DNA of 64,000 nucleotides. Source: a virus. Its lineage: Duplodnaviria; Caudoviricetes. Each line of letters opens with the position of its first letter. Within the stretch, counting starts at the first letter, position 1. Both the position numbers and the translations under genes were made by a program. The notes beneath the pieces are model-generated. The model was not told the origin of the DNA. It saw only the letters and a list, made by a program, of their open reading frames with translations, and did not search any database. Where the stretch lies: IMG/VR virus record IMGVR_UViG_3300017722_005389; one strand, written 5' to 3'. Shown in pieces: positions 1 through 64,000 of this stretch.

Positions 1-1
1 A

Positions 2-877
2 GATCGAAAGTTTCGAGTGAGAACTATTAAACTCAGAAAGCAAATTTCTCAAGGACTTATTGTTCCTTTACCTGAAGGAAACTGGTCTGAAGGAGATGAC
101 TTAACAGATGTTATCGGTGTGAAAAAATATGAAAAAGTCGATAATAATCCTGCTCGTTATGAGAAACCTAGGAAACCTAAAACTTGGTATAAGAGAGTTA
201 TCTATAACCTCAAGTACAATTTCTTCTACAAAATGTTTCCGTTTCTTCTGAAGAAAGAAAGATCTGATTTTCCTAAGAATCTTGTATCAATTACTGATGA
301 AGAACGTATCCAAAACATCCCAAAAGTTTTACAAACTCATGCAGGAAAGACTTTTATTCTAAGCTATAAACTTGATGGTAGCAGTATTACTATCATTCAT
401 AATAAATTCTTAGGCAGAAGCAAATACCGAATCTGCAGCAGAAGATTTGAATTACATGGTAAGAAAAATGATTGGTATAAGGTATTTACCAATACCAATT
501 TCAAAAGACATATTCAAACTCTTGTGAAATATTATAAAACAGATGATATTATTGTTCAAGGGGAAGCTATCGGTAAATTCAATGGGAATCATCATAAATT
601 GAAAAGTGATGAAATCAAACTATTCAATATCTATGTCAATGGTAAAAGAATAAATCAAAAAGAATTTATTGAAGTATGTAGGGCTAATTATATCCCACAT
701 TGCCCTATGTACAAAGAAGTAGTTCTGAACCATACTTTACCTGAAATTTTAAAAATGTCTGAAATAAAAGACATTCTGAACATTTCTGTTGAAGCTGAAG
801 GGTTGGTCTGGAGATGTGTTGAAGATAATTTAAGTTTCAAAGTTATAAACAACAAATATCTGCTTAAAAATGAGTAA
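2..877 (+). CDS. RNA ligase, Rnl2/DRB0094-like (5'-truncated by window edge)
   Basis: Nucleotidyltransferase motifs KLDGSS (I), QGEAIG (III), LFNI (IIIa), EGLV (IV), FKVIN (V). The frame is open from base 2, so the real start lies upstream of the window. Confidence 0.85.
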   Translation, partial: DRKFRVRTIKLRKQISQGLIVPLPEGNWSEGDDLTDVIGVKKYEKVDNNPARYEKPRKPKTWYKRVIYNLKYNFFYKMFPFLLKKERSDFPKNLVSITDEERIQNIPKVLQTHAGKTFILSYKLDGSSITIIHNKFLGRSKYRICSRRFELHGKKNDWYKVFTNTNFKRHIQTLVKYYKTDDIIVQGEAIGKFNGNHHKLKSDEIKLFNIYVNGKRINQKEFIEVCRANYIPHCPMYKEVVLNHTLPEILKMSEIKDILNISVEAEGLVWRCVEDNLSFKVINNKYLLKNE

Positions 878-881
878 ACAT

Positions 882-918
882 AAAAAAACTTCTTTCGGAA
901 TGAAAGAAGTTTTTTTTT
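882..918 (+). terminator. Intrinsic terminator after the RNA ligase
   Basis: Stem AACTTCTTTC / GAAAGAAGTT with 5-nt loop, followed by a long T run. Confidence 0.8.
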
Positions 919-960
919 AATATAAAATTTTCAGAAAGCTAAAAAATTTTCTTATGAAAA

Positions 961-992
961 TTTGGAATCATCAGATAGTTTATATAACTTTG
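961..992 (+). promoter_or_regulatory. Bacteroidota-type primary-sigma promoter
   Basis: TTTG (961-964), 20-nt spacer, TAACTTTG (985-992), matching the TTTG-N19-21-TAnnTTTG consensus, ahead of the small-ORF cluster. Confidence 0.6.
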
Positions 993-1039
993 TAAAGTTA
1001 TTTAAAATAATATTTTTTATACAAACTAAATTTTTAATT

Positions 1040-1300
1040 ATGCCTAATTTTGATGTTGAAACAGATATAGATATCGATATAGATGATTTTGTCGATGCTT
1101 GTAATAAGTCTGAAATAGCAGCACTCATTCAGTACTTAGAAGATGAGGGACATATTTCTAAACGAATTGATACTAACTCCGCAAATAAAACTTTCTCAGA
1201 AATATATTTCGAAGAGAAACTGACTAAAATAGCAAATAATAGGCTTTTGCTATCTGATGAAGAATTTAAATTAATTGAAAATTTAGCAAACAGATTTTAA
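1040..1300 (+). CDS. Hypothetical acidic protein
   Basis: ORF track 962..1300; start moved to ATG 1040 because the upstream part overlaps the promoter. Confidence 0.7.
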   Translation: MPNFDVETDIDIDIDDFVDACNKSEIAALIQYLEDEGHISKRIDTNSANKTFSEIYFEEKLTKIANNRLLLSDEEFKLIENLANRF

Positions 1301-1303
1301 CTT

Positions 1304-1495
1304 ATGGAAATAGACTTAGAAAAAATCAGCAGAATTGAAGTTATCAATCATGCGAAAAACACATATTCCGTTGGGAGACTTCTAACCTTATATAAGGAAT
1401 TAGAAGATTTTGATTCACTGGAAATAAGTATTCAAGATGATGGAAGAACTATGAAGATTTTTATTAATTCAAATAAAGAAAATCCTAAAAAATAA
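1304..1495 (+). CDS. Hypothetical protein
   Basis: 63-aa ORF tightly packed in the co-oriented cluster. Confidence 0.7.
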   Translation: MEIDLEKISRIEVINHAKNTYSVGRLLTLYKELEDFDSLEISIQDDGRTMKIFINSNKENPKK

Positions 1496-1520
1496 TCAAA
1501 ATTTTAAAATTTTATTTAAT

Positions 1521-1727
1521 ATGTACTTAAAAATAAGAGAAAATGATGGAAGATATTTCTTCATCAATGCCGATCATGTAGTTTCAGTTGCTATGGATTC
1601 TGATAATGATAATCATACATTGATAAACACCTCTGATAATAATGTTTATTATGTGAAAATTCAAATTGATGAATTTTTTAAAACATTGCTTGCTCATAGG
1701 GCTCTTACTATTGTAAGAGTTAATTGA
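1521..1727 (+). CDS. Hypothetical protein
   Basis: 68-aa beta-rich ORF with A-rich leader. Confidence 0.7.
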   Translation: MYLKIRENDGRYFFINADHVVSVAMDSDNDNHTLINTSDNNVYYVKIQIDEFFKTLLAHRALTIVRVN

Positions 1728-1749
1728 TCTAAATTTAAACTTATATAAA

Positions 1750-1971
1750 ATGAAAAGAACTAAATTAACAGATTTTATTTTGAAAAACTTACGATGGACA
1801 GGTATATTTTTGTGGGAACAAATCTACTTCAATAGGTTAAGTAAAACATTAGAAGAATTTAAGAATAATTCAAATGTCGAAACTATCTCACGCAAAAATA
1901 ATGATGTGATTAAAAGTTTTTCAAAAGAAATTTTAGGTGATAGAACACTATATAAAGTTGAGGTGGTTTAA
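1750..1971 (+). CDS. Hypothetical protein
   Basis: 73-aa ORF in the cluster. Confidence 0.65.
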   Translation: MKRTKLTDFILKNLRWTGIFLWEQIYFNRLSKTLEEFKNNSNVETISRKNNDVIKSFSKEILGDRTLYKVEVV

Positions 1972-2012
1972 TTTTAGTTTATTAACTAAAAATAAATATA
2001 AACAGTATTATT

Positions 2013-2204
2013 ATGGAAAATATAAAACAAAAAATAGTAGAAATAATTACACATACCCACAAAACACCATTTGAACAAGCAGACGAAATATTGCTTTTAT
2101 TTAATGTTAGTGGGCAAAGCGAACAGTTGTGCCAAACTTTCTTTCCTGATGGAAAAACATCGAGTGCAACTAAATGTCAATTTTGTGGAAAAGAAAAGTG
2201 GTAG
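2013..2204 (+). CDS. Hypothetical protein spanning a cassette junction; C-terminal CxxC
   Basis: 63-aa ORF; GTTAGTG at 2106 lies in codons N-V-S; ends CQFCGKEKW. Confidence 0.7.
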   Translation: MENIKQKIVEIITHTHKTPFEQADEILLLFNVSGQSEQLCQTFFPDGKTSSATKCQFCGKEKW

Positions 2205-2221
2205 CATTAATGCACAATTGA

Positions 2222-2276
2222 CACTAACGGTTTGCATATAAAAAATCGTTTTAATGTTTTTTATACGCTGTTATAA
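2222..2276 (+). repeat. attC-like site 1
   Basis: CACTAAC ... stem GCATATAAAAAA / TTTTTTATACGC around loop TCGTTTTAATG ... GTTATAA. Confidence 0.6.
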
Positions 2277-2315
2277 GTATGTATTATTTTTGTTTTACCT
2301 ATTAAAAATATAATT

Positions 2316-2477
2316 ATGGATTGTCAAAGACCAACAAAAAACGAAGAAACAGGAAAATGGGAAGTTTGGGATTTTGCTTATGAAGAAAATGGTGAAAGGT
2401 ATTACGAACTTCACGAATTTTGGGAATATAAGGATGCTATCGAGTTTTGGAAAATAAGAAACCCAAAACAAAAATAA
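2316..2477 (+). CDS. Small Trp/Glu-rich cassette protein (53 aa, not in ORF track)
   Basis: Translated by hand: MDCQRPTKNEETGKWEVWDFAYEENGERYYELHEFWEYKDAIEFWKIRNPKQK; fills the space between the inverted repeats. Confidence 0.7.
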   Translation: MDCQRPTKNEETGKWEVWDFAYEENGERYYELHEFWEYKDAIEFWKIRNPKQK

Positions 2478-2483
2478 TATTAC

Positions 2484-2537
2484 TTATAACGTCTGATGAT
2501 AAACAATCGTTTTAATGTTGTTTATCATTTGTTATAC
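2484..2537 (+). repeat. attC-like site 2
   Basis: TTATAAC ... stem TGATAAACAA / TTGTTTATCA around the same loop TCGTTTTAATG ... GTTATAC. Confidence 0.6.
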
Positions 2538-2599
2538 ACAGTACGGATTAATAAGGTAGGGTGTTGATTTGAAATACAAATAAAACTTTTTAAAAAAAT

Positions 2600-2785
2600 A
2601 TGGAACAAAAACAAATTATAGAAAAATTACTAAAAGCATCAAATGAAATTAGTAAAAATGATAAACCAAAAGAGAGTTATATTTATCTTAGTGAAGAGTA
2701 TATTCAACAAAGAGCGGATGAAGGAGGAATTTCATTTGATGATATGGTGATGATTATTGAAGAAGAATTAAAATTTAAAAAATAA
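2600..2785 (+). CDS. Hypothetical cassette protein
   Basis: 61-aa ORF inside the third unit. Confidence 0.7.
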   Translation: MEQKQIIEKLLKASNEISKNDKPKESYIYLSEEYIQQRADEGGISFDDMVMIIEEELKFKK

Positions 2786-2789
2786 AATT

Positions 2790-2948
2790 ATGACACAACA
2801 AGAAAGAACTGAATTAATTAGGGAAATTAAAGAATTAATCAAATTAGATTATGAAAGTAAAGTTAATTCAAGAGGTTCGTTATTTGATGATGAAACATTA
2901 AAATTGATGAAATCAGTTTTACAAAAATGTTTGTCTTTGAGTAATTAA
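2790..2948 (+). CDS. Small hypothetical protein (52 aa, not in ORF track)
   Basis: Translated by hand: MTQQERTELIREIKELIKLDYESKVNSRGSLFDDETLKLMKSVLQKCLSLSN; starts 4 nt after the previous stop. Confidence 0.65.
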   Translation: MTQQERTELIREIKELIKLDYESKVNSRGSLFDDETLKLMKSVLQKCLSLSN

Positions 2949-3103
2949 TTTTAAAAAGTTTTTACACATAACTTAATTAGAACGTATGATGTAGTATTGT
3001 GTATAACTATATTATATAATTACTAACTTATAATTCATTGAAAATGAATAAGAAAGAGTAAGCAACTTTAAAGATTTGTGAACAAAAACTAAAATTAATA
3101 TAA

Positions 3104-3400
3104 ATGCTAAAGGAAATTATATTTTACTCTCCAATAGAACCTTTAAAAAATATAGCAGGTACAGCGATTCTGACGATAGACTGGTACAAAAAACAGTTTA
3201 AATTTCCTATTTCAAAAGAATATTTCGAGTCTAAAGGAATTAAGTCTTTTAGTACTCATACATTAAATAGTGAAATTCCAAATCTTTCAGATGTAGTTTC
3301 ATATAATTCCAAAGATTTTAATTTTCAAGGGAAAGTTGAAAAAAGATTATTTCAGTACCCTGAAGATATTATTCACATTTTAATAAGTCCTATAAAATGA
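3104..3400 (+). CDS. Hypothetical protein
   Basis: 98-aa ORF, ATGA-coupled to the NADAR gene. Confidence 0.7.
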   Translation: MLKEIIFYSPIEPLKNIAGTAILTIDWYKKQFKFPISKEYFESKGIKSFSTHTLNSEIPNLSDVVSYNSKDFNFQGKVEKRLFQYPEDIIHILISPIK

Positions 3401-4062
3401 TAACTTTTACAACCATCAACGATGAATTCGGTTGGCTTTCAAACAAATCTAATCATACTATAACATTTCAAGATATTACATTTCCAAGGGCGGATCATTG
3501 GTTTATTTGTTCAAGATTTAATTTTGACAAAGAAATTGTAAATGAAATTTGCAAAACTTTGGATCCTCTTGAGGCAAAACAGTTATTTAAACAAATCATC
3601 AGGAAAAATCCAGAACTTCTAAAGGTAAGATTACTTTCTAAAGAAGATGTTAAGAATATGGAAATATTACTTCAAATGAAAATTGAACAGCATCCTTGGA
3701 TGAAATGGCATCTTATGTGTACTGGAAATCAAATGATTTATGAAGATGTTACCAAGAAAGCAAATGTGAATGATTCTTCGTTATTTTGGGGTGCTGCATA
3801 TATCTGTGAAAATCAGGATTATGTTGATTGTTTTTGGACAGGTGAGAATATGCTTGGAAAACTTTGGATGAATTTGAGACAATCTTTGATTGCAAATTTT
3901 TATTATAATGAATGTACAAAATCTTCGGAAAACGGATTGACTCTTTTTTTAAAACATAAGGAGACAGATGAAATTGTCCAAAGAAGTGAATTAAATTCTA
4001 ATGAAGATATAACTTCTGCTTTGATAAAAAAAATAACTGGAAAATATTATGGAAATTACTAA
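3397..4062 (+). CDS. NADAR (YbiA-like) family protein
   Basis: FGWLSN, DHWF, LxMKxxQH, TG, D..FWG and GENMLGKLWMNLR motifs. Confidence 0.8.
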   Translation: MITFTTINDEFGWLSNKSNHTITFQDITFPRADHWFICSRFNFDKEIVNEICKTLDPLEAKQLFKQIIRKNPELLKVRLLSKEDVKNMEILLQMKIEQHPWMKWHLMCTGNQMIYEDVTKKANVNDSSLFWGAAYICENQDYVDCFWTGENMLGKLWMNLRQSLIANFYYNECTKSSENGLTLFLKHKETDEIVQRSELNSNEDITSALIKKITGKYYGNY

Positions 4063-4450
4063 TCAATCATCAAAAGAAACTTTAAATATGTTGCCAGGTG
4101 AACCCCCATCTGAAAACACTGATTCAAAACAATGTATTTCATTTGAAAATTCTGATAAGTCTGAATACATATATCTTGTTCATACAAGAATTGGAACATA
4201 TCCTGATAATATGGAGTTTGTTTTAGCTTGCTTTAAATTAGAAGCTGCAGCAAAGACCTTTGCGGAAGATCATGAAAAACTTCAAAATGAGATTATTGCC
4301 AATTGCCCTGTTTTTAATGATGAAGATTATGACGATATTGAATCTGAAGAATATATCAAAAAAGAAAATGAATATTTTCGATATTGGGAGGACAATAGAC
4401 TTGCAATGGAATTTAATAGCGTTTTTATTACAAAAATGATATTAAGATAA
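4049..4450 (+). CDS. Hypothetical acidic protein
   Basis: 133-aa ORF followed by a terminator. Confidence 0.7.
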   Translation: MEITNQSSKETLNMLPGEPPSENTDSKQCISFENSDKSEYIYLVHTRIGTYPDNMEFVLACFKLEAAAKTFAEDHEKLQNEIIANCPVFNDEDYDDIESEEYIKKENEYFRYWEDNRLAMEFNSVFITKMILR

Positions 4451-4470
4451 AATTTTTATAATAAAATGAC

Positions 4471-4500
4471 AAAAGCCAGGAATAATTTCCTGGCTTTTTT
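4471..4500. terminator. Bidirectional terminator between convergent genes
   Basis: AAAAGCCAGGAA-TAAT-TTCCTGGCTTTT. Confidence 0.8.
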
Positions 4501-4508
4501 GATTCTCT

Positions 4509-4976
4509 TTATTTATTAGGTATAAGTTTTGTAGAAGCATAAGTCATCCAATTGCCTATTCCATGTAATGCGTTGTTATATTCAGACCAGTTTTGGTAAT
4601 AGTAACTTTTTATTAATTCCATTTTTCTCGAATTTAATTCAGTTATAATATCTGAAACAAGACTTTCGATTATTAATTTCTTTTTATATTTAAAGGATTC
4701 CTGCATCATTAAATCATTTCCTGCAAGTATTTTACTTTCATTTATTAATTTGCGTAATAGAATATTCAAAGCTTTGAACATTCCATGTAAATCCTTTTTT
4801 GAATCCATATCAAGTTCATCAGAACCCATATAATCTTTTAATAAATCATGAATATCAAAAAGGATTCCTGTTAATTCTTCATGTTCTTTTTCTAAAGGAT
4901 TAGCAACTTTTTTTTCGTCTTGTTCTTTTATAACAGTTTTAATCAAACGTCTCAATTCGTTTAATGTAATTTTCAT
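4509..4976 (-). CDS. Putative head/internal virion protein
   Basis: Start MKITLNELRRLIK..IKE downstream of TATTTATA (5006-5013, minus strand); several INE/IIE sites. ORF track extends to 5021. Confidence 0.6.
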   Translation of the reverse strand: MKITLNELRRLIKTVIKEQDEKKVANPLEKEHEELTGILFDIHDLLKDYMGSDELDMDSKKDLHGMFKALNILLRKLINESKILAGNDLMMQESFKYKKKLIIESLVSDIITELNSRKMELIKSYYYQNWSEYNNALHGIGNWMTYASTKLIPNK

Positions 4977-5065
4977 AAATTTTATTTTAATAATATATGT
5001 TTGCATATAAATATCTTTCAAAGAAAAAAATAAACTTTCTAAAGGATATTTATAATAAATTTCTT

Positions 5066-5773
5066 ATGAGAGAATTCATAAAAATGTTATTGTTAACATT
5101 ACCTGTTTATGTGATGCTATATTTTTTATTTATGGATCAAAATAAGCTCACGCCTCAAGATGTAATGAATCAGTTGAATCAAAGAGACTCTGTTATCAGT
5201 AAAATAATTGATAAGCAGGGAAGGCTTGTTGTTGAGCATACGAATAGAGAATATTCTCCAGTAGTTATATCAAATTCAAATGAACCTGAATTTGTTCGTT
5301 TGAGAGATGAATTAAAATCTTTGGGAATAAGAATAAAAGATTTAAATTCATCAGTAACTATTATGGATCAAAAAATAGATTCTGGTAAGGTTAAAATTGT
5401 AAGAGTTAATGATACTTTGGATGTTTATTCTTTTGCTGATTCTACAAAAAAGAATATGAAGATAAAAGGCATAATCGATTTAAAAAATGGCGATTTGGCT
5501 TATGATTATACTTATACTGCGAAATATTCAATTTATTCTTATGATTATAAAAAAAACATTTTCAAAAGACCTGAACTTCGTTTGAAGATTGTGTCAGATG
5601 ATTCGACAAGTAATATTCAAGCTCAAACTTTCAATGTTAAAGCTCCAAGGGAAATTGTTAGTATTGGTGCTGGAATTGGTGCTTCATTGATTTACGATAA
5701 CGGATTTAAGATAAGACCTGCAATTCAAGTAGGAATTTTTAAACCAATTATTACATTTAGAAGTAAATCGTAG
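5066..5773 (+). CDS. Membrane-anchored coiled-coil protein, possibly spanin-like
   Basis: N-terminal hydrophobic helix, coiled coil, Gly-rich C-terminal beta-hairpin; TATTTATA at 5047-5054. ORF track starts at 4997. Confidence 0.45.
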   Translation: MREFIKMLLLTLPVYVMLYFLFMDQNKLTPQDVMNQLNQRDSVISKIIDKQGRLVVEHTNREYSPVVISNSNEPEFVRLRDELKSLGIRIKDLNSSVTIMDQKIDSGKVKIVRVNDTLDVYSFADSTKKNMKIKGIIDLKNGDLAYDYTYTAKYSIYSYDYKKNIFKRPELRLKIVSDDSTSNIQAQTFNVKAPREIVSIGAGIGASLIYDNGFKIRPAIQVGIFKPIITFRSKS

Positions 5774-5796
5774 TATTTATAATAAAATAATAAAAT

Positions 5797-7635
5797 ATGG
5801 ATTTATCTTATTTTGACAAATTAATTAAGGCAGCAGATGAATTTATGTATAATTTAACTGATGATAATGATCGTGGCATTATACATAATTTAATTGTTAA
5901 TTATGAAGGATTTAAAAAAAGAATAAATTTAAAAAAAAGAAGTTTTAGTGATTATGACACATCTTTAAAATATTTTGACACTCTCGGTAAAAAATCAAAG
6001 GATGAATTAAAAGCAACTTTTAACCCAATAGTAAATCGTGCTAAAAATCAATTAGATAATATAAAAACTAATTATTGGCATATCAGCGCAAGAGAAAGTG
6101 GTGAAGAGCTTAGAAAACTTGGTCATGATAAACAAGTTTTAAGAGTTTTAGATTTTTTAGAGAATTTTTATGAGCAATTTTCTGAAGGATTAAAATCATT
6201 CAAAGGACAATTATATGAAAACAAAAATAAAATACAAAAAATTATAAAAGAATATGGAATTCATCCAATGTTTAAAGAATTTTGCAACAATGTTGCAATT
6301 TTGCTCAATAAAAATTTTGATGGAGTTGTTTTAAATATAGATGGGTTAAAGGCAGCTATTAAAATCCCTAATCAATCAGAAACTGGTCTTTACCACGCAA
6401 GAAACTTTGGAGTAGATTCATACGATTTAGTTGTGTCATTAGAGGATGTAAATAATAATTTTGTTAAAATTACTATTGGTGGGGGTTATACACATAAATC
6501 TGAAGACCCTCAAGATGCTGCAGACTATATTACATTAATAGCAAAAACATATGAAAGAAATTCAAATGATTTCAGATTTAATAAAAAACTAAATTTACCA
6601 CTACAAGAAATGAAAACAGTAAAACACACAACGGTTGGAAACCTCAAAAGAAAAATTAATGAATCAAGAGAAAGAACTGCTCTTGGTATGGGATTTGGCA
6701 GTAAACCTGCATATGAATCTAATGTAGACCAAATGATGAGTTCTTATCAAAGAAAAATCGGTAATAAAGGCACTACTGGTTTAGGTCAAGGATTCAAACA
6801 AATGGATGAAACTCAAATGGTAGAATTTATTTCTAACATGGTTGAATCTCTCAAAGGAAAAACTGAATATCACAATTTGAAATTTGTTGATCGTTTGGGA
6901 AGTGAATATTTCTTGAATGAAAGACAAGTTAGAACTATTAAATCTATTATCAAAGAAGGTTCAAAAAGGGCTCCTAAGAAGCTTAAAAGATATATCAATG
7001 AAAACCTTGCCATTGAAGCTCAAGATATGTATGAGGGCTATTATGGTTTAACTAATGAGGCTGAGTCAATGATTCCTGAAATCAAAAAAATGTTTAATGA
7101 GAATAAAAGAGCATGTGGCAGTTCAGAAGAAGCTGCTCAAATGACTGCAGAAGCTTTAGATATTCCACAAGAAATGGTACAGGAAATGTATGAAAAAATG
7201 AAAGAATCATACGAAATGAAAATGGAAGGTGGACATATGGATGTTGAAGGTGCGTTGCATGAAATTTATGGAAAATATCAGAATATGTCTGAAGGTAATA
7301 TGGAACCAATGTATCAAGAGATCTCTGAATTGATGATGTATGAGGAAGATATGCCATTGGATGAAGTTATGTCTTTTTCTGATGAAGAAATGAATTTATT
7401 TACTAAAGGATCTAGGTATCGTAAAGAAAGGGATGGAGAAGAAGAAGAAGAAGAAGAAGAATATAATCCTTTTGAAGAAAGAGATGCAGATAATCCTGAA
7501 TATGGGATTGATGAAGAATATCTATATGAAGATGATGAAATGTGTGAGCAATGTGGAAAATCTGAAATGTATGAATCAATCAAAAGAAAGATTAATTCTT
7601 TCAAGAAAAGTAAAAATAATAAATACAAATTTTAA
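5797..7635 (+). CDS. Large putative internal head protein
   Basis: 612 aa; TATTTATA at 5774; repeated L/I-x-E sites; Glu/Met-rich acidic C-terminus. Confidence 0.55.
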   Translation: MDLSYFDKLIKAADEFMYNLTDDNDRGIIHNLIVNYEGFKKRINLKKRSFSDYDTSLKYFDTLGKKSKDELKATFNPIVNRAKNQLDNIKTNYWHISARESGEELRKLGHDKQVLRVLDFLENFYEQFSEGLKSFKGQLYENKNKIQKIIKEYGIHPMFKEFCNNVAILLNKNFDGVVLNIDGLKAAIKIPNQSETGLYHARNFGVDSYDLVVSLEDVNNNFVKITIGGGYTHKSEDPQDAADYITLIAKTYERNSNDFRFNKKLNLPLQEMKTVKHTTVGNLKRKINESRERTALGMGFGSKPAYESNVDQMMSSYQRKIGNKGTTGLGQGFKQMDETQMVEFISNMVESLKGKTEYHNLKFVDRLGSEYFLNERQVRTIKSIIKEGSKRAPKKLKRYINENLAIEAQDMYEGYYGLTNEAESMIPEIKKMFNENKRACGSSEEAAQMTAEALDIPQEMVQEMYEKMKESYEMKMEGGHMDVEGALHEIYGKYQNMSEGNMEPMYQEISELMMYEEDMPLDEVMSFSDEEMNLFTKGSRYRKERDGEEEEEEEEYNPFEERDADNPEYGIDEEYLYEDDEMCEQCGKSEMYESIKRKINSFKKSKNNKYKF

Positions 7636-7636
7636 T

Positions 7637-7664
7637 AAAAAAGCGGCTCAAAAAGCCGCTTTTA
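7637..7664. terminator. Bidirectional terminator overlapping the Clp ATPase stop
   Basis: AAAAGCGGCT-CAAAA-AGCCGCTTTT between convergent genes. Confidence 0.75.
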
Positions 7665-10083
7665 TTTTTCCATCTTCAATCGTTAGTTTTATTTCTCCTG
7701 GTTTATCTTCCAACAAGATTTCAGCTATAATCAATTTAATTTCATCGTTTACGATTCTTTTGAAGGGTCTGAATCCATACTCAATGGTATAATCTCTTTC
7801 CAAAAGAAAATCTATAACTTCTTCAGAAATTTTTAACTTTACATTATGTTTTTCAACTTGTTTTGCAAGTTTATCCAATTCTTTTCTCAAAAGAACCTTT
7901 ATATTTTCTTTTGATAGAATATTGAAATGGATAGTGTTATCAATTCTATTTATAAATTCTGGTTTGAAGAATTTTTTAACTTCTGATTCAACTATGGAAT
8001 GGTCATATTTTTTTTCAGATTTTGCGAAGCTGATTGATGACATATTTCCGATAGCCTTTTTTGTGCCGATGTTTGATGTCAGAATTATGATACTGTTTTT
8101 GAAACTAATTGTTTCGCCTTTATTATCAGTTAATCTACCTTCACCTAAAACCTGCAAAAGAATATCAAAAAGTTTCTCATGAGCTTTTTCAATTTCATCA
8201 AAAAGAATAACTGAAAATGGGTTTCTTTTGACTTTCTCAGTTAAAATTCCTCCTTCATCATATCCAATATATCCTGCAGGTGCGCCTATCAATTTTGCAA
8301 TCTCATGAGGTTGGCTATATTCACTACAGTCAATTCTTATCAATGAATCATTACTTTTAGATATGAACATTGATACTTCTTTAGTAATTTCAGTTTTACC
8401 TACCCCTGAATATCCTATAAATAAAAATGAACCTATAGGTTTATCACTATCATCTAATCCTAGTTTATTAAGCATCATAGTTTTGGTGATAGCGTTGATT
8501 GCCTCATCTTGACCTACAATTTTATCACTTAAGTGTTTTTTCAACAATTTCACATCTAATCCATCATCTGCAATAGGAATCTTTGTTATCTCTTGAACTA
8601 CATTTTTTACATCTTGAAGAGTTATGATTAATTTAGAAGTTTCTTCTTTAGCTTTACCATCTCTTTCAGCTTTTATTTTCGAAAGAATTTTATTTGATTT
8701 CTTTTTAATTTCTTCAGCTAAATGATATGCTTTATTTTTAATAATTTCTAATTTTTTCTCTTCATTTTTTTTGTATTCATCTTGAAGATTATTCAAATTA
8801 TTCGATTGGAATATTTGAAGCCTTTTCTTTGAGGCTACATCATCCATAATATCGATAGCTTTATCTGGAAGTGTTCTATAAGGCATGTATTTGTGGCTTA
8901 ATTCAACACATGCTATAATTGCATCCTGGCTATATGTAACATTATGAGTTTTCTCAAAAGAATCTTTTATGTTATTAAGAATTTTTATTGTGTTTTCTAC
9001 GGAAGGTTCTTCAACCATTACTTCGGAAAATCTTCTTATTAATGCTTTATCCTTTTCAAAATATTTTTTATACTCTGAGGTAGTTGTAGCACCAATTATT
9101 TGAAAAGATTTTCTTGCTAAATAAGGCTTCAGTATATTTGATAAGTCACCACTGCCTTCAGCTGAACCTGCTCCAATAATATTATGAATTTCATCTATAA
9201 AAAGAATTGAATTTTCATTTGAAGAAAGTTCATCTAATATAGCCTGTATTCTTTCTTCGAATACACCTCTATATTTTGTTCCAGCTACAAGCGAATTAAT
9301 ATCTAAAGAATAGATTGTCTTATTTAAAAGCTTTTTAGGAGCACTTCCTCTTACAATGTTAACAACAAGCCCTTCAACCAAATTTGTTTTGCCTACGCCC
9401 TCTCTACCAATCAATACAGCATTTCTTTTTTTGCTTCTGCAAAGTATTCGATATAGTTCGTTAATTGTATCTTCTCTACCGTAACAAGGATCGAGTTTAT
9501 TTTCACTAGCTAATTGTGTGAAATTGGTACAATACTTCTCTAAATTAAAATTTTTTGAAGTCGGTTGTTTTGGAGATCTGATTGAATATGCTTCAGCAAA
9601 TTCAAATCCACCATCATAATCTTCTTCAAAATCCATTGCTTCTAAATCTTCAGCAATTTCTTTAAATTTTTCATGGTTAACATGAAAATCATTGAAGACC
9701 TCAGTTAATTCGTTTTCAATTTGTAAGCAAGATAGAAAAATATCTACAATACTGGCTTCAGTTTTTACTTCAAATTTTATAGCATTTTCTAAAGAAAATT
9801 GTAAAATTTCATTAAGTATTTTACAATTTTTTATAGATTTCTGTTTTGTCTCTTGAGATTTGATATTTTCTACCCTTACAATTTCAACACTTTCTGTCAA
9901 TAAATCGACATCAATATTCATTTCCTCTAAAACAGATGTGACTACATTATATTTTTTATCATTTAGAATTGAAAATATTAAATGCGAAACTCTTATCTCT
10001 GAATCTTTATCTTTTACCCTTGCGTAGTTTTCAGCTTTCTTAAGGCAGCTGTCTGCAACTTCATCAAATTTTTCCATATGCAC
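7648..10083 (-). CDS. clpC: ClpC/ClpB-family double AAA+ chaperone
   Basis: Clp N-domain, GREGVGKT/ILFIDEIH, short coiled-coil middle domain, GYSGVGKT/VILFDEIEKAH, FKPEFINRID. Confidence 0.9.
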   Translation of the reverse strand: MHMEKFDEVADSCLKKAENYARVKDKDSEIRVSHLIFSILNDKKYNVVTSVLEEMNIDVDLLTESVEIVRVENIKSQETKQKSIKNCKILNEILQFSLENAIKFEVKTEASIVDIFLSCLQIENELTEVFNDFHVNHEKFKEIAEDLEAMDFEEDYDGGFEFAEAYSIRSPKQPTSKNFNLEKYCTNFTQLASENKLDPCYGREDTINELYRILCRSKKRNAVLIGREGVGKTNLVEGLVVNIVRGSAPKKLLNKTIYSLDINSLVAGTKYRGVFEERIQAILDELSSNENSILFIDEIHNIIGAGSAEGSGDLSNILKPYLARKSFQIIGATTTSEYKKYFEKDKALIRRFSEVMVEEPSVENTIKILNNIKDSFEKTHNVTYSQDAIIACVELSHKYMPYRTLPDKAIDIMDDVASKKRLQIFQSNNLNNLQDEYKKNEEKKLEIIKNKAYHLAEEIKKKSNKILSKIKAERDGKAKEETSKLIITLQDVKNVVQEITKIPIADDGLDVKLLKKHLSDKIVGQDEAINAITKTMMLNKLGLDDSDKPIGSFLFIGYSGVGKTEITKEVSMFISKSNDSLIRIDCSEYSQPHEIAKLIGAPAGYIGYDEGGILTEKVKRNPFSVILFDEIEKAHEKLFDILLQVLGEGRLTDNKGETISFKNSIIILTSNIGTKKAIGNMSSISFAKSEKKYDHSIVESEVKKFFKPEFINRIDNTIHFNILSKENIKVLLRKELDKLAKQVEKHNVKLKISEEVIDFLLERDYTIEYGFRPFKRIVNDEIKLIIAEILLEDKPGEIKLTIEDGKIKAAF

Positions 10084-10144
10084 ACCTTTTCTATAAATAG
10101 TTTTTCTTTTATATAATTTTAAATGATATTTATAATAAAATACA

Positions 10145-10447
10145 ATGTTATTGTTAGAAAATAAATCAGAAAATGGAAGTATATGTTATTTTGATTCCTC
10201 AAATATTCTTGCTTGCAAGTATAACCAGGGGTCTAAACAATTGGCAATCATATTCAAAGGCGGGACCCAGTACGTTTATGAAGGAATCGAAAATTACAAT
10301 TTTCAAAGACTAAAAGTTGCAGAAAGCCAAGGAAAACATTTTATAGGTTACATAAAAAATAAATTTAAATTTACAAAGGTAGATGGAGTTATGGATGTAA
10401 CACCTATAATTGAAACAATAAATGAACTTAAAAAAAATATCATATGA
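10145..10447 (+). CDS. KTSC domain protein
   Basis: SSNI..Y....L.I.FKGG..Y.Y......AESQGK.F...IK pattern. Confidence 0.8.
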   Translation: MLLLENKSENGSICYFDSSNILACKYNQGSKQLAIIFKGGTQYVYEGIENYNFQRLKVAESQGKHFIGYIKNKFKFTKVDGVMDVTPIIETINELKKNII

Positions 10448-11445
10448 ATTTAGTTGTTACTGAAGAAGTATTTAAAAATATTAAAAATATCAGGAATCGT
10501 ATAGGAGAAGGATTTGACCTTTCATCTTTTAGAATGAAGCAAACTCTTTGCCCAGATATTTTTGATGAAAATAAAAAAATGATTCCAGAGGTTAGAAAAA
10601 ACCTTTTGAAAGTTGGGCGAGATTTTTATGATTACTGTAATATTGAATGGGTTGATCTTAAAGATATAATTTTGACAGGTTCATTAGCTAATTATAATTG
10701 GTCTGAATATTCAGATGTAGATTTACATATTGTAGTTGACTATTCTGAAATTTCTAAAAATACAGAATTGGTTAATGAATTTGCATGGTCTAAAAAGGAA
10801 CTATGGAATCAAAATCATGATATTTTTGTGAAAAAATTTCCAATAGAACTTTATATGCAAGATTCTGAAGCAGAATTGATTTCTGGTGGTGTATATTCAG
10901 TTCTTTATGATAAATGGCTTAGAATGCCAGTTATGCAAGATTATAAATTTGATGAAAGTTTGATTCAAAGGATAATTGGATTTTTCGAAGGGAAATTTAA
11001 TGCTTTAAATAGAAGATTTCTTAGTGGTGATTTGGATGGGTTATTTGATGATATAAATGCACTTAAAAAAGCAATTGCAGATTTAAGAAAAAGAGGTTTA
11101 AAAGATGGTGGCGAGGGATCTGTTGGAAATATTGCATTTAAAAGTTTGAGAAGGATGGGATTATTAGATAAACTTGATGGTATAAAATCAGATGTTTATG
11201 ATAGTCAAAGTTCTTATGGTTATGAGCCTCCAAAACCTAGAGTTGTCGCACAACCTAAGATGCCTGAAAAAGAAGAAGATAAATCTATAAAGCCAGGATT
11301 AGGTAGATATATGATTTTAGGAAAAAGATATACGTCTTTAAGACAAGCTGAAAGAAAATTGGGTATACCTAAATCTACTTTGCAATATAGAGTGAAATCT
11401 GATAATCCAGAATTTTCGCAATATAAAGAATTAGAATCATTTTAA
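10444..11445 (+). CDS. Pol-beta-superfamily nucleotidyltransferase with C-terminal HTH
   Basis: LTGSLANYNWSEYSDVDLH (GS..DxD), PIELY; C-terminal YTSLRQAERKLGIPKSTL (NUMOD1-like HTH). Confidence 0.75.
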   Translation: MNLVVTEEVFKNIKNIRNRIGEGFDLSSFRMKQTLCPDIFDENKKMIPEVRKNLLKVGRDFYDYCNIEWVDLKDIILTGSLANYNWSEYSDVDLHIVVDYSEISKNTELVNEFAWSKKELWNQNHDIFVKKFPIELYMQDSEAELISGGVYSVLYDKWLRMPVMQDYKFDESLIQRIIGFFEGKFNALNRRFLSGDLDGLFDDINALKKAIADLRKRGLKDGGEGSVGNIAFKSLRRMGLLDKLDGIKSDVYDSQSSYGYEPPKPRVVAQPKMPEKEEDKSIKPGLGRYMILGKRYTSLRQAERKLGIPKSTLQYRVKSDNPEFSQYKELESF

Positions 11446-11474
11446 TACATTAAGACTATTTATTATAAAAATAT

Positions 11475-11720
11475 ATGGCTATAAAAGAACCTTGGAATAT
11501 TTATGAAGGATACCCTGTGAATTGTGATTGTGAAAAACAAGAAATGGGGTTAAATAATATTGCAAATTGGGGTGCTATTTCTGGAAACTCAATTGATTAT
11601 ACATATGATGGTTTAGGAAACGTTATTTCAGCTACTTATAAAAAAGATGGTGTGACAGCATTTACTTTAAACTATGCATATGATGGATTAGGAAATGTTA
11701 TAAGTATTACAACCACATAA
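11475..11720 (+). CDS. Small protein with two YD repeats
   Basis: YTYDGLGNVIS and YAYDGLGNVIS. Confidence 0.65.
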   Translation: MAIKEPWNIYEGYPVNCDCEKQEMGLNNIANWGAISGNSIDYTYDGLGNVISATYKKDGVTAFTLNYAYDGLGNVISITTT

Positions 11721-11724
11721 GAAA

Positions 11725-12150
11725 ATGCGTTGCAAACAATATGAAATAAATGAAAAAATAGTTTGTGCTAAAGTGTGCTTTAATAGATTTAATGATGCAC
11801 CGTTAGCAAGATTTTCGTTTTCTGATTCCATATTGAGCGATAATTCTACATATTTTGATGATGGAGATACAATTCAAAGAGAAATCCGTTGGAAAGTGTA
11901 TGTTGGAAATTATTTTTTTTATGATTTTGGCTGGAATAATCTTTCGGATATTGTTCCTAATTATCCTGTCTTTACAACATATGGAGATTTAAATTTAGGA
12001 TTAAATAACACATATATTTTGAGTTTTTTAAATTCTTTAGAATCAGTAATAATTCCGATTGGAACTAAATTGTGTATTCGATTAGATATAAAAGATTCAT
12101 CTGGAATTGAAAGTACAAATATATCAAACAATTATTGTTTTACAAAATAA
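11725..12150 (+). CDS. Hypothetical protein (PKD/Ig-like beta-sandwich possible)
   Basis: 141 aa; P.A.FSFS ... W.V ... I.L.I.D.SG pattern. Confidence 0.5.
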   Translation: MRCKQYEINEKIVCAKVCFNRFNDAPLARFSFSDSILSDNSTYFDDGDTIQREIRWKVYVGNYFFYDFGWNNLSDIVPNYPVFTTYGDLNLGLNNTYILSFLNSLESVIIPIGTKLCIRLDIKDSSGIESTNISNNYCFTK

Positions 12151-12155
12151 AAAAT

Positions 12156-13688
12156 ATGGACTTAAAAGGAATAGATGCTTTAAATAAAGCAAGCAGATTG
12201 ATGGAATCTTTGATTGTACCTGAGAAAAAAGATTCGTTTTCTAATGTAGAAAAAACTTATAATGCTGCTAATGGAAAAACTTACGGTATTGTTAAAGAAG
12301 GTGCAAAATATGTTATTAAAGAAAGTCTTTTTTTTAAGGCATATTTACCTGAACATTTTGATTATATTCAAGGAGTTCAAAATAAATCAAAATATTCAAA
12401 AGAAACTATTTTAGAGGCTGAAAAAATAATTCATCTTTGGGATATTGAATTTAAAAGGATTCATGGAAATAAATTCTTGAAAGAACAAGAAGAAAATAAG
12501 AAAATGGTTTTGAAAGTGCCTGCACCAAAAGCTACAGCTGCGGATGTTCCAATGGATATGCCAGTGGATACTCCTGCAGGTGGCGCAGGTGATGCACCAA
12601 TGGATGTACCTGTAGAAGGTGGGGAAATGCCTGCAGAAGGTGGGGAAATGCCTGCTGGAGCTGGAGCTGATATGCCTGCAGAAGCTGGAGCTGATATGCC
12701 TGCAGAAGCTGGAGCTGATATGCCAATGGATATGCCAGAAGATGGTGCTGATGATGAAGAGGGTGATGATGAAGAGGATCCAACAAAACTTATTCAGAAG
12801 TTGGCTGGCAAACTCGCTTATGAACTCAGAGAGTTCCAAGGTGAAGATGAAGAATATGGAGACCTTGCAAATTTTGCATTAGGTATGGTTGCTGCTGCAG
12901 TAAATCCTGAAAAACTTTCAACATCTGATATCAAAAAATTAAAAAAGAAAGTTGATAAAAATCTTAAGAAAGATTCTGGTGAATTAGATTTGGATTATCC
13001 AGGTTCTGAAGAAGATATGCCTGAAGATAGTGATGAAATGCCTGAAGATAGTGGGGATACAGAAGAAATGCCTGAAACAGAGGGTGGTGAAGAAGGAATG
13101 GAAAAATCATTGGCGGAAATATTTAAAAGAATGAAAAAATCCAATAAAAAATTGTCTGATAAACAGCGTAAAAATTTGGATAACAATAAAGATGGTAAAT
13201 TAACAGGAATAGATTTTAAAATGTTTCATCAAAAAGGAAATACTGAAAAATCTTTGAAAGAATTTAAAGATTATGCTATGAATATGATGGAAGATGATAG
13301 TGATGTTTACTTTGAAGAAAATCCTGATAACTTATTATTAGATAATCCTTTGAATGAATATAGTGATTTATATGAAGATGATTATCTTTCTGAAGAAGAT
13401 TATCTTTCTGAAGAAGATTATTTGAATGAAGAAGATTATTTGAATGAAGAAGATTATTTGAACGAAGAAGATGAATTTTCTGAAGAAGAATATTTGAGAG
13501 AATTTAATAAATTACATGAAGATGATTATCTTTCTGAATATGACTTGATGGAAGATGATTATTTGAATGAAGAAGATTATCTCTCTGAATATGACTTGAT
13601 GGAAGATGATTATTTAAATGAAGATGACATTATGTTTGAAATAGATGAAGACACCTTTCAAGAATCGTTTAAAAAAAAAGCCAGGTAG
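12156..13688 (+). CDS. Acidic low-complexity prohead core/scaffold-like protein
   Basis: Pro/Ala/Gly linker, EF-hand-like DNNKDGKLTGIDF, EDYLxE repeats; ends at an A9 run (see findings). ORF track starts at 12135. Confidence 0.6.
   Translation: MDLKGIDALNKASRLMESLIVPEKKDSFSNVEKTYNAANGKTYGIVKEGAKYVIKESLFFKAYLPEHFDYIQGVQNKSKYSKETILEAEKIIHLWDIEFKRIHGNKFLKEQEENKKMVLKVPAPKATAADVPMDMPVDTPAGGAGDAPMDVPVEGGEMPAEGGEMPAGAGADMPAEAGADMPAEAGADMPMDMPEDGADDEEGDDEEDPTKLIQKLAGKLAYELREFQGEDEEYGDLANFALGMVAAAVNPEKLSTSDIKKLKKKVDKNLKKDSGELDLDYPGSEEDMPEDSDEMPEDSGDTEEMPETEGGEEGMEKSLAEIFKRMKKSNKKLSDKQRKNLDNNKDGKLTGIDFKMFHQKGNTEKSLKEFKDYAMNMMEDDSDVYFEENPDNLLLDNPLNEYSDLYEDDYLSEEDYLSEEDYLNEEDYLNEEDYLNEEDEFSEEEYLREFNKLHEDDYLSEYDLMEDDYLNEEDYLSEYDLMEDDYLNEDDIMFEIDEDTFQESFKKKAR
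12660..12724 (+). repeat. 24-bp coding tandem repeat (AGADMPAE)
   Basis: GCTGGAGCTGATATGCCTGCAGAA twice plus a partial copy. Confidence 0.9.
13374..13625 (+). repeat. 18-bp and 51-bp coding tandem repeats (EEDYLS/N-E; EDDYLSEYDLMEDDYLN)
   Basis: GAAGAAGATTATCTTTCT / GAAGAAGATTATTTGAAT units followed by two 17-codon units. Confidence 0.85.
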
Positions 13689-13845
13689 TAAAACCAAAAT
13701 ATGACGGTGTGCATACAGAAAGAATAAAGTCTCCAAAGAATAAAGAAAAAATCACCAGAGCACCTGATGGTACTCCTATTGGAAGATATGATGGAGATGA
13801 TGATTACTATATAACACACAGTCCAAAGAATTTTAGAATGTTCAA

Positions 13846-14250
13846 ATGAAGTTAGTTTTTATAAATCATATTGGAGAGAACTTTCAGGGATATAGTTACT
13901 ATGAATTATTATTCTCTGAAAGTTCTTTAGAAGATGTAACAGGTGACGATTGGGATGCATATCCTGCCAATGGAAATCCGAAGGTTCCTATTGATTATGT
14001 GGATTTAGCATATCGTCTTGAAACCGAAATAGAGTTTGAATTGATACAAAATCATGTTTCTTTTGATATGTCAGATTGCAAACAAGGAATTATTCCTCTT
14101 GCTTGGGAATCTGAAAAGGATGAAGAAACAATCGAAAGGAGACTTTTTTTTAAATTTGGTGAAAAATTAGAATCCGTTAAATCAAAATTATATGAAAAAG
14201 ATATATTTATAGAGAAAATATATGGAGAAGAAAAAAAACATGTTGATTGA
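13846..14250 (+). CDS. Hypothetical protein
   Basis: 134-aa ORF in the head gene region. Confidence 0.75.
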   Translation: MKLVFINHIGENFQGYSYYELLFSESSLEDVTGDDWDAYPANGNPKVPIDYVDLAYRLETEIEFELIQNHVSFDMSDCKQGIIPLAWESEKDEETIERRLFFKFGEKLESVKSKLYEKDIFIEKIYGEEKKHVD

Positions 14251-14572
14251 GAGGCTTGTAAAAAAAGCTTATTTGTTCGAAGAAACCGAACCAAAATCAC
14301 CAGAAGAGCTTGATAAAATGATATCAACAATTAGAACAACCAGTTTAAATCTAAAAAAGGAGTTGTTAAATTTAGGAGTTCAAGAAACTTCTGATAGAAC
14401 AAATCCTATTAACATTTTAACAGATGTTTACAATTTATTGGCTGAATACGATCCAGTTTCAAATAAAATATTAAAGAATCCTAAATTCATGAAATCGGAT
14501 GCATCTAAAGCAATGCAAGATGTTGTATCGGAAACAAAATCTTCTAAGAAGATCAAATATTACGGATTGTAA
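14240..14572 (+). CDS. Hypothetical protein
   Basis: ORF track 14222..14572; likely start MLIERL; followed by a terminator. Confidence 0.65.
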   Translation: MLIERLVKKAYLFEETEPKSPEELDKMISTIRTTSLNLKKELLNLGVQETSDRTNPINILTDVYNLLAEYDPVSNKILKNPKFMKSDASKAMQDVVSETKSSKKIKYYGL

Positions 14573-14595
14573 TCAATTTTATTCAAAAGATAGTT

Positions 14596-14625
14596 GGTGG
14601 ATTTCTTATGAAATCCACCTTTTTC
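14596..14625 (+). terminator. Intrinsic terminator
   Basis: GGTGGATTTC-TTAT-GAAATCCACC then T run. Confidence 0.8.
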
Positions 14626-14654
14626 TTTTTAAAAGATATTTATAAGAAAAATAA

Positions 14655-16424
14655 ATGCTTACTAAAGCAGATATACAAAAAGAATACATTACAGGATTAA
14701 TAAATCCTGCGTATACAATTGAAAAACATTTGAAGGCATTCGACCTTACTAAAGGTGGTTATGTCCCTTTCAAACTATTTCCCAGACAAAAGGAAATTAT
14801 ATCTTGTTATGAGAGGGTCCGAAACAATATTGTTACAAAACCTCGTCAGACAGGTGTGTCTACTACCACTCAAGCATACCTCGCTTGTAAGGCTGCTTAT
14901 ACAGACCCAAATAAGCCTGAAGTGATTATAGTTATTGCAAACAAATTTGCTTCAGCTAAAAAGTTTTTAGCAGGTGTAAGAATGTTTCTTTCCCACATGC
15001 CAAGATATGTTTGGGGTGAATTTTATGATGAGAGAAAAAGAGTTGAACCCTATATTGATGGTAAAGGTGCAGCAGAATCCATAACACTTCTCAATGGAAC
15101 CAAAATTATAGCCTTAGCTACCTCTCCAGATGCCCTTCGTGGTTATACTCCTACTTATTTGGTAATAGATGAGGCTGCATATGTAGAAACTCAAGCAAGA
15201 GAACTTTATAATGCTTCTATGGCAGCTCTTTCTACAGGTGGAAAAATGATAATTATTTCAACTCCTAATGGAAAGGATGAACTTTATTATAAAACTTATA
15301 TAAATGCAAAATCTGGTGAAAATGGATTCAATATTATTCACTTAAAATGGTATGAAGATCCTCGTTATAATAAAGGTTTGGAATGGCATAAGGAAGATGA
15401 TTTAGGTAAAGTTGAAATCGTTAAGGAAATTGATTACACTTTTGCTTCTTTTGAAAAAATGGAAAAAGCTGGTTATAAACCTATAGCTCCTTGGTATAAG
15501 ACTATGTGTAGTATGTTAAATAATGATAAGTTGGCTATTGCACGAGAATTAGATGTAAAATTTGAAGGTTCTGCAGGAACAGTTGTTGAGCAAGAATGGA
15601 TTGAATACCATGAAAGAGTGAATGTGAGAGAACCTATTGAAAAACACGAACAAGAAGATCGTTTATGGGTTTATGAGCATCCTGTTGAAGGGCATGAATA
15701 TATTATGGGTGTCGATGTTTCTAGTGGTAATTCAGATGACTTTTCAGCAGTTGTTGTAATTGACACTACTACTGGAGATCAAGTTTTAGAATACAAAGGA
15801 AAGATAAGACCTGAATATCTTGCAGAGATTGTATTTAAATGGGGGAATATTTATTCTGCTTTAACAATAGTGGATACTACAGGTGGATACGGTGATAACT
15901 GTATTTTAAAACTTCAAGAATTTGGTTATAAGTATTTGTATTACTCCAAAGGAAATAATCCTGAATTTATGAAGAAAAAACCTCAATATGGTGTAAATGA
16001 AAACAAATTAGTTGCAGGCTATAAAATAAGTTCAAAAAGACCGCAAATTATAGGTAAACTAACAGGTGTTATTGAAGAAAATGATTTCAAAATAAGGTCA
16101 AGTAGATTTGTTGCAGAACTTGAAACTTTTGTTTGGGTTAACGGTAGACCTGACCATACTCCAGGATTTAATGATGACTTGATTATGGCTGCAGCTTTGG
16201 CATTTTGGGTGTTGGAAACTGAATTTAAAAGTCTTGAGAAAGCAAAAGCTCAAACTAAAAGTATTCTTAGTGTACTTGGAAATGGAGGTAATAAATCTCC
16301 GAGAGAGAAGAGTAATCTTAATAGTAGTTACAGCGGAGGGTTTACAACTCCTTCACATGTGAAAAGTAATAAAATTACATCATCACAGGATCCTACAGGT
16401 GAACATAGTTGGCTTTTTATGTAA
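14655..16424 (+). CDS. terL: Terminase large subunit (T4 gp17-like)
   Basis: KPRQTGVST Walker A, LVIDEAA Walker B, ISTPNG, RNase H-like MGVDVSSG and DDLIMA. Confidence 0.92.
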   Translation: MLTKADIQKEYITGLINPAYTIEKHLKAFDLTKGGYVPFKLFPRQKEIISCYERVRNNIVTKPRQTGVSTTTQAYLACKAAYTDPNKPEVIIVIANKFASAKKFLAGVRMFLSHMPRYVWGEFYDERKRVEPYIDGKGAAESITLLNGTKIIALATSPDALRGYTPTYLVIDEAAYVETQARELYNASMAALSTGGKMIIISTPNGKDELYYKTYINAKSGENGFNIIHLKWYEDPRYNKGLEWHKEDDLGKVEIVKEIDYTFASFEKMEKAGYKPIAPWYKTMCSMLNNDKLAIARELDVKFEGSAGTVVEQEWIEYHERVNVREPIEKHEQEDRLWVYEHPVEGHEYIMGVDVSSGNSDDFSAVVVIDTTTGDQVLEYKGKIRPEYLAEIVFKWGNIYSALTIVDTTGGYGDNCILKLQEFGYKYLYYSKGNNPEFMKKKPQYGVNENKLVAGYKISSKRPQIIGKLTGVIEENDFKIRSSRFVAELETFVWVNGRPDHTPGFNDDLIMAAALAFWVLETEFKSLEKAKAQTKSILSVLGNGGNKSPREKSNLNSSYSGGFTTPSHVKSNKITSSQDPTGEHSWLFM

Positions 16425-16458
16425 ATAAAATATATTAGTAATAAAGAATTTAATTGTA

Positions 16459-19400
16459 ATGGATAAAAATCAACCTATAATAACAAAGTATAAAAAGTTA
16501 ACTCAAAGGTTTACTCAAGATCATCCATATGCTCCTAAAGAGGATGGTAAGGCTCCTCTTTTAACTACAAAGAATAAGAGGGAATATGACCTTAGAAAAC
16601 TTGAAAAACAGCAAACGAAATTTTTAAGTTCTCAATGGCAAAAGGTTGATACCCATATCAAGCAAAAAGCTTTAATTTTTGAAACTCAAAGATATCCTTC
16701 GTATCTTGATTATGATCTTATGGAATATTACCCTATTATCGGTCAAGCACTTGATATCTTTATGGAAGAATCTACAACCGCAAATTCTGAAGGAAGAATA
16801 TTAAATATTTTTTCAGAAAATAAGAAGATTCAAGAGGAATTAGAGGAACTATTTTTTAATAGATTGAACATTCATACGACTCTTCCAATGTGGATACGGA
16901 ATATGCCTATTAGAAAAAATAGTATGATACCTTTATTGGATGGTTCAACAATTTCTATTGAGGAGCTTTCAAGTAAAATTAAAGCAGGGGAAGATATATG
17001 GACATACTCGGTGCAACAAGAAACTAATGACATTGTTCCAGGAAAAATTGTTTGGTGTGACCTAACAATGGAAAAAACTAAATTAATTAGAGTTACTTTA
17101 GATGATGGAACTTTTGTAGATACCACTCCAGATCATGAATATATGATGAGAGATGGTTCATACAAAGCTGCTGAAAAATTAACTCCAGGTGAAAGTTTAA
17201 TGCCTTTTTATACTATTAAAAGTAATAAAAAGAGCCATAATATAGATGGTTATGAAAAAATTTATAATCCTAAAACAAATAATTATAAATTTACTCATAG
17301 AATTGTTTCGTTAAATTTATTGAAAAATAGTGAATGGGAATCAACTTTAAAAGAAAGTGTACATACACATCATATTGATTTCAATAAATTGAATAATCAT
17401 CCCAAGAATCTTGAAAGATTAACTGAATCAGCTCATAGACTATTACATAAAAATATATTAGAAAAAACTTTAATGCGAGAAGATGTAATCCAGAAAAGAA
17501 TGGAAGGCATTGATAAATATTTAAGGTCTGATGAAAGAAGGATTAGATTGTCTAATACAATGAAAGGCATCTATCCTAACTACTTTAAAGATTATAATAA
17601 TAGTTCTTTACATAAAATTCATAATACTAATAGAAAAAATAGTATGCTTCAAAATTGGAGCGATTCTTCATATAAAGATAAAGTAAAATCTTTAATGAAA
17701 TATAATTTTTCTGAAGATTGTAAAAATATTTTAAATGAAACAATTTTACAATTTTATGGAGAATGTTATAACAAAAAAGAGCTAGTTAAATTATTACTTT
17801 CTAATACTATTTTTGTAAATGCTTTTATAAATTCTAATTCTAAATTAAAAAGGAATGCTATAAAAGGTATTAACTGTAAAACTATTGATGAAATATGTGT
17901 AAGAGAATTTGGATTAAATGTTATTGATTATATGTTACATGTTAATCCTGAAATAAAAAATAATAAAAAATATCAAAAGGCTTCAGCTATATCGAATGGA
18001 AAAATAAAAAATCATAAAGTTGTTTCAGTTGTTGAATTATCTGAAGTTGATGATGTTTATTGTATGGAAGTTCTCGGTCCTAATGGTGAGCATGATAGAC
18101 ATAATTTCCCAATTTGTTCTGTAGATGAGAATGGAAAATATAGTAGAAATGGGGTGTTTGTTTCAAATTGTAAGTATGGCGATAATTTTGTCTACATGCA
18201 AATTGACGATGAATTGGGGGTTGTAGGCGCAAAACAATTACCAAATATTGAGGTTGAAAGGATAGAAGGCAAGGAAAATGCTCGAATGAAACCTTCATTA
18301 TTGAATCAAGATGATGAAGTAATCTTTCGTTGGAAGGCTACTGATATTGCTGAATTCAAATATTGGCAAGTGGCACATTTTAGACTTCTTACGGATGATA
18401 AAAGACTTCCTTATGGTGTTTCAGTTCTTGAGAAAGCAAGAAGAATTTGGAAAAATTTGCTTCTTGTGGAAGATGCAATGAGAACTATAAGATTGTTAAG
18501 AGCTATTGATAGAAGGGTTTATTATATTGATGTCGGTAATATTGATCCAAGTGATGTTCAAGCATATGTTGAGGACATTGCAAGTAGGTTTAAAAGAAAA
18601 AGACATGTTGATGAATATACTGGTCAAGAGGATTTGAAATATAATGTAATGGGTTATGACCAAGATTATTTCATTCCAAAACGTGGTGCCGAAGATAATA
18701 CAAAAATTGAGACTTTGGCAGGTGCAACTAATATTGATCAGATTGCAGATATTGAATATGATTTGAATCAATTGTTTGCAGCTCTCGGTATTCCAAAACC
18801 TTTTCTTCAATATGATGCTGCTGCAGGTGAAGGCAAAAATCTTGCAATGATGGATGTCCGATTAGCTAAAAAGATTAATCGTATTCAACAGTCTGCAGTT
18901 CAAGAATTAAATAAAATGGCAATGGTTCATCTTATGCTCTTAGGGTATGAAGATGAATTGCATAATTTTGAATTATCCTTAAATAATCCATCTTCTCAAG
19001 CGGATGTTATTCGTATAGAAATGAAAGCTGCTCAAATCACTGCATTCAAAGATGCTGTATCCGATGCAGGAAAGGGTATATCTGCTATGTCATATACAAT
19101 GGCAATGAAAGAAATTCTTGGTATGACTGATGATCAAGTCCGTTTGAACCTTGAACAACAATTCATGGAAACTGCAACTTCTGAAGAAATCAAAGCTGCT
19201 GCATCAAAAATATCTTCTTCTACAATATTTGATAATCTTATCAAACTTTATGGAACACAAGCAACAGGTTTGCCAGCAATCACTCCTGGTGCTGAAGGTG
19301 CTGACACTGGAGGTGGATTCGGTGGTGGCGGAGGCGGTGGCGGAGGTGGATCTGTCGGTGACTTAAGCAGCACACTTGGTTCATCTGGTGGTGGAGCAGA

Positions 19401-19605
19401 AATGGGTGGTGGTGCCGAAATGGGTGGTGGAGCACCTGAAGCTCCTGCTGGTGGAGCTCCTGAAGCTCCTGCTGCCCCTGAAGCACCTGCAGCTCCTGCA
19501 GCACCATTAGCAGAATCCTGGAATCCCGAATTTGAAGAGGAAATAAATGAAAATATCGAATATCTCAAAAGAATTTCGGATTTAATTGAAAAAACAAAAA
19601 TTTAA
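16459..19605 (+). CDS. Portal protein (T4 gp20-like) containing an intein
   Basis: YPIIGQALDI..EE, spliced junction WIRNM/CKYGDNF, HFRL, YGVSVLEKARRIWK.L.L.EDAM...R..RA..RRVYYIDVGN, QDYFIP; lies between terminase and protease. Confidence 0.9.
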   Translation: MDKNQPIITKYKKLTQRFTQDHPYAPKEDGKAPLLTTKNKREYDLRKLEKQQTKFLSSQWQKVDTHIKQKALIFETQRYPSYLDYDLMEYYPIIGQALDIFMEESTTANSEGRILNIFSENKKIQEELEELFFNRLNIHTTLPMWIRNMPIRKNSMIPLLDGSTISIEELSSKIKAGEDIWTYSVQQETNDIVPGKIVWCDLTMEKTKLIRVTLDDGTFVDTTPDHEYMMRDGSYKAAEKLTPGESLMPFYTIKSNKKSHNIDGYEKIYNPKTNNYKFTHRIVSLNLLKNSEWESTLKESVHTHHIDFNKLNNHPKNLERLTESAHRLLHKNILEKTLMREDVIQKRMEGIDKYLRSDERRIRLSNTMKGIYPNYFKDYNNSSLHKIHNTNRKNSMLQNWSDSSYKDKVKSLMKYNFSEDCKNILNETILQFYGECYNKKELVKLLLSNTIFVNAFINSNSKLKRNAIKGINCKTIDEICVREFGLNVIDYMLHVNPEIKNNKKYQKASAISNGKIKNHKVVSVVELSEVDDVYCMEVLGPNGEHDRHNFPICSVDENGKYSRNGVFVSNCKYGDNFVYMQIDDELGVVGAKQLPNIEVERIEGKENARMKPSLLNQDDEVIFRWKATDIAEFKYWQVAHFRLLTDDKRLPYGVSVLEKARRIWKNLLLVEDAMRTIRLLRAIDRRVYYIDVGNIDPSDVQAYVEDIASRFKRKRHVDEYTGQEDLKYNVMGYDQDYFIPKRGAEDNTKIETLAGATNIDQIADIEYDLNQLFAALGIPKPFLQYDAAAGEGKNLAMMDVRLAKKINRIQQSAVQELNKMAMVHLMLLGYEDELHNFELSLNNPSSQADVIRIEMKAAQITAFKDAVSDAGKGISAMSYTMAMKEILGMTDDQVRLNLEQQFMETATSEEIKAAASKISSSTIFDNLIKLYGTQATGLPAITPGAEGADTGGGFGGGGGGGGGGSVGDLSSTLGSSGGGAEMGGGAEMGGGAPEAPAGGAPEAPAAPEAPAAPAAPLAESWNPEFEEEINENIEYLKRISDLIEKTKI
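16906..18168 (+). mobile_element. Intein (421 aa) with HNH homing endonuclease
   Basis: Begins PIRKNS; block B TPDH; HNH region THRIV..HHIDFNKLNNHPKNL; block F VYCMEV; ends VFVSN before Cys+1. Confidence 0.85.
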
Positions 19606-19630
19606 ATGTATTTATAGTAAAATATTTAAA

Positions 19631-20323
19631 ATGAAAAATTATACATTAGTTATACAAGGTTTACAAGGATTATTGGCTGAATCTTATTTAAATGAAGATA
19701 AAAAAACTACTACAAAAATTTTTAATCTTCTAAAAGAAAATTCAGAACTTTTTAAACTTTTCACAATTGTGACAAACTTGAGAAATGGAAGAGTTTCTGA
19801 AGAAAGCGTTGATGGCTTTATTAATGAAAATGTTCAATTTGCAAAAGATATTAATTACAAATATATAAAATATCCTTTTTCAAAAGACTTGACATCTGAT
19901 GACAGTTTTTTCAATGAAATTGGAACAGTTCTTTTTGAAGAAAAAACTGCTTTTAATATTGAGAAATATACAAATGCATATCAGAATGTTCGAAATCATC
20001 TTTTGGCATTAAATAAATCTGATGAAAAAATATTCTCAATGGCTAAATCTGTTAATGAGAATTTATCTAAAATTGATGCTGAAGATAAGGTTTTAGTAGA
20101 AAGTTTTATTAAAGCTCCTTTAGAAGATAAAAGCTCTATCTTTGAAAATACTAAAAACTCTTGCTTAGAAATTATTTCTGAACATATCTCTCAGGTTGAT
20201 GACGTTCAAACGAAAGTTAAAATGTATCAAGTGAAAGATAAAGTCCTTAATATGGAATTTGATACAAAAACTTGTATTCAAGATATTGTGAAAATGCATA
20301 ACTTGAGCAAAGATTTAAAATAA
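19631..20323 (+). CDS. Hypothetical head-module protein
   Basis: TATTTATA at 19609; helical protein between portal and protease. ORF track starts at 19586. Confidence 0.7.
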   Translation: MKNYTLVIQGLQGLLAESYLNEDKKTTTKIFNLLKENSELFKLFTIVTNLRNGRVSEESVDGFINENVQFAKDINYKYIKYPFSKDLTSDDSFFNEIGTVLFEEKTAFNIEKYTNAYQNVRNHLLALNKSDEKIFSMAKSVNENLSKIDAEDKVLVESFIKAPLEDKSSIFENTKNSCLEIISEHISQVDDVQTKVKMYQVKDKVLNMEFDTKTCIQDIVKMHNLSKDLK

Positions 20324-20362
20324 TTTTTAAAATAGTAATTTTTTTGTTATATTAATAACAAA

Positions 20363-20716
20363 ATGCTATTCAGAAATACTATTGAAGATACAAATGACTG
20401 TATAAGTCTGAAAATTGAAGGTTGGATAACACCAAATGATGACAAAGAAAGAGATTATTCAAAAGAAATTAAAAAACTCGAAAGAGAATTAAAACAACTT
20501 TCTTATGAATTTCAATCAAGAATAGGTTATTCAGAATATATTGTTGATCTAGACTTAAGAGAATCTGGAATTTCCTATGGAAAAAAATCTTATCTCAAAT
20601 GTCATTTCACTTTTAAAAAAGAAAACAATGAAATTTCTTTAGATGAATATCTGAATTTAATCAATGAATATTTTGATTCTCATCAAATATTTAAAATGTC
20701 TCAAGAGAAAAAATAA
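20363..20716 (+). CDS. Hypothetical protein
   Basis: 117-aa ORF. Confidence 0.7.
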   Translation: MLFRNTIEDTNDCISLKIEGWITPNDDKERDYSKEIKKLERELKQLSYEFQSRIGYSEYIVDLDLRESGISYGKKSYLKCHFTFKKENNEISLDEYLNLINEYFDSHQIFKMSQEKK

Positions 20717-20723
20717 ATTATAT

Positions 20724-20754
20724 AAGGGCTAAAATTAATTTTTAGCCTTTTTTT
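20724..20754 (+). terminator. Intrinsic terminator
   Basis: GGCTAAAA-TTAAT-TTTTAGCC then T run. Confidence 0.7.
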
Positions 20755-20840
20755 ATTTGGTATTTGGTATCAAAATGTTCGAAACAATTATTATTTCGAA
20801 CATTTTTAATTTTTAATGATATTTATAATTAAAATTACTA

Positions 20841-21608
20841 ATGAAACCATTGCCTAAAGGTAAAACTGGATTTGGCTTATTGATTGAAGATGATGCAGGA
20901 ATTATATGTCCTTCAGATAATACGCATTTTATTAATGAGGTAAAGGAAATTGCAAGACACATGAAAGATGGCGGATTAAATTTGAAGATCCCTAAGTTGT
21001 ATGGTGTTATGCAAAAGTATGGTGTAGAAAATCGTAACGGAAGGATTTATCCAGAAAGCATTCTGAAACGTGAAGTTGATAATTATATGAAGCTTATTGA
21101 AATGGGGGCTTCTGCAGGGCATACGGATCATCCAGAAAGTGCCATAATTTCAATCAAAGAAACTTCTATGCGAGTTTCAAAACTTTGGTGGGAAGGTCGT
21201 AATCTAATGGGGGAAATATATCTTCCAATAACGAGAGGTTATATTGAAATGGGTATTATTTCTCACCCAGCAGATAAGATTGCTCACGATATCATTCACG
21301 GATTTCAATATGGTGTTTCAAGTAGAGGTGTTGGAAGCCTTGAAAATAAAAATGGAAAAAATATTGTTCAAGATGATTTTGAATTGATTTGTTGGGATTT
21401 TGTAACAACTCCTTCAACTCACGGTTCATGGGTTTTTGCTGATAGACAGAAAGCTGAACCTTTCAAAGAAAGCTTAGATGTCAAAGGAGAATACGAAATT
21501 CCTGAAGAAGTAAACGAGAAAAAATCTAATAATTGGATGAAAGGTATCTCAGAAAAGAAAAATTTAGGTAAAATCAACAATATTTTTAACAAATTTTTAG
21601 AAAATTAG
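20841..21608 (+). CDS. Prohead core protease (T4 gp21-like)
   Basis: NRNGRIYP, GHTDHP, GVSSRGVGS, WDFVTTPS. Confidence 0.9.
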   Translation: MKPLPKGKTGFGLLIEDDAGIICPSDNTHFINEVKEIARHMKDGGLNLKIPKLYGVMQKYGVENRNGRIYPESILKREVDNYMKLIEMGASAGHTDHPESAIISIKETSMRVSKLWWEGRNLMGEIYLPITRGYIEMGIISHPADKIAHDIIHGFQYGVSSRGVGSLENKNGKNIVQDDFELICWDFVTTPSTHGSWVFADRQKAEPFKESLDVKGEYEIPEEVNEKKSNNWMKGISEKKNLGKINNIFNKFLEN

Positions 21609-21640
21609 TATATAAAAAATATTTTTTTGAAAATACAATA

Positions 21641-21648
21641 TATTTATA
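21641..21648 (+). promoter_or_regulatory. TATTTATA putative late promoter (representative site)
   Basis: Same octamer near starts at 5047, 5774, 10127, 14637, 19609, 20820, 32418 (+) and 5006, 10092, 27310, 30107, 32353, 38274, 54336, 61668 (-). Confidence 0.7.
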
Positions 21649-21663
21649 AATAAAAATACAGCA

Positions 21664-22866
21664 ATGTCAAAAAGTCTATTAGAAGAATTGCTTATACAAG
21701 CAGGCACGTTAAACGAAGAAACCGAAAAGCGTGTAAATACAAATCAAAAGACCATTATCGAAAGTACAATGGCAAACGCAGTTAAAAATTTCATTCAAGA
21801 AGCAGTAGAAGATGAAACTAATGTTGCTCCTGATGGTGGAGGCGTTATGGAAATGGGAGATATTTATGAAGAAGAAGATGTAGATATTGAAACAGGTGAA
21901 ACACTTGAAGATGAGGATGAAGAAATCGAAATCGAAGGCGATGAAGAAGATGGGGAAGATGAAGAAATCGAAATCGAAGACGATGAAGACGATGAAGAAG
22001 ATGAAGAAATCGAAATCGAAGATGATGAGGATTATGAAGAAGATGAGGAAGATGAAGAAATCGAAATCGAAGATGATGATTATGGTATGGACGATGAAGA
22101 GTCCTTTGAGGACGATGAATATATGGATGATACAACAGATTTTGAAGATGATGAAGAGGTCACAGATATGACCAATGCAAGCTTAGAAGAAGTCATGGAC
22201 TTTATTGAAAATTCTGAAGATGAAGTTGTTGTTAAAATCGTAAAAAAACCAACGTATAGCGTTAGTGTAGAACACATGGACGATGATACAGAAGTCGAAG
22301 TTAGCGAAGATATGTTGGCAGAGGTTATTTCTCAAGAACTTGAGGAAGTTGAAAAAATGAATGAAATGAATCTTTCACCTGTAGGACCTACTAAAATGAA
22401 AGATGAATCAGGTAAAGAATACGAAGTGAAGGCTATGTCTGAAAATCGTAAACTAAAAAAACAACTTGCTCAATTGAAAGCAGAAAACCGCAAATTGAAA
22501 TTGAACGAAACAAAATCAGTTGCTGCGCTTAAATCAATGATGGAGCAAAGCAAAAAACTTGCTTTAGTAAACAGTAATCTTGCATACGTATCAAGACTAT
22601 TTACTGAGCATGTTACAACAAAACAGGAAAAAGTTGAAATTTTAAAGGCATTTGATTCTGCTAAAACAATCACTGAATCTCAAAAAAGATTCAAAATTTT
22701 AAATGAATCATTGTCAACAAGAACTCAAAAGAAGAAGCTTAATGTCAATATTAAAGAGTCTGTTAATTTGAATCAGCAAAAGGTTATAAAAGAAGAAAAA
22801 GCTTTTGTTGAAGATCCTACTCAGGCAAACATTCTTCGATTGATGAATTACAAATCACAACTTTAA
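21664..22866 (+). CDS. Prohead scaffold/core protein (T4 gp22-like)
   Basis: Very acidic middle with EEIEIE repeats, C-terminal coiled coil; lies between protease and capsid gene. Confidence 0.75.
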   Translation: MSKSLLEELLIQAGTLNEETEKRVNTNQKTIIESTMANAVKNFIQEAVEDETNVAPDGGGVMEMGDIYEEEDVDIETGETLEDEDEEIEIEGDEEDGEDEEIEIEDDEDDEEDEEIEIEDDEDYEEDEEDEEIEIEDDDYGMDDEESFEDDEYMDDTTDFEDDEEVTDMTNASLEEVMDFIENSEDEVVVKIVKKPTYSVSVEHMDDDTEVEVSEDMLAEVISQELEEVEKMNEMNLSPVGPTKMKDESGKEYEVKAMSENRKLKKQLAQLKAENRKLKLNETKSVAALKSMMEQSKKLALVNSNLAYVSRLFTEHVTTKQEKVEILKAFDSAKTITESQKRFKILNESLSTRTQKKKLNVNIKESVNLNQQKVIKEEKAFVEDPTQANILRLMNYKSQL

Positions 22867-22900
22867 AAAACAAAATTAAAATTAAAAAAAATACAAACAA

Positions 22901-24724
22901 ATGAATTTACTTACTTCAAACAAATTAGGTACAATCACTCAAAACCGTGAGCGTTCTCTTCGTCAGGAAATCACTGAGCGTTATGAGAATGTAGGTAGAG
23001 TAACTAATGAGAAAGGTCAGCTTATTAAGGAAGGTCTTAACTGGCTTCAAGGATTGAAAGGACACGTTAAAGATAATGTTGCATTGCTTTATGAAAATCA
23101 AGCTAAATTGATTCTTGAGCAAACTGACTCTTCTTCAAGTGGATCTTTTGAAACAGTTGCGTTCCCTATGATCCGCAGAATTTTCTCTAAATTGCTTGCA
23201 AACGATATCGTTTCTGTACAAGCAATGACACACCCTTCAGGAACTTTGTTCTTCTACTACCCACAAATTTCTGATAGAATTGATACAAGTGTTGCTCAAG
23301 ATGGTTCTGAGCAGTCTCATTCAAGCATGTACAAAAACCTTCCAGCTTGTCTAGGTGGTAACTGTGAAGATACTACTTTTTCTGGTTGCAAATCACTTTA
23401 TGACAGATTTTATGATGATGGTCTTTTTGATCACTCTAAAGGTAAATTCTCTATTATTACTATGACAGGTCAATCTATGGTTGCTCTTGATAGTAATGGT
23501 TGTTGGATTACAGCTGCAACTCCAGTTCTAGCAACAGATGGTTCAATTCGTCACATGAAATATGGTGTAACAGGTTTTGATGCAACTCCTGGTTCAACTT
23601 CTAAAGGTCACACTGCACGTCTTGGTGGTCGTGGTGGTAAAGGTCTTGAAATTGACAACCAAGAATTCCTTGCTTCATTCACTGTTGTATGGGTTAGTGC
23701 TACTCCACTTTTAGATCCAAATGGTAACATTATTTTCCAAGAAGGTGATGTTATTCCTTACCGTTCAGTTGCACAAAAATATGGTCAAAAACTTGGTCAC
23801 TGGTCTGACTGGTGTGATGATCAAGGTACATTCTATGTAGAACTTGATTTCACTCAACCTAACGCTTCTTGTGATACTTGTCCTACTTATGATGGTTACA
23901 TTGGTGCTGCTTCTGGTACTACAATTGAAGACACTGACATCGCTTTCGCTTGGAGACGTTATGATGACCTCGAATACGAAACTGAAATGGGTGAAGTTAC
24001 TTTCACAATTGAGAAAGTTAACGTATCTGTTAAGCCTCGTAAACTTCGTGCTCGTTGGAGCCCAGAGCTTGCTCAAGATGTTAATGCTTACCATAACATT
24101 GACGCAGAAGCAGAACTTACTGCACTTCTTTCTGAGCAAATCGCTATGGAAATTGACCGTGAAATTCTTCGTGAATTGAAGCGTGGTGCAGCTTGGACTC
24201 TTCGTTGGGACTTCTTGGGATGGAAATACCAAGGTTCTCAAAAATACACTGAGAAAGAGTGGAAACAAACTCTTATCACACGTATTAACCAGCTTTCAGC
24301 TCAAATTCATAAGTCAACTCTTCGTGGTGGTGCTAACTTCATCGTAGTTTCTACAGAGGTTTCTGCATTGTTTGATGACCTTGAAAACTTCATGGTTTCT
24401 AACGGTAACATCGAAGATGACAAATACAACTTGGGTATGCGCAGAATTGGTACACTTAGCGGTCGTTACACCGTTTATGTTGATCCATATTCAAAAGCAG
24501 GTGATATTTTGATTGGTCACAAAGGAACATCTATCCTTGACACTGGATACATCTATGCTCCATATGTACCACTTCAGTTGACTCCAACTCTTACAGATGT
24601 ACATACATTTACAAATGTAAAAGGTATTACTACACGTTACGCTACGGCATTCATAAATAATAAGTATTATGCTCGTATTATCGTAGATAACATTCCTACA
24701 TTTGACACTCGTGAATTGCGATAG
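22901..24724 (+). CDS. Major capsid protein (T4 gp23-like) with Cys-rich insertion
   Basis: LYENQAK, FPMIRR, DIVSVQAM..PSG..F, RKLRARWSPELAQD, EIDREIL, GYIYAPYVPL. Confidence 0.93.
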   Translation: MNLLTSNKLGTITQNRERSLRQEITERYENVGRVTNEKGQLIKEGLNWLQGLKGHVKDNVALLYENQAKLILEQTDSSSSGSFETVAFPMIRRIFSKLLANDIVSVQAMTHPSGTLFFYYPQISDRIDTSVAQDGSEQSHSSMYKNLPACLGGNCEDTTFSGCKSLYDRFYDDGLFDHSKGKFSIITMTGQSMVALDSNGCWITAATPVLATDGSIRHMKYGVTGFDATPGSTSKGHTARLGGRGGKGLEIDNQEFLASFTVVWVSATPLLDPNGNIIFQEGDVIPYRSVAQKYGQKLGHWSDWCDDQGTFYVELDFTQPNASCDTCPTYDGYIGAASGTTIEDTDIAFAWRRYDDLEYETEMGEVTFTIEKVNVSVKPRKLRARWSPELAQDVNAYHNIDAEAELTALLSEQIAMEIDREILRELKRGAAWTLRWDFLGWKYQGSQKYTEKEWKQTLITRINQLSAQIHKSTLRGGANFIVVSTEVSALFDDLENFMVSNGNIEDDKYNLGMRRIGTLSGRYTVYVDPYSKAGDILIGHKGTSILDTGYIYAPYVPLQLTPTLTDVHTFTNVKGITTRYATAFINNKYYARIIVDNIPTFDTRELR

Positions 24725-24748
24725 TCATTTTTAGAAATAGATTGAAAT

Positions 24749-24786
24749 AAAACCCCTCTTAAGAAACTTCTTGGAGGGGTTTTTTG
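24749..24786 (+). terminator. Intrinsic terminator after the capsid gene
   Basis: AAAACCCCTCTTAAGAA ... TTCTTGGAGGGGTTTTTT. Confidence 0.8.
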
Positions 24787-24811
24787 TTATACATATACAT
24801 TTTCGATTGAA

Positions 24812-25294
24812 ATGACCAAAGAAGAATTAGCAAATAATTGGGATTTATATTTTTCCAATAACAAGCCAAATCAGTTTATAGCTCTTTTGAACTTTTATAG
24901 ATTTCAAAAGAATACTCATGAGTTATTCTGGGAGAAAAATGAATCTAAACAATTTATATTTTTAAAAACTTTATTAGAAAAATGGAAATCTATTCCTCTA
25001 ATAGCAGATAGAAAAACTATAAATTTATTTAGCTTTAGTGAAAACAGTGATGAACTTGATTCTAAATATATGCTTATATATGAATATGGTATGGTAAGCT
25101 TGATTGCTAATGCAATGGCTAATGAATTATCTGTGTTTCAGTATTGTTATTTAGATTTAAATCAAATAGAAGACCCAAGTAATGCTTATAATTTTCATGG
25201 ATATTCTATAATCCCTTTATTAAACTTTGTTATTCGAAAGCAATATTATGAAATTCTTTTGAAGTCAAATAAACTTCCCGAAGAATTAATTTAA
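24812..25294 (+). CDS. Hypothetical protein
   Basis: 160-aa ORF. Confidence 0.65.
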   Translation: MTKEELANNWDLYFSNNKPNQFIALLNFYRFQKNTHELFWEKNESKQFIFLKTLLEKWKSIPLIADRKTINLFSFSENSDELDSKYMLIYEYGMVSLIANAMANELSVFQYCYLDLNQIEDPSNAYNFHGYSIIPLLNFVIRKQYYEILLKSNKLPEELI

Positions 25295-25301
25295 ATCTTC
25301 C

Positions 25302-25643
25302 TTAAGCAGAAAAAACTACTCTTTTGGTTTCTCCTTGTTCGTTCAAGCAGAATACAGCGAACTTTCCTTTGTCATTGATAGGGAATGGTGCATCTAATGG
25401 AACATCTTCACCGTTATACTCTCCATAGCTACCTGCATTTGATTCTATGATAAAAACATCATTCTCAGAAAGCTTTATATTTCCTTCGTAAAACAAATCT
25501 CTTGATTCATTGATCAGATCACACCATGCATCTGAACCCATTCTGAAAATTGATTCTGTAATTGAAATTTTATTTTTCAAATGATATTTGATTCCTTCAG
25601 AAAGGTTAAGTTTTTTTCTATTTTCGTTTAATATGAGTTTCAT
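25302..25643 (-). CDS. Putative virion protein
   Basis: MKLILNE start; C-terminus resembles the KFAV...KxVxF motif of 26683..27297. Confidence 0.6.
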   Translation of the reverse strand: MKLILNENRKKLNLSEGIKYHLKNKISITESIFRMGSDAWCDLINESRDLFYEGNIKLSENDVFIIESNAGSYGEYNGEDVPLDAPFPINDKGKFAVFCLNEQGETKRVVFSA

Positions 25644-26671
25644 TCTGCTAATATTTTTGATACTTTCATGTTAATTTTTTTAGCTAAGTCAAACGCCTTA
25701 TCAATGTTCTTTGGAATTCCTGTTCCTAACAAGTCTTTGATTGTTGTTTTTATAACAGACTTATTAACCTTTTTTGTTTTTTTAACATTTTTTGTTTTCT
25801 TAGCTTCTTTTATGATTTTCACTTTTAAATCTGTGCTTCCTTTAATAACTCTATGATATTTTCCCTCAGGAATATATATCACTCCTTGGATGAGTTTTGG
25901 AAGCTCATTATCGATCTGAATCATCCAATCACTCTTGTTCAAAGGAATGATTGTCCTATCTTCACCATCTGTATGCCATTTTAGCTCATCTGAGGCAATA
26001 TCTTTTGAAAAGGTACGTATGACATAGTCTTTGTATTTTTCTTCGTCATATGGCATTTTTTTAACGTTTAGGTTAATGTTTGAGTTCAAAAGAAAGTCTG
26101 CCATATCTTCACCGATTAATTTTCCGAATTTTACGTCTGATAAAAAATGTGCTTTTGCTGATAATCTTGATAGACTTATTTTTTTAGCTAATGAAAGCAA
26201 ATTTTTCTTATGTTCTGGATAAATGTTTCCTAAGTAGTTTGCAATAAGATGTGATTGTAAAGAATGTCCTGATGGAAAGCTCGGTGATGTCATTGTATCA
26301 AGCATATAATTATCAATATCAAGACCCATTTTTTCTGCTAATTGGTATGGTCTGATTCTATTGTAATAATATTTTATAATTGATGATATTTTTTTTGAAT
26401 CCTTTATCAATGTTTCTATTATTCCAAAAATATCTTCATCAAAATTAAAATAATCTGAAAAGATTGAGGCGATGCTATCATACTTCATAACAAAATCCTT
26501 ATCCAAAGGAAATTTCTTTAGATTTAGAAGCTCATTTTTTGTCATTTGAAGATTATAGCAATTTTCATCTAAAAATTTTGAATAATCATAATTTTGGAAA
26601 ATGCCTTTATCTCCTTTGACAGAATTTAAGATTTCTTTAGGAATGTATGATGAATAATATAAGTTTGTCAT
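25640..26671 (-). CDS. PAP2/haloperoxidase-family phosphatase fused to a cupin-like domain
   Basis: KYYYNRIRP, PSFPSGHS, SRLSAKAHFLSD; C-terminal WHTD...IPEGKYHRVIKG. Confidence 0.75.
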   Translation of the reverse strand: MTNLYYSSYIPKEILNSVKGDKGIFQNYDYSKFLDENCYNLQMTKNELLNLKKFPLDKDFVMKYDSIASIFSDYFNFDEDIFGIIETLIKDSKKISSIIKYYYNRIRPYQLAEKMGLDIDNYMLDTMTSPSFPSGHSLQSHLIANYLGNIYPEHKKNLLSLAKKISLSRLSAKAHFLSDVKFGKLIGEDMADFLLNSNINLNVKKMPYDEEKYKDYVIRTFSKDIASDELKWHTDGEDRTIIPLNKSDWMIQIDNELPKLIQGVIYIPEGKYHRVIKGSTDLKVKIIKEAKKTKNVKKTKKVNKSVIKTTIKDLLGTGIPKNIDKAFDLAKKINMKVSKILAE

Positions 26672-26682
26672 TTTTCTATTTT

Positions 26683-27297
26683 TTACCAGGAACTTGAGCT
26701 TGAAATGCCAAGTTGTTTTCGATATCTTGAAATATTACAGCTCCAGTACCCAGGCGTAGTTTTATCTTTCTTTTGATCGCATCTATGTCTTTTTCTAAAA
26801 CTTGTAGCTGCTTTTTTATTTGCATTTCTCACACGATAACCTTGTGCTCCAAAACGAACCTTTTTTATATTTCCTGAAGGAGATTTAACATAAACAGCGA
26901 ATTTTTTTCCACCTGAAGCTTGTCTGAATGGTTTATTAAGGCTTACTGTTTTTCCTTTATAAACTGCTTCTGTAATATTCCAATTGTAGCTTTCGTTTAA
27001 AGAGTGAGGATTGCAACCACATAAGGAAGGTTTTATTTTTTCAAATTCATGGTGCATTTCTTTATTCGTTGCTTGAATTATAAATTCACCAGCTTCATCT
27101 AAATCATCTGCAGCCGTTGCAATATGGTCAACTGCCCATTGGTGTCCTACAAGAGCTTGATCAATCTCCTCATTAGAAAGTTTTAAAAGTTCACTTGAAC
27201 GTTTATGAATCTTCTTCAGGTTATATTTTACCATATAGTTTTCAAATTCTTTCGAACTATATTGTTGCAATTGTTCTTCAGTAATTATAATTTTCAT
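26683..27297 (-). CDS. Putative head-associated virion protein
   Basis: MKIIITEEQ start, TATTTATA upstream; basic C-terminal domain KKFAVYV..KKVRFG..RHRC..GYWSC. Confidence 0.6.
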   Translation of the reverse strand: MKIIITEEQLQQYSSKEFENYMVKYNLKKIHKRSSELLKLSNEEIDQALVGHQWAVDHIATAADDLDEAGEFIIQATNKEMHHEFEKIKPSLCGCNPHSLNESYNWNITEAVYKGKTVSLNKPFRQASGGKKFAVYVKSPSGNIKKVRFGAQGYRVRNANKKAATSFRKRHRCDQKKDKTTPGYWSCNISRYRKQLGISSSSSW

Positions 27298-27355
27298 TTG
27301 AATATTTCTTATAAATATCTTGAAATATTATAAATTTATCTTTGATAGAAAGAAA

Positions 27356-27384
27356 AAAACCTCTGAAGAAATTCAGAGGCTTTT
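27356..27384. terminator. Terminator hairpin downstream of fibre gene A
   Basis: CCTCTGAA-GAAA-TTCAGAGG with A/T flanks. Confidence 0.75.
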
Positions 27385-27388
27385 GTTT

Positions 27389-27421
27389 TTAGTTAATCAT
27401 TTTCAGATTGTACTTTTCAAG
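27389..27421 (-). pseudogene. 3' remnant of a duplicate of the 30164..30409 gene
   Basis: Reads LEKYNLKMIN-stop versus LEKHNLKMIK-stop; 26 of 27 nt identical between 27395-27421 and 30170-30196. Confidence 0.75.
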
Positions 27422-27422
27422 T

Positions 27423-30095
27423 TTAAGCGGTTATTGAAACTGATTGTATACCTGTTCCATCAAAATACTGTAAATAATAATTAGTATCGCTACTTCTTAT
27501 TATTGTACAATTATAATCTGCATAAACATGAGTTGCTGATGAGAAGTTAGTTGCTGATATTGGGTATAGAATTTGATTATATTTGAAATTATCAACTATA
27601 GTATTATTCTGAAAATTATTACCAATAACATTATCATAACAGTACTCACCTATAGTATTTCCTGCAAAGCTATTACCAATTTTATTTCTTCTTAGAACAC
27701 TTCCACCATAACCAAAAGAATTTCCAATTGTATTATTTCCGAAATTATCACCAATTATATTATAAGCAAATTCTTCTCCAATATTATTATCGAGAAAATT
27801 ATTTTCAATTACATTGTTTCTAAATTCTGTTTCACTTTCATTTGAAACAAAGTCATGTCCAATATGGTTTTTGAAAAAATTACCTTCTGCAAGATTATTT
27901 TTAAAATTATTTCCAATAATATTATCAGAAAAATCATAACTTCCAATGAAATCGGAATTACCAATTATATTATTTTCAAAATAATCTAAAATGTGGTTGT
28001 CAGAAAATACATTATAGATTTCATTACCATTATACGCATTCCCGATATGATTACCATAGAACTCATCCCAAATCCAATTGTTATTAAAACCATTGCCTAT
28101 CCAATTTTTATAGAAATCATCATAAAGAGCAATATAATTATCATTAAAACCATTATTAATTACATTATTTTGAAAATCGTCAGTACCTGTAACATTATTT
28201 TCAAAGTTTTCTCCAATCTTATTTCTCCAAGTTTCACCATTTAATACGTTATCCGTGAAATATTCTCCAACTACATTTGCATAAAAACCTCTTCTTAAAG
28301 AATTTCTTTGGAAAGTACCACTGATTTGGTTTCTGTTGAACCAATTGTAAGTAGAGTTATTGAAACATCTGTCACCTAATTTATTAGAATAAGAATTGAA
28401 ACCAAATACATTGTTTGCAAGAAGGAAGTTACTATTACTTAAATTATCTTGAATGTAAAAAGTTGAGTAGTCTCCAATCCAATTATTAGTAGAAGTTACA
28501 TTGTCATTTAACTCTAATTCCTCTTGAGAACGGAAAGTAGTCATTTCTCGGTATACGTCATCAATAATATTGTTATTTTTATATTCGTAACTTCTATACT
28601 TAACTGAATAATCTGTATAGATAAAGTTAGCTCCATCATACATATCATCACCGCCATCATCAATAGTGTTTTCTCCATCATCATCTATATCTGCAACATC
28701 ATTGAATAGATAAATGTCAGGTACAAGTGCTGTTAATGTTGAATAGTTAGTATTAAGAGTTGTTAAGGTTACATTAATATTTTCACCTTCAACTAAATTA
28801 AGGTAAGCATCAACTAAAGCTTCAAAATCTGCATCCTCAAGTTTATCACCTGTTCCTCTTGAAGTAAGGAGGTAATGTATTTCAGTTACGCCTGTTGTTG
28901 CCAAGTTACTTATTTCATGATAGTCATCATCAGTTGAAGAATCATAAGTTTGTGAAATACCTGTACCATCACCATTTACAATAAATATTTGATTGATAGA
29001 GGGGTCATTTGCATCATACACTCTTTTAATAAAAGCAGTATAATCATTTCCATTTATATTTGTTGTGTACTGATTAATGTCTGCAGTTCCACGCCCATCT
29101 GCTCCAATATTACCATCAATTCGGAAGAAATCAATTTCGATATCTTTAGCAGCCATTACGAAAAGTCCTGCGTAGAGGTTTGTAAAATATTCTGAAGTAC
29201 CACTATTTCCGCAGAAATAATTTACACCACTTTTAACTTGCCCATCCATAATAAAATCTCCAATTAAAGCTTCTTCATTATAAACAACAGGAGGGTCAGT
29301 CATTTGAGTGTGAGTATAAGGAATCTGTGATTGTGAACCTTCAGTTTGTGAGGTTGCTTTATAATATCTTTCTCCGCTAAAACTCTTATTTTCAACAGAA
29401 GTTACTACCATATCAGTTGCTGAATTGATTGTTAAAACTTTGTACCAATATTTATCAACATAAATAACATCTCCTTCAATCAACTCATTTTCAAAGTCAG
29501 TGTCAATTCCTACTACAGTAATTTCATAACCTCCTGTTGTAGGAGTTGATACTGTTGTACTTGTAGTACCTGTTAAAGGATTATCAAAATTATGAAAATA
29601 AGTTTTATAACGTTTGAAAAGAATTGTTCTGTGGTCGTAATCTGTACGATTGTTCCACTCATCAATTCTTTCAGTAATTCTACCATAGGCATCACCACTT
29701 GTAGATTCAGTTGTATCAAAGAAAACATCATATTTGATTTTATCATTAGGATATTTAGGTTGATATGCATCAGGAGCAAGAGTGTTTTCTGATGTAGCCA
29801 TAACAATTATTGGCTCTATATCTGCTTCTTTATAAGTACCATTAGTACTATTTCCATTAGCATTATAATCAGGTTGGTCATAACAAGTTCTAAAATCTGT
29901 TATGATGTAATGTGAACCTGCAATTAAATATGAATTATCAATTAATTTTGTTAATGTTTCATAAGTAACTTCGATTGCATTTACAAATGCTTTTGCCGAA
30001 TTCAAAGTGAATTTTTGTGCTACATCGTTTGTCTGTGTGTAAAGTTCTTCAGCACCGTTTAAACTGGGTCTTAAAGGAAAATTGTTTGGTTTCAT
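27423..30095 (-). CDS. Tail fibre/spike-like protein, paralog A (890 aa)
   Basis: N.IG..F..N repeats (beta-helix-like); N- and C-termini shared with 30438..32342; TATTTATA upstream. Confidence 0.6.
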   Translation of the reverse strand: MKPNNFPLRPSLNGAEELYTQTNDVAQKFTLNSAKAFVNAIEVTYETLTKLIDNSYLIAGSHYIITDFRTCYDQPDYNANGNSTNGTYKEADIEPIIVMATSENTLAPDAYQPKYPNDKIKYDVFFDTTESTSGDAYGRITERIDEWNNRTDYDHRTILFKRYKTYFHNFDNPLTGTTSTTVSTPTTGGYEITVVGIDTDFENELIEGDVIYVDKYWYKVLTINSATDMVVTSVENKSFSGERYYKATSQTEGSQSQIPYTHTQMTDPPVVYNEEALIGDFIMDGQVKSGVNYFCGNSGTSEYFTNLYAGLFVMAAKDIEIDFFRIDGNIGADGRGTADINQYTTNINGNDYTAFIKRVYDANDPSINQIFIVNGDGTGISQTYDSSTDDDYHEISNLATTGVTEIHYLLTSRGTGDKLEDADFEALVDAYLNLVEGENINVTLTTLNTNYSTLTALVPDIYLFNDVADIDDDGENTIDDGGDDMYDGANFIYTDYSVKYRSYEYKNNNIIDDVYREMTTFRSQEELELNDNVTSTNNWIGDYSTFYIQDNLSNSNFLLANNVFGFNSYSNKLGDRCFNNSTYNWFNRNQISGTFQRNSLRRGFYANVVGEYFTDNVLNGETWRNKIGENFENNVTGTDDFQNNVINNGFNDNYIALYDDFYKNWIGNGFNNNWIWDEFYGNHIGNAYNGNEIYNVFSDNHILDYFENNIIGNSDFIGSYDFSDNIIGNNFKNNLAEGNFFKNHIGHDFVSNESETEFRNNVIENNFLDNNIGEEFAYNIIGDNFGNNTIGNSFGYGGSVLRRNKIGNSFAGNTIGEYCYDNVIGNNFQNNTIVDNFKYNQILYPISATNFSSATHVYADYNCTIIRSSDTNYYLQYFDGTGIQSVSITA

Positions 30096-30126
30096 ATTTT
30101 TTTTTATATAAATACTTGTTAAAATG

Positions 30127-30157
30127 AAAACCTCTGAATTTCTTCAGAGGTTTTTTT
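30127..30157 (-). terminator. Terminator after the small gene 30164..30409
   Basis: Same stem as the 27356 hairpin with a reverse-complemented loop (TTTC). Confidence 0.75.
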
Positions 30158-30163
30158 AAATTT

Positions 30164-30409
30164 TTATTTAATCATTTTCAGATTGTGCTTTTCAAGAAAG
30201 TCTTTAGGTTCAGAAATTTCCATAGTAGTAAATTCTCTTTTCGCCATAAGTTTATCAGCTTTCTTTTGGTCTACAACCATTGTACAGAAATAATGTGTTG
30301 CAGGTTTTTCACCTGATTGTGACAACTCAATTGTTAAAATTTTATTATTACCTTCTTTTTGTCTTGCTTCTTCAATGCGTGAAGCATCACATAAAATACA
30401 TATTCTCAT
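30164..30409 (-). CDS. Small protein after the fibre gene (possible fibre assembly factor)
   Basis: 81 aa; position directly after fibre paralog B; function inferred from position only. Confidence 0.5.
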   Translation of the reverse strand: MRICILCDASRIEEARQKEGNNKILTIELSQSGEKPATHYFCTMVVDQKKADKLMAKREFTTMEISEPKDFLEKHNLKMIK

Positions 30410-30437
30410 TTTATTAGATTTTTATTTTTATATTTGT

Positions 30438-32342
30438 TTAAGCATTTACTGAAACATATTGATATATAGTTCCATCAAAATATTCTAAGTAATCATTGTT
30501 ATCATTACCTCTTAATAATGTACAGTTATAACTTCCATAGACATGTGTTGCACCTGAAAAGTTTATTGAATTCATTACAGCAGTAACATTATTAAATTGG
30601 AAATCATCTACTATTATATTATTTATAAAATTATTAGTAATAACATTATCATAGAAATCTTGACCTATGGTATTACCTTGGAAATTATTTCCAATCTTAT
30701 TTCCTTTTCCACTTGCTCCGCCATAACCGAAATTATTTCCGATAGTATTATTATTAAATATATTAGCAATTTGATTATAACCAAAGTTTTCTCCTATGTT
30801 ATTAGAAAAAGTGTTATTTCCAATGACATTATAAGTAAAACTATCTTCAGTTTCATTAGAATAAAAATCATTACCAATTTGATTATATGTAAATTGTCCT
30901 AATGTTGAATTACCTTTAAAATTATTTCCAATTACGTTATCTTCAAAATAACCTGCACCAATATCTTCAATATCTCCAATGGTGTTATTATTAAAATCAT
31001 TAGAAATTTTATTATCATAAAAATTTTGATAAATTTCATTGTTATTGAAACCATTGCCAATAGTATTATCCTCAAAATTTCTAAAGATAGTATTATCATT
31101 AAAGTCTTCACCGATTTGATTACGTTCAAAATCAAATCCCCAATCACTATCTAACCAATTGTTGGTAAAATTGTTACCAATTTGGTTATATCTAAAATCA
31201 TCATTATTAATAACATTATTCTCAAAGAATTCACCAACATGATTATATTGAAAGTCTGTAGTAATTAAATTGTTAGCAAAAAAGTTACTGATAACATTTT
31301 CATCAAAATCATTATTAGTAATATTGTTATAACAATAATTTCCTATTGTATTATTGTTACAATCGTCATTAAATGTATTGTTATAAGAACCATTACCAAT
31401 TTTATTGTTGTTGTATTCCCCATCTTTGAAAACATTATTTGCAAGAAGAAAATCGCCTTCACCGTCTTCAATGTGTAAATTACTGTAATCTCCAATATAA
31501 TTATTTATTACGCCATCACCAATTGCATCACCGAATGTAGTATATAAATTAAAATCTGTTGGGTCATCAACATTACTTCTATAGTAACTGTCATAACTTC
31601 CTGCGTTAGTAGTATAAAATTCACCGCTTCCACCAAAAGAATTGATAGATAATCCACTTACAGTCATAACAGTGTCAGATGAAATAGAATCAATTCTAAA
31701 AAATCCTTCAATTGAATTAGGATATGCAATAACATCTCCTGTAGTAAGAGCTGTAAAAAACGTACCAACTCCGTTTACAGTTCCATCATTTAATAATTCC
31801 ATTGTACCTGTTTCAGGAGTTTCTCTACTGAAGTAGTAAAATCTGTATCTTTTAAATTCAATAGTTCTATGGTCATAATCTGTACGATTGTTCCACTCAT
31901 CGATTCTTTCAGTTATTCTTCCAAATGCAACATCTCCTGATTCAGTTGTAGAATAGTTGATATCATATTTTATTCTATCATTAGGATATTTCAGTTGATA
32001 TGCATCAATAGCAAATGTATTAAAACTTGTAGCCATTACTATTATTGGTTCAATAGCTGCTTGAATATATGTAGAACCTGAAACAATAATGCTGTTTTTA
32101 TTTTGGTCATAGTCGGGTCTATTGTAACATGTTCTAAAATTATTTATAATGTAATGTGAGCCTGCTATTAAAGCTTGACTTGGAATTAAATCATCTTTTA
32201 ATTTAGCATAAGTAACTTCAATTGCATTTGCATATTTTTTAGTTTCTTCTAAAGTAAACTTTTGAGATACGTTGGCTGTTTGCGTATAAAGTTCTTCAGA
32301 ACCATCTAAACTTGGTCTTGTTGGGAAATTATTTGGTTTCAT
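30438..32342 (-). CDS. Tail fibre/spike-like protein, paralog B (634 aa)
   Basis: MKPNNFP.RPSL, GRITERIDEWNNRTDYDHRTI, Asn-Gly repeats, ATHVY..YNCT..YFDGT. Confidence 0.6.
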   Translation of the reverse strand: MKPNNFPTRPSLDGSEELYTQTANVSQKFTLEETKKYANAIEVTYAKLKDDLIPSQALIAGSHYIINNFRTCYNRPDYDQNKNSIIVSGSTYIQAAIEPIIVMATSFNTFAIDAYQLKYPNDRIKYDINYSTTESGDVAFGRITERIDEWNNRTDYDHRTIEFKRYRFYYFSRETPETGTMELLNDGTVNGVGTFFTALTTGDVIAYPNSIEGFFRIDSISSDTVMTVSGLSINSFGGSGEFYTTNAGSYDSYYRSNVDDPTDFNLYTTFGDAIGDGVINNYIGDYSNLHIEDGEGDFLLANNVFKDGEYNNNKIGNGSYNNTFNDDCNNNTIGNYCYNNITNNDFDENVISNFFANNLITTDFQYNHVGEFFENNVINNDDFRYNQIGNNFTNNWLDSDWGFDFERNQIGEDFNDNTIFRNFEDNTIGNGFNNNEIYQNFYDNKISNDFNNNTIGDIEDIGAGYFEDNVIGNNFKGNSTLGQFTYNQIGNDFYSNETEDSFTYNVIGNNTFSNNIGENFGYNQIANIFNNNTIGNNFGYGGASGKGNKIGNNFQGNTIGQDFYDNVITNNFINNIIVDDFQFNNVTAVMNSINFSGATHVYGSYNCTLLRGNDNNDYLEYFDGTIYQYVSVNA

Positions 32343-32432
32343 TTGTTTTTTATATAAATATCATTGAACAAATGAAATATGAAAAACTTTCATAAGTAAA
32401 TTATTCTTTCTCATGAGTATTTATAATAAAAA

Positions 32433-33872
32433 ATGTATTGGAGAACCTATTTCGATAAGGATACTACAATTATAAAAGATTCCTCAATAAATCTTGGAAA
32501 AAATCCGATAGTTTCACTTTTTTATGGTGGAACATACGAAAGATCTACATATTCAAGATATATATTCCATTTTCCAGTTGATAAATTGAAAGAAATGTAC
32601 AATGACTGTATGCTTGGTGATTTGAGCCAGGTAAAACATAAAATTGTATTAAAACCTACAAGATATTTTGGAAATGGGCTTGATTTGACCACAGCTTGTC
32701 TTGCGACTTCATATGAACTTTGCCTTTTCAGAGTTAGACAAGATTGGGTTGAAGGATGTGGATATGATTTCGATTGTGCAGAACGATGTGATGGATTTGT
32801 CAGTCCTAATTGCAGCGGTGTTTCAGGGGAAGCCAATTGGTTTTATGCAGAACCTAATTCTCTTTGGGAAACTGAGGGGATTTATGATGCTTATTCTGCA
32901 GAAACAATGGTTATCACTGGGGATACATATTTCTCTGGGGAGCCAATTTATTTGGATTGTATTGATCAGGCGTGTGATGATTGTTTGTTTGAAGTTGATA
33001 TGACTTCTTTAGTAAATGCTCTTATCACTGGAGATACTCCTAATTATGGGTTTGGTTTAGCATTTCATAATAGCTATGAGATAAATCCCGAAGGAATCAC
33101 AAAATATATGGGATTTTACAGTTCACAAACGACAAATTTTTTCAAACCTTATTTAGAAACTGAATATTTGAACCCTGTTATAGATGATAGGGAAAATTTT
33201 TATACAGATAAAGAAAATTCTTTGTATCTTTATGTCAACATTAAGGGAGAAGCTGCTAATTTGGACGAAAATCCAATTGTAACGATATATAATGAGTTTG
33301 ATGATGTATTTGTTACCTTAACAGGAGAATGTGTCTCAAAAGGAATTTATATGGTTTCTTTTGAAGTTGATTCATTGCAAACTGATGTTAGCAATTGTGT
33401 TGTTTGGAGAGATGTTTGGTCAAATATAAAAATTAATGGTAGAACGCTTAGAGATGCTGAACAAGAGTTTCAAGTGAAGCCAAATGATGATTATTATCAG
33501 GTTGGTCTTGGAACAGGATCTCCAAAGAAATATGGGTTTAAATACAGAGGAATACAAAGAAATGAAGGAATTAGAAGAGGTGATGTCAGAAAAGTTGTAG
33601 TTGATGTTTATGAAGCATATCAACCTAACAAGAAGGTTGCTGTTGACAATATTTATTACAGGCTTTATGTGAAAGAAGGAATGGAAGAATTGGATATCAT
33701 TACCTGGACTCCTATGAATCTTGGAGCTTGTGAGAATTTTATTTATATTAATACTGAATGGATGCTTCCTCAAATATATTATTTGGATTTTAAATCTATA
33801 TCAAATATGGAGGAAAGAACATATCCTGAAGAAATCAAATTTTATATCTTAGATGATAATGTAAAATGTTAG
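32433..33872 (+). CDS. Cys-rich putative structural (tail/baseplate) protein
   Basis: 479 aa, beta-rich; TATTTATA at 32418. Confidence 0.55.
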   Translation: MYWRTYFDKDTTIIKDSSINLGKNPIVSLFYGGTYERSTYSRYIFHFPVDKLKEMYNDCMLGDLSQVKHKIVLKPTRYFGNGLDLTTACLATSYELCLFRVRQDWVEGCGYDFDCAERCDGFVSPNCSGVSGEANWFYAEPNSLWETEGIYDAYSAETMVITGDTYFSGEPIYLDCIDQACDDCLFEVDMTSLVNALITGDTPNYGFGLAFHNSYEINPEGITKYMGFYSSQTTNFFKPYLETEYLNPVIDDRENFYTDKENSLYLYVNIKGEAANLDENPIVTIYNEFDDVFVTLTGECVSKGIYMVSFEVDSLQTDVSNCVVWRDVWSNIKINGRTLRDAEQEFQVKPNDDYYQVGLGTGSPKKYGFKYRGIQRNEGIRRGDVRKVVVDVYEAYQPNKKVAVDNIYYRLYVKEGMEELDIITWTPMNLGACENFIYINTEWMLPQIYYLDFKSISNMEERTYPEEIKFYILDDNVKC

Positions 33873-34735
33873 AATTAGAGATTATAAAAAATCCTAACGC
33901 TGCACCTAATTCGGGTAAAACTTATGGTCAAGATGTTGAACCAAAAGGAACATATGTTATAAAGAATGAAGGATTTGTTCCTGAAGGGTGGCTTGAAGGT
34001 ACTGCAATGCTGAAGAATCCAAAATTTATAGATGTTGATAATAATAATCTTGTCAAATGGAAATATGAACTTGCTGAAGAAATGAAAGCCAGGGGTAAAA
34101 AGTTGACTGAAAAGCTAATGAAAAAAGGCTATGATGCAATTATAACCAAATATTCAGGAAACGATTATGGAGAAATAATATTGTTCCCAAACGCAAATTT
34201 TATTTTAAATAAAAAAGAAATGAAAGAAAGTAAAATAAACTCTTTATTTGAAACTTATAAAAAAGTTATTAAAGAGATTTATAATGTTCCAACTGAAATT
34301 AAATTATCTGATGAAGAAAGACAATTCATAAAAAATATTAAATGGAGTGATTTGATTATTGAACAAGAAAATACTGAATCGCCTATCAATTTTTATATTT
34401 CAATAAACGGTATGGAAGATTTAGGTGTGGATGAAGGAATAAAAGTTTCTTTTCAGATAATAGGTGATTTATTATATCAAATACACATTTTTCTTGCAAA
34501 AAGTTTACAAGGCTTAGGATTGGGATATAAAATTTATAAAGCTATGGTTTATGAATTTGGGCATGTTTATTCGGGTAAAGGTAGACAGCAGAATACAGAA
34601 GAAGTCCCTAGAATTTGGCAAAAACTTTCATCAGAAAAGGATTTTATATGTAAAAGTGGTAAAATTGGAACAGTCTGCATATTAAACTCAAACCCAGATA
34701 AAGATGAATTATTAAAACTTTTTAAAAAGAAATGA
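33866..34735 (+). CDS. Two-domain protein: ADP-ribosyltransferase-like fragment plus GNAT-like domain
   Basis: KGYDAII...GEIILF motif; SLQGLGLGYKIY resembles GNAT motif A; x-x-E-rich linker. Confidence 0.45.
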   Translation: MLELEIIKNPNAAPNSGKTYGQDVEPKGTYVIKNEGFVPEGWLEGTAMLKNPKFIDVDNNNLVKWKYELAEEMKARGKKLTEKLMKKGYDAIITKYSGNDYGEIILFPNANFILNKKEMKESKINSLFETYKKVIKEIYNVPTEIKLSDEERQFIKNIKWSDLIIEQENTESPINFYISINGMEDLGVDEGIKVSFQIIGDLLYQIHIFLAKSLQGLGLGYKIYKAMVYEFGHVYSGKGRQQNTEEVPRIWQKLSSEKDFICKSGKIGTVCILNSNPDKDELLKLFKKK

Positions 34736-34738
34736 ATT

Positions 34739-36034
34739 TTAACTCAATCTAATATTTTTATTCAAAATACTATCCAAATCAAAATCTCTTAAATCTTGAA
34801 CCAATTTATCTGGATCTGTTGGCAGACCTGGATATGGGTGAACATGGCTAATAATTACAAATCTCATCAAATCTAATAATTTATAAACAACATCCCCATT
34901 AACCAGAGGGCTTGCTTTAGTGTTTATTTCAATTTGAGAATCTTTTGTTATATTTTCACTTCTATCTGTTAAAGCAAAATTTTTATTGTTCTTATGAGAA
35001 ATCAAATTTATTTTATCTGCGACAATATTAACTACACTTCCACCAAATTGGTCTAAATTGTTTTGCTCACGAATTTCAACTTCTTTATTTATATAAGTTT
35101 TATAGCCTGGATAAAATATTTCAGATGTAGTATTGTCTGCGTTATTAACAACTATTATTTGATATTTTGGATATTTATCTTTTAAATCAGTTAAATAATC
35201 ATTCAACGCATTTAACGCAAATTGTAGTGTTGAATAGGCTTCTTTAATATTTTCTATTTCAAGATTATCTCTAAATTGATTAACAGTGATTTCTAAAGAA
35301 AATTTATTACTAATTACGGCATTAATAACATGGTCTTGAGGGTTAATAATTTCTTCAGTAATTACTTTCTTTTTAATTTCATTCCCTGCATTATTAACAC
35401 CATGTCTTAATTGAACATATGCTGGATCCTTTTCATTGAATTGGGTTGTATCATTCTTAAGATGTCTTCCAGCTCTCATAAGAACTTCACCATTTTTCAT
35501 AAGAATATCCGTATTTCTTCTTCCTATAACACCGATTTCATTCTTTTGCGCAAATGCCCCTTTAGCTTTCGTTATTCTTTTTATTGGATTTTCTAATAAA
35601 GACTTTCCATCGGATTCTGCAGCATCTGCAGTATCATCATATCCATCAAAATCTATTTTTTGAGGTTGAGAAATTGAAACTGAAAGATAATATCTTTTTT
35701 CTTGTTGACCTTCTTTTATTGTATCATGGTATCTATCCATAAACACCATTACTCTTTCACCGATTTGTGGTACATAGTGAAAGAATGGTGGTAAGATTGG
35801 ATAACAAGTTGGCAAATTTTTAACTAAGGTGTCTGTGATATTGCCTTCTTTTTTTCGAATGTTTTTATCTCCCAAAGAAAATTTTTCTTGGTCTCCTAAC
35901 CAAGAATCAATCTCTGGAACAAACACTTTTATTCTTCGGGATTCAAAATCATCGTCAATGCTGACAACTTTCCCCCAGAAGAAAAATTTGTTTGTATGTT
36001 TGTGACCCTGTAAATTATCAAATTGATGTATCAT
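34739..36034 (-). CDS. Baseplate hub/spike protein (gp5/VgrG-like OB fold)
   Basis: FWGKVVSIDD..RRIKV...P....PQIGERVMV; C-terminal HVH tip motif. Confidence 0.65.
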   Translation of the reverse strand: MIHQFDNLQGHKHTNKFFFWGKVVSIDDDFESRRIKVFVPEIDSWLGDQEKFSLGDKNIRKKEGNITDTLVKNLPTCYPILPPFFHYVPQIGERVMVFMDRYHDTIKEGQQEKRYYLSVSISQPQKIDFDGYDDTADAAESDGKSLLENPIKRITKAKGAFAQKNEIGVIGRRNTDILMKNGEVLMRAGRHLKNDTTQFNEKDPAYVQLRHGVNNAGNEIKKKVITEEIINPQDHVINAVISNKFSLEITVNQFRDNLEIENIKEAYSTLQFALNALNDYLTDLKDKYPKYQIIVVNNADNTTSEIFYPGYKTYINKEVEIREQNNLDQFGGSVVNIVADKINLISHKNNKNFALTDRSENITKDSQIEINTKASPLVNGDVVYKLLDLMRFVIISHVHPYPGLPTDPDKLVQDLRDFDLDSILNKNIRLS

Positions 36035-36429
36035 GATATTATTGCTGTTCCTATACTAATTCCTACTGTTGATCCAGCCACTGCAACAGGTCCTGCAGGA
36101 CTTGCCCCAGTTGCAGCTATAGCTGTACCAGGTGGAATAACAATAGAAAATTTTGCATTTTCCAATAAATGTTTCATAATAACTTCCATCCTGATTCTTT
36201 CCATTTTTTCAGCAATATTTTCCTGACCCGAAGGTAAATTCCCAATAGGTACACCTGCTTCTTGCTGTCTTAAGATGACTTCTTTAGCCATGTCTTTTGC
36301 AGATAACCCTGGCTTTAAAAATCCACCTTTAAGTATTAATGCTGGATCCACAGGGATTGCAGGTATTTTTGCAGAATTAATAACTGCTAAAACTATGTTT
36401 ACTATTGTTTCTAAAGTATATTCTTCCAT
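36031..36429 (-). CDS. Putative baseplate-associated small protein
   Basis: 132 aa; coupled to the gp5-like gene; ATGASPAGPV beta-rich end. Confidence 0.5.
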   Translation of the reverse strand: MEEYTLETIVNIVLAVINSAKIPAIPVDPALILKGGFLKPGLSAKDMAKEVILRQQEAGVPIGNLPSGQENIAEKMERIRMEVIMKHLLENAKFSIVIPPGTAIAATGASPAGPVAVAGSTVGISIGTAIIS

Positions 36430-36431
36430 AT

Positions 36432-37841
36432 TTATACTAATCCTGTTAATAAAGTTGTTAAGTCTGTTGTGCTTATATTATTTAATCCTAATAAGGATTG
36501 GATTTGAATTTTTTGGTTTTTTATTTTTTCTAAAATTTTTTCTTGAGCTTCCTTAGCCACCAATTTTGACAAATGTTTTATAAGAATTTTCATAAGAAAT
36601 TTTATAACAATTGGAATAACAACTTTTTTAACTAAGTCTATTATAAATTGCCTGTTTTCATTCAAAAATTCTTTGAAATTGGTAAATCCTATAGTATTGC
36701 TAACAACTTTAAAATATGTGACAATCATCATCATCATTTTAGGGGCAAACAGAAGATTTACTAATGCTTTCAAAAGCCCAATAAGAAACTTATTAAAGAA
36801 AGTTTTTTTACCAATAGGCTTATTGCTTTCATCAAGACCATCTGTGGCTTCTTCTGAAAGAATTGTAAGTTTATTTTCTAATATTTCCTTTATTTCAACA
36901 AAATTTGTAGTTGTACTCAATTGATTTGCTAAATCTAATAATTGATCTACGCTGATGGTGCTTGAAACAAAATTACATTCCTTCAATATAATACTTCCAC
37001 TTATTTTTTCTTCTAACCTTTCATTAAAATAATCTATTTCATCTTTGCTAAATTCAAAATAACTGTTATTAATTTCGGTATCTGGTAAATCAATTATTTT
37101 TTGTACAAAGATTTCTAATTCTACATCTGCTGAAACACTATCTCTATTACGTTTTAAAAGTTTTGATGCGGTTCCGTAAATAATTTCAAATATTCTTGTA
37201 ATAAAAACTGGAAGCGTGAAAATGATAACTGAATCTAAGAATTTGTTAATAAAATCATTTACAGTTCTATTATTCCAAGTTGAATCTATTTTAACATTGA
37301 ATACATGTGTTTTCATTTTCCCATCCACCAATCCTTGAGGTAAATACGTTACTTTTATAAGATTTTTCCAATTTCCAGAATTACCTTGTAAAACGCTGTA
37401 TAAATAGGCGTTTAAATCTTGAGGAATACTCCCATAAATAAGAGTACCTGCAGCTGTTTCAGGATTTACTTTAAGGATTTTTGAGAAATCTACTTGACTA
37501 ACTGCAACATTAAATCCTATACCTGTTCCTTCAAGTAAAAAGTCTGGGATTTTTGCATCAATGGAACAAGAAAATTTACTTTTTAATAATACTTTTAAGC
37601 CATCTTTTAAATTAGTTTCAATTACTGGTGAAAGATAGGTTAAATAGCTTACTAATTCATCCTTAAATTCTTCAACTCCAACAATAATATCTATTAAGTC
37701 TTTGATAAATTGAATGACATCAGCCTTATTTTTAAAAGAAGGCAGTGATTTTCCTTTTTTTAATTTAGGAAAATCAGTATTAATGCTTTTTAATGCAGCT
37801 ATTTTATTTAAAACGTCATTTTTTTTATCTAAGTAATTCAT
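36432..37841 (-). CDS. Hypothetical protein (putative structural)
   Basis: 469-aa ORF in the late operon. Confidence 0.65.
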   Translation of the reverse strand: MNYLDKKNDVLNKIAALKSINTDFPKLKKGKSLPSFKNKADVIQFIKDLIDIIVGVEEFKDELVSYLTYLSPVIETNLKDGLKVLLKSKFSCSIDAKIPDFLLEGTGIGFNVAVSQVDFSKILKVNPETAAGTLIYGSIPQDLNAYLYSVLQGNSGNWKNLIKVTYLPQGLVDGKMKTHVFNVKIDSTWNNRTVNDFINKFLDSVIIFTLPVFITRIFEIIYGTASKLLKRNRDSVSADVELEIFVQKIIDLPDTEINNSYFEFSKDEIDYFNERLEEKISGSIILKECNFVSSTISVDQLLDLANQLSTTTNFVEIKEILENKLTILSEEATDGLDESNKPIGKKTFFNKFLIGLLKALVNLLFAPKMMMMIVTYFKVVSNTIGFTNFKEFLNENRQFIIDLVKKVVIPIVIKFLMKILIKHLSKLVAKEAQEKILEKIKNQKIQIQSLLGLNNISTTDLTTLLTGLV

Positions 37842-38260
37842 TCATTAAGGTCGTAAGTGCTATCATGTTCCATTTGTTTTATCAAATCATCCTTTATCTT
37901 TTTAATATCTGCTGAAGAAAGTGTTGGGAGTTCAGCAGTATCTTTATCATCATCCCTTTCTTTTACAGGTTTATTAAGAGACGTGACAACTTTCGAATGA
38001 ATGCTTATCAGCTTCACTTTTTTCTCAATAACATCGTTTAAAACCTTTCTACTTTCATTAATATACTTTGCAAGTTCCATCTCATCTTGGAAATCTTCTG
38101 GAGTATTTAAAGGCTTATTTTTTGCTTTTACTTTTGCATTCTGAGTTCTGTTATTCAAATCTTCAAGAATTGCTTTTTTCTGTTCATCGCAATCACGATA
38201 AACTTCTTTCATTGCATCGAATAGAGAATCAATGTCTAGTTTTAAATTTCTTTTTGCCAT
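37838..38260 (-). CDS. Hypothetical helical protein
   Basis: 140 aa; TATTTATA upstream (38274-38281). Confidence 0.65.
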   Translation of the reverse strand: MAKRNLKLDIDSLFDAMKEVYRDCDEQKKAILEDLNNRTQNAKVKAKNKPLNTPEDFQDEMELAKYINESRKVLNDVIEKKVKLISIHSKVVTSLNKPVKERDDDKDTAELPTLSSADIKKIKDDLIKQMEHDSTYDLNE

Positions 38261-38290
38261 TGCTATATTTTTCTATAAATATTTATAAAA

Positions 38291-39070
38291 TTATTTTTTT
38301 TTATAGAAATTTGGTAATGTGTTTTTTATAGCTGAATCATCGCAATTAAAATTCTTCTTCATTCGTTCTTGTTTTTTGATAAAATATAGTTTTTTAAATT
38401 TTTTGAGATTGGTACGTATGTTATCTGTATCTAATCCAGTTAGATTTCTCAAGCATTCTATTATTCTATTTTTTTCAAATTTTCTTCCGCCACCTGAATC
38501 AAAAAATAAAGCACTGTTTTTCATTATTTCAATAATACCATAACCAATCTTCAATTCATCCTCTTTAAAAATCCCAGAATTTTCATTTGAAACAATTATT
38601 TCTTCCAAAATATTTGAAAATTCTACAAAAAAATCTGATGTAAATGAATCGTATTCATCAATTTGATATGAAAATTTCTCGTCTTCTTCAATAGTAGTTG
38701 AAACTGTATCATAAGATTCTTTCCTGCTAATATTACGTCTTTCCTTTTTCTGTATAGCACTATTTCTATTTCTTATAATGGTTCCAAAGTAACTATACGC
38801 CCTTCCTTTGCCAGGTTCGTATTTTTCTATTTTGGTATGAAGAAAGCTTATCGTATCATTTAGCTGTTCATCAAAAGACATTTCTTTACATTGGAGATTG
38901 TATCTATTGATAATTGCTTCAGCCATTTTGATAAAAGGTTCTTTTAGATAAAATTCATAAAGAACCCTTCGCTCTTCTTCATCTGTAGATTTAAGATATT
39001 GCAATGTTGCAATTTCTTGGTCTTCGTCAAAATATTTTTCATTTTTTCTCTTCCTCCCTCGTTTTGCCAT
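38291..39070 (-). CDS. Late-transcription sigma-like factor (T4 gp55-like)
   Basis: YF...EIA..Y, KMAEAII, KIEKYEP.K.RAYSYFGTII, resembling the gp55 F.P.K..N.F.Y.T region. ORF track starts at 39082. Confidence 0.55.
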   Translation of the reverse strand: MAKRGRKRKNEKYFDEDQEIATLQYLKSTDEEERRVLYEFYLKEPFIKMAEAIINRYNLQCKEMSFDEQLNDTISFLHTKIEKYEPGKGRAYSYFGTIIRNRNSAIQKKERRNISRKESYDTVSTTIEEDEKFSYQIDEYDSFTSDFFVEFSNILEEIIVSNENSGIFKEDELKIGYGIIEIMKNSALFFDSGGGRKFEKNRIIECLRNLTGLDTDNIRTNLKKFKKLYFIKKQERMKKNFNCDDSAIKNTLPNFYKKK

Positions 39071-39074
39071 AAAA

Positions 39075-39851
39075 TTATACATAATTTATTTCACGGTCAT
39101 AATCAAAAAAGTATTCTTTTTTAGACATGTTGTACCAGAATTTTTTCTCAACCTCATCCATATCGCTTTGAAGATCGTGAATAGAGCCTGGTATACCGTT
39201 ATAATGTTTATATGTCATTTTAGGGATAACGTAAACCTTTTTTCCAAAATTTAGCAATCTCAAAAGAAATTCGAAATCTCCGAATTTCTTCATTGATGTT
39301 TTAAATTTGCCAACTGCTTTGAATGCCTCTAGTTTGATAGTGAGAGCATTAACATTGAAGTTATAAAGAGGTTTTTCTTTTGTTTTTTGCAAATCGAAAT
39401 ATCCAAATTTCTCCATATTTCCTGTTGCCCAAACACTTTCGTTTGAAAATCCAATCGGATTATCATTAGGATCCACTTCATAAATTAATGGAGTGAATGC
39501 ATCAACTTCTGGATAAGCCTGGATATACTTGTTGATATTCTCAATGTGATTTGGAAACATAATGTCATCCATTTGCAAAATTGAAAAATATGGGGTTAGA
39601 ATTACATCACAAGCAAAATTGATTTGTGAAGCATAATCATGCTTTCCACTATCATTAATCAATGTTACCATTCTAATGGCACGTGGAATTTCTTCAGAAA
39701 GTTTTTCGATTTCTTCGGAAATTTTAGGAGTAACAATTTGTACATAAAAATTAGGATCCTTTTGATTTTTTATAGATTCAATACATTGTACAAAGAATTC
39801 TCTATTGTTATCATTTATTTCATGAATTGGAATAATTACTGTTGTATTCAT
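39075..39851 (-). CDS. Glycosyltransferase, GT2 (GT-A)
   Basis: TVIIPIH, FSILQMDD, DFEFLLR. Confidence 0.75.
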   Translation of the reverse strand: MNTTVIIPIHEINDNNREFFVQCIESIKNQKDPNFYVQIVTPKISEEIEKLSEEIPRAIRMVTLINDSGKHDYASQINFACDVILTPYFSILQMDDIMFPNHIENINKYIQAYPEVDAFTPLIYEVDPNDNPIGFSNESVWATGNMEKFGYFDLQKTKEKPLYNFNVNALTIKLEAFKAVGKFKTSMKKFGDFEFLLRLLNFGKKVYVIPKMTYKHYNGIPGSIHDLQSDMDEVEKKFWYNMSKKEYFFDYDREINYV

Positions 39852-39853
39852 AT

Positions 39854-40930
39854 TTATTGTTCTTGTTTACTTTTAATTTCTTCTAATGTTTTCAATCTTT
39901 TTGCTACAAGGTTCTGAAATGTTTCAAGCGTTTGAGCTTCAAATTTTTCTTTTGAATAGTTATTAGCCGTATCAGCCATAACCTTATAAGTTTCTTGATT
40001 CAAGGTATCTGTGAACCATTCATCTAGGAATTTTGAAATATAATCTGGAATTGCAGAATAATTCAAAAGCCAAATACCGTTTTCTTTTATAGTGTATTTA
40101 CCATCGTCTTCTTTACCCATCCATTCTGGAACCATTTCAGGAATTTTTCCTATAACTGGAACACCGCATTTCATAGATTCAAGAGGGAATGTTCCGAAAG
40201 CTGAAATTTCATCCACCCAAACAGAAAGACAGCATTCGCTAAGATTGCTTGCAAATTGTTGTCTATCCATATTTGATGTCACCACAAATGGAACCCAAGC
40301 ATATTGAGGGTATTGAAGGTGAAATTGTTTTTCAAGTCTTTCGCCTCTGGATTTATCTCTTGTATAAAGGAAAATCTTTGGTGTTTGTGGTTTTTCAGAT
40401 GGTTTGAACTCATCATGAATATAAGGATTCACAACTGAAATATCCATGTTTCTCATGAAGTTTTCAATATGTTCCTTTTGAGCTTGTGTTGTGGTGATAA
40501 CATTTTTGATGCCGAAATTACTCCATCTTGCACCTGCACTCAAATTGAAGAAGATAAGGTCGTATACTTGAGAAATCACAACAGTTTCCCAAGGAAGTTT
40601 GATGTTATTCTGGCGCATATCTGTGAAAAAGGATTCAACCCAAACTTCTGGCAAGAAAAGAAAGTCAGAAGGTTTGACTGTAACTTTTTCAAAAGGAATA
40701 TGTGGAAGTTTGCTGTAGTTGCCACCCATCCATCCTGGAGTCATATATTCTTTGTCGTGAAGAATAAATGATTTGAATCCGAACTTTCTCAAAGATTCAA
40801 CCATATCGTAAATATATGATACAGCTCCACTCGTATTTCCTTTAGTATTTGGAACATAGAAGTAAAAAGAACCTTGATTTTCTTTTAATTCGTTGATAAA
40901 ATCTTCTAAAGTAAGTTGTTTATTTTCCAT
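39854..40930 (-). CDS. Glycosyltransferase, GT-B/GT4-like
   Basis: SGAVSYIY; WVDEISAFGTFPLESMKCGVPVIG (EX7E-like region). Confidence 0.7.
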   Translation of the reverse strand: MENKQLTLEDFINELKENQGSFYFYVPNTKGNTSGAVSYIYDMVESLRKFGFKSFILHDKEYMTPGWMGGNYSKLPHIPFEKVTVKPSDFLFLPEVWVESFFTDMRQNNIKLPWETVVISQVYDLIFFNLSAGARWSNFGIKNVITTTQAQKEHIENFMRNMDISVVNPYIHDEFKPSEKPQTPKIFLYTRDKSRGERLEKQFHLQYPQYAWVPFVVTSNMDRQQFASNLSECCLSVWVDEISAFGTFPLESMKCGVPVIGKIPEMVPEWMGKEDDGKYTIKENGIWLLNYSAIPDYISKFLDEWFTDTLNQETYKVMADTANNYSKEKFEAQTLETFQNLVAKRLKTLEEIKSKQEQ

Positions 40931-40939
40931 TGTATTATT

Positions 40940-41734
40940 TTAGTTAATCTGTTTTTTGAAGTAGTTGTTTATATCGTTAATAGAGTTAAATTCAAAAATT
41001 CTGTCACCTTTTATTTCTTTATTTTGTTCAGTGACAATTTTCAAGCAAATCTTTTTTTCAGGCTTTGTTTTGATAATGTAAGGGTCAGCTGTAATGATGA
41101 TGTCATACAGTTCCCAAATCTTTGAATAATCATAAAGGAATTTGATGTTGTTTCCTTTGAAATTATTTTGTGCGAGAAATAATAAAGTTGCAGGTTTGCT
41201 GTTTTCTCTTTCCTGGCTGACGATTGTGATTGTATAACCTTTTTTGGTTAAAGATGAATATAGCTCATCCAAATCAAACATTGCTTTTGAGTAAGTCAAT
41301 GGTGTTCTTGAGAAAATTTCAAATGCCTGGTCTTGATAAAGAAATTCAACAAATTCTTGATGGTCTTTGAATTTGAACATCTTTGTCAATCCAATCGGAT
41401 CCTCTGAATCTGAAATCTCAATAGAAGTTCTTTCAACTTCCAAAGAAACCTCTTCAGTTTCCCAAAGATCTACTGGTTTGTCTAATGAATTGTTTGTTAA
41501 ATCAAAAACCTTTAATGGCTCTATTTGCTTCACATTTGCCTCGTCAAGGATTTTCTTTTGCTCTTCTGTAAGAAGGTCTGAAGCAATAGGATTTTTTTCT
41601 TCTATTGAGTGATTTTCGAGGTCAGTATATTCTGTGAATTTTTCATTGATATCTCTTGTGTACATCTCATACGCAAAATCCACCGTTTCATAATGACCTC
41701 GAATAACCTCATTCAATGTAATACCTAATCTCAT
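40940..41734 (-). CDS. HAD-like 5'(3')-nucleotidase homologue with degenerate motif I
   Basis: RLGITLNEV in place of IDxDGV; ITIVS; DIIITADP. Confidence 0.5.
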   Translation of the reverse strand: MRLGITLNEVIRGHYETVDFAYEMYTRDINEKFTEYTDLENHSIEEKNPIASDLLTEEQKKILDEANVKQIEPLKVFDLTNNSLDKPVDLWETEEVSLEVERTSIEISDSEDPIGLTKMFKFKDHQEFVEFLYQDQAFEIFSRTPLTYSKAMFDLDELYSSLTKKGYTITIVSQERENSKPATLLFLAQNNFKGNNIKFLYDYSKIWELYDIIITADPYIIKTKPEKKICLKIVTEQNKEIKGDRIFEFNSINDINNYFKKQIN

Positions 41735-41791
41735 TATCTTTTTTATTGATAATATATAGGTTTCTTTGGTAAAGTAAAATTTATTTATTTA

Positions 41792-42433
41792 TTACAATAA
41801 ATTAGTGTTTTTTAATAGAACATCATCTTTATCTAAAAATAATATTTGCCAATTTTCTCCAAGTGATTTTTGTATATCATTTAAATTTGGTTGATTCTCA
41901 TATACTTCTTCATTAGAATATTCAGTATAAATATATTTGGTTCGATTTAAAGTTTCTTTTGCTCCTTCAAATACTAAATCTTCAGCTCCTTGAACATCCA
42001 TCCATATAAAATCTATAATTTTATTTTTTAAAAAATCAAAATCATCTAATCTAATGGTTTTTATTTTTATTTTTTCTGTAAATTTAACCCACTTATGTAT
42101 AGATAAATGTTTTTTAGGCTTTTTTAAAGAGTTACTTGCAGACCAAGGGTTATTCTTTAATAATTCAATTGGACTTTTACCTTTAAATTCCCCACTAGAT
42201 AGAAAAAAATCCGCTTCTCCATTTTTATTAGAAACAGCAAATTCAAATATTTCTGCAATATTTGTTACACCTGTGTCTTTCAATATCTTTATATTTCTCG
42301 GATCTGGTTCAAATCCGATAATTGTTGATTTTGGAGATATTTCTTTAAAAATTTTTGTATCTGTCCCAAAATGACAGCCGATTTCAACTATTAAATTGAA
42401 ATTATTCGATTTTATAAATTCATATATATTCAT
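41792..42433 (-). CDS. FkbM-family methyltransferase
   Basis: VEIGCHFG, FEPDPRN, WMDVQGAE. Start moved to give an ATGA overlap (ORF track 42466). Confidence 0.85.
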   Translation of the reverse strand: MNIYEFIKSNNFNLIVEIGCHFGTDTKIFKEISPKSTIIGFEPDPRNIKILKDTGVTNIAEIFEFAVSNKNGEADFFLSSGEFKGKSPIELLKNNPWSASNSLKKPKKHLSIHKWVKFTEKIKIKTIRLDDFDFLKNKIIDFIWMDVQGAEDLVFEGAKETLNRTKYIYTEYSNEEVYENQPNLNDIQKSLGENWQILFLDKDDVLLKNTNLL

Positions 42434-43164
42434 AATCTTTTCCAATTTTTTACTCCTAAATCCCATGATAAGTCACCTAAAAACCATGTTTTTGGATGTA
42501 TTATATTTTTTGATTTTGATAGCCATGCACCCCACCAGGCGAAACTACTATTTGATATAACAAAATTTTTACTATGTTGTAATAGTGCAAGTGTGTCCTT
42601 TTCGTTTAAATCTAGAAACACATATTCTTTTTTATTACTACTGAAATTTGAAATACACCAATTTAAATCATCAGAAATGAATATAACTTTATTTATATTT
42701 CCGAATTCATTTATAGCTTTATTATACCAATCCAAATCACAAACTAAAAAATTTTTGTTCTTTACGTAATCTGTTCTTCTAACTTGAACTACTAAATAAT
42801 CTTCCTGAATTTCAATAGTATTTTTTAAAAAGAATGTATTTCTTATTTCTTCAGAAATTTCTAAAAAATAATTTTCATTTTGAAAATATCCGCTAAAACT
42901 ATAATTAGTATTTTTATCTAAAAAATTATAAGGAAAATTTGAGTCATTTTCATATGACCCATAATATATTTTGTCTATACATTTTATATTTTTATCAAGC
43001 TTTTTTTCAGCAATATCAAAAATATCTAACATATATTTTCTAACTTTAGATGGTTTATATTCAAAAAATAATTCACAATTATATTTTTTTTCTAACATTT
43101 TACCAAATGCAAATTGAAACATTTGATTGCCCAAACCATCTGAAAGCATAATATTTATTTTCAT
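42430..43164 (-). CDS. Alpha-1,2-fucosyltransferase-like (GT11)
   Basis: GLGNQMFQ, GYFQNE, VRRTDY, NSSFAWWGAWL. Confidence 0.88.
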   Translation of the reverse strand: MKINIMLSDGLGNQMFQFAFGKMLEKKYNCELFFEYKPSKVRKYMLDIFDIAEKKLDKNIKCIDKIYYGSYENDSNFPYNFLDKNTNYSFSGYFQNENYFLEISEEIRNTFFLKNTIEIQEDYLVVQVRRTDYVKNKNFLVCDLDWYNKAINEFGNINKVIFISDDLNWCISNFSSNKKEYVFLDLNEKDTLALLQHSKNFVISNSSFAWWGAWLSKSKNIIHPKTWFLGDLSWDLGVKNWKRL

Positions 43165-43736
43165 TAAACTTTTTTAAAAATCATAATTGTATCTCTAAAC
43201 CATGTTGCATTAGTTGCACTATTTCTTAATTTAGTTGAAGCCTCAATTTCATAAGAATAACCTCTTTTTTGTAATTCTGAAACAACATAGTCATTATTTT
43301 GACAATTTACATGTCCACTTCCAGGTTGACCGATAATAGCCCAACTTAAAATAATTAAATTATTTGAATGATTGCAAATATTATTTATGAAAATTTGTTC
43401 ATATTCCTTTGGGATATGCTCACCTACTTCTAAACTCAATACACAATCAACCTTTTTACTTAAATTGAACTCTTTTGATAAATCAAGAACTTTTCCTATA
43501 CCATTTGTAAGCATTTCAGTATTTGGATTACCATCATATGCTTCACAAAAAATATTTTCTTTTATTATTGATTTTGCATAATCTCCCATACCACATCCAA
43601 AATCAATCAATGTTTTTACATTTTTTTCTTTCAAATAAGTAATTAAAGAATTGCATAAAGCAATATCATGTACATGTCCTATGCCTGAGTTTGTTTCCCA
43701 GAATCCGTTTTTATTTATTATAAAACTCTTTTTCAT
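43164..43736 (-). CDS. Class I SAM-dependent methyltransferase
   Basis: LIDFGCGMG, LSLEVGEHI, GHVNCQ. Confidence 0.82.
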   Translation of the reverse strand: MKKSFIINKNGFWETNSGIGHVHDIALCNSLITYLKEKNVKTLIDFGCGMGDYAKSIIKENIFCEAYDGNPNTEMLTNGIGKVLDLSKEFNLSKKVDCVLSLEVGEHIPKEYEQIFINNICNHSNNLIILSWAIIGQPGSGHVNCQNNDYVVSELQKRGYSYEIEASTKLRNSATNATWFRDTIMIFKKV

Positions 43737-43749
43737 TTATTTGTTATTT

Positions 43750-44460
43750 TTATTTATATATGATTTCACATTTATTTTTTAAATCGTTAAAAAGCTTTTT
43801 TATTTCATTCTCCTGTTTATTATAATGTACTCCCCATTTAAATTTTTTGTTCTCTTCAGATAGTCTACTATTAAATAGTTTATATCTATCTATTAGATAT
43901 TTTTCAGATAGGTATTTAAAATGAAATAATTTATAGCGTTCTTTAGAATACACTATTTTCCCTGAAGGAGCGCATTTGTGACATCCTGGCGAATAATTAA
44001 TTTCATTTATCTTTTTTTTATTAAATAGAACATTTTTATCATAATATTCAGTTCGAACTCCACTTTTGATGCTGTATAAATCTATAATATCATTATTATT
44101 TAAGTTTATCATATCATACCCTTCAAAATTTATTATAGTAGAATTTGAACGAATTTCATTTTTTAACATATTTTCATCTATGCTTACTAATTCATCGCAA
44201 TCACACACAAGCACCCAATCAGTATTCGAATTTTTCCAACAATTATTTTTTATTTCAAGATATTTTCCTTCAGAAATTTGGTTATTTGAATCGAAATATT
44301 CAATTTTGCAATTATTTTTTTTAGCGATTTCAACTGTTTTATCTGTGGAATAGTTATCGAATACTACGATTTCGCAGCCTGGAAATTTTTTTCTATAATG
44401 ATTAATAAAAAATTCAATCATTAATTCTTCATTATATGTAATAGTATAAATTGTTACCAT
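43750..44460 (-). CDS. Glycosyltransferase, GT2-like
   Basis: YNEELMI.FF..HY, VFDNYSTD, WVLVCDCDE. Confidence 0.8.
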   Translation of the reverse strand: MVTIYTITYNEELMIEFFINHYRKKFPGCEIVVFDNYSTDKTVEIAKKNNCKIEYFDSNNQISEGKYLEIKNNCWKNSNTDWVLVCDCDELVSIDENMLKNEIRSNSTIINFEGYDMINLNNNDIIDLYSIKSGVRTEYYDKNVLFNKKKINEINYSPGCHKCAPSGKIVYSKERYKLFHFKYLSEKYLIDRYKLFNSRLSEENKKFKWGVHYNKQENEIKKLFNDLKNKCEIIYK

Positions 44461-44473
44461 ATTTTTTGCTTTA

Positions 44474-45154
44474 TTAAATTCTTTCAGTAAGATGACTACA
44501 AGTAATTTTATTGATAACTATTCCTTTATTATTAGTGTTCTTCATAAAATCTGAAATTCTATTCCATAAATCTGCATCTGCAGGATAAATTTTACCTGTT
44601 TCTTCAAATACATCTCGATACCTCAAATTAGTTTTGGAGAAATTGATACAAGTCGCAGATCTAACTATATCTCCGCTTTTTGGATAAAATGGATTATTGA
44701 TATCTTTAGGAAGAACTTGATTATTTATATGATTAGACTTTGTTGTTATAAAAAAATAATCATTAACAAATTTAGAAATTTCTTCTAAGTGATTTGATTC
44801 CCACCAATCATCGTGATCTAAATGGCAAATATGGTAAATATTTTTCTTTAAACACAAATCAATACCATAATTTGTTGCATTAACTCCGCCTGAACACCAT
44901 AATTTTTTATCCCCCAAAGAATACTTATCTCTTTCTTTTGCATAAGGCAAATTAATCGAAAATATTTTTTCTTTAGGAATTATAGATTTAGAAATATTTA
45001 CAAATTCTTCGTTGTTATCATATTTATCTCCGATTAAAAATACTTTGTAATTAGTATAAGTTTGATTTTTTATACTATTTAATGATTTTTGTAAATATTT
45101 TATTGAATTCCCATCTTTTCTTTGATAAGTGGGTATTATTATACCTATAGTCAT
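44474..45154 (-). CDS. Glycosyltransferase, GT2
   Basis: IIIPTYQR, HLDHDDWW, ADADLW. Confidence 0.8.
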   Translation of the reverse strand: MTIGIIIPTYQRKDGNSIKYLQKSLNSIKNQTYTNYKVFLIGDKYDNNEEFVNISKSIIPKEKIFSINLPYAKERDKYSLGDKKLWCSGGVNATNYGIDLCLKKNIYHICHLDHDDWWESNHLEEISKFVNDYFFITTKSNHINNQVLPKDINNPFYPKSGDIVRSATCINFSKTNLRYRDVFEETGKIYPADADLWNRISDFMKNTNNKGIVINKITCSHLTERI

Positions 45155-45162
45155 TTTTAAAA

Positions 45163-45750
45163 TTATTTTATTTTTTTTGTTGGAGTTCCAATGTAAGTTC
45201 CAGATTCAGTTATATCTTTAATAACTCCTGAATTTAATCCAATAATAACATAATCACATATTTTAATTTTTTCTTTAGCTGTTGAATTTGTTCCTATATA
45301 TACATAATCACCAATGTTGCAATTTCCTGATACTACAACATTTGGCATTGCAGAAAAAAATTCACCTATTATTGTATCATGCCCAATATGATTTCCTCTA
45401 TTTAAAATGCAGTGTGCACCTATAGAAATATTAGTAGTTAATATACAATTTGCCCCTATAAAAGATCCCTTGCCAATTGTAATATTTTTATCAAATATTT
45501 GTGCTGATGGATGGATAAATGTAAAATATTGAGTCTCTTTTGGTAATTTGTCCACTATTTTTTTTCTAATTTCTGAATCACCTATTGCTACTAAAACTTC
45601 AAATTCATTTATATTGAATTGGCTTAGTGGTAATATTTTAGGATTATTATCTTTTATAAAAATATCATCTACAAAACATGTTAATTCTTCGCCTATTTGT
45701 GAGATTACTTCTTTTGCATGACCCCCATATCCGATTAATGCCTTTTTCAT
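45163..45750 (-). CDS. Sugar N/O-acetyltransferase (PglD/NeuD-like, hexapeptide repeats)
   Basis: IGYGGHAKEV, IHPSA, IGHD, left-handed beta-helix repeats. Confidence 0.85.
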   Translation of the reverse strand: MKKALIGYGGHAKEVISQIGEELTCFVDDIFIKDNNPKILPLSQFNINEFEVLVAIGDSEIRKKIVDKLPKETQYFTFIHPSAQIFDKNITIGKGSFIGANCILTTNISIGAHCILNRGNHIGHDTIIGEFFSAMPNVVVSGNCNIGDYVYIGTNSTAKEKIKICDYVIIGLNSGVIKDITESGTYIGTPTKKIK

Positions 45751-45754
45751 TTAA

Positions 45755-46477
45755 TTAAACTATTTTTATATATTTACATTCTTTTGTTATTTTCCATACT
45801 TTATTTATAATTGATTTTTTCCAAGTATAATATTTTTCACCCTCTCGATATAAATCCCAGGTTAAATGATAAGCAACATTTTTATTAGTATGAGCCCATT
45901 GTTTATTCAATTCTTTTACTTTTTTATATATGTTTATATCAAGATAATAAACACTCTTTATGTGGTCTAAATCAATACTTCTAAAAGTTAATAAGTTGTT
46001 GCCAGTATTTTTATATATTGGTTCGTATGGAAGATTTCTTAATTTACATTTTTCATTATAATTTTCAATTCCAATAATAGGATTAGGTAAAATATATAAA
46101 TTGTCTAGAAATAAATCTCCCGATGAAACCATTACATTTGGAAAATTTAAATTATGTAATATTTCTTCAAAAAAAGAATGTGAATTATATAAATATAAAT
46201 CCCCATCCGTAATTGTTATATATTCATATTCTTTTAATAAGGGAGTGAAATCTCTTAGAAAAATATTTATAGCATTTGCTGCAATATTTTCTTCAAATTG
46301 TATATAACCTTTTAATTTATTATTATTAGAAATGAAATATTGTTTTATTTCATTTGAACTTGAACTACTATTTTCTATAATAAAAAAATCTATACCATCA
46401 ATATATATTGATTCAAAAGATAATTTAATATGCTCAAAATTTTGAAAAGCGAAAAAAACACAGATATGTTTTTTCAT
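45755..46477 (-). CDS. Putative GT-A-fold protein
   Basis: FIIENSS, YITITDGDL (DxD), AYHLTWD; cluster context. Confidence 0.5.
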   Translation of the reverse strand: MKKHICVFFAFQNFEHIKLSFESIYIDGIDFFIIENSSSSSNEIKQYFISNNNKLKGYIQFEENIAANAINIFLRDFTPLLKEYEYITITDGDLYLYNSHSFFEEILHNLNFPNVMVSSGDLFLDNLYILPNPIIGIENYNEKCKLRNLPYEPIYKNTGNNLLTFRSIDLDHIKSVYYLDINIYKKVKELNKQWAHTNKNVAYHLTWDLYREGEKYYTWKKSIINKVWKITKECKYIKIV

Positions 46478-46483
46478 TATAAA

Positions 46484-47113
46484 TTATTTAGTATAAATTT
46501 CAAATTTAGATAAATCAGGATAAGGTAATTCTAAATCAGCATTTTCTTTTTTAGAACCATCTGTATTATAGAATTGATTCATAAGGAGCATTCCTCTAGT
46601 TGCTAATTCAGGCATCATATAAAAATTCCAACCTAGCATATCAAGATTGTCTTCATGGTAAGAACATTCATTCATTCCAGAGTATCTAGCTCTTTTAAAC
46701 CATTTATATGCATCTTCATTATCGGTTAAAATTGCTCCACCTTTACTCAATTTAAAATGTTTGTATGGACCTGTAAACGAAATACACATGTGCGTATTTG
46801 GTATATACATATCTGCAGTAAATCTTAATGCTGAATCCCATACATTTGTTGGTTGTAAGCAATATGCTCCTTTTAATGTTGTGCCTTCTACAGGAGCAAA
46901 ATTAACTTTTGCACCTGCATGTATTATTTCACAAGGAACACTTGGATAAGTTCTTGCAGGGATTGTTATTTCTAACCCTGAGACTTTCTCATACATTAAT
47001 GCTAAAAATAGTGCATTACTCTGATTGTCTACAGTTACGACATAAGGTGCATTAGTATATTTTGAAAGAGCATTTTCAAAATCTTCAGTTATTTTATATA
47101 TTCCGTTTGCCAT
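46484..47113 (-). CDS. DegT/DnrJ/EryC1/StrS sugar aminotransferase (short form)
   Basis: FE..LSKY, TYPSVP, WDSA, SFTGPYKH (PLP lysine), GGAILTD, GWNFYM. Confidence 0.82.
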   Translation of the reverse strand: MANGIYKITEDFENALSKYTNAPYVVTVDNQSNALFLALMYEKVSGLEITIPARTYPSVPCEIIHAGAKVNFAPVEGTTLKGAYCLQPTNVWDSALRFTADMYIPNTHMCISFTGPYKHFKLSKGGAILTDNEDAYKWFKRARYSGMNECSYHEDNLDMLGWNFYMMPELATRGMLLMNQFYNTDGSKKENADLELPYPDLSKFEIYTK

Positions 47114-47748
47114 TATTTATATTTACTTTTGAATTTTTGTATTTGTTCTGTAGTTAATTCATGCTTGTTAGACATAGTATTTAAAGTTTGGCTACCTAAA
47201 TGTAATACATTTGAAGTTGGAATGATGCAAGGTATGATTCCAATAGTTTCTAATTGTTTTATAGTAATATTGTCTGCGCACCAAAAAATGTATTCTTCAT
47301 TTAACCCTCCTATTTTATCATAAATAGAGCGTTTCATCATAAAACACCATCCTGAAAAATACTTACCTATTATATTCCCAAATTCAATCTTATTGATATT
47401 TGCTTGTCTCGCATCTTTAGGACATTTGGGACTCATTACGTCATATTGATATTTCATTAATTCTGTAAACCAATTTTTATGAAAAATTAAATCATTATTA
47501 CAAAATACAATCCATTCAGAATTACTTGTTCTTGCAGCTATATTCATAAATTTATTGTAATTAAATTGTTCAGAAATCTTAAGATTCCTTACTCCTTCAA
47601 AATCAGTTTTATTATCAACAACGCAAATATCAAAATCTAAATTCTCACTTTCTTTTAATGATTTTAGACAATTTTCAGTTACTTTTTTTAATTCAGGAGT
47701 TTTACTATCTGAAAGAATTATTATTTGAGCAATTTTTTTAGTTTCCAT
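47113..47748 (-). CDS. Glycosyltransferase, GT2
   Basis: FNYNKFMN, WIVFCNNDL, GWCFMM, VLHLGSQT. Confidence 0.8.
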   Translation of the reverse strand: METKKIAQIIILSDSKTPELKKVTENCLKSLKESENLDFDICVVDNKTDFEGVRNLKISEQFNYNKFMNIAARTSNSEWIVFCNNDLIFHKNWFTELMKYQYDVMSPKCPKDARQANINKIEFGNIIGKYFSGWCFMMKRSIYDKIGGLNEEYIFWCADNITIKQLETIGIIPCIIPTSNVLHLGSQTLNTMSNKHELTTEQIQKFKSKYK

Positions 47749-47762
47749 TTATTAAAATTATA

Positions 47763-49166
47763 TTATTTTCCCATCCAGGCACATACTTTTTTTCTATTTT
47801 TATGATGCTTTTTTAAATAATTTCTTGTTTCTCCTAAAGAAAGCTTTAAATCCAATGAAGAACCAATATCTATTAAAAATAAATCCTGTCTTTCTTTATG
47901 CATTTTATAAATACATATTTTTGTAAATGTCCCTGCCATAAATAAAAATACAGTATTTGGATTTAAAGTTTTACTATAATTAATAATATCGGCTATCATA
48001 TCATAATCATGATACCAAGCATTTACCCCAACTCTGAATTCTTTTAAAATATTATAATTATTATTTTTAAAATATGATGTATCTGCATTTTTATGGCATA
48101 CTAATACTATCTCTTTGTTTTTTATTGATTCTGGAAATTTAGATTCAAATATATCATAGTTTGAATTTACAAATAATGTTGCCCATGTAACATTTAAATC
48201 TGACTGTTCACTATAATTATACATTTTTTTAGATTTATCATTTCCTACACATGTTGGACATGGTAATCCTACATAATAATTATTAGATTTATATTTTATT
48301 GCCTCAGACATTTCATTTCTCAATTTTTGATATTTTGAATCATTGGGATCATACCTATGTTCTCCATTGAATTTTTTACTTAAATCTATAGGAGTATTTT
48401 CAATAATCATCATTTCTCCATCACCAAATCTTGTAAATGAAAATGGGATATTATTATTTATTTTATTTATAATTTTTGTTAAATCTTCCTTGAAATTTTT
48501 TTTACCATTATATTTTGTTTCTAAAAATGTATAGAATTTTTCCTTTAAATTTTTTAATTTTACATACTGGTCATTTCCATCATTTATGATTGTTAAATCA
48601 ATATTACATCCTATCAACTTATAAGAATGTTCATATTTTGCAAAATACGATAACCATAAATCTTCTATAAACGCATATTCTTTAGGTATATTATATAATC
48701 TTTCATCTAAAAATATCGAAGAATCTATTAACATTCCGCCTGTTCCACAATAATCGCATTCTGTAAGATTATTTATTCTAGTTCGATTATAATATGAACC
48801 ATTCATTTTCCAACCAAACCAAGAAATTATAGATTTAGGTTGATACATACTATTAAAGTCTTCTACAAATTTGTTATTGAAAATTTGATCATCATCAATA
48901 AAAATAATTTTAGAAAATTCATTAGCTATTTTTTTAGCATAAAGGAATCTGCCTATACCTCCAACATTAGTTTCAGAATTAATAACTTCAATTTTTAATT
49001 GAGGATAGTTTTTAATTATATTTTCAATAGTCTCCTTTTCTCCAAAATTGTTATTCCATATATGAAGCTTAACATTTTTATATGTTTGAGAGGATAAAAG
49101 ATTTAAGGTTTCTTTCAATCTTGAAACTCTTTTCCATGTACACATTACTATTGCTATAAAAGGCAT
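47763..49166 (-). CDS. Bifunctional glycosyltransferase: GT-A plus GT-D (DUF1792-like)
   Basis: IFIDDD and EDLWLS in the N-domain; FSFTRFGDGE and IDIGSSLD in the C-domain. Confidence 0.72.
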   Translation of the reverse strand: MPFIAIVMCTWKRVSRLKETLNLLSSQTYKNVKLHIWNNNFGEKETIENIIKNYPQLKIEVINSETNVGGIGRFLYAKKIANEFSKIIFIDDDQIFNNKFVEDFNSMYQPKSIISWFGWKMNGSYYNRTRINNLTECDYCGTGGMLIDSSIFLDERLYNIPKEYAFIEDLWLSYFAKYEHSYKLIGCNIDLTIINDGNDQYVKLKNLKEKFYTFLETKYNGKKNFKEDLTKIINKINNNIPFSFTRFGDGEMMIIENTPIDLSKKFNGEHRYDPNDSKYQKLRNEMSEAIKYKSNNYYVGLPCPTCVGNDKSKKMYNYSEQSDLNVTWATLFVNSNYDIFESKFPESIKNKEIVLVCHKNADTSYFKNNNYNILKEFRVGVNAWYHDYDMIADIINYSKTLNPNTVFLFMAGTFTKICIYKMHKERQDLFLIDIGSSLDLKLSLGETRNYLKKHHKNRKKVCAWMGK

Positions 49167-49195
49167 TTCTAATATTTTGGTATCTCTATATTTTT

Positions 49196-50863
49196 TTATT
49201 TCACCCGACTTAAATGCATTATCAATTTTTTTATATATTTTTGCGCTACTTTATGTTTTTCCGATTTATAAACTTTTTGAGTGCCTTCAGGTCTAACATC
49301 ATTATATATGTAATGCATTTTATTTATTTTATGAACTTGGTCGCTATAACACTGAGCTAAAATACCCATAGTTAAACATACGTCAGTGCAGAATTTATAC
49401 CATTCGCCTTTTTCATCTTTTAATATGTGTTCTGGGACTTTTTGGGCTACTCCAACTTTAAATGTTCTTAAAGGTGGACATGAAAATCCTTTTCCAGAAT
49501 AATCTACATTATTTATTGTTTCGTTTCCATATGTTCCAGCATTTAATATTTTTCCTGTGGAAACAAATTTAAAATTACCGAAGGTAATTAAACATTCTTT
49601 ATTTTTTAAATAATGATTTGATATATCTAAAAATGTATCATTTGTGACAGTATCATCTAAATCTATCATCAATGCGATTGCATCAGGATCTTTTAATTGT
49701 GAAATGATTAAATTTCTACTGTATGCAGCACCATAATTTTTATTATTTTGATAGATTTTTACTTTAGGATCATTGTTTGCAATTTGCTTTAAAATTTTAT
49801 ATGTTTTATCGTTAGAACCATCATCAAGCATGTGTATAGTGTAATCATAATTTCCAGGTATCTGATTATTTAAAGAATTATACGTATGCATCGCAAATTT
49901 TTCACAATTCCATCCAACTGAAACTATTTCAAGTTTTATTTTTTTGCCTTCAACAATATTAGGTACATAACTATTAATATTACTTCTGCTATTACTTTTA
50001 CTATTACTTTTACTATTACTTTTCAAATGATTCAAAACCGATACCCCATTAATTTCAGAAGAATTATTATGCACTTTATTAAGCATGTCAGTGTTAGCAC
50101 TAACATTAACATCATTCCTTTGACCGAGCCCAATTCCTCCTAAGCAAATTAATGCTTCCTTAATAATTCTTTTATCTACAGTTTTTGCCCATACTTTCTG
50201 AATAAACCTAAAATCTCCACATTTCCATCCATCCCATTTGATAGTTTTAGCAACACCTGAATGAACTGCAAAACATTGGGAACTGATTCTTGCCAATCTT
50301 GGAGGTTTTCCAAGTTCCTGTAAAGAAGGCAAAAGTCCTCCATTTGGATATTTCATCTGCCAAAGAAGCATATCCGTATTACTTCTGGCAATATTTGCCA
50401 CCTTTTGTAATACATTGTTGTCTGCAAGATAATCATCGTCATCTAATATTATGATCCATCCATCGTTTACTTTTTCGATAAGTTTGTTAAGATAGAGATT
50501 ATATATGAAACGTGGACCAGTCTTTGGATCTGGAATATCAGCTTCCTTAGAAATCACATTCTTATCCATAAAGAAATAATCCACACCACATTCCTTTACA
50601 TATTCTTCATCTTGTAAATTATCAATAGAAACAATATGTCTTACATTCTTATATGTTTGATTTTTTACAGATTCATGACATCTTTTGAAAGCTAAAGGTC
50701 TTCCAGATGTTCTTGTAAGAATATTTATCAGAGGTATAGGTATTTCAACTTTATTTATCACGATTTTTGCTTTTGATTGTACAGGTTTTATTGCACTTGG
50801 GGGTGTTTTTATGATGGTACCTTTATTACCATTTCTGGTTGTAAGTTTTTGAATATGTTTCAT
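49196..50863 (-). CDS. Tandem GT2-GT2 glycosyltransferase
   Basis: ILTRTSGRP..IILDDDD; second domain LDDGSND, YSRN, IDLDD, CTDV. Confidence 0.8.
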   Translation of the reverse strand: MKHIQKLTTRNGNKGTIIKTPPSAIKPVQSKAKIVINKVEIPIPLINILTRTSGRPLAFKRCHESVKNQTYKNVRHIVSIDNLQDEEYVKECGVDYFFMDKNVISKEADIPDPKTGPRFIYNLYLNKLIEKVNDGWIIILDDDDYLADNNVLQKVANIARSNTDMLLWQMKYPNGGLLPSLQELGKPPRLARISSQCFAVHSGVAKTIKWDGWKCGDFRFIQKVWAKTVDKRIIKEALICLGGIGLGQRNDVNVSANTDMLNKVHNNSSEINGVSVLNHLKSNSKSNSKSNSRSNINSYVPNIVEGKKIKLEIVSVGWNCEKFAMHTYNSLNNQIPGNYDYTIHMLDDGSNDKTYKILKQIANNDPKVKIYQNNKNYGAAYSRNLIISQLKDPDAIALMIDLDDTVTNDTFLDISNHYLKNKECLITFGNFKFVSTGKILNAGTYGNETINNVDYSGKGFSCPPLRTFKVGVAQKVPEHILKDEKGEWYKFCTDVCLTMGILAQCYSDQVHKINKMHYIYNDVRPEGTQKVYKSEKHKVAQKYIKKLIMHLSRVK

Positions 50864-52353
50864 CCTAACTGTACTATGAAGTTTTTAAGTTTCTTTTGGT
50901 ATTTTGAGAATTTAGGGGCAATAAGATTTATGGCTACTTTCTGTTCATTTCTTAATTTTTCAACGTCTTTTTTATCTGAAATTTCATTAGTAAAACAAGC
51001 AGCTTCTCCCACATAAATATTCTTATAATTCCTTAAAATACATTCTATACTCAAAAGAATGTCTTCATAACTTTCTTCAGGGCTTGTATCAAATCCTCCA
51101 ATCCCTATAAACAAAGCCTTTCTAATCATAAAAAAGTTTTTAGTATTGCCAAAAATATTTTCTTCTTTTTTGAAAGAGGCTCCAAAAACGGTTCTTATTC
51201 CTTGATTAGTGAATCCCATTCGGTTTTCTTTATTCATATAACAGACAATGCCTCCATGTTGGATTTTATTGTCTTTGAAATGTAATCTACACCCTACTGT
51301 TCCAATTTCTTTTTTATTCTTAAGACATTCGCTAACCATGATTGAAATTGCATCATTAATCATTTCAATACCACTATCGCAAAATAAAACTAATTCAGTT
51401 CCCTTGTCAATATAATTGAATACTATATCATTGTTAACACTTGCATAATGACTGTAATCATAATATAAAAGGTTAAGTTTTTTATCATAATACACATATT
51501 CTTCAATAGAAGCAATATTTTCTTCATTTGAACCTGTATCCGCAATATAAATCTGGTAATTTGAATAATTTGTCTTTTTAAGACTTTCAATACATTCCTT
51601 TAAACGTTCAAAATTGTCTTTAGAATGAATTATTATAGCTAAAGATGGTTCATTCTTAATATTAACATCTTTATTGCTTACAAAGGGAAATTGATTGATT
51701 TCTAAAGGAAGATTATCTTTATATTTTAGAGTGAATAATTCTCTACTTTTATTCCAATCTTCTGAAACCATTCCAATTGATTCATGTTTTATTTTAAAAT
51801 CGAAAATTACACCTATTTTAACTCCTTCAATTGAATTTCTAAGGCAAAAGGGTATGTCATAAAAATGGAATCCTTTAAATTCTTCATCAAAGTTTGATTT
51901 TATTCTTTCTTTATGAATCGCCATAAATAATCCATCGATACAAGCAACTTGATGTATTTTGCCAGAAGCTTTGTAACTGTAACTCATTTCAGTCCATTTT
52001 CCTTGCTTATCTCGGTGCGCAACTTCGCCTACCATCAAATGTCTTTTTCTCCACCACATTCCTGTTTCATCTATTTCAGTAGTTCCAGCCATTCCTAAAA
52101 TACCGAAATCTGATGAATTAAAATGGTCATAAATGATTTTATCCCAACCTTTTTCTAAATGGATGTCATCGTGAACACAGACTAATATTGGATATTTTGA
52201 TTGTTCAAGAGCAGTATTATATGCTTCCGAAAGAGAGTGTGTATTTTTGTTTACAAATTGTATAATTTCAACATCTGGTAATGTGCAAGTCTTCTGAAGA
52301 ACTTCTTTATATTCATTTGACTCCTCACGAGTTGAAAAGAAAATAGATATCAT
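50860..52353 (-). CDS. Two-domain GT2-like glycosyltransferase
   Basis: VCVHDD, IDGLF, FHFYD; second domain ADTGS, VGCRLHF, HGGI, EDILL. Confidence 0.8.
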   Translation of the reverse strand: MISIFFSTREESNEYKEVLQKTCTLPDVEIIQFVNKNTHSLSEAYNTALEQSKYPILVCVHDDIHLEKGWDKIIYDHFNSSDFGILGMAGTTEIDETGMWWRKRHLMVGEVAHRDKQGKWTEMSYSYKASGKIHQVACIDGLFMAIHKERIKSNFDEEFKGFHFYDIPFCLRNSIEGVKIGVIFDFKIKHESIGMVSEDWNKSRELFTLKYKDNLPLEINQFPFVSNKDVNIKNEPSLAIIIHSKDNFERLKECIESLKKTNYSNYQIYIADTGSNEENIASIEEYVYYDKKLNLLYYDYSHYASVNNDIVFNYIDKGTELVLFCDSGIEMINDAISIMVSECLKNKKEIGTVGCRLHFKDNKIQHGGIVCYMNKENRMGFTNQGIRTVFGASFKKEENIFGNTKNFFMIRKALFIGIGGFDTSPEESYEDILLSIECILRNYKNIYVGEAACFTNEISDKKDVEKLRNEQKVAINLIAPKFSKYQKKLKNFIVQLG

Positions 52354-52411
52354 TTTTAATTAATATAATTAATTTTCTTATGAAAATAAAAAAGGTCTCT
52401 GATGAGACCTT
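52352..52411. repeat. 60-bp direct repeat, copy 1 (terminator plus leader)
   Basis: ATTTTTAATTAATATAATTAATTTTCTTATGAAAATAAAAAAGGTCTCTGATGAGACCTT, identical to 53277-53336. Confidence 0.92.
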
Positions 52412-52435
52412 AAAATTTATAAATAATAAAAATTC

Positions 52436-53254
52436 TTAATTAATAATGTTTACGTTATCATTCCTCATTTCATTTCTTTCTAATATTGTAGATTCTAAAA
52501 CTTTATGAGGTGTAGAGTATTTTTGCATATATTTTAATAAGGCATTAGTATCTTTTGGAAAACATGCTCCTCCATAGCTTAATTTACCATCAGGACCAGG
52601 AATTTGAGTATGCATGGGATTTATCCAATTGTTTTTAAGCATTAAATTTTTGACTGTATCATAATCAACATTCATTGCGTTACATAATAGATATAGCTCA
52701 TTAAAAAATTGAACTTTTACTGCATAAAAACTATTAGCAAAAATTTTCATACTTTCAGATTCATTTGAAGTAACGATAGATAATTCAGCAGAAGGATAAT
52801 ATTTTAAATAAAAATTCGCTATTATGTCTATATCCGTATGACTACAATTTTTTCCATATCCTATCACAATATGAGATTGATTATGAAAATCATCGAAGGC
52901 TGTTCTTTGTGTTAAGAATTCTGGATTATGAAATATTTTTAAAGTTTTGAAATTATCTGAATAATATTCAGTTGACGTTGGTTCTACTGTACTTTTAATT
53001 ATAATTAATCCTGTATACTTATATTCTTCTAATTTTTCTAAAGTTTCAAAAATAGCTGATTTATCATATTCAGATATTTTTTCATTATATGGAGTTGGTA
53101 GAGCTAAAAATATAATATCAGAACTTAAACATTCATCAAAAGATCCGATATTTTTATATTTGTCATGAACTGTAATGTTGGGAATTTTATATTTAGTAAA
53201 ACTTTCTAACATTGCAGTTCCAACAAATCCTAAGCCTATTATAGAAATTTTCAT
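52436..53254 (-). CDS. ugd: UDP-glucose/GDP-mannose dehydrogenase family, short form
   Basis: IIGLGFVG, IIKST, NPEFL, K..AN...A, YGGACFPKD; no C-terminal UDP-binding domain. Confidence 0.85.
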   Translation of the reverse strand: MKISIIGLGFVGTAMLESFTKYKIPNITVHDKYKNIGSFDECLSSDIIFLALPTPYNEKISEYDKSAIFETLEKLEEYKYTGLIIIKSTVEPTSTEYYSDNFKTLKIFHNPEFLTQRTAFDDFHNQSHIVIGYGKNCSHTDIDIIANFYLKYYPSAELSIVTSNESESMKIFANSFYAVKVQFFNELYLLCNAMNVDYDTVKNLMLKNNWINPMHTQIPGPDGKLSYGGACFPKDTNALLKYMQKYSTPHKVLESTILERNEMRNDNVNIIN

Positions 53255-53276
53255 AAGTTATCTTATTATAAATGAT

Positions 53277-53336
53277 ATTTTTAATTAATATAATTAATTT
53301 TCTTATGAAAATAAAAAAGGTCTCTGATGAGACCTT
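53277..53336. repeat. 60-bp direct repeat, copy 2
   Basis: Identical to 52352-52411; contains hairpin GGTCTC-TGAT-GAGACC. Confidence 0.92.
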
Positions 53337-53348
53337 TTTGTTATAATC

Positions 53349-54326
53349 TTACATATTTAAAGCTTTATCACCTAATTCTATAATTTTATCCATAATTTCT
53401 TCAGCAAACAAGTTTGAAACTATTACCATACTTTTTTTGGATTCAAAATCAAACATATAATAGACAATTGTTCCTGTATCCCCTGCTCCCAATCCTCCGA
53501 CAGGATTTGTTTTGTTATCAAAAAAATGATACAATGTACTTCTTTTGATTATCTTATTAGTCAATAAAGCTCTTGAGAATTTATGTAAATCATTTATAGA
53601 GGTATATATTAGTCCTTTTGCAAAATAATTTGACCATTCATCAGCTCTAACAACTTCTTTTGTATTGTCTTTATAAAGATACCCAATCATATTCCACATG
53701 CTATAATCTTGAAAATCTACAGCTGCGCTGTTTGAACATCCTGCAGGTTCTAAAACTTCCTCTTTCAAAAGAACATCCCATTTTGTCTTTGTTATTAATT
53801 CTGCTATTGATAGCAAAATATAAAAATTGCTGTTACTGTAAGATTCATCAGAACCTGGATTAAAATGAAGTGGATATTTTCCCAAAGCTCTTAATATATC
53901 CACCCAATTGAAGTTTTGCGGTGCGTTATCATTATAATACGCAAAATCTGGTATTTCATTAAGAAAATCAGGTATACCACTTTTATGCTTCAAACAATCT
54001 TCTATTGTAATTTCAGCCCATTTATTCCAATCATAAAAATTGATAATATTTTTGCCATTTCTAACAGGATCAATCCATTTAAAAATTTTATCTTTCAAAT
54101 TCATAGCACCTGATTCTATCAATTTCAATATCAAAATTTTTACATGTAATTTGCTTACACTTTGGGCAAAAAATGGGGTATCATTTGAAATGTCTCCTTC
54201 TTTAAAGGAGAACAAATATTTTCCTTTTGAAAGGTCATCGTTATACTGAACTAAACTTAAACTTAAACTTGGAATAGAATACTCTCTTTTGAAATTTGAT
54301 AATTCAGTTTTGAAATTTTGTGGCAT
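53349..54326 (-). CDS. Serine hydrolase, beta-lactamase/PBP-like family
   Basis: AQSVSK (SxxK), LKHKSG, YSNSNF (YxN); TATTTATA upstream. Confidence 0.8.
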   Translation of the reverse strand: MPQNFKTELSNFKREYSIPSLSLSLVQYNDDLSKGKYLFSFKEGDISNDTPFFAQSVSKLHVKILILKLIESGAMNLKDKIFKWIDPVRNGKNIINFYDWNKWAEITIEDCLKHKSGIPDFLNEIPDFAYYNDNAPQNFNWVDILRALGKYPLHFNPGSDESYSNSNFYILLSIAELITKTKWDVLLKEEVLEPAGCSNSAAVDFQDYSMWNMIGYLYKDNTKEVVRADEWSNYFAKGLIYTSINDLHKFSRALLTNKIIKRSTLYHFFDNKTNPVGGLGAGDTGTIVYYMFDFESKKSMVIVSNLFAEEIMDKIIELGDKALNM

Positions 54327-54371
54327 TCTTTTTATATAAATATTCTTTTGTAAAACAAAAAAAAAATCTAC

Positions 54372-54881
54372 TTATGAAGTAGATTTTTTTGCTTTAACAA
54401 AAGAAATATAATTTTTCAAGATAGTATTAGCAATTTCATCTGGATTTTTAATTTTATATTCTTTGAGAAAGAAATTTCTAACAGAGCTTTTTTCGTTTCT
54501 CAGAAGCCATATATCGATTATTTTTTTGCCAACTGTTGGATGTAGTTCTATAGCAAAAGAAAATTCGTCAAATTTTTCAAAGTCATCTATTTTATTTTCT
54601 GGAGTGATACTAACAAGATACTCTATAGCTTCATCAATGTTCTTTGGGATTTTTTCAATATATGAATCAATATTTTTTTTCAAGATGGCACATTTTTCAT
54701 ATTGTTCTAATTTCTCGTAATATTCGATTGTATCAATCATGATAAAATAATATTCTTCAAAGGACTCTGAAATGAAATAATAATACTTATCTTTTAAAAC
54801 TATATCATAAACATATTCAAAAAATTGTTTTTCTTTTTCATCAATGAAAATAGTTTGAGCCGTTATTCCTGTTAAACTCAT
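54372..54881 (-). CDS. Hypothetical protein (C-terminus resembles DUF6794)
   Basis: EQYEKCA.LK motif; H..VG..I...W.L......FF......PD.I...IL pattern. Confidence 0.5.
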   Translation of the reverse strand: MSLTGITAQTIFIDEKEKQFFEYVYDIVLKDKYYYFISESFEEYYFIMIDTIEYYEKLEQYEKCAILKKNIDSYIEKIPKNIDEAIEYLVSITPENKIDDFEKFDEFSFAIELHPTVGKKIIDIWLLRNEKSSVRNFFLKEYKIKNPDEIANTILKNYISFVKAKKSTS

Positions 54882-55915
54882 TTGTTTACTCGATTATTTG
54901 TATCTGTTGTTTTTTGAACAAGTTCAGTTTCACCTGCAACAAAAGTTTCCAGATACTTATCTCCAGTATAACTCATAGCTGTTGCAAGTCTGTGATTCAA
55001 ATTAGAAATTAATTCTTCTAAAGTGAATAGAACTTCGTTTCTTTTGTGTATACCTTCACTAGGACGTAGTATTTTTTTTCTCCAGGATTTTTGTACTTCT
55101 GTGGTACTCATTCCCCTATATTTTCTATAGACTTTAAAACCAAGTCTTTTGAAAAATGCTATACTTATATTTGGAATTGGAATTCGGTTTGAAAGATATG
55201 CTTGTCCGCAAGCTTCATTTGTTTTGTTGAAAATACTTCCCATCATAACGAAGTCTGCACCGCATGCTAAAGCGATATTTACATCTGCTGTTGAAGAAAT
55301 ACCTCCATCTGCAATTATATTAGTAGAATAACCTGCTTTTTCTTTGATCATTCTTGCTTCCATAAGTAAAGATGCCATTGGATAATGAACACCTGTATGA
55401 GTTGTGGTGGTGCATACTGCTCCCATTCCTATACCAAATTTGCAATAATCCACACCAATTTCAGCAAAACTTGCATATGTTTCTGGATTTGCAATATTGC
55501 CAATCATAAGAATTAAATCACTTCCATATATATCTTTTGCATCAGCACAAGCATTGAAAAGTTTTGACATATGACCATTTGCTATATCGATATGAATATA
55601 CCAATGTTTAGGCTGCTCTTGATTCTTTATAAATTTTTGAATAAACTCATCTAAAGAGTAACTTTCAAATACATTTGGAGTATTCTCTTCGAGATAAATT
55701 CCTCTTGGAAGACAAATGTTCAAACCTGCCTCCATAAAAAGTTTATAATTTTCCTTGTTAAGGACTGTATCCATTGGAGCCACAAAAAATGGTGATTGAC
55801 CATTTTCGTAAGTTGTCATAACATCGTTTCTGCTATCAATATCTGATAAAATAGCAGGCACAATTGCTAAATCTCCAAGATTTAAGGTTTCTTTAATATT
55901 CTTCAAATTTGCCAT
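54878..55915 (-). CDS. IMP dehydrogenase/GMP reductase family, no CBS domain
   Basis: APMDTV, IDIANGH, KFGIGMGAVCTT, IIADGGI, GADFVMMG, YRGM. Confidence 0.88.
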   Translation of the reverse strand: MANLKNIKETLNLGDLAIVPAILSDIDSRNDVMTTYENGQSPFFVAPMDTVLNKENYKLFMEAGLNICLPRGIYLEENTPNVFESYSLDEFIQKFIKNQEQPKHWYIHIDIANGHMSKLFNACADAKDIYGSDLILMIGNIANPETYASFAEIGVDYCKFGIGMGAVCTTTTHTGVHYPMASLLMEARMIKEKAGYSTNIIADGGISSTADVNIALACGADFVMMGSIFNKTNEACGQAYLSNRIPIPNISIAFFKRLGFKVYRKYRGMSTTEVQKSWRKKILRPSEGIHKRNEVLFTLEELISNLNHRLATAMSYTGDKYLETFVAGETELVQKTTDTNNRVNK

Positions 55916-56486
55916 CTAAAATTCGATCAAAGTTTACAATTTCTGAATAAGAGTTACTAAGTTTTTTTTTCAATTTTTTATTATGCTCAGATGTTAAAAT
56001 AATTTTTGGTGCATCTGGATAGTTGTAGAATATACTTTGGGGTACATCGTAAGTATTGAATATTAATTTTGATGTTATCCCCATCATATGGTCTATACTT
56101 TTATATAAGCGTTCAGAATAGTCATCTGAATCAATAATGATGCAATCATAAAAATCATAAATTTCGTTTATATTTATTTCGTCATAACAAAACACTCCAG
56201 TGACAGATAACTTTTTCTTCAGAGAATATAAGATATTGCCATCTCTTTCAACACCATTCTCATGATAATATTTATAGTTCTCAAGAATTTTGAAAATTAT
56301 ATCGATTTGAGTTTTTCTGTCTTTGGTGAGAATCAATATTGAATAATCTTCTTTTAAAAACATATTTTCAGCAGCCCATTCAGTTATGAATGTTGTGAAT
56401 CCTACACCCTTTGGGCTTCCTGTTATCAAGAAATCCGCTTCATCGAATATTTGCCAAAGATCGTTTATATAAAATCTGTCAGTCAT
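55893..56486 (-). CDS. Hypothetical protein, degenerate P-loop/terminase-like
   Basis: LITGSPKGVGFTT and CIIIDSD resemble Walker A and B. Confidence 0.4.
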   Translation of the reverse strand: MTDRFYINDLWQIFDEADFLITGSPKGVGFTTFITEWAAENMFLKEDYSILILTKDRKTQIDIIFKILENYKYYHENGVERDGNILYSLKKKLSVTGVFCYDEININEIYDFYDCIIIDSDDYSERLYKSIDHMMGITSKLIFNTYDVPQSIFYNYPDAPKIILTSEHNKKLKKKLSNSYSEIVNFDRILDGKFEEY

Positions 56487-56492
56487 AATTTA

Positions 56493-57050
56493 TTATTTTA
56501 TACCAGTTGAACCAAAACCACCTGTACGGTCTTTAGAATTAAAATCTTCAGGAGAATCTACGATTTCTCATTGAAGTTTATCTACTTTTGAAAAAATCAT
56601 TTGAGCAATCCTTTCTTTAGGTTCAATAACCTGCTCTTTACCTGAAAGATTGATAACTGCTACTTTAATTTCATCTACATAATCATCATCGATGGTTCCG
56701 ATACAATTGATGAGTGTGATACCTTTCTTGTAGGCAGTGCCACTTCTTGCTCTCAATTGAATTTCATAGTCATCTGGAATATCTACATAAATCCCTGTAG
56801 GAATCAATGTAATTTCCATTGGTTGGATCACTTTAGGTTCTTGTAGATAAGCGCACACATCTAATCCAGAGGAGCCTTGCGTTTTGTATTCAGGGATAAA
56901 CCCTTCACCACCTCTAGAATAAATTTTAACTTTCTTTTGAAGGTTATATGTATATTCACCTTTTGCAAGAGACTCTTGAATCGACATTGATTCTTGTATA
57001 ATCTTTCTGGTTTTTTCTACAGATTTTTCGATTTCTTCTAAATTGTGCAT
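56493..57050 (-). CDS. dut: Trimeric dUTPase with in-frame TGA at 56568-56570 before motif V
   Basis: GLDV, RSG, GTIDDDY, RIAQ precede the TGA; EIVDSPEDFNSKDRTGGFGSTGIK-TAA follows in frame. Confidence 0.85.
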
Positions 57051-57116
57051 TGTGTATATTTTTAAAATGTTGTTCAGAGTAATTAACCTATACTTTCCAA
57101 AGAAAGTTCATATTTT

Positions 57117-58274
57117 CTAAAGATTTTTATAAAGTGATGCTCTTTTGCGTGTCACATTATTTAGATCATACTTATCTTTAACTGTTTCATACAATGCTTC
57201 ACCCATTTCTTTTCTCATATTTTCATTTCTAATCAATGCTTTTGAATATTCATACCATTCCTTATGATTTCTTTTTTCTGGAACGAGAAATCCGTTTTTA
57301 CCATGAACTATATCAAGTTGATATGGATAAATTTCACTTGCAATCAGAGGTTTCTTATGGAATCCTGCTTCAAGAACTTTTAACTGAGATTTCATAGTAT
57401 TAAAAGTATTAATTTTCAAAGGTGCCAAAGCTATATCAATCTCATTATAACATTTTGCGTAAGAATGAATGGGTTTACTCCAAACTCTTCTATAAGATTG
57501 TTCTTGAATATTTTCATACTCTTCTTCTCTTGGATGTAAAAGATAGTGTATATAATTATCATCTTTCATTTTGTAGTTGTTGGTAAACAACATTTCACAC
57601 TGCATCCAAAGTTCGGGTCTTTTGGTGGTAGTTATTTCACCTGTTTGTATGTTTCGGATCTTGTTATCAAATCCTGCCATGACTAATTGTGCTTCATTAT
57701 AATGCTTATTATGGATATGATTGGATAAACCTCCAAGGCACTTTAAATCCTCTAAATGGCTTGAACCACCAGCCCATCCAATTCTAACTTTATTTGATTC
57801 AATAGGATTACTAATGAATTGCTCTTCTTCGGGATTTATAGCATTCTCAAGAACTTTAACATTTTTATTAAATCTCAAAAGTTCTCTTGCAAGATTAACT
57901 GTAGTTGTAGTAATCAAATCTGCAATTTTTAATCTTTCAACCAATGTTTTATAAGTCTCTTCCATTTTTTTATACATTGCGTGACTTGGACTCAATCTCC
58001 AATAATCATCAATATCTAAAACAATTTTAAGACCTTGCTTTTTAAGATTCTCAAGAATTTTAAACAGGTTGTCATTCATCACAACAGTTCCTTGTAATAC
58101 AATAATGTCATAAAATGAAATGAAATCTTTATCTTCAATAGGAGGATTATCCATAATATCGACAATAAAATCATCCTTATGGTTTTTTTGCAATGTTATA
58201 TGCGGATCGCTAAATCTAAATTTGCCCACTCCAGCATTTTTAACTTCAACTACTAAGACTTTAACTTTTGACAT
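57117..58274 (-). CDS. Glycosyltransferase, GT-B/GT4-like
   Basis: LDIDDYW, IGWAGGSSH.EDL, DIALAPL...FN.MKSQLKVLEAG. Confidence 0.82.
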   Translation of the reverse strand: MSKVKVLVVEVKNAGVGKFRFSDPHITLQKNHKDDFIVDIMDNPPIEDKDFISFYDIIVLQGTVVMNDNLFKILENLKKQGLKIVLDIDDYWRLSPSHAMYKKMEETYKTLVERLKIADLITTTTVNLARELLRFNKNVKVLENAINPEEEQFISNPIESNKVRIGWAGGSSHLEDLKCLGGLSNHIHNKHYNEAQLVMAGFDNKIRNIQTGEITTTKRPELWMQCEMLFTNNYKMKDDNYIHYLLHPREEEYENIQEQSYRRVWSKPIHSYAKCYNEIDIALAPLKINTFNTMKSQLKVLEAGFHKKPLIASEIYPYQLDIVHGKNGFLVPEKRNHKEWYEYSKALIRNENMRKEMGEALYETVKDKYDLNNVTRKRASLYKNL

Positions 58275-58316
58275 ATTTTTTATTTATAATATCCATAGAA
58301 TAGATTAAAAATAAAA

Positions 58317-58889
58317 ATGAACGAAAGTTGTATTCTTAAAGCAGGATTCATTCTTCAAAAGAACGCTTCAAAATATTATAATAGAATTAAAGAACTTTCT
58401 AAACAACCTATATTTTATTTAGATGATTATTATTTTGAAAAAGAGTGTGAAGAATTTTCTTATGAACTTCAAGGCACCATCATAAATAAAATTTTGCTTT
58501 TCAAAATAAGAACTTCTAAAAATCGTAAAGTATTTATAGCACTTGTGAATTTTCAAGAAGTTTCTATAATAGAAAATGCCGAAGACCTTTTAAGATTTTC
58601 GGCAAATTTAAACTTTGATTTTGGTTTTGTTTATATTATAAAATCAGAACTCGGTTATAAAATTGGAATGACTAAATCAATTCACGATAGAACAAGAATT
58701 TTCAATGTTAAACTTCCAATCGAATGGAATTTTGAAAAAATTTACTGTTTGAAAGATTATAAACTTCTTGAGAAATTTTTACATTCTAAATTCAATAAAA
58801 AAAAGATAAATGGCGAATGGTTTAATCTTTCTGAAGAGGATTTAACTCTAATTGAAAACTTTTATGATTTTATTAAACTCCCCAGCTAA
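58317..58889 (+). CDS. T5orf172/MUG113-like (GIY-YIG-related) protein
   Basis: GFVYII..YKIGMT...R....LEKFLHSKF..KK.NGEWF.L. Confidence 0.8.
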   Translation: MNESCILKAGFILQKNASKYYNRIKELSKQPIFYLDDYYFEKECEEFSYELQGTIINKILLFKIRTSKNRKVFIALVNFQEVSIIENAEDLLRFSANLNFDFGFVYIIKSELGYKIGMTKSIHDRTRIFNVKLPIEWNFEKIYCLKDYKLLEKFLHSKFNKKKINGEWFNLSEEDLTLIENFYDFIKLPS

Positions 58890-59139
58890 AACCTTCACCT
58901 GCCCAACAATCGTTGACAATAGTTATCCATGAATCAATACAAGCTATATTACAACAGATGCCAGCAAATTTGTTTTCAGAGGCAAAATCTATTTTCAAGG
59001 CAACACTTTTAGGATCAACCTTCTCACCTGTAGCTAAATTTATAAAAACGGAAGTTTTTTTGGTTTTTCCGCTTTCAGGTGAAACCTTGAAGAAATATTC
59101 TAAAATTGTTCCGTTGTTATATGTTCTGCTTTGTATCAT
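58873..59139 (-). CDS. Hypothetical protein
   Basis: 88 aa; ATGA-coupled to 59136..59426. Confidence 0.5.
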   Translation of the reverse strand: MIQSRTYNNGTILEYFFKVSPESGKTKKTSVFINLATGEKVDPKSVALKIDFASENKFAGICCNIACIDSWITIVNDCWAGEGFSWGV

Positions 59140-59426
59140 TTTTTAACTGGTGACATTTTTCCTTTAAAATGGTGCCCCATAATAACCAAATGTACTTCAT
59201 CTGATTTACTTTCTTCAATAACTGTGGCTCCTTGAAGACCTTCAATCATCTCTGTTAATCTTTGAACTTGTTGTTTAAGCTCGTAAATCTGATGTTCTAA
59301 TGAAGAACTATTTGTATTATGAAGCTTGCTTTCATATAAATACTCTTCATCTACCATATGTTCGTGATTAACTTCCTTTGAAATTTTTTGTAGAAGTTTA
59401 TCAACTCTTGCATCTAATTTATCCAT
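59136..59426 (-). CDS. Hypothetical protein
   Basis: 96 aa with coiled coil. Confidence 0.65.
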   Translation of the reverse strand: MDKLDARVDKLLQKISKEVNHEHMVDEEYLYESKLHNTNSSSLEHQIYELKQQVQRLTEMIEGLQGATVIEESKSDEVHLVIMGHHFKGKMSPVKK

Positions 59427-59802
59427 TTGAATCTGTTTTTTCTCTATGAACTGATTGCATCATCATTGCTACAGTTCTTTCTAATTGTGATGATATTTGT
59501 GAAGAAAGATTGTCTGATAAATCATCAAATACCTTTCTGATTTCAGAGTTAATCAAATATCTTAAATAACCTTCATTTATTAATCCGTTAGATTGATTTG
59601 TATTTGGATTGACATTTTTTGAATTAGCAATTTTTTCTGCCTTTTCAAAAACTTTTGCAGCCCTTTCAAAATCGAAACTTTCAAAAAGCTTATTAGTATC
59701 AACAAATGCGTCATCTTGATTAGAATTCTCCATTTCGGATAACACGTCTAAAAGCTCACTATCAAGCTCAGGATTAATTTCTTTTATTACTTTATTTTCC
59801 AT
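59419..59802 (-). CDS. Hypothetical protein
   Basis: 127 aa. Confidence 0.65.
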   Translation of the reverse strand: MENKVIKEINPELDSELLDVLSEMENSNQDDAFVDTNKLFESFDFERAAKVFEKAEKIANSKNVNPNTNQSNGLINEGYLRYLINSEIRKVFDDLSDNLSSQISSQLERTVAMMMQSVHREKTDSNG

Positions 59803-59835
59803 TTTTATTTATAATGTATATAAAATAAAATTAAA

Positions 59836-60207
59836 TTAAAATTTTACAATATTATAAATATTTGTCATATTTTTATCACCATCTGGATTAAATCTATCTC
59901 TCGGTTTATCAAATTTTTTATCAAAAAAGAAAAATGTCTTTAAAACTTTTAAGTCTTTTATTTTATCTCTTCTGAAAGTTTTCCATTGATTAATACCTCT
60001 TTTTGAATTACCTGCCGTTTGATAAATTCTTAATAATTCATTTCCTAAATGATTTTTACCAAAAACATATATCTCACCCTGTCTCCAACCAGTTTCATCT
60101 CCATATTTAAATTTCACTTGGAGTTTTTTTTCAATTGGATTGGTGATTTGAGAATTAGAAATAGCTTCAGCTAAAACATCTACATATGTTTCAAATAGTC
60201 CTTTCAT
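59836..60207 (-). CDS. WYL/SH3-like domain protein
   Basis: V.F.Y...R..E.Y..G...LR.YQ...WKTFRRDKI. Confidence 0.55.
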   Translation of the reverse strand: MKGLFETYVDVLAEAISNSQITNPIEKKLQVKFKYGDETGWRQGEIYVFGKNHLGNELLRIYQTAGNSKRGINQWKTFRRDKIKDLKVLKTFFFFDKKFDKPRDRFNPDGDKNMTNIYNIVKF

Positions 60208-60566
60208 TACATGTTAAAAGAAAACGGAATGTTTGGAAAACAGTCGTACTGGTTATCTTTATTGTAAATATTCTTCAAAAGAAGGCTATTTCTTCCAGAG
60301 CCATCAACATCTGGTCTTCCAAAAATGTCATATGCACCACCACCATTGGAAGTGTCAAGATATCCAAACGTACCCTTTCCTTTGATATTTTGGGGATCAT
60401 CTGCTCCACCTTGTGCTTGCAAAGCATTTGGATGTTGAGTGCTATAAAATTTACCAGGTTCATTCTGATAAACATTTCTTAAAAGAAGTTGTTGTCTTGC
60501 TTCAGCAGCAATTTCTTCAAGCCTTGAACAGCTTGTACCGAGAGTGTTGTTGTTATCGCTTGTCAT
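60207..60566 (-). CDS. Putative virion protein
   Basis: 119 aa, Gly-rich; late operon context. Confidence 0.55.
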   Translation of the reverse strand: MTSDNNNTLGTSCSRLEEIAAEARQQLLLRNVYQNEPGKFYSTQHPNALQAQGGADDPQNIKGKGTFGYLDTSNGGGAYDIFGRPDVDGSGRNSLLLKNIYNKDNQYDCFPNIPFSFNM

Positions 60567-60572
60567 ATCTTT

Positions 60573-61076
60573 TTATCTTAAATATTCCTTTTTTATTTTT
60601 TTTATATATTTTGAAACTTGTTCTTCCGTAAGAATCAAAGTTTTTCTTTTGAAATTTTCAGAAATTCCTAAAGGATTTGTTTCAACTCCTGTGGCTACTT
60701 GAGGGTTTTTAGTGTTGTCTTTATTGTGTGTTTTTATATGAGAATTTGCAATACCTGTTTTGGCTTTCAAATCTTTATTCATAGTTACTTGCCCACGTCC
60801 TAATTTTAAAGCATTTTCAATATCTTTTCTTAATTCTGATACGCCTTTCAAACTTAATATTTCATTAGGAAATCCATTATTATCAAAATCATTTTTTATA
60901 TTTTTCAGATTTTCATAAGTCAAATTACCAGAAGAAATTAAATTTTTCAGAAGAGTATAACCTTTCAATCCTTTGTTGCCGTTATTTTGTTCGAAGGAAG
61001 CTAATGAACCCTTAAGAAGACCTATAGTGTTTGTTGGAATACTAAATGTTTGTCCTATTAATTTTTGATTAGCCAT
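60573..61076 (-). CDS. Hypothetical protein
   Basis: 167 aa; ends LILTEEQ..YIKKIKKE. Confidence 0.6.
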   Translation of the reverse strand: MANQKLIGQTFSIPTNTIGLLKGSLASFEQNNGNKGLKGYTLLKNLISSGNLTYENLKNIKNDFDNNGFPNEILSLKGVSELRKDIENALKLGRGQVTMNKDLKAKTGIANSHIKTHNKDNTKNPQVATGVETNPLGISENFKRKTLILTEEQVSKYIKKIKKEYLR

Positions 61077-61650
61077 TGAAATACGATTTTAGTTCTTCAA
61101 AATGTTCTGGCTCAAGATTTTTTAAATCAAAAGAATCTAAAATTTTATTAATTACTATTGCAATAATATCATTATGATTTTCTGATTTTTTTGTATTCTT
61201 TATAGATTTAATTAAATTCATAACTTGTGACTGTATTGGTGTTACATTATAAGCATTATTACTTAATTCTTCTAAAGAGGGGATTGAAGGTTCTGATTTA
61301 ATAAACAAATCCCTTTGATTTCTTTTTTGAATGAGTCCTGTGTCATTTTTTTTATCAACTATATCTTCTTCATTCAAATCATCTTCAATCAAGTATGTTT
61401 CAGATACGCTGCCTGCACCATATGAAAATCCACGATAATTGAAATATGCATATCCTTGTTGAGATGCTGATTTTCTTTGGTCATCGGTAGTCCAGCTTAA
61501 TCCATCATTCTTATGCATATTAGTAGAAGTTCTTATCATAGAATTACCAGGAAATTGTTTTTTACCTCCTTTTATGAAATCTCCACCCATGTTTATGATC
61601 TCATTCATAGTATCTTCTGATACTTTAAGTATTTTGCGTTTTTTATTCAT
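61069..61650 (-). CDS. Hypothetical protein
   Basis: 193 aa; TATTTATA upstream (61668-61675, minus strand). Confidence 0.6.
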   Translation of the reverse strand: MNKKRKILKVSEDTMNEIINMGGDFIKGGKKQFPGNSMIRTSTNMHKNDGLSWTTDDQRKSASQQGYAYFNYRGFSYGAGSVSETYLIEDDLNEEDIVDKKNDTGLIQKRNQRDLFIKSEPSIPSLEELSNNAYNVTPIQSQVMNLIKSIKNTKKSENHNDIIAIVINKILDSFDLKNLEPEHFEELKSYFNG

Positions 61651-61682
61651 CGAATCAATATATTTATTATAAATATCTTTAG

Positions 61683-63440
61683 GTGTCTAACATAAAACTA
61701 AATAGTAACAAAATCTTTGATATTAAGATAAATAAGTGTAATTACTGGGATTTTTATCTTTCAATGGATAATTCTGTTGATTGTATAAGCTGTTTGAAGT
61801 TGGTAACAGGTGATGTTGTTGCAACTTTCGATTTTAATAATATCAGTGGCTTGTGTAGTACTGTAACATGGGATAAAGCTAAATCATTTAATCAAGACCT
61901 TTGTGATATAGGATTGACAGGTTATGATAACAGATTTGTGCCTTGGTGGACAGGTGAAACTTATAATCCTTCAGGTGATACCACATTCTGTGTAAAAGCT
62001 GTTTCGGGAGATACTTATTGCTATGACATGAACTACATCCCTGCTTATGGAGTTGAACCTGAACATATTCAATTTTGTGGAGGATTTTTTCAAGGTTTTT
62101 ACAGGCTTCATGGCTATGATTATGATGTTCTTCCAAATATGTATTACAAAGGTTGGACAAAGGAATTTTGGATTAAGAGGTCTCAATGTGATCCAGGTGA
62201 ATGGGTTACAATTTCAGGTGAAACAGAAATAGATGGCTTTATTGAATATTGGACAATGGAAATTTTATCTGGTGCCACTTGTGAAGGTAAATACATTCTA
62301 AATGAAATCTACCCTGATAATAAAGGTATTTTTTACTATTGGGGTACAAGGGCTGAAAATAAGTTTTGTTCGATGTCACCGATTTCTGAATTAACTACTT
62401 GTGAGGGAATTCCTTTAGCAAATTATATTGAAGAAAAGGAATTTGAGCCTGAAAATTCATTTTTATATTATACCAGAAGACAAGTTTTATGCAGTGGAGA
62501 ACCAAATTCTTCTGCAGAATTCAATGATTGTTGTGAAGGTTTGATAAATAATGCTTTAGCTTTTAGGATAACTGATGAAGGAGAAGTTGGTTTAAGGATA
62601 TTAACTACTACAGGTGAATGTGCTCTTGTTGATGGCGTGATTATGTTTTCAGGGGCACCTATGGTTGAAGAATTTTATTCAAAACCAAATATAATAAAGG
62701 AAGATAAGTGGTATCATGTGACATATAGATTTGATCCTTATGAAAAACATGAATGTATTGGATATAGGATAGGTTTAGGAGTTTTATCTGTTTTTGTGGA
62801 TGGATTTTTGAAACTAAAGGTAAATGCATTCCCTGAATTTATTCCTTATGAATTAAATGAAATTCCAGAGAAACAATTAGCTGTTCCATTTAATATTAGT
62901 CTTGGTGGGGGCACACAGGGTTTACTTGAAAGTCATTTGTTTTCTGGAGATAGTATTGGGTTATCGGGTGTAACATTGTGTAACTATGCAGCAAAACTTT
63001 CTCGCTGTAGAACTTTTAATGGCATAGTTGTAAATGGAGTAGAAATTGTAAGTCCTCCACTTACTTCAGCTGAACCTGAATTAATAAAAGCTTGGATTGA
63101 AATGAATCTTCCAAGAAGAAGTGGTGAAATTATTGTTGAACCTTATTATATGGGTACTACGGACATTTTAAGAATTGAATTCAAAGCCGTTTATGATAGT
63201 ATTGACTATATATTAGTAGATGGTGGAAGATGTAGAATATGTAAAATAAATTGTATAGATGTTCCGCCTCATAGCGGTTCCTGTGGTTATTTAGAAGAAA
63301 ATTTCGCTGGAACATTCATTGGTGGCATTGGAGAATTTAGATTACATGAAAGACCGCTTTGTTTACAAGAGATCCGATGTAATTTTGAGTTAGAAAAAGA
63401 AAAATATAATAGGCATAGAGATAGATTTGAATGCGAATGA
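61683..63440 (+). CDS. Cys-rich LamG/concanavalin-like structural protein
   Basis: WTKEFWI, KWYHVTYRF, LSVFVDG, FIGGIGEFRLHERPL; GTG start. Confidence 0.6.
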   Translation: MSNIKLNSNKIFDIKINKCNYWDFYLSMDNSVDCISCLKLVTGDVVATFDFNNISGLCSTVTWDKAKSFNQDLCDIGLTGYDNRFVPWWTGETYNPSGDTTFCVKAVSGDTYCYDMNYIPAYGVEPEHIQFCGGFFQGFYRLHGYDYDVLPNMYYKGWTKEFWIKRSQCDPGEWVTISGETEIDGFIEYWTMEILSGATCEGKYILNEIYPDNKGIFYYWGTRAENKFCSMSPISELTTCEGIPLANYIEEKEFEPENSFLYYTRRQVLCSGEPNSSAEFNDCCEGLINNALAFRITDEGEVGLRILTTTGECALVDGVIMFSGAPMVEEFYSKPNIIKEDKWYHVTYRFDPYEKHECIGYRIGLGVLSVFVDGFLKLKVNAFPEFIPYELNEIPEKQLAVPFNISLGGGTQGLLESHLFSGDSIGLSGVTLCNYAAKLSRCRTFNGIVVNGVEIVSPPLTSAEPELIKAWIEMNLPRRSGEIIVEPYYMGTTDILRIEFKAVYDSIDYILVDGGRCRICKINCIDVPPHSGSCGYLEENFAGTFIGGIGEFRLHERPLCLQEIRCNFELEKEKYNRHRDRFECE

Positions 63441-63967
63441 AATTAATAATTACTGAAGAACAATATAGGCTTCTAAAGGAGGATAATAGTTATGATAATG
63501 TTGTAGACTTATTAATGAATCCTGACAAAGTTAATAGAGAGATATCTTTATTATTAATAAAAAATCAAGGTCTTGGTATTTTAGAAATAGCTTCAAAAAT
63601 ACTTGAGAAAAAAAATATAAGTTCTTTTGAAGATTTAAATTCATTATTAAAAAGTAGAAATGGTAATGTATTTTTACCTATAAAAATTTTGAATGATTAT
63701 GTGGGATTACATACAACTATAAAGAAAAGTGGAAGTTCTGGATATAAATATCAAGATTTAAATGTTGAAATATATAGCAAATCTGATTCTAAAAGACAAC
63801 GAAGTTATAAAAAAAGCATTTTAATATATTCAAATGAACCTGAAGCAGATATTCCTGGGGAGGAAGAATACTTTGAATTTTTAGAAGATGCCTTAAAATA
63901 TTTGCTTGAAATTATTAAAAATGTAATTATAGATGAAATAAATAATTTACCCAAAGAAACTGAATAA
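63437..63967 (+). CDS. Putative internal head protein
   Basis: MKLIITEEQYRLLKE start with ATGA overlap. ORF track starts at 63431. Confidence 0.6.
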   Translation: MKLIITEEQYRLLKEDNSYDNVVDLLMNPDKVNREISLLLIKNQGLGILEIASKILEKKNISSFEDLNSLLKSRNGNVFLPIKILNDYVGLHTTIKKSGSSGYKYQDLNVEIYSKSDSKRQRSYKKSILIYSNEPEADIPGEEEYFEFLEDALKYLLEIIKNVIIDEINNLPKETE

Positions 63968-63969
63968 CT

Positions 63970-64000
63970 ATGGAATTTTTTATAAAACAAAACGCAACAC
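63970..64000 (+). CDS. Start of the next gene (truncated by window edge)
   Basis: ATG 2 nt after the previous stop; reads MEFFIKQNAT with no stop before the edge. Confidence 0.5.
   Translation, partial: MEFFIKQNAT

Follow-up and report, generated by a model that had tools for sequence, protein, structure and literature searches.

Organization of the array region

The DNA analysed here, a 64-kb stretch referred to below as the window, comes from a T4-like phage of Bacteroidota, and Pfam searches recognize in it a gp20-type portal protein with an intein, an S77 prohead protease, a gp23 capsid protein and a terminase. Close to the region described in this work, Pfam matches further identify genes for an RNA ligase, a NADAR protein and a ClpB-like ATPase, and a long glycosyltransferase cluster is located elsewhere in the window. 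The neighbourhood of the region is made up of small early-type genes. The region itself holds three small gene units (called cassettes below), two hairpins, and a junction without a hairpin, which is followed by the remains of a gene:

1972-1986, + strand: left boundary box U0 (..TTTATTAAC), directly after the stop codon of the flanking gene 1750-1971; homology with locus L052 stops here.
1987-2228, + strand: cassette 1, with ORF 2013-2204 (63 aa), start box 2106-2132 and end box 2212-2228; its 5' end is without a canonical hairpin.
2229-2269, + strand: hairpin Ha, 41 nt, with a 12-bp stem (one A.C mismatch) and loop TCGTTTTAATG; TAAC (2225-2228) stands before it and GTTA (2270-2273) after it.
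2270-2490, + strand: body of cassette 2, with start box 2270-2296, ORF 2316-2477 (53 aa) and end box 2465-2490, which overlaps the stop codon.
2491-2530, + strand: hairpin Hb, 40 nt, with a 12-bp stem (terminal G.T) and the same loop as Ha.
2531-3007, + strand: body of cassette 3, with start box 2531-2544, ORFs 2600-2785 (61 aa) and 2790-2948 (52 aa) and end box 2994-3007.
3008-3030, + strand: terminal junction without a hairpin (TATATTATATAATTAC..), a putative attI-like end of the array.
3044-3103, + strand: stump of the array recombinase gene (MNKKE-stop-ATLKICEQKLKLI-stop), 19 codons with a stop among them, recognized by tblastn, translation and nucleotide alignment.

An initial annotation, made from the letters of this DNA, had described three consecutive units here, each starting with GTTA and ending in its own complement, and all the elements that it listed are present at the positions it gave; each of the complements ends with TAAC. 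It was also right in taking the 41- and 40-nt spacers for hairpins with an identical loop (11 nt, at 2246-2256 in Ha and 2507-2517 in Hb); their stems differ at a single position, where a compensatory change replaces A:T by C:G. A tRNA scan and an Rfam scan of the array region gave no relevant match, and none of the cassette proteins of the window matches a Pfam family. When the phage collection was searched with a 2.1-kb DNA query, for both near and distant matches, only the hairpin was matched, which means that no close sequenced relative is available. The loci fetched for comparison are designated by L and a number.

A widespread hairpin family with a conserved loop

A covariance model trained on 60 family sites was run on both strands of the 64-kb window and recovered exactly the two hairpins that the initial annotation had described, with 76.7 bits for Hb and 68.3 bits for Ha on the + strand (21.9 and 17.6 bits, respectively, on the - strand). 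These two hairpins, spaced by 261 nt, are the only members of the family in the window according to the model; the next best match (9786-9837, 19.7 bits, E 0.05), within the span of the ClpB-like gene, was taken as chance. Hb is of the commonest family type: of the cores in 114 unique sites, the variant found most often is identical to that of Hb.

Further copies of the hairpin, to be expected if the initial annotation was correct, were found in large numbers beyond the window: a degenerate core pattern matches IMG/VR contigs of 4-465 kb in at least 120 stretches and bacterial genome contigs in 56, the latter chiefly from Flavobacteriaceae and Bacteroidales, with matches labelled as other phyla being nearly all from metagenome bins. 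Polaribacter phage P12002L and two huge uncultured phages carry it as well, so that the hairpin is spread over phages of unrelated types (one of 48 kb, of siphovirus size, and others of 460-635 kb) in addition to chromosomes. The chromosomal copies are solitary and lie in ordinary intergenic regions, which weighs against reading the family as one of arrays, and no neighbour gene shared by the Flavobacteriaceae chromosomal copies was found. A 27-nt part of the hairpin also matches the cas1 gene of Vibrio phage ICP1 (E 0.3), a match treated as chance, and a literature search for the loop sequence returned only an unrelated plant paper.

The structure of the hairpin is strongly maintained. All 60 distinct sites keep AAC and GTT unchanged, and in the same set the inner stem is paired at 94%, with 6 of the 12 pairs changing on both sides. 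The stem covariation score is 0.321, versus 0.119 for shuffled data (0 of 500 shuffles reach the observed value), and sliding the partner gives 0.08 at most. The family sites have internal loops of unequal size (5 nt vs 1 nt), and the bases outside the TAAC and GTTA of one hairpin are paired in 57% of the cells. The strong conservation of the loop weighs against the array reading and could point to a regulatory role, through a protein or at the RNA level.

Offset pairing of boxes across the cassettes

For the whole family, the 30 nt after each GTTA were examined for an anchored complement ending in AAC. A strong partner lies 210-700 nt downstream, across one small gene, for 45% of 87 sites, versus 5% of 82 sites in the upstream control, and the integron-like offset pairing that the initial annotation had seen in this window is therefore general across the family. 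When adjacent canonical sites are compared, 6 of the 17 pairs are above the random 99th percentile, and these are the six closest-spaced pairs (221-295 nt apart); the two boxes which flank one and the same hairpin pair with each other in only one of 129 cases. What follows the partner TAAC takes one of three forms: the same hairpin, a hairpin of another class, or a junction without a hairpin (TAAC/TA..TATATA, the slash marking the end of the box), and it is in this last type that unit 3 of the window ends. The signature of circular permutation, in which the start of a cassette is complementary to its own R'' end, is found family-wide as well as in units 1-3 of the window. Some family cassettes have mismatched boxes, and these weigh against the array reading.

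The pairing is also biased between the strands. Among 37 distinct box pairs, G.T combinations number 48 and A.C combinations 0, and position 11 of the box has a conserved G.T in 28 of the 37 pairs. It follows that the gene-sense strand is the one that folds well. Sites reconstituted as they would occur in a circle fold at -31 to -37 kcal/mol (z of -7 to -11), while array sites fold at -13 and -18 kcal/mol. Taken together, the statistics of offset pairing and of stem covariation rule out chance as an explanation of the whole pattern.

The three units of the window

The complementarity reported for the three units differs in form and in strength. Unit 2 is the clearest case, and the 25 matching base pairs first attributed to it are confirmed: 2270-2296 pairs with 2465-2490 over 10 + 15 bp, with an anchored score of 48, against 31 for the 99th percentile of random box pairs. 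Its start box contains TATTTTTG, which matches TAnnTTTG, a motif that we take to be the Bacteroidota -7 consensus and that follows GTTA at 21% of the sites (6% after shuffling). Unit 3 pairs 2531-2544 with 2994-3007 through 13 Watson-Crick pairs and one G.T, in agreement with the 13 of 14 originally counted. By itself this score is within chance for a 3.5-kb search; the pairing is validated by the recurrence of the same box pair in L043 and L058 and by the position of its end, which abuts the terminal junction of the family.

In unit 1, 2106-2132 pairs with 2212-2228 through 7-8 bp, a bulge of 10-12 nt and a further 8 bp. The start box (GTTAGTGG, the 10-12 nt bulge, CAGTTGTGC) lies in frame inside ORF 2013-2204, and the end box is GCACAATTGACACTAAC. 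Homologues in L189 and L190 retain the whole 63-aa ORF with both boxes, bulge included, and this conservation of an interrupted box argues that the pairing is real. Nevertheless, unit 1 as originally drawn runs from box to box and covers no more than this part of a cassette, so that its complementarity stands and its status as a whole cassette does not. The possibility that the 5' part of cassette 1 forms a long hairpin was considered and rejected, since its folding is not beyond chance (z = +0.7). The N-terminal module of ORF 2013-2204 stands where that hairpin would be, and in L067 and L102 a module of this kind (35% identical) is joined in frame, at a box built in a similar way, to an unrelated tail of 43 aa.

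Boxes and genes are found in changing combinations. The box pair of unit 2 encloses unrelated ORFs in L004 and L193, and homologues of its 53-aa protein (78-88% identical) occur with different boxes in cassettes of L183, L186 and L187, and outside cassettes between tRNA genes (L182) and in a plain operon (L184). Similarly, the 61-aa protein of unit 3 (ORF 2600) is encoded by single-gene cassettes in L192 and L193 and by a box-free operon in L122. One unit, in L095, is 105 nt long and is without an ORF.

A recombinase downstream of the arrays and its remnant in the window

A PF00589 search of five multi-site viral records recovered a tyrosine recombinase of 268-271 aa in two of them, and with tblastn its homologues (35-83% identity) were located in about 14 fetched loci, with remnants in four more. 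The enzyme is found within the fetched flanks of only ~14 of ~120 loci, a proportion that weighs against the array reading. Where it is present, its placement is constant: in 14 of 14 examined loci (one with a broken copy) the gene lies on the cassette strand, downstream of the array, and in the 12 loci where the hairpin-less junction TAAC/TA..TATATA was located, it precedes the start of the recombinase match by ~35-75 nt. The best model for this protein is XerA_Arch (184 bits, cut-off 220), followed by XerD (156 bits), with all scores below the curated NCBIfam cut-offs; the IntI model TIGR02249 gives 151 bits (cut-off 265) in two stretches, the best of which spans profile positions 3-205 of 315. 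Judging from these profile scores, the enzyme of the relatives is a small Xer-type recombinase, nearest to the Xer clade and without the IntI insertion, and the system is for this reason not a classical integron.

The initial annotation supposed that the recombinase was supplied from elsewhere, and an intact gene is indeed missing from the window. None of the 69 window ORFs of at least 110 aa matches PF00589, and tblastn of the recombinase against the 64-kb window gives no match at E 1e-3. With the 268-aa recombinase of L124 (ORF 1159-1965 of that locus) as query, residues 1-19 align at 3044-3100 with 63% identity (E 0.069), a weak match which is nonetheless the top one in the whole 64 kb and lies just behind the junction. 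The stump aligns at the nucleotide level with the intact recombinase gene of L017, and the window junction (from 3008 on) is identical over 17 nt (TAAC and the 13 nt after it) to the one before the intact recombinase gene of L113, the same class of junction motif being present in 13 other loci. Copies of the gene with an internal deletion occur in L052 and L021. A junction and a recombinase stump, with no intact recombinase in 64 kb, point to an orphan array whose recombinase gene was lost, in which the hairpin-less junction may be the attI-like site of cassette entry.

Cassette turnover and the point of exchange

The most detailed view of cassette turnover is obtained from the contigs of L063 and L004, whose flanks are 87-96% alike and which yet carry four and two cassettes, respectively. 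Over the 250 nt that follow TAAC/ their identity is 100%, and ahead of it similarity is at background; at the opposite end, the shared sequence extends through ..ATCTAAC and gives way to different hairpins, which places a second breakpoint exactly at TAAC/. Another breakpoint between the same contigs falls inside an ORF and, together with the mismatched boxes mentioned above, indicates that homologous recombination also shuffles these regions.

For the window itself, gene 1750-1971 is shared with L052, L075 and L098 (80.6% nucleotide identity). In blastn, window 1731-1984 aligns with L052 6994-7251 at 80.6%, after which L052 continues with ..CACATAAC and then a hairpin. What the window and L052 have in common is the gene of the left flank and the stump of the recombinase; they share no cassette. 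Related phages with the same flanks thus have different cassettes and breakpoints at conserved boxes, which supports the cassette interpretation of the initial annotation.

These comparisons also locate the exchange. Sites with the same following box share their hairpin type in a fraction of 0.54, and sites with the same preceding box in 0.26, with a background of 0.18. Since the turnover breakpoints are at TAAC/ and the hairpin type tracks the following box, the exchange point is placed at TAA/C, 5' of the hairpin, and not at the G/TT junction originally suggested. It follows that each hairpin belongs to the cassette after it and that what classical terms call the 'bottom' strand is here the gene-sense strand. 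As to whether these are site-specifically mobilised cassettes, the proposal is partly supported by the cassette-like turnover in the family, with breakpoints at its boxes; the present copy is a relic with a recombinase gene reduced to a stump.

Interpretation and alternative explanations

We consider that positions 1987-3103 of the window are probably what is left of an integron-like array of gene cassettes that has decayed and lost its recombinase. This view is based on the observed anatomy, the offset pairing, the covariation of the stems, the strand bias, the way in which the recombinase is linked to the arrays and placed relative to them, and the turnover at TAAC/. A family cassette would then consist of a hairpin site (TAAC/G-N3-stem-TCGTTTTAATG-stem-T-GTTA), a start box, one or two small genes and an end box, the latter being the complement of the start box and terminating in TAAC. 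The Xer-type tyrosine recombinase encoded past the array would cut the folded gene-sense strand at TAA/C, and cassettes would be released in circular form, with a single long hairpin made up of end box, hairpin and start box. Re-entry may take place at the hairpin-less TAAC/TAT..TATATA junction beside the recombinase gene or at another hairpin. The catalysis by the relatives' recombinase, the single-stranded substrate and the circular intermediates are the inferred parts of this scheme. In the window, the recombinase gene would have been deleted down to 19 codons and, with this loss, the three cassettes would be fixed unless the enzyme is supplied in trans, possibly from another part of the phage genome or from a co-infecting phage.

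A more ambitious reading joins these elements into a self-contained phage-borne counterpart of the integron, where an Xer-lineage recombinase acts on folded sense-strand hairpins and where, additionally, in-frame start boxes (GTT-AGN, that is Val-Ser) let cassettes swap the C-terminal tails of small proteins. This last part is suggested by the fusion of the N-terminal module of ORF 2013-2204 to an unrelated tail in L067 and L102; in its full extent the reading is tentative, and we regard it as rather unlikely.

Several other explanations have to be weighed against a decayed cassette array. In a T4-like phage, as the gp20 portal, gp23 capsid and S77 protease show this to be, the units could be regulatory cassettes of the PeSL type, with the hairpin as a terminator and the box after it as a host-type promoter, shuffled by homologous recombination between repeated 50-nt elements as in T4-like hyperplastic regions. 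The location of the array among small early-type genes, TATTTTTG in the start box of unit 2, the enrichment of TAnnTTTG after GTTA and the one breakpoint inside an ORF would all fit, and both PeSLs and their mini-circles are documented (PMC2839356, PMC4122927). However, the -7 box is present in only a fifth of the sites, and the element extends to unrelated phage types (48 kb; 460-635 kb) and to chromosomes. Left unexplained are the complementarity of start and end boxes across a gene, when the boxes around one hairpin are not complementary, the fixed linkage and geometry of tyrosine recombinase and hairpin-less junction, and breakpoints exactly at TAAC/ with only 4-6 nt shared, and an origin of this type is unlikely. 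The better pairing on the mRNA-sense strand, with its G.T pairs and the conserved one among them, may equally well reflect structure in RNA, as may the stem covariation and the strand-specific scores of the covariance model; the untranslated 5' and 3' ends of a gene would then pair around its ORF, the hairpin would be a processing or stability signal (e.g. for a double-strand-specific RNase) and the cassette-like look would come from selection on mRNA structure. But a transcript starting from the likely -7 box within the start box of unit 2 would lack the 5' arm, there are no Rfam family matches, a unit without an ORF exists (L095), and recombinase linkage, terminal junction and turnover at TAAC/ are not accounted for, all of which makes an RNA-level element very unlikely.

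Transposon-like units with their own terminal inverted repeats, or palindromic MITE-like hairpin insertions, both unrelated to tyrosine recombination, would agree with GTTA.. starts and ..TAAC ends joined by inverted repeats of 14-26 bp, and with the dispersed solitary hairpins of Flavobacteriaceae chromosomes. Such units are nevertheless highly improbable here: no target-site duplications were seen, nor a transposase in the window or beside arrays, a palindromic insertion would create 'closed' sites, which are rare (1 in 129), and the constant presence of exactly one hairpin between units, with one type of junction beside the recombinase at the end, is not what they predict.

Significance

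The decayed cassette array would account for the small early genes that stand together in the window, as cassettes that were captured, and it would illustrate how an array decays, with the recombinase gene down to a stump and the sites intact. From its sequence, it appears to be an ordinary-looking member of an unusual family, presumably inactive here on its own. If attC-like arrays form a large family in phages of Bacteroidota, the design of the integron does not depend on IntI: the arrays would be served by an Xer-type enzyme, and the same small genes are found in and out of cassettes. Such a family would also offer tractable material on the birth of cassettes and on accessory-gene exchange in phages.

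Comparison with known systems

Clusters of attC sites without an integrase (CALINs) have already been published for virulent phages (Qi et al. 2023, PMC9892861), and the claim of the initial annotation that a phage-borne cassette system would be a new route to accessory-gene diversity is overstated. One of the sites in that work, P12002L_attC1 (supplementary Table S3 of PMC9892861), is an oligonucleotide belonging to the hairpin family of the window (its sequence is in L181); it was called an attC by HattCI and is the only one of six tested phage sites without a verified attC x attI1 product with IntI1 (PMC9892861). Classical integrons are rare in Bacteroidetes according to IntegronFinder 2.0 (PMC9024848), and our literature search for the hairpin family or its recombinase found no paper describing them. 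The array of the window is comparable to a CALIN, having at least two close sites and no intact recombinase in 64 kb, provided that its sites count as attC-type.

Like integrons and CALINs, the family has cassettes of one or two genes, each delimited by an imperfect hairpin in which AAC...GTT is invariant, the internal loop is asymmetric and folding depends on the strand, and the start of a cassette is complementary to its own end, the mark of circular permutation; a putative primary site, without a hairpin, is found next to a tyrosine recombinase gene, and orphan arrays are common. The differences are nevertheless considerable. IntI has an extra domain, whereas the family enzyme is of 268-271 aa and falls below every NCBIfam cut-off; the centre of attC is variable and the family loop conserved; the complementary arms are of about 7 bp in integrons and of 14-26 bp here; and some family start boxes match TAnnTTTG. 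The family genes are on the folding strand and are thus reversed in the classical frame, so that the layout of the classical integron (recombinase, primary site, hairpin-ended cassettes) is that of the family turned round, with the genes opposite.

The PeSLs (promoter-early stem-loops) of T4-like phages (PMC2839356, PMC4122927) are similar in that a conserved intergenic stem-loop and a promoter-like sequence stand between small accessory genes, are tied to gene gain, loss and replacement between close relatives, and are predicted to give small circles. They differ in an exchange by homologous recombination, without a dedicated enzyme or primary site, and the abstracts of the two papers do not mention gene-spanning complementarity of ends or an AAC/GTT core. 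The element of the window, in contrast, crosses phage families and is also chromosomal.

Small gene modules bounded by Xer-family sites are known as well, among them the pdif modules of Acinetobacter plasmids and the IMEX elements, both Xer-dependent. The family resembles these modules in having a recombinase closest to the Xer clade. It differs from them in its sites, which are long hairpins with a conserved loop and in which no 11-6-11 dif-like core was noticed, and in the source of the enzyme, which is the host XerC/D in those modules and is encoded by the phage, beside the array, in the family described here.

Genomic context

The small early-gene block that contains the cassette array is flanked by an RNA ligase gene on one side and by the gene of a NADAR-domain protein on the other. 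Further along the window lie a structural gene and a long sugar-modification cluster:

17-874 and 3397-4059, RNA ligase and NADAR-domain protein
16459-19602, T4-type portal gene (gp20 family), product of 1048 aa
38291-58274, minus strand, sugar-modification cluster, ~20 kb of consecutive genes

The portal protein carries an intein splicing domain (residues 158-540). The cluster encodes many glycosyltransferases (families 1, 2 and 11), FkbM and other methyltransferases, a hexapeptide acyltransferase, a DegT-type aminotransferase and a UDP-glucose dehydrogenase, together with a beta-lactamase-fold protein, an IMPDH/GMP-reductase-like protein and a dUTPase.

Cassette boundaries and contents

The start box of cassette 1, the sequence complementary to that cassette's end box, lies in frame within its ORF, where GTT-AGT is read as Val-Ser (codons 32-33). 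The loci compared were:

window 2013-2204, cassette 1 ORF
L067:3560-3860, minus strand, fetched stretch with the N-terminal module
L189:1400-1660, fetched homologue

In L067 and a second fetched stretch, L102, an N-terminal module 35% identical to that of the window ORF is joined to an unrelated 43-aa tail, at a box built like that of cassette 1 (8 bp and a 10-nt bulge, with CTGT.. after the bulge). The in-frame box and the fusion to an unrelated tail may point to swapping of C-terminal tails between small proteins at such boxes.

Other features were seen in the arrays of relatives:

L052:7630-7800, long inter-cassette hairpin and "empty" unit
L095, minus strand, 105-nt unit in the stretch that separates the last hairpin from the recombinase gene

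The L052 hairpin (~120 nt) contains a tRNA-like fragment (..GCGGTTCAACTCCG..) and is followed by the "empty" 29-nt unit, GTTATAAAA-loop-TTTTATAAC. The L095 unit has matched start and end boxes and no ORF, which shows that a cassette frame need not hold any cargo.

The hairpin in bacterial chromosomes and in phage P12002L

The same hairpin core occurs in Flavobacteriaceae chromosomes as lone, dispersed copies, which share a 3' extension (GTTAAACGAAGTTAGC .. TTGACAAAGTCAAG):

L160:5420-5520, Olleya chromosome, upstream of pyrG
L125, L136, L150, L158, L171 and others, further chromosomal copies

In the fetched chromosomal stretches these solitary copies have no neighbouring gene in common, nor was any homologue of the array recombinase found there.

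In Polaribacter phage P12002L (28419-33444, fetched as L181), hairpins of the array family set apart DNA methyltransferase genes, an arrangement consistent with the idea that cassettes of this family carry anti-restriction cargo in some phages.

Follow-up and report, generated by a model that had tools for sequence, protein, structure and literature searches.

The window, by which we mean the whole 64-kb stretch of DNA analysed here, belongs to a low-GC, distantly T4-like jumbo phage. Between 39075 and 53254 it contains exactly 16 minus-strand ORFs which, according to the ORF list, overlap or lie no more than 82 nt apart (Table 1), as an earlier sequence-only reading had described. The estimate of about 13 glycosyltransferase (GT) domains given there also agrees with our count: 11 are annotated directly, the 12th is the 'GT4-like' protein, which scores under the Pfam cut-off and has a modelled GT-B fold, and the 13th is a 240-aa protein without annotation that is GT2-like by Atlas features and structure. 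Two methyltransferases had been proposed, of which the FkbM enzyme is firm and the second is weak, at 25.2 bits where the cut-off is 27, while the acetyltransferase was recovered as a NeuD/PglB/VioB-family protein (161 bits, just above the cut-off). The supposed aminotransferase is DegT-like, but with only 209 aa it is a short, virus-specific form. Likewise, the supposed nucleotide-sugar dehydrogenase is a UDP-sugar dehydrogenase, but a short one from virus-specific Atlas clusters of about 270 aa, with the GxGxxG and catalytic Cys motifs kept and the UDP-binding C-terminal domain missing. The location 'beside structural genes' holds for one flank, where virion-type genes are found, but the other flank consists of nucleotide-metabolism genes. 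There the additional GT4 (GT-B) gene that had been reported is indeed present, adjoining dUTPase as part of a conserved neighbourhood (66% identity in relative L004; also in L022).

Table 1 Features of the glycosyltransferase island and its surroundings (positions in the window)
Position	Strand	Feature	Basis
27423..32342	-	Two paralogous Asn-rich repeat fibre-like genes	TATTTATA upstream of each
38291..39082	-	gp55-like late sigma factor, 263 aa; ends right-arm transcription unit	Homolog domains, profile
39075..39851	-	GT2, 258 aa, conserved	Domain annotation
39854..40930	-	Compact GT-B (GT4-like), 358 aa	Model, structure search
40940..41734	-	HAD-like protein, 264 aa, conserved, variable cap insertion	Alignment, model
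41782..50107	-	Swappable cassette, 8.3 kb, GC 0.21-0.27	blastn breakpoints
41792-42466	-	FkbM methyltransferase (cassette)	
42430-43164	-	GT11 (cassette)	Domain annotation
43164-43736	-	Weak methyltransferase (cassette)	
43750-44460	-	GT2 (cassette)	Domain annotation
44474-45154	-	GT2 (cassette)	Domain annotation
45163-45750	-	NeuD/PglD acetyltransferase (cassette)	
45755-46477	-	GT2-like, 240 aa (cassette)	Atlas features, structure
46484-47113	-	Short DegT, 209 aa (cassette)	
47113-47748	-	GT2 (cassette)	Domain annotation
47763-49166	-	GT2 + GT-D (cassette)	Domain annotation
49196..50863	-	Double GT-A protein, 555 aa; C-terminal half, up to 50107, in cassette	Domain annotation
50860..52353	-	Island head gene, two-domain GT (PF13712 Glyco_tranf_2_5 + GT2), 497 aa	Pfam, domain annotation
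52343..52411	-	69-bp direct repeat, copy 2	Sequence comparison, terminator scan
52436..53254	-	Short UDP-sugar dehydrogenase, 272 aa	Pfam, NCBIfam, PDB alignments
53268..53336	-	69-bp direct repeat, copy 1	Sequence comparison, terminator scan
53349..54326	-	Beta-lactamase/PBP-fold serine hydrolase, 325 aa, accessory, heads region	Pfam Beta-lactamase E 1e-25
54335-54342		TATTTATA motif of the serine hydrolase	
56568-57050		dUTPase	
57117..58274	-	Second conserved GT-B (GT4), 385 aa, outside island	Domain annotation

No polytopic membrane protein was detected by hydropathy among the real genes of the window. It contains no export machinery, as previously stated, and no carrier-initiating enzyme, and neither was found in the 184-kb and 125-kb relatives; flippase, polymerase, ligase and initiating transferase are all absent from the window and the partial relatives. 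No phosphoglycosyl transferase was found in relatives representing 68% and 46% of a genome, where GT2 matches are confined to the island. Judged from its gene content, the phage carries here a functional locus for glycan assembly, made up of predicted soluble enzymes, a set that supports the earlier idea of a branched, methylated and fucosylated glycan.

The island consists of conserved arms around an exchangeable middle. Across eight contigs that are 92-98% identical, identity drops at two common points between which other enzyme sets are found, and the breakpoints are sharp (41781 in six contigs, 50108 in two; blastn of L001 and L012-L017 against the window). On this comparison, phages that are near-identical elsewhere exchange the 8.3-kb middle, and at least four alternative cassettes, with enzymes that include Gmd/GT10/GT25, pyruvyl transferase and UDP-GlcNAc 2-epimerase, occur on these backbones. 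Near-identity to close relatives ends within the double GT-A gene. Atlas places the short DegT, the short dehydrogenase and the 240-aa GT2-like protein in clusters dominated by viruses, and the Gmd of L001 shows no more than 57% identity to any of its best 80 bacterial and archaeal matches, so these enzymes belong to a viral gene pool and were not recently captured from a host.

Unlike the cassette, the arms are conserved throughout a large clade of uncultured T4-like jumbo phages. One comprises the PF13712 + GT2 head, the double GT-A and a GT2, the other the HAD-like protein, GT-B, GT2 and gp55-like sigma factor, and they were found again in phage contigs of 150-240 kb and in more than 1000 metagenomic proteins. 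The architecture is kept at 40-75% amino acid identity in L004, L006/L022 and L009, and is retained in the distant jumbo phages L018, L019, L104 and L105. Across the clade the island occupies the dUTPase/PolB/PhoH region, outside the structural operon, and in distant jumbo phages the head-gene homolog comes after dUTPase. Island genes are under purifying selection (dN/dS 0.02-0.10). The head gene (dN/dS 0.02-0.08; at least 1082 full-length homologs) has 99.6% amino acid identity in L001 and 59% in L004, and the GT2 that overlaps the sigma gene by 8 nt (dN/dS 0.02-0.03) has 53-66% in L004, L006 and L009; a homolog of this GT2 pairs with the GT-B in L018, L019 and L105. The GT-B is the most conserved protein of the island (1155 homologs, dN/dS 0.03-0.05), and its gene was not found among 50,697 deposited phage records. 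Its model (pLDDT 90.5) matches AmGGT (PDB 8xsg) with a Foldseek E of 3.5e-16 and a VIA Z of 31.1 (rmsd 2.8 over 317 residues; runner-up Z 23.4). The HAD-like protein, with 23 homologs of which none has a name, has T-L-N in place of the catalytic DxD of motif I, and its model (pLDDT 81.5) gives weak Foldseek matches to deoxyribonucleotidase-like HAD proteins (best E 1.7e-3). Sigma70_r2 was detected in six of seven homologs of the putative sigma factor (best E 7.8e-6), and the top PDB match of the family profile is T4 gp55 (7d7c_F, E 0.021).

The island forms two transcription units, each starting after a terminator hairpin and an AT-rich element (a T-run, then a TATATTA-like stretch) unlike the TATTTATA motif of virion genes, which is missing upstream of island genes; the second unit starts at the HAD-like gene, which has its own promoter-like element, and its last gene encodes the sigma factor. 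The virion-type promoter does not drive the island. At its head-gene end, the 69-bp repeat contains an intrinsic-terminator hairpin (52392-52411 in copy 2) and an AT-rich promoter-like stretch, which in copy 2 runs up to the start codon side of the island's first gene. L001 and L012 have one copy each, aligning to both window sites and likewise preceding the head gene, and analogous hairpin-plus-motif elements lie upstream of the head gene in L004 and L006. The dehydrogenase, located between the two copies and missing from these close relatives (L001, L012), is an accessory single-gene insert. Upstream of it, the AmpH/PBP4B-like serine hydrolase, far under the NCBIfam cut-offs and with a virion-type motif of its own, is present in L001 and L009 and missing from L012, L004 and L006. 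Fibre-like late genes near the island also vary between close relatives; in L012 the 634-aa fibre-like gene is replaced, and the substitute protein matches the first 37 residues only.

GT-rich variable islands as such are already known in aquatic phages, having been described in pelagimyophages (PMC7029224), cyanomyophages (PMC12801897) and moraphages (PMC12619734). The islands of pelagimyophages and of cyanomyophages S-SCSM2R, S-SCSM1 and P-SSM2, termed a 'host recognition cluster' or LPS-like, share with this one a T4-like backbone, many small soluble GTs (GT2, GT10, GT11, GT25), nucleotide-sugar enzymes including UDP-glucose dehydrogenase, adjoining fibre genes, a lack of synteny between relatives and a function that is putative. 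In contrast, the lineage studied here is freshwater, with genomes of about 270 kb, its island lies between dUTPase and the late sigma gene, and conserved arms with one cassette and fixed breakpoints are resolved. Moraphages, freshwater jumbo phages with predicted Bacteroidota hosts (PMC12619734), are similar by gene content, being large aquatic phages with T4-type structural genes, and ClpA-like ATPase, dUTPase, sigma factor and PhoH occur in both. Their near-core genome includes four GT orthogroups, in addition to genomic islands, and the GTs are listed there without analysis of arrangement or variability. The arms-plus-cassette layout, the common breakpoints and the wider conservation of the arms are new here, as are the purifying selection on the island genes and their lack of the TATTTATA motif.

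The absence of exporters had been taken to imply a cytoplasmic target. This argument fails because the host could supply carrier, flippase and ligase, and the peripheral GTs of O-antigen and capsule pathways are soluble as well. We nevertheless tentatively favour, at somewhat less than an even chance, a phage virion protein, capsid or fibre, assembled in the cytoplasm as the acceptor. This most likely but unproven reading draws on the lack of membrane proteins and, in relatives, of lipid-route enzymes, on the variation of the neighbouring fibre genes, and on two predicted similarities: the best fold match of the GT-B to AmGGT, and a weak match of the GT-D domain to the SP_1767 accessory-Sec glycosyltransferase family. 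AmGGT is related to Agt enzymes extending glucose on cytoplasmically N-glucosylated peptides (PMC12159676), as in Actinobacillus; the conserved 358-aa GT-B shares its compact fold and its size, but sequence identity is only 16-17%, and the partner, a GT41-type initiating N-glycosyltransferase (NGT), was not found in relatives. Chloroviruses (A064R, A111/114R; PMC7826918, PMC9614988) also encode soluble multi-domain GTs and methyltransferases, need neither lipid carrier nor export machinery for synthesis, and make glycans in which a conserved core bears decorations that differ between strains, fucose and methylated sugars among them, an arrangement suggested here by gene conservation only. The likeness concerns gene content and glycan layout, and chloroviruses differ in having a eukaryotic host and the major capsid protein as acceptor. 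In the virion O-glycosylation of mycobacteriophages (Freeman et al. 2023, as cited in PMC12619734), GTs encoded by the phage, in some cases accompanied by methyltransferases, act on phage structural proteins that are made in the cytoplasm; however, these phages have 2-4 GT genes within the structural operon, whereas the present island has 13 GT domains and a different promoter class, and they glycosylate the C-terminal tails of capsid and tail-tube proteins, tails of a kind not seen in the window.

The position outside the structural operon and the lack of a virion-type promoter, unlike in mycobacteriophages, count against a virion acceptor, and no Ser/Thr-rich tract was found in any window protein, the major capsid protein included. 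A lipid-linked acceptor supplied by the host is compatible with soluble GTs, and GT10, GT11 and GT25, recurrent in the cassettes, classically belong to lipid-linked LPS and LOS synthesis, which also counts against a virion acceptor. The host envelope as acceptor is a possible, though rather unlikely, alternative: the soluble GTs would act at the inner membrane face on host undecaprenyl-linked LPS, capsule or O-glycan intermediates, and the host's initiating enzyme, flippase and ligase would export the altered glycan and so change the cell surface during infection, which might keep out superinfecting phages or stop progeny from adsorbing to lysing cells. This reading has been offered for the analogous pelagimyophage and cyanomyophage islands (PMC7029224, PMC12801897). 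A non-late promoter class suits an early function, UDP-GlcNAc 2-epimerase, pyruvyl transferase and Gmd are, like the three GT families just named, typical O-antigen or capsule enzymes, and in the one comparable pair the cassette and the neighbouring fibre gene both differ, fitting a link to host-surface type. On the other hand, phages only 40-60% identical have about seven core GT domains in common, which would require a single conserved host acceptor, the enzymes fall in virus-specific clusters and not in host-like gene pools, the lipid-route enzymes are missing from the window and partial relatives, as noted above, and the window shows no sign of a temperate lifestyle.

It is less probable still that two systems are present, the clade-wide GT-B and GT2, with the degenerate HAD-like protein beside the sigma gene, being separate from the head gene and cassette and having a conserved target to themselves, which may be DNA or one particular protein of phage or host. 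This unit does have its own terminator and promoter-like element, L018 has it without an adjacent island, and PhoH lies between unit and island in L105 and L019. In T4, gene 55 is followed 1.8 kb downstream by the gene for the DNA alpha-glucosyltransferase, and the DNA arabinosylation clusters of RB69 and DLP3 contain a HAD-type phosphatase and GT-B enzymes (PMC13326640). However, the GT-B family shows no profile relation to T4 alpha-glucosyltransferase (hhalign probability 0.3%), its top fold match is a glucan/glycopeptide-extending enzyme and not a DNA GT, the HAD-like protein is without catalytic aspartates, and no ThyA-family gene was found in the relatives representing 68% and 46% of a genome. 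DNA in general has a slim chance of being the acceptor, and is possibly the target of the conserved GT-B/GT2 pair. That the whole island hypermodifies DNA, as had been suggested, with a long glycan on a hydroxylated pyrimidine blocking host nucleases, is very improbable given the 13 GT domains and the absence of ThyA-like and TET-like genes from the window and partial relatives: although DNA can receive one to three sugars from phage GTs of either fold (PMC13326640; bioRxiv 10.1101/2023.12.21.572611), dUTPase and other nucleotide-metabolism genes adjoin the island and a restriction arms race would also predict strain diversity, these GTs with methyl, acetyl and, in relatives, pyruvyl transferases go far beyond any known DNA glycan, dCTPase and dNMP-kinase genes were likewise not seen in the 64-kb window while such pathways are normally clustered (10.1101/2023.12.21.572611), and a common base bearing a large branched glycan would be hard to square with DNA packaging.

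The following model can be proposed. The island enzymes would be made ahead of the late genes, and the conserved ones would use nucleotide sugars of the host to assemble an inner oligosaccharide, which the cassette enzymes would then extend with outer residues and decorations that differ from strain to strain; in this phage the additions may be fucose (GT11), O-methyl groups (FkbM), further hexoses and an N-acetylated amino sugar made via the short DegT and the acetyltransferase. Cassettes would be exchanged by homologous recombination within the arms, and, with a virion protein as acceptor, virions would carry a variable glycan coat over a conserved core, as chloroviruses do.

The glycan synthesis island has a securely supported anatomy, in which a conserved set of about seven glycosyltransferase (GT) domains accompanies a recombining cassette of GTs and sugar-tailoring enzymes, all of them soluble, under selection and drawn from a viral gene pool. 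The 16 genes described in the sequence-only reading are minus-strand ORFs that overlap or are separated by gaps of at most 82 nt. The 13 GT domains counted there correspond to 11 GT-A-type domains recognized by Pfam and NCBIfam (GT2, GT11, GT-D and PF13712, with three two-domained proteins), a sub-threshold "GT4-like" gene whose predicted fold is GT-B, and a GT2-like gene lacking annotation. The tailoring enzymes were likewise recovered with Pfam and NCBIfam, namely an FkbM methyltransferase, a weak second methyltransferase, an acetyltransferase of the NeuD/PglB/VioB family, a DegT-like protein and a UDP-sugar dehydrogenase-like protein, and the additional GT4 gene was found outside the island. 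The claim that the window encodes no flippase, polymerase, ligase or exporter also held, since a hydropathy scan of all ORFs of at least 80 aa gave no polytopic protein; transmembrane-like segments were found in none of the island proteins. No island GT comes near an NCBIfam equivalog cut-off, and linkage or donor therefore cannot be assigned from sequence. The positions of the island and other features are collected in the table.

Positions of the island, its parts and other features of the window
Feature	Position (nt)	Remark
Nucleotidyltransferase-domain protein	10444-11445	333 aa
Large terminase	14655-16424	
gp20-type portal	16459-19605	intein-interrupted
Prohead protease S77	20841-21608	
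Gp23-type major capsid protein	22901-24724	
Fibre-like paralogs	27423-30095, 30438-32342	
Gene preceded by TATTTATA	37838-38260	
gp55-like sigma factor	38291-39082	last gene of second unit
Island	39075-53254	minus strand, 16 genes
GT-B	39854-40930	358 aa
HAD-like	40940-41734	264 aa
Cassette	41782-50107	
GT2-like gene	45755-46477	
Short DegT	46484-47113	209 aa
Double GT	49196-50863	
Head GT	50860-52353	PF13712 and GT2
Direct repeat	52343-52411, 53268-53336	69 bp
Short dehydrogenase	52436-53254	
Beta-lactamase-fold gene	53349-54326	
Outlying GT4	57117-58274	outside the island
T5orf172/MUG113 gene	58317-58889	opposite strand
ClpB/ClpA-like ATPase		in the window
TATTTATA, example sites	14637-14644, 20820-20827, 30107-30114, 54335-54342	

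The limits of the cassette are drawn by close relatives among metagenomic contigs. Identity between contig L001 and the window amounts to 97.7% over 53268-63279 and to 96.6% over 50108-52411, and past 50108 L001 encodes a diverged double GT, GT2, GT25, GT2, a full-length GDP-mannose 4,6-dehydratase (Gmd), a GT10-like protein, a short DegT 94% identical to that of the window, an unnamed protein and a PglD-like protein. In L012, a 275-kb contig from a JGI metagenome that shows 92-98% identity to the window over the common parts, identity breaks at the same base, 50108, and resumes at 41781; the cassette in between encodes two GT2, a polysaccharide pyruvyl transferase, a methyltransferase and a TOD1/MUCI70-like protein. 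Five further contigs (L013-L017) lose identity exactly at 41781 and have a UDP-GlcNAc 2-epimerase there. Four cassette versions are found on backbones 92-98% identical, so that gene content differs between close relatives. The cassette also has the lowest G+C of the window (0.21-0.27 vs. 0.29-0.34 in the arms). This architecture suggests a glycan whose inner part would be conserved and whose outer part would be specific to the strain.

Two accessory inserts lie outside the cassette, a beta-lactamase-fold gene that is missing from L012 and the more distant contigs L004 and L006, and the short dehydrogenase gene, missing from L001 and L012. The latter is bracketed by a direct repeat carrying a terminator and a promoter-like element, an arrangement which suggests that a single gene may be gained or lost via recombination between intergenic modules.

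Synteny across relatives, a check named in the sequence-only reading, revealed a conserved arm order around a variable cassette slot. In L004, L006/L022 and L009, at 40-75% protein identity, the order dUTPase, head GT, double GT, GT2, variable genes, HAD-like, GT-B, GT2, sigma and virion-type genes is kept, with further genes after the dUTPase and 2 to 10 genes in the slot; the smallest slot, in L006/L022, holds two methyltransferases only. The fusion partner of GT-D varies: in the window the domain belongs to a protein of 467 aa, in L009 to one of 772 aa, and in L004 it is encoded separately. Three viral records of relatives (G001-G003, covering 68%, 46% and 18% of a genome) have all their GT2 matches within the island. 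The GT-B/GT2/sigma-like trio recurs in L018 and L019, contigs of 158-236 kb with PolB and Gp23, and homologs of GT-B and the head GT number 1155 and at least 1082, respectively, nearly all of them unnamed metagenomic proteins.

Parts of the same order are found in two distant jumbo phages. L105 has dUTPase, head GT, cassette, PhoH, HAD-like, GT-B and GT2, and the first part of this order is shared by L104 (L104 10001-21587, L105 10001-21599). The cassette of L104 additionally encodes transketolase-like halves and two epimerase/dehydratase genes. The combination of GT25, GT11, GT10 and FkbM is repeated in the cassettes of both phages. GT25, GT11 and GT10 are the set used by Helicobacter for Lewis-type epitopes. 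The same three families are listed for cyanophage S-SCSM2R (PMC12801897).

The genome that carries the island also has T4-like core genes, which encode the Gp23 capsid protein, the gp20 portal, a large terminase and the prohead protease S77. No deposited phage has a capsid protein more than 38% identical to this one, and those of Microcystis phage Mel-JY01, Flavobacterium phage immuto and uncultured huge phages come closest; the phage is accordingly a distant T4-like one. The G+C content is 27-35% in the window, which has no tRNA genes. Megablast of the island against deposited phages gave no match, nor did tblastn of GT-B against 50,697 deposited phage records, and the head GT found weak matches to unrelated phage fragments only. 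The best Gp23/PHROG stretches of the capsid protein (607 aa) are confined to residues ~350-590 and its tblastn matches to other phages are split in two, which points to a long extra N-terminal or inserted region. The portal protein (1048 aa) contains an intein with an HNH endonuclease (Intein_splicing at residues 158-540), the Portal_T4 match starting at residue 571. Elsewhere in the window, a T5orf172/MUG113 (GIY-YIG-like) gene interrupts a long minus-strand run and has a homolog at the same spot in L022, and another gene encodes a nucleotidyltransferase domain joined to a Psq/I-TevI-like DNA-binding helix-turn-helix at the C terminus.

The motif TATTTATA occurs 45 times in the window, vs. 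15.7 ± 3.6 expected. Fourteen copies, oriented with the gene, lie 8-17 nt upstream of start codons of virion-type genes, often directly after a terminator hairpin. Genes preceded by it include those for the terminase, the prohead protease, both fibres and the ClpB-like protein, as well as the gene before the capsid gene, the gene at 37838-38260 and the beta-lactamase-fold gene; all island genes between 52353 and 38291 lack it. Upstream of the head gene, the HAD-like gene and the GT-B gene at 57117 there is in each case a hairpin terminator, a T-run and, 10-15 nt ahead of the ATG, a TATATTA-like element, an arrangement that recurs in relatives with little intergenic sequence in common. The second of the two island units that start in this way ends with the gene for a gp55-like sigma factor, for which six of seven homologs contain Sigma70_r2 and the best PDB match of the family profile is T4 gp55 (E 0.021). 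Since a late sigma factor has to be made before late genes are expressed, we infer from the promoter class of its unit that the island would be expressed earlier than the virion genes. The accessory beta-lactamase-fold gene, kept in some relatives, has a virion-type motif of its own and encodes a serine hydrolase of the beta-lactamase/PBP fold, a candidate peptidoglycan peptidase or esterase.

Four of the genes, encoding the head GT, GT-B, GT2 and the short DegT, show dN/dS values of 0.02-0.10 against close relatives and by this measure are working genes rather than debris. The predicted structure of GT-B (pLDDT 90.5) is closest to AmGGT (8xsg; Z 31.1, rmsd 2.8 Å over 317 residues, 17% identity), the next entry having Z 23.4, and in the model the protein appears Agt-like by structural likeness only. 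AmGGT is a processive glucosyltransferase, related to Agt enzymes that extend glucose on N-glucosylated peptides (PMC12159676). Other matches of the fold search include the protein O-GlcNAc transferases SdgB and GtfA, and a search of BFVD returned generic GT-B matches only (TM about 0.5-0.6). The HAD-like protein is tentatively assigned by its predicted structure to a HAD/deoxyribonucleotidase-like fold, all matches having E above 1e-3 (best 1.7e-3). Because Thr and Asn replace its motif-I aspartates in 18 of 18 aligned sequences, it is probably not a phosphatase.

The short DegT keeps the Schiff-base lysine motif while lacking about 50 internal residues and the C-terminal domain, and the short dehydrogenase keeps the NAD motif and catalytic cysteine without the UDP-binding domain. 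Both fall in virus-dominated clusters of the same short length (~200 aa for DegT-like, ~270 aa for UDP-sugar dehydrogenase proteins). We rejected the idea that they are decayed remnants, given these virus-specific clusters, the full-length identity of 47% between the short DegT and its counterpart in a distant phage, and a dN/dS of 0.10. Both virus-specific families are of enzymological interest. As a guide to the host, the Gmd of L001 was discarded; its best 80 cellular matches are at most 57% identical, and the best of them (49-57%) are spread over many phyla.

Non-syntenic, GT-rich islands beside fibre genes occur in pelagimyophages and cyanomyophages (PMC7029224, PMC12801897), and freshwater "moraphages" have GT orthogroups that count as near-core (PMC12619734); no function has been tested in any of these groups. 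The present island is like those of T4-like aquatic myophages in that several GTs and nucleotide-sugar enzymes adjoin fibre genes (27423-32342). Whereas the pelagimyophage island lies between VrlC and the neck gene gp14, of which no homologs were recognized here, this one has dUTPase/GMP-reductase-like genes on one side and the gp55-like sigma gene on the other. New with respect to published islands are the resolution into arms and a cassette with breakpoints exact to the base, the association with the late sigma gene and with a second class of promoter, the occurrence of the arms throughout the clade, and the short enzymes specific to viruses.

As to the target, we lean, tentatively, towards a phage protein, and hence virions, because the pathway looks self-contained, belongs to a viral gene pool and is adjoined by variable fibre genes, and because the protein closest to GT-B in fold elongates peptide- or oligosaccharide-borne glycans in the cytoplasm. 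The fibre-like paralogs are 50% identical at both ends and have many Asn-rich short repeats; the 634-aa one is replaced in the 93-98% identical L012 (19360-20541) by a 393-aa protein with the first 37 residues alone in common. An excess of N-x-S/T in the fibres was dismissed as an acceptor signal, as it merely reflects these repeats, and no Ser/Thr-rich (mucin-like) tract was found in the window proteins (at most 12 Ser/Thr per 30 residues; 9 in the capsid protein). Virion glycosylation is established only in mycobacteriophages, according to a passage of PMC12619734 citing that work, and in giant viruses (PMC7826918, PMC9614988). In mycobacteriophage virion O-glycosylation, where Ser/Thr-rich tails of capsid and tail-tube proteins serve as acceptors, the GTs lie inside the late structural operon, whereas the island genes here have no TATTTATA. 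Compared with NGT/Agt cytoplasmic N-glycosylation, the structurally Agt-like GT-B is present, but no GT41 (HMW1C-like) initiating N-glycosyltransferase was found, PF13844 being absent from G001-G003 and without a match among the window ORFs scanned.

Intermediates of the host envelope are the published guess for analogous islands and would fit the enzyme families and the non-late promoters, yet we consider them an unlikely target. In contrast to a Wzx/Wzy- or ABC-dependent O-antigen or capsule locus, we found no initiating phosphoglycosyl transferase (none of Bac_transf or WecA type among the window ORFs scanned, with PF02397 absent from G001-G003) and no polytopic flippase, polymerase, ligase or permease, and in contrast to the seroconverting Gtr cluster of temperate phages (GtrA/GtrB/Gtr(type)) the island encodes no membrane proteins. 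It is improbable that there are two separate systems, with the GT-B/GT2 pair beside the sigma gene having a target of its own, perhaps DNA; the position recalls T4, where 1.8 kb separate the a-gt gene from gene 55. Profile comparison (hhalign) of the GT-B family with T4 a-gt (alpha-glucosyltransferase) gave a probability of 0.3%, and the T4 DNA glucosyltransferases are not among the best 50 matches listed in the GT-B fold searches. Modification of DNA by the whole island is very improbable, as the chemistry encoded is overly complex for this purpose and the vicinity has no base-hydroxylating enzyme: unlike in DNA sugar-hypermodification clusters (T4 a-gt/b-gt; RB69/DLP3; 5mYOX-GT), no ThyA-family or TET-like gene is clustered with the GTs, the window has no gene of either kind, and PF00303 is absent from G001-G003. 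A PF12851 (TET/JBP) search of the relatives was uninformative, its control being silent as well.

The role of the many GT genes in aquatic myophages has been a puzzle ever since cyanophage genomes were first sequenced, and the locus offers a well-defined test case: its conserved enzyme set is small and recurs in more than 1000 metagenomic proteins, nature provides "isogenic" phages with differences in the cassette only, and candidate acceptors (fibres, capsid) are encoded nearby. Returning to the phage-protein target, it is conceivable, if somewhat doubtful, that the virions of a very large clade of uncultured T4-like jumbo phages are covered with a glycan of the phages' own making, with a conserved core built by the arms and a strain-specific outer part encoded by the cassette. 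Phages would thereby have their own equivalent of an O-antigen locus or of the capsid glycans of chloroviruses, and a complex virion glycan would be described for the first time from phages that infect Gram-negative hosts. If the glycan were on the host surface or DNA, the island would serve exclusion or anti-restriction by unusually elaborate means. If it is on virions, the particles would have variable surface antigens, as bacteria do, with a bearing on adsorption, grazing, aggregation and the reading of viral "auxiliary metabolic genes".
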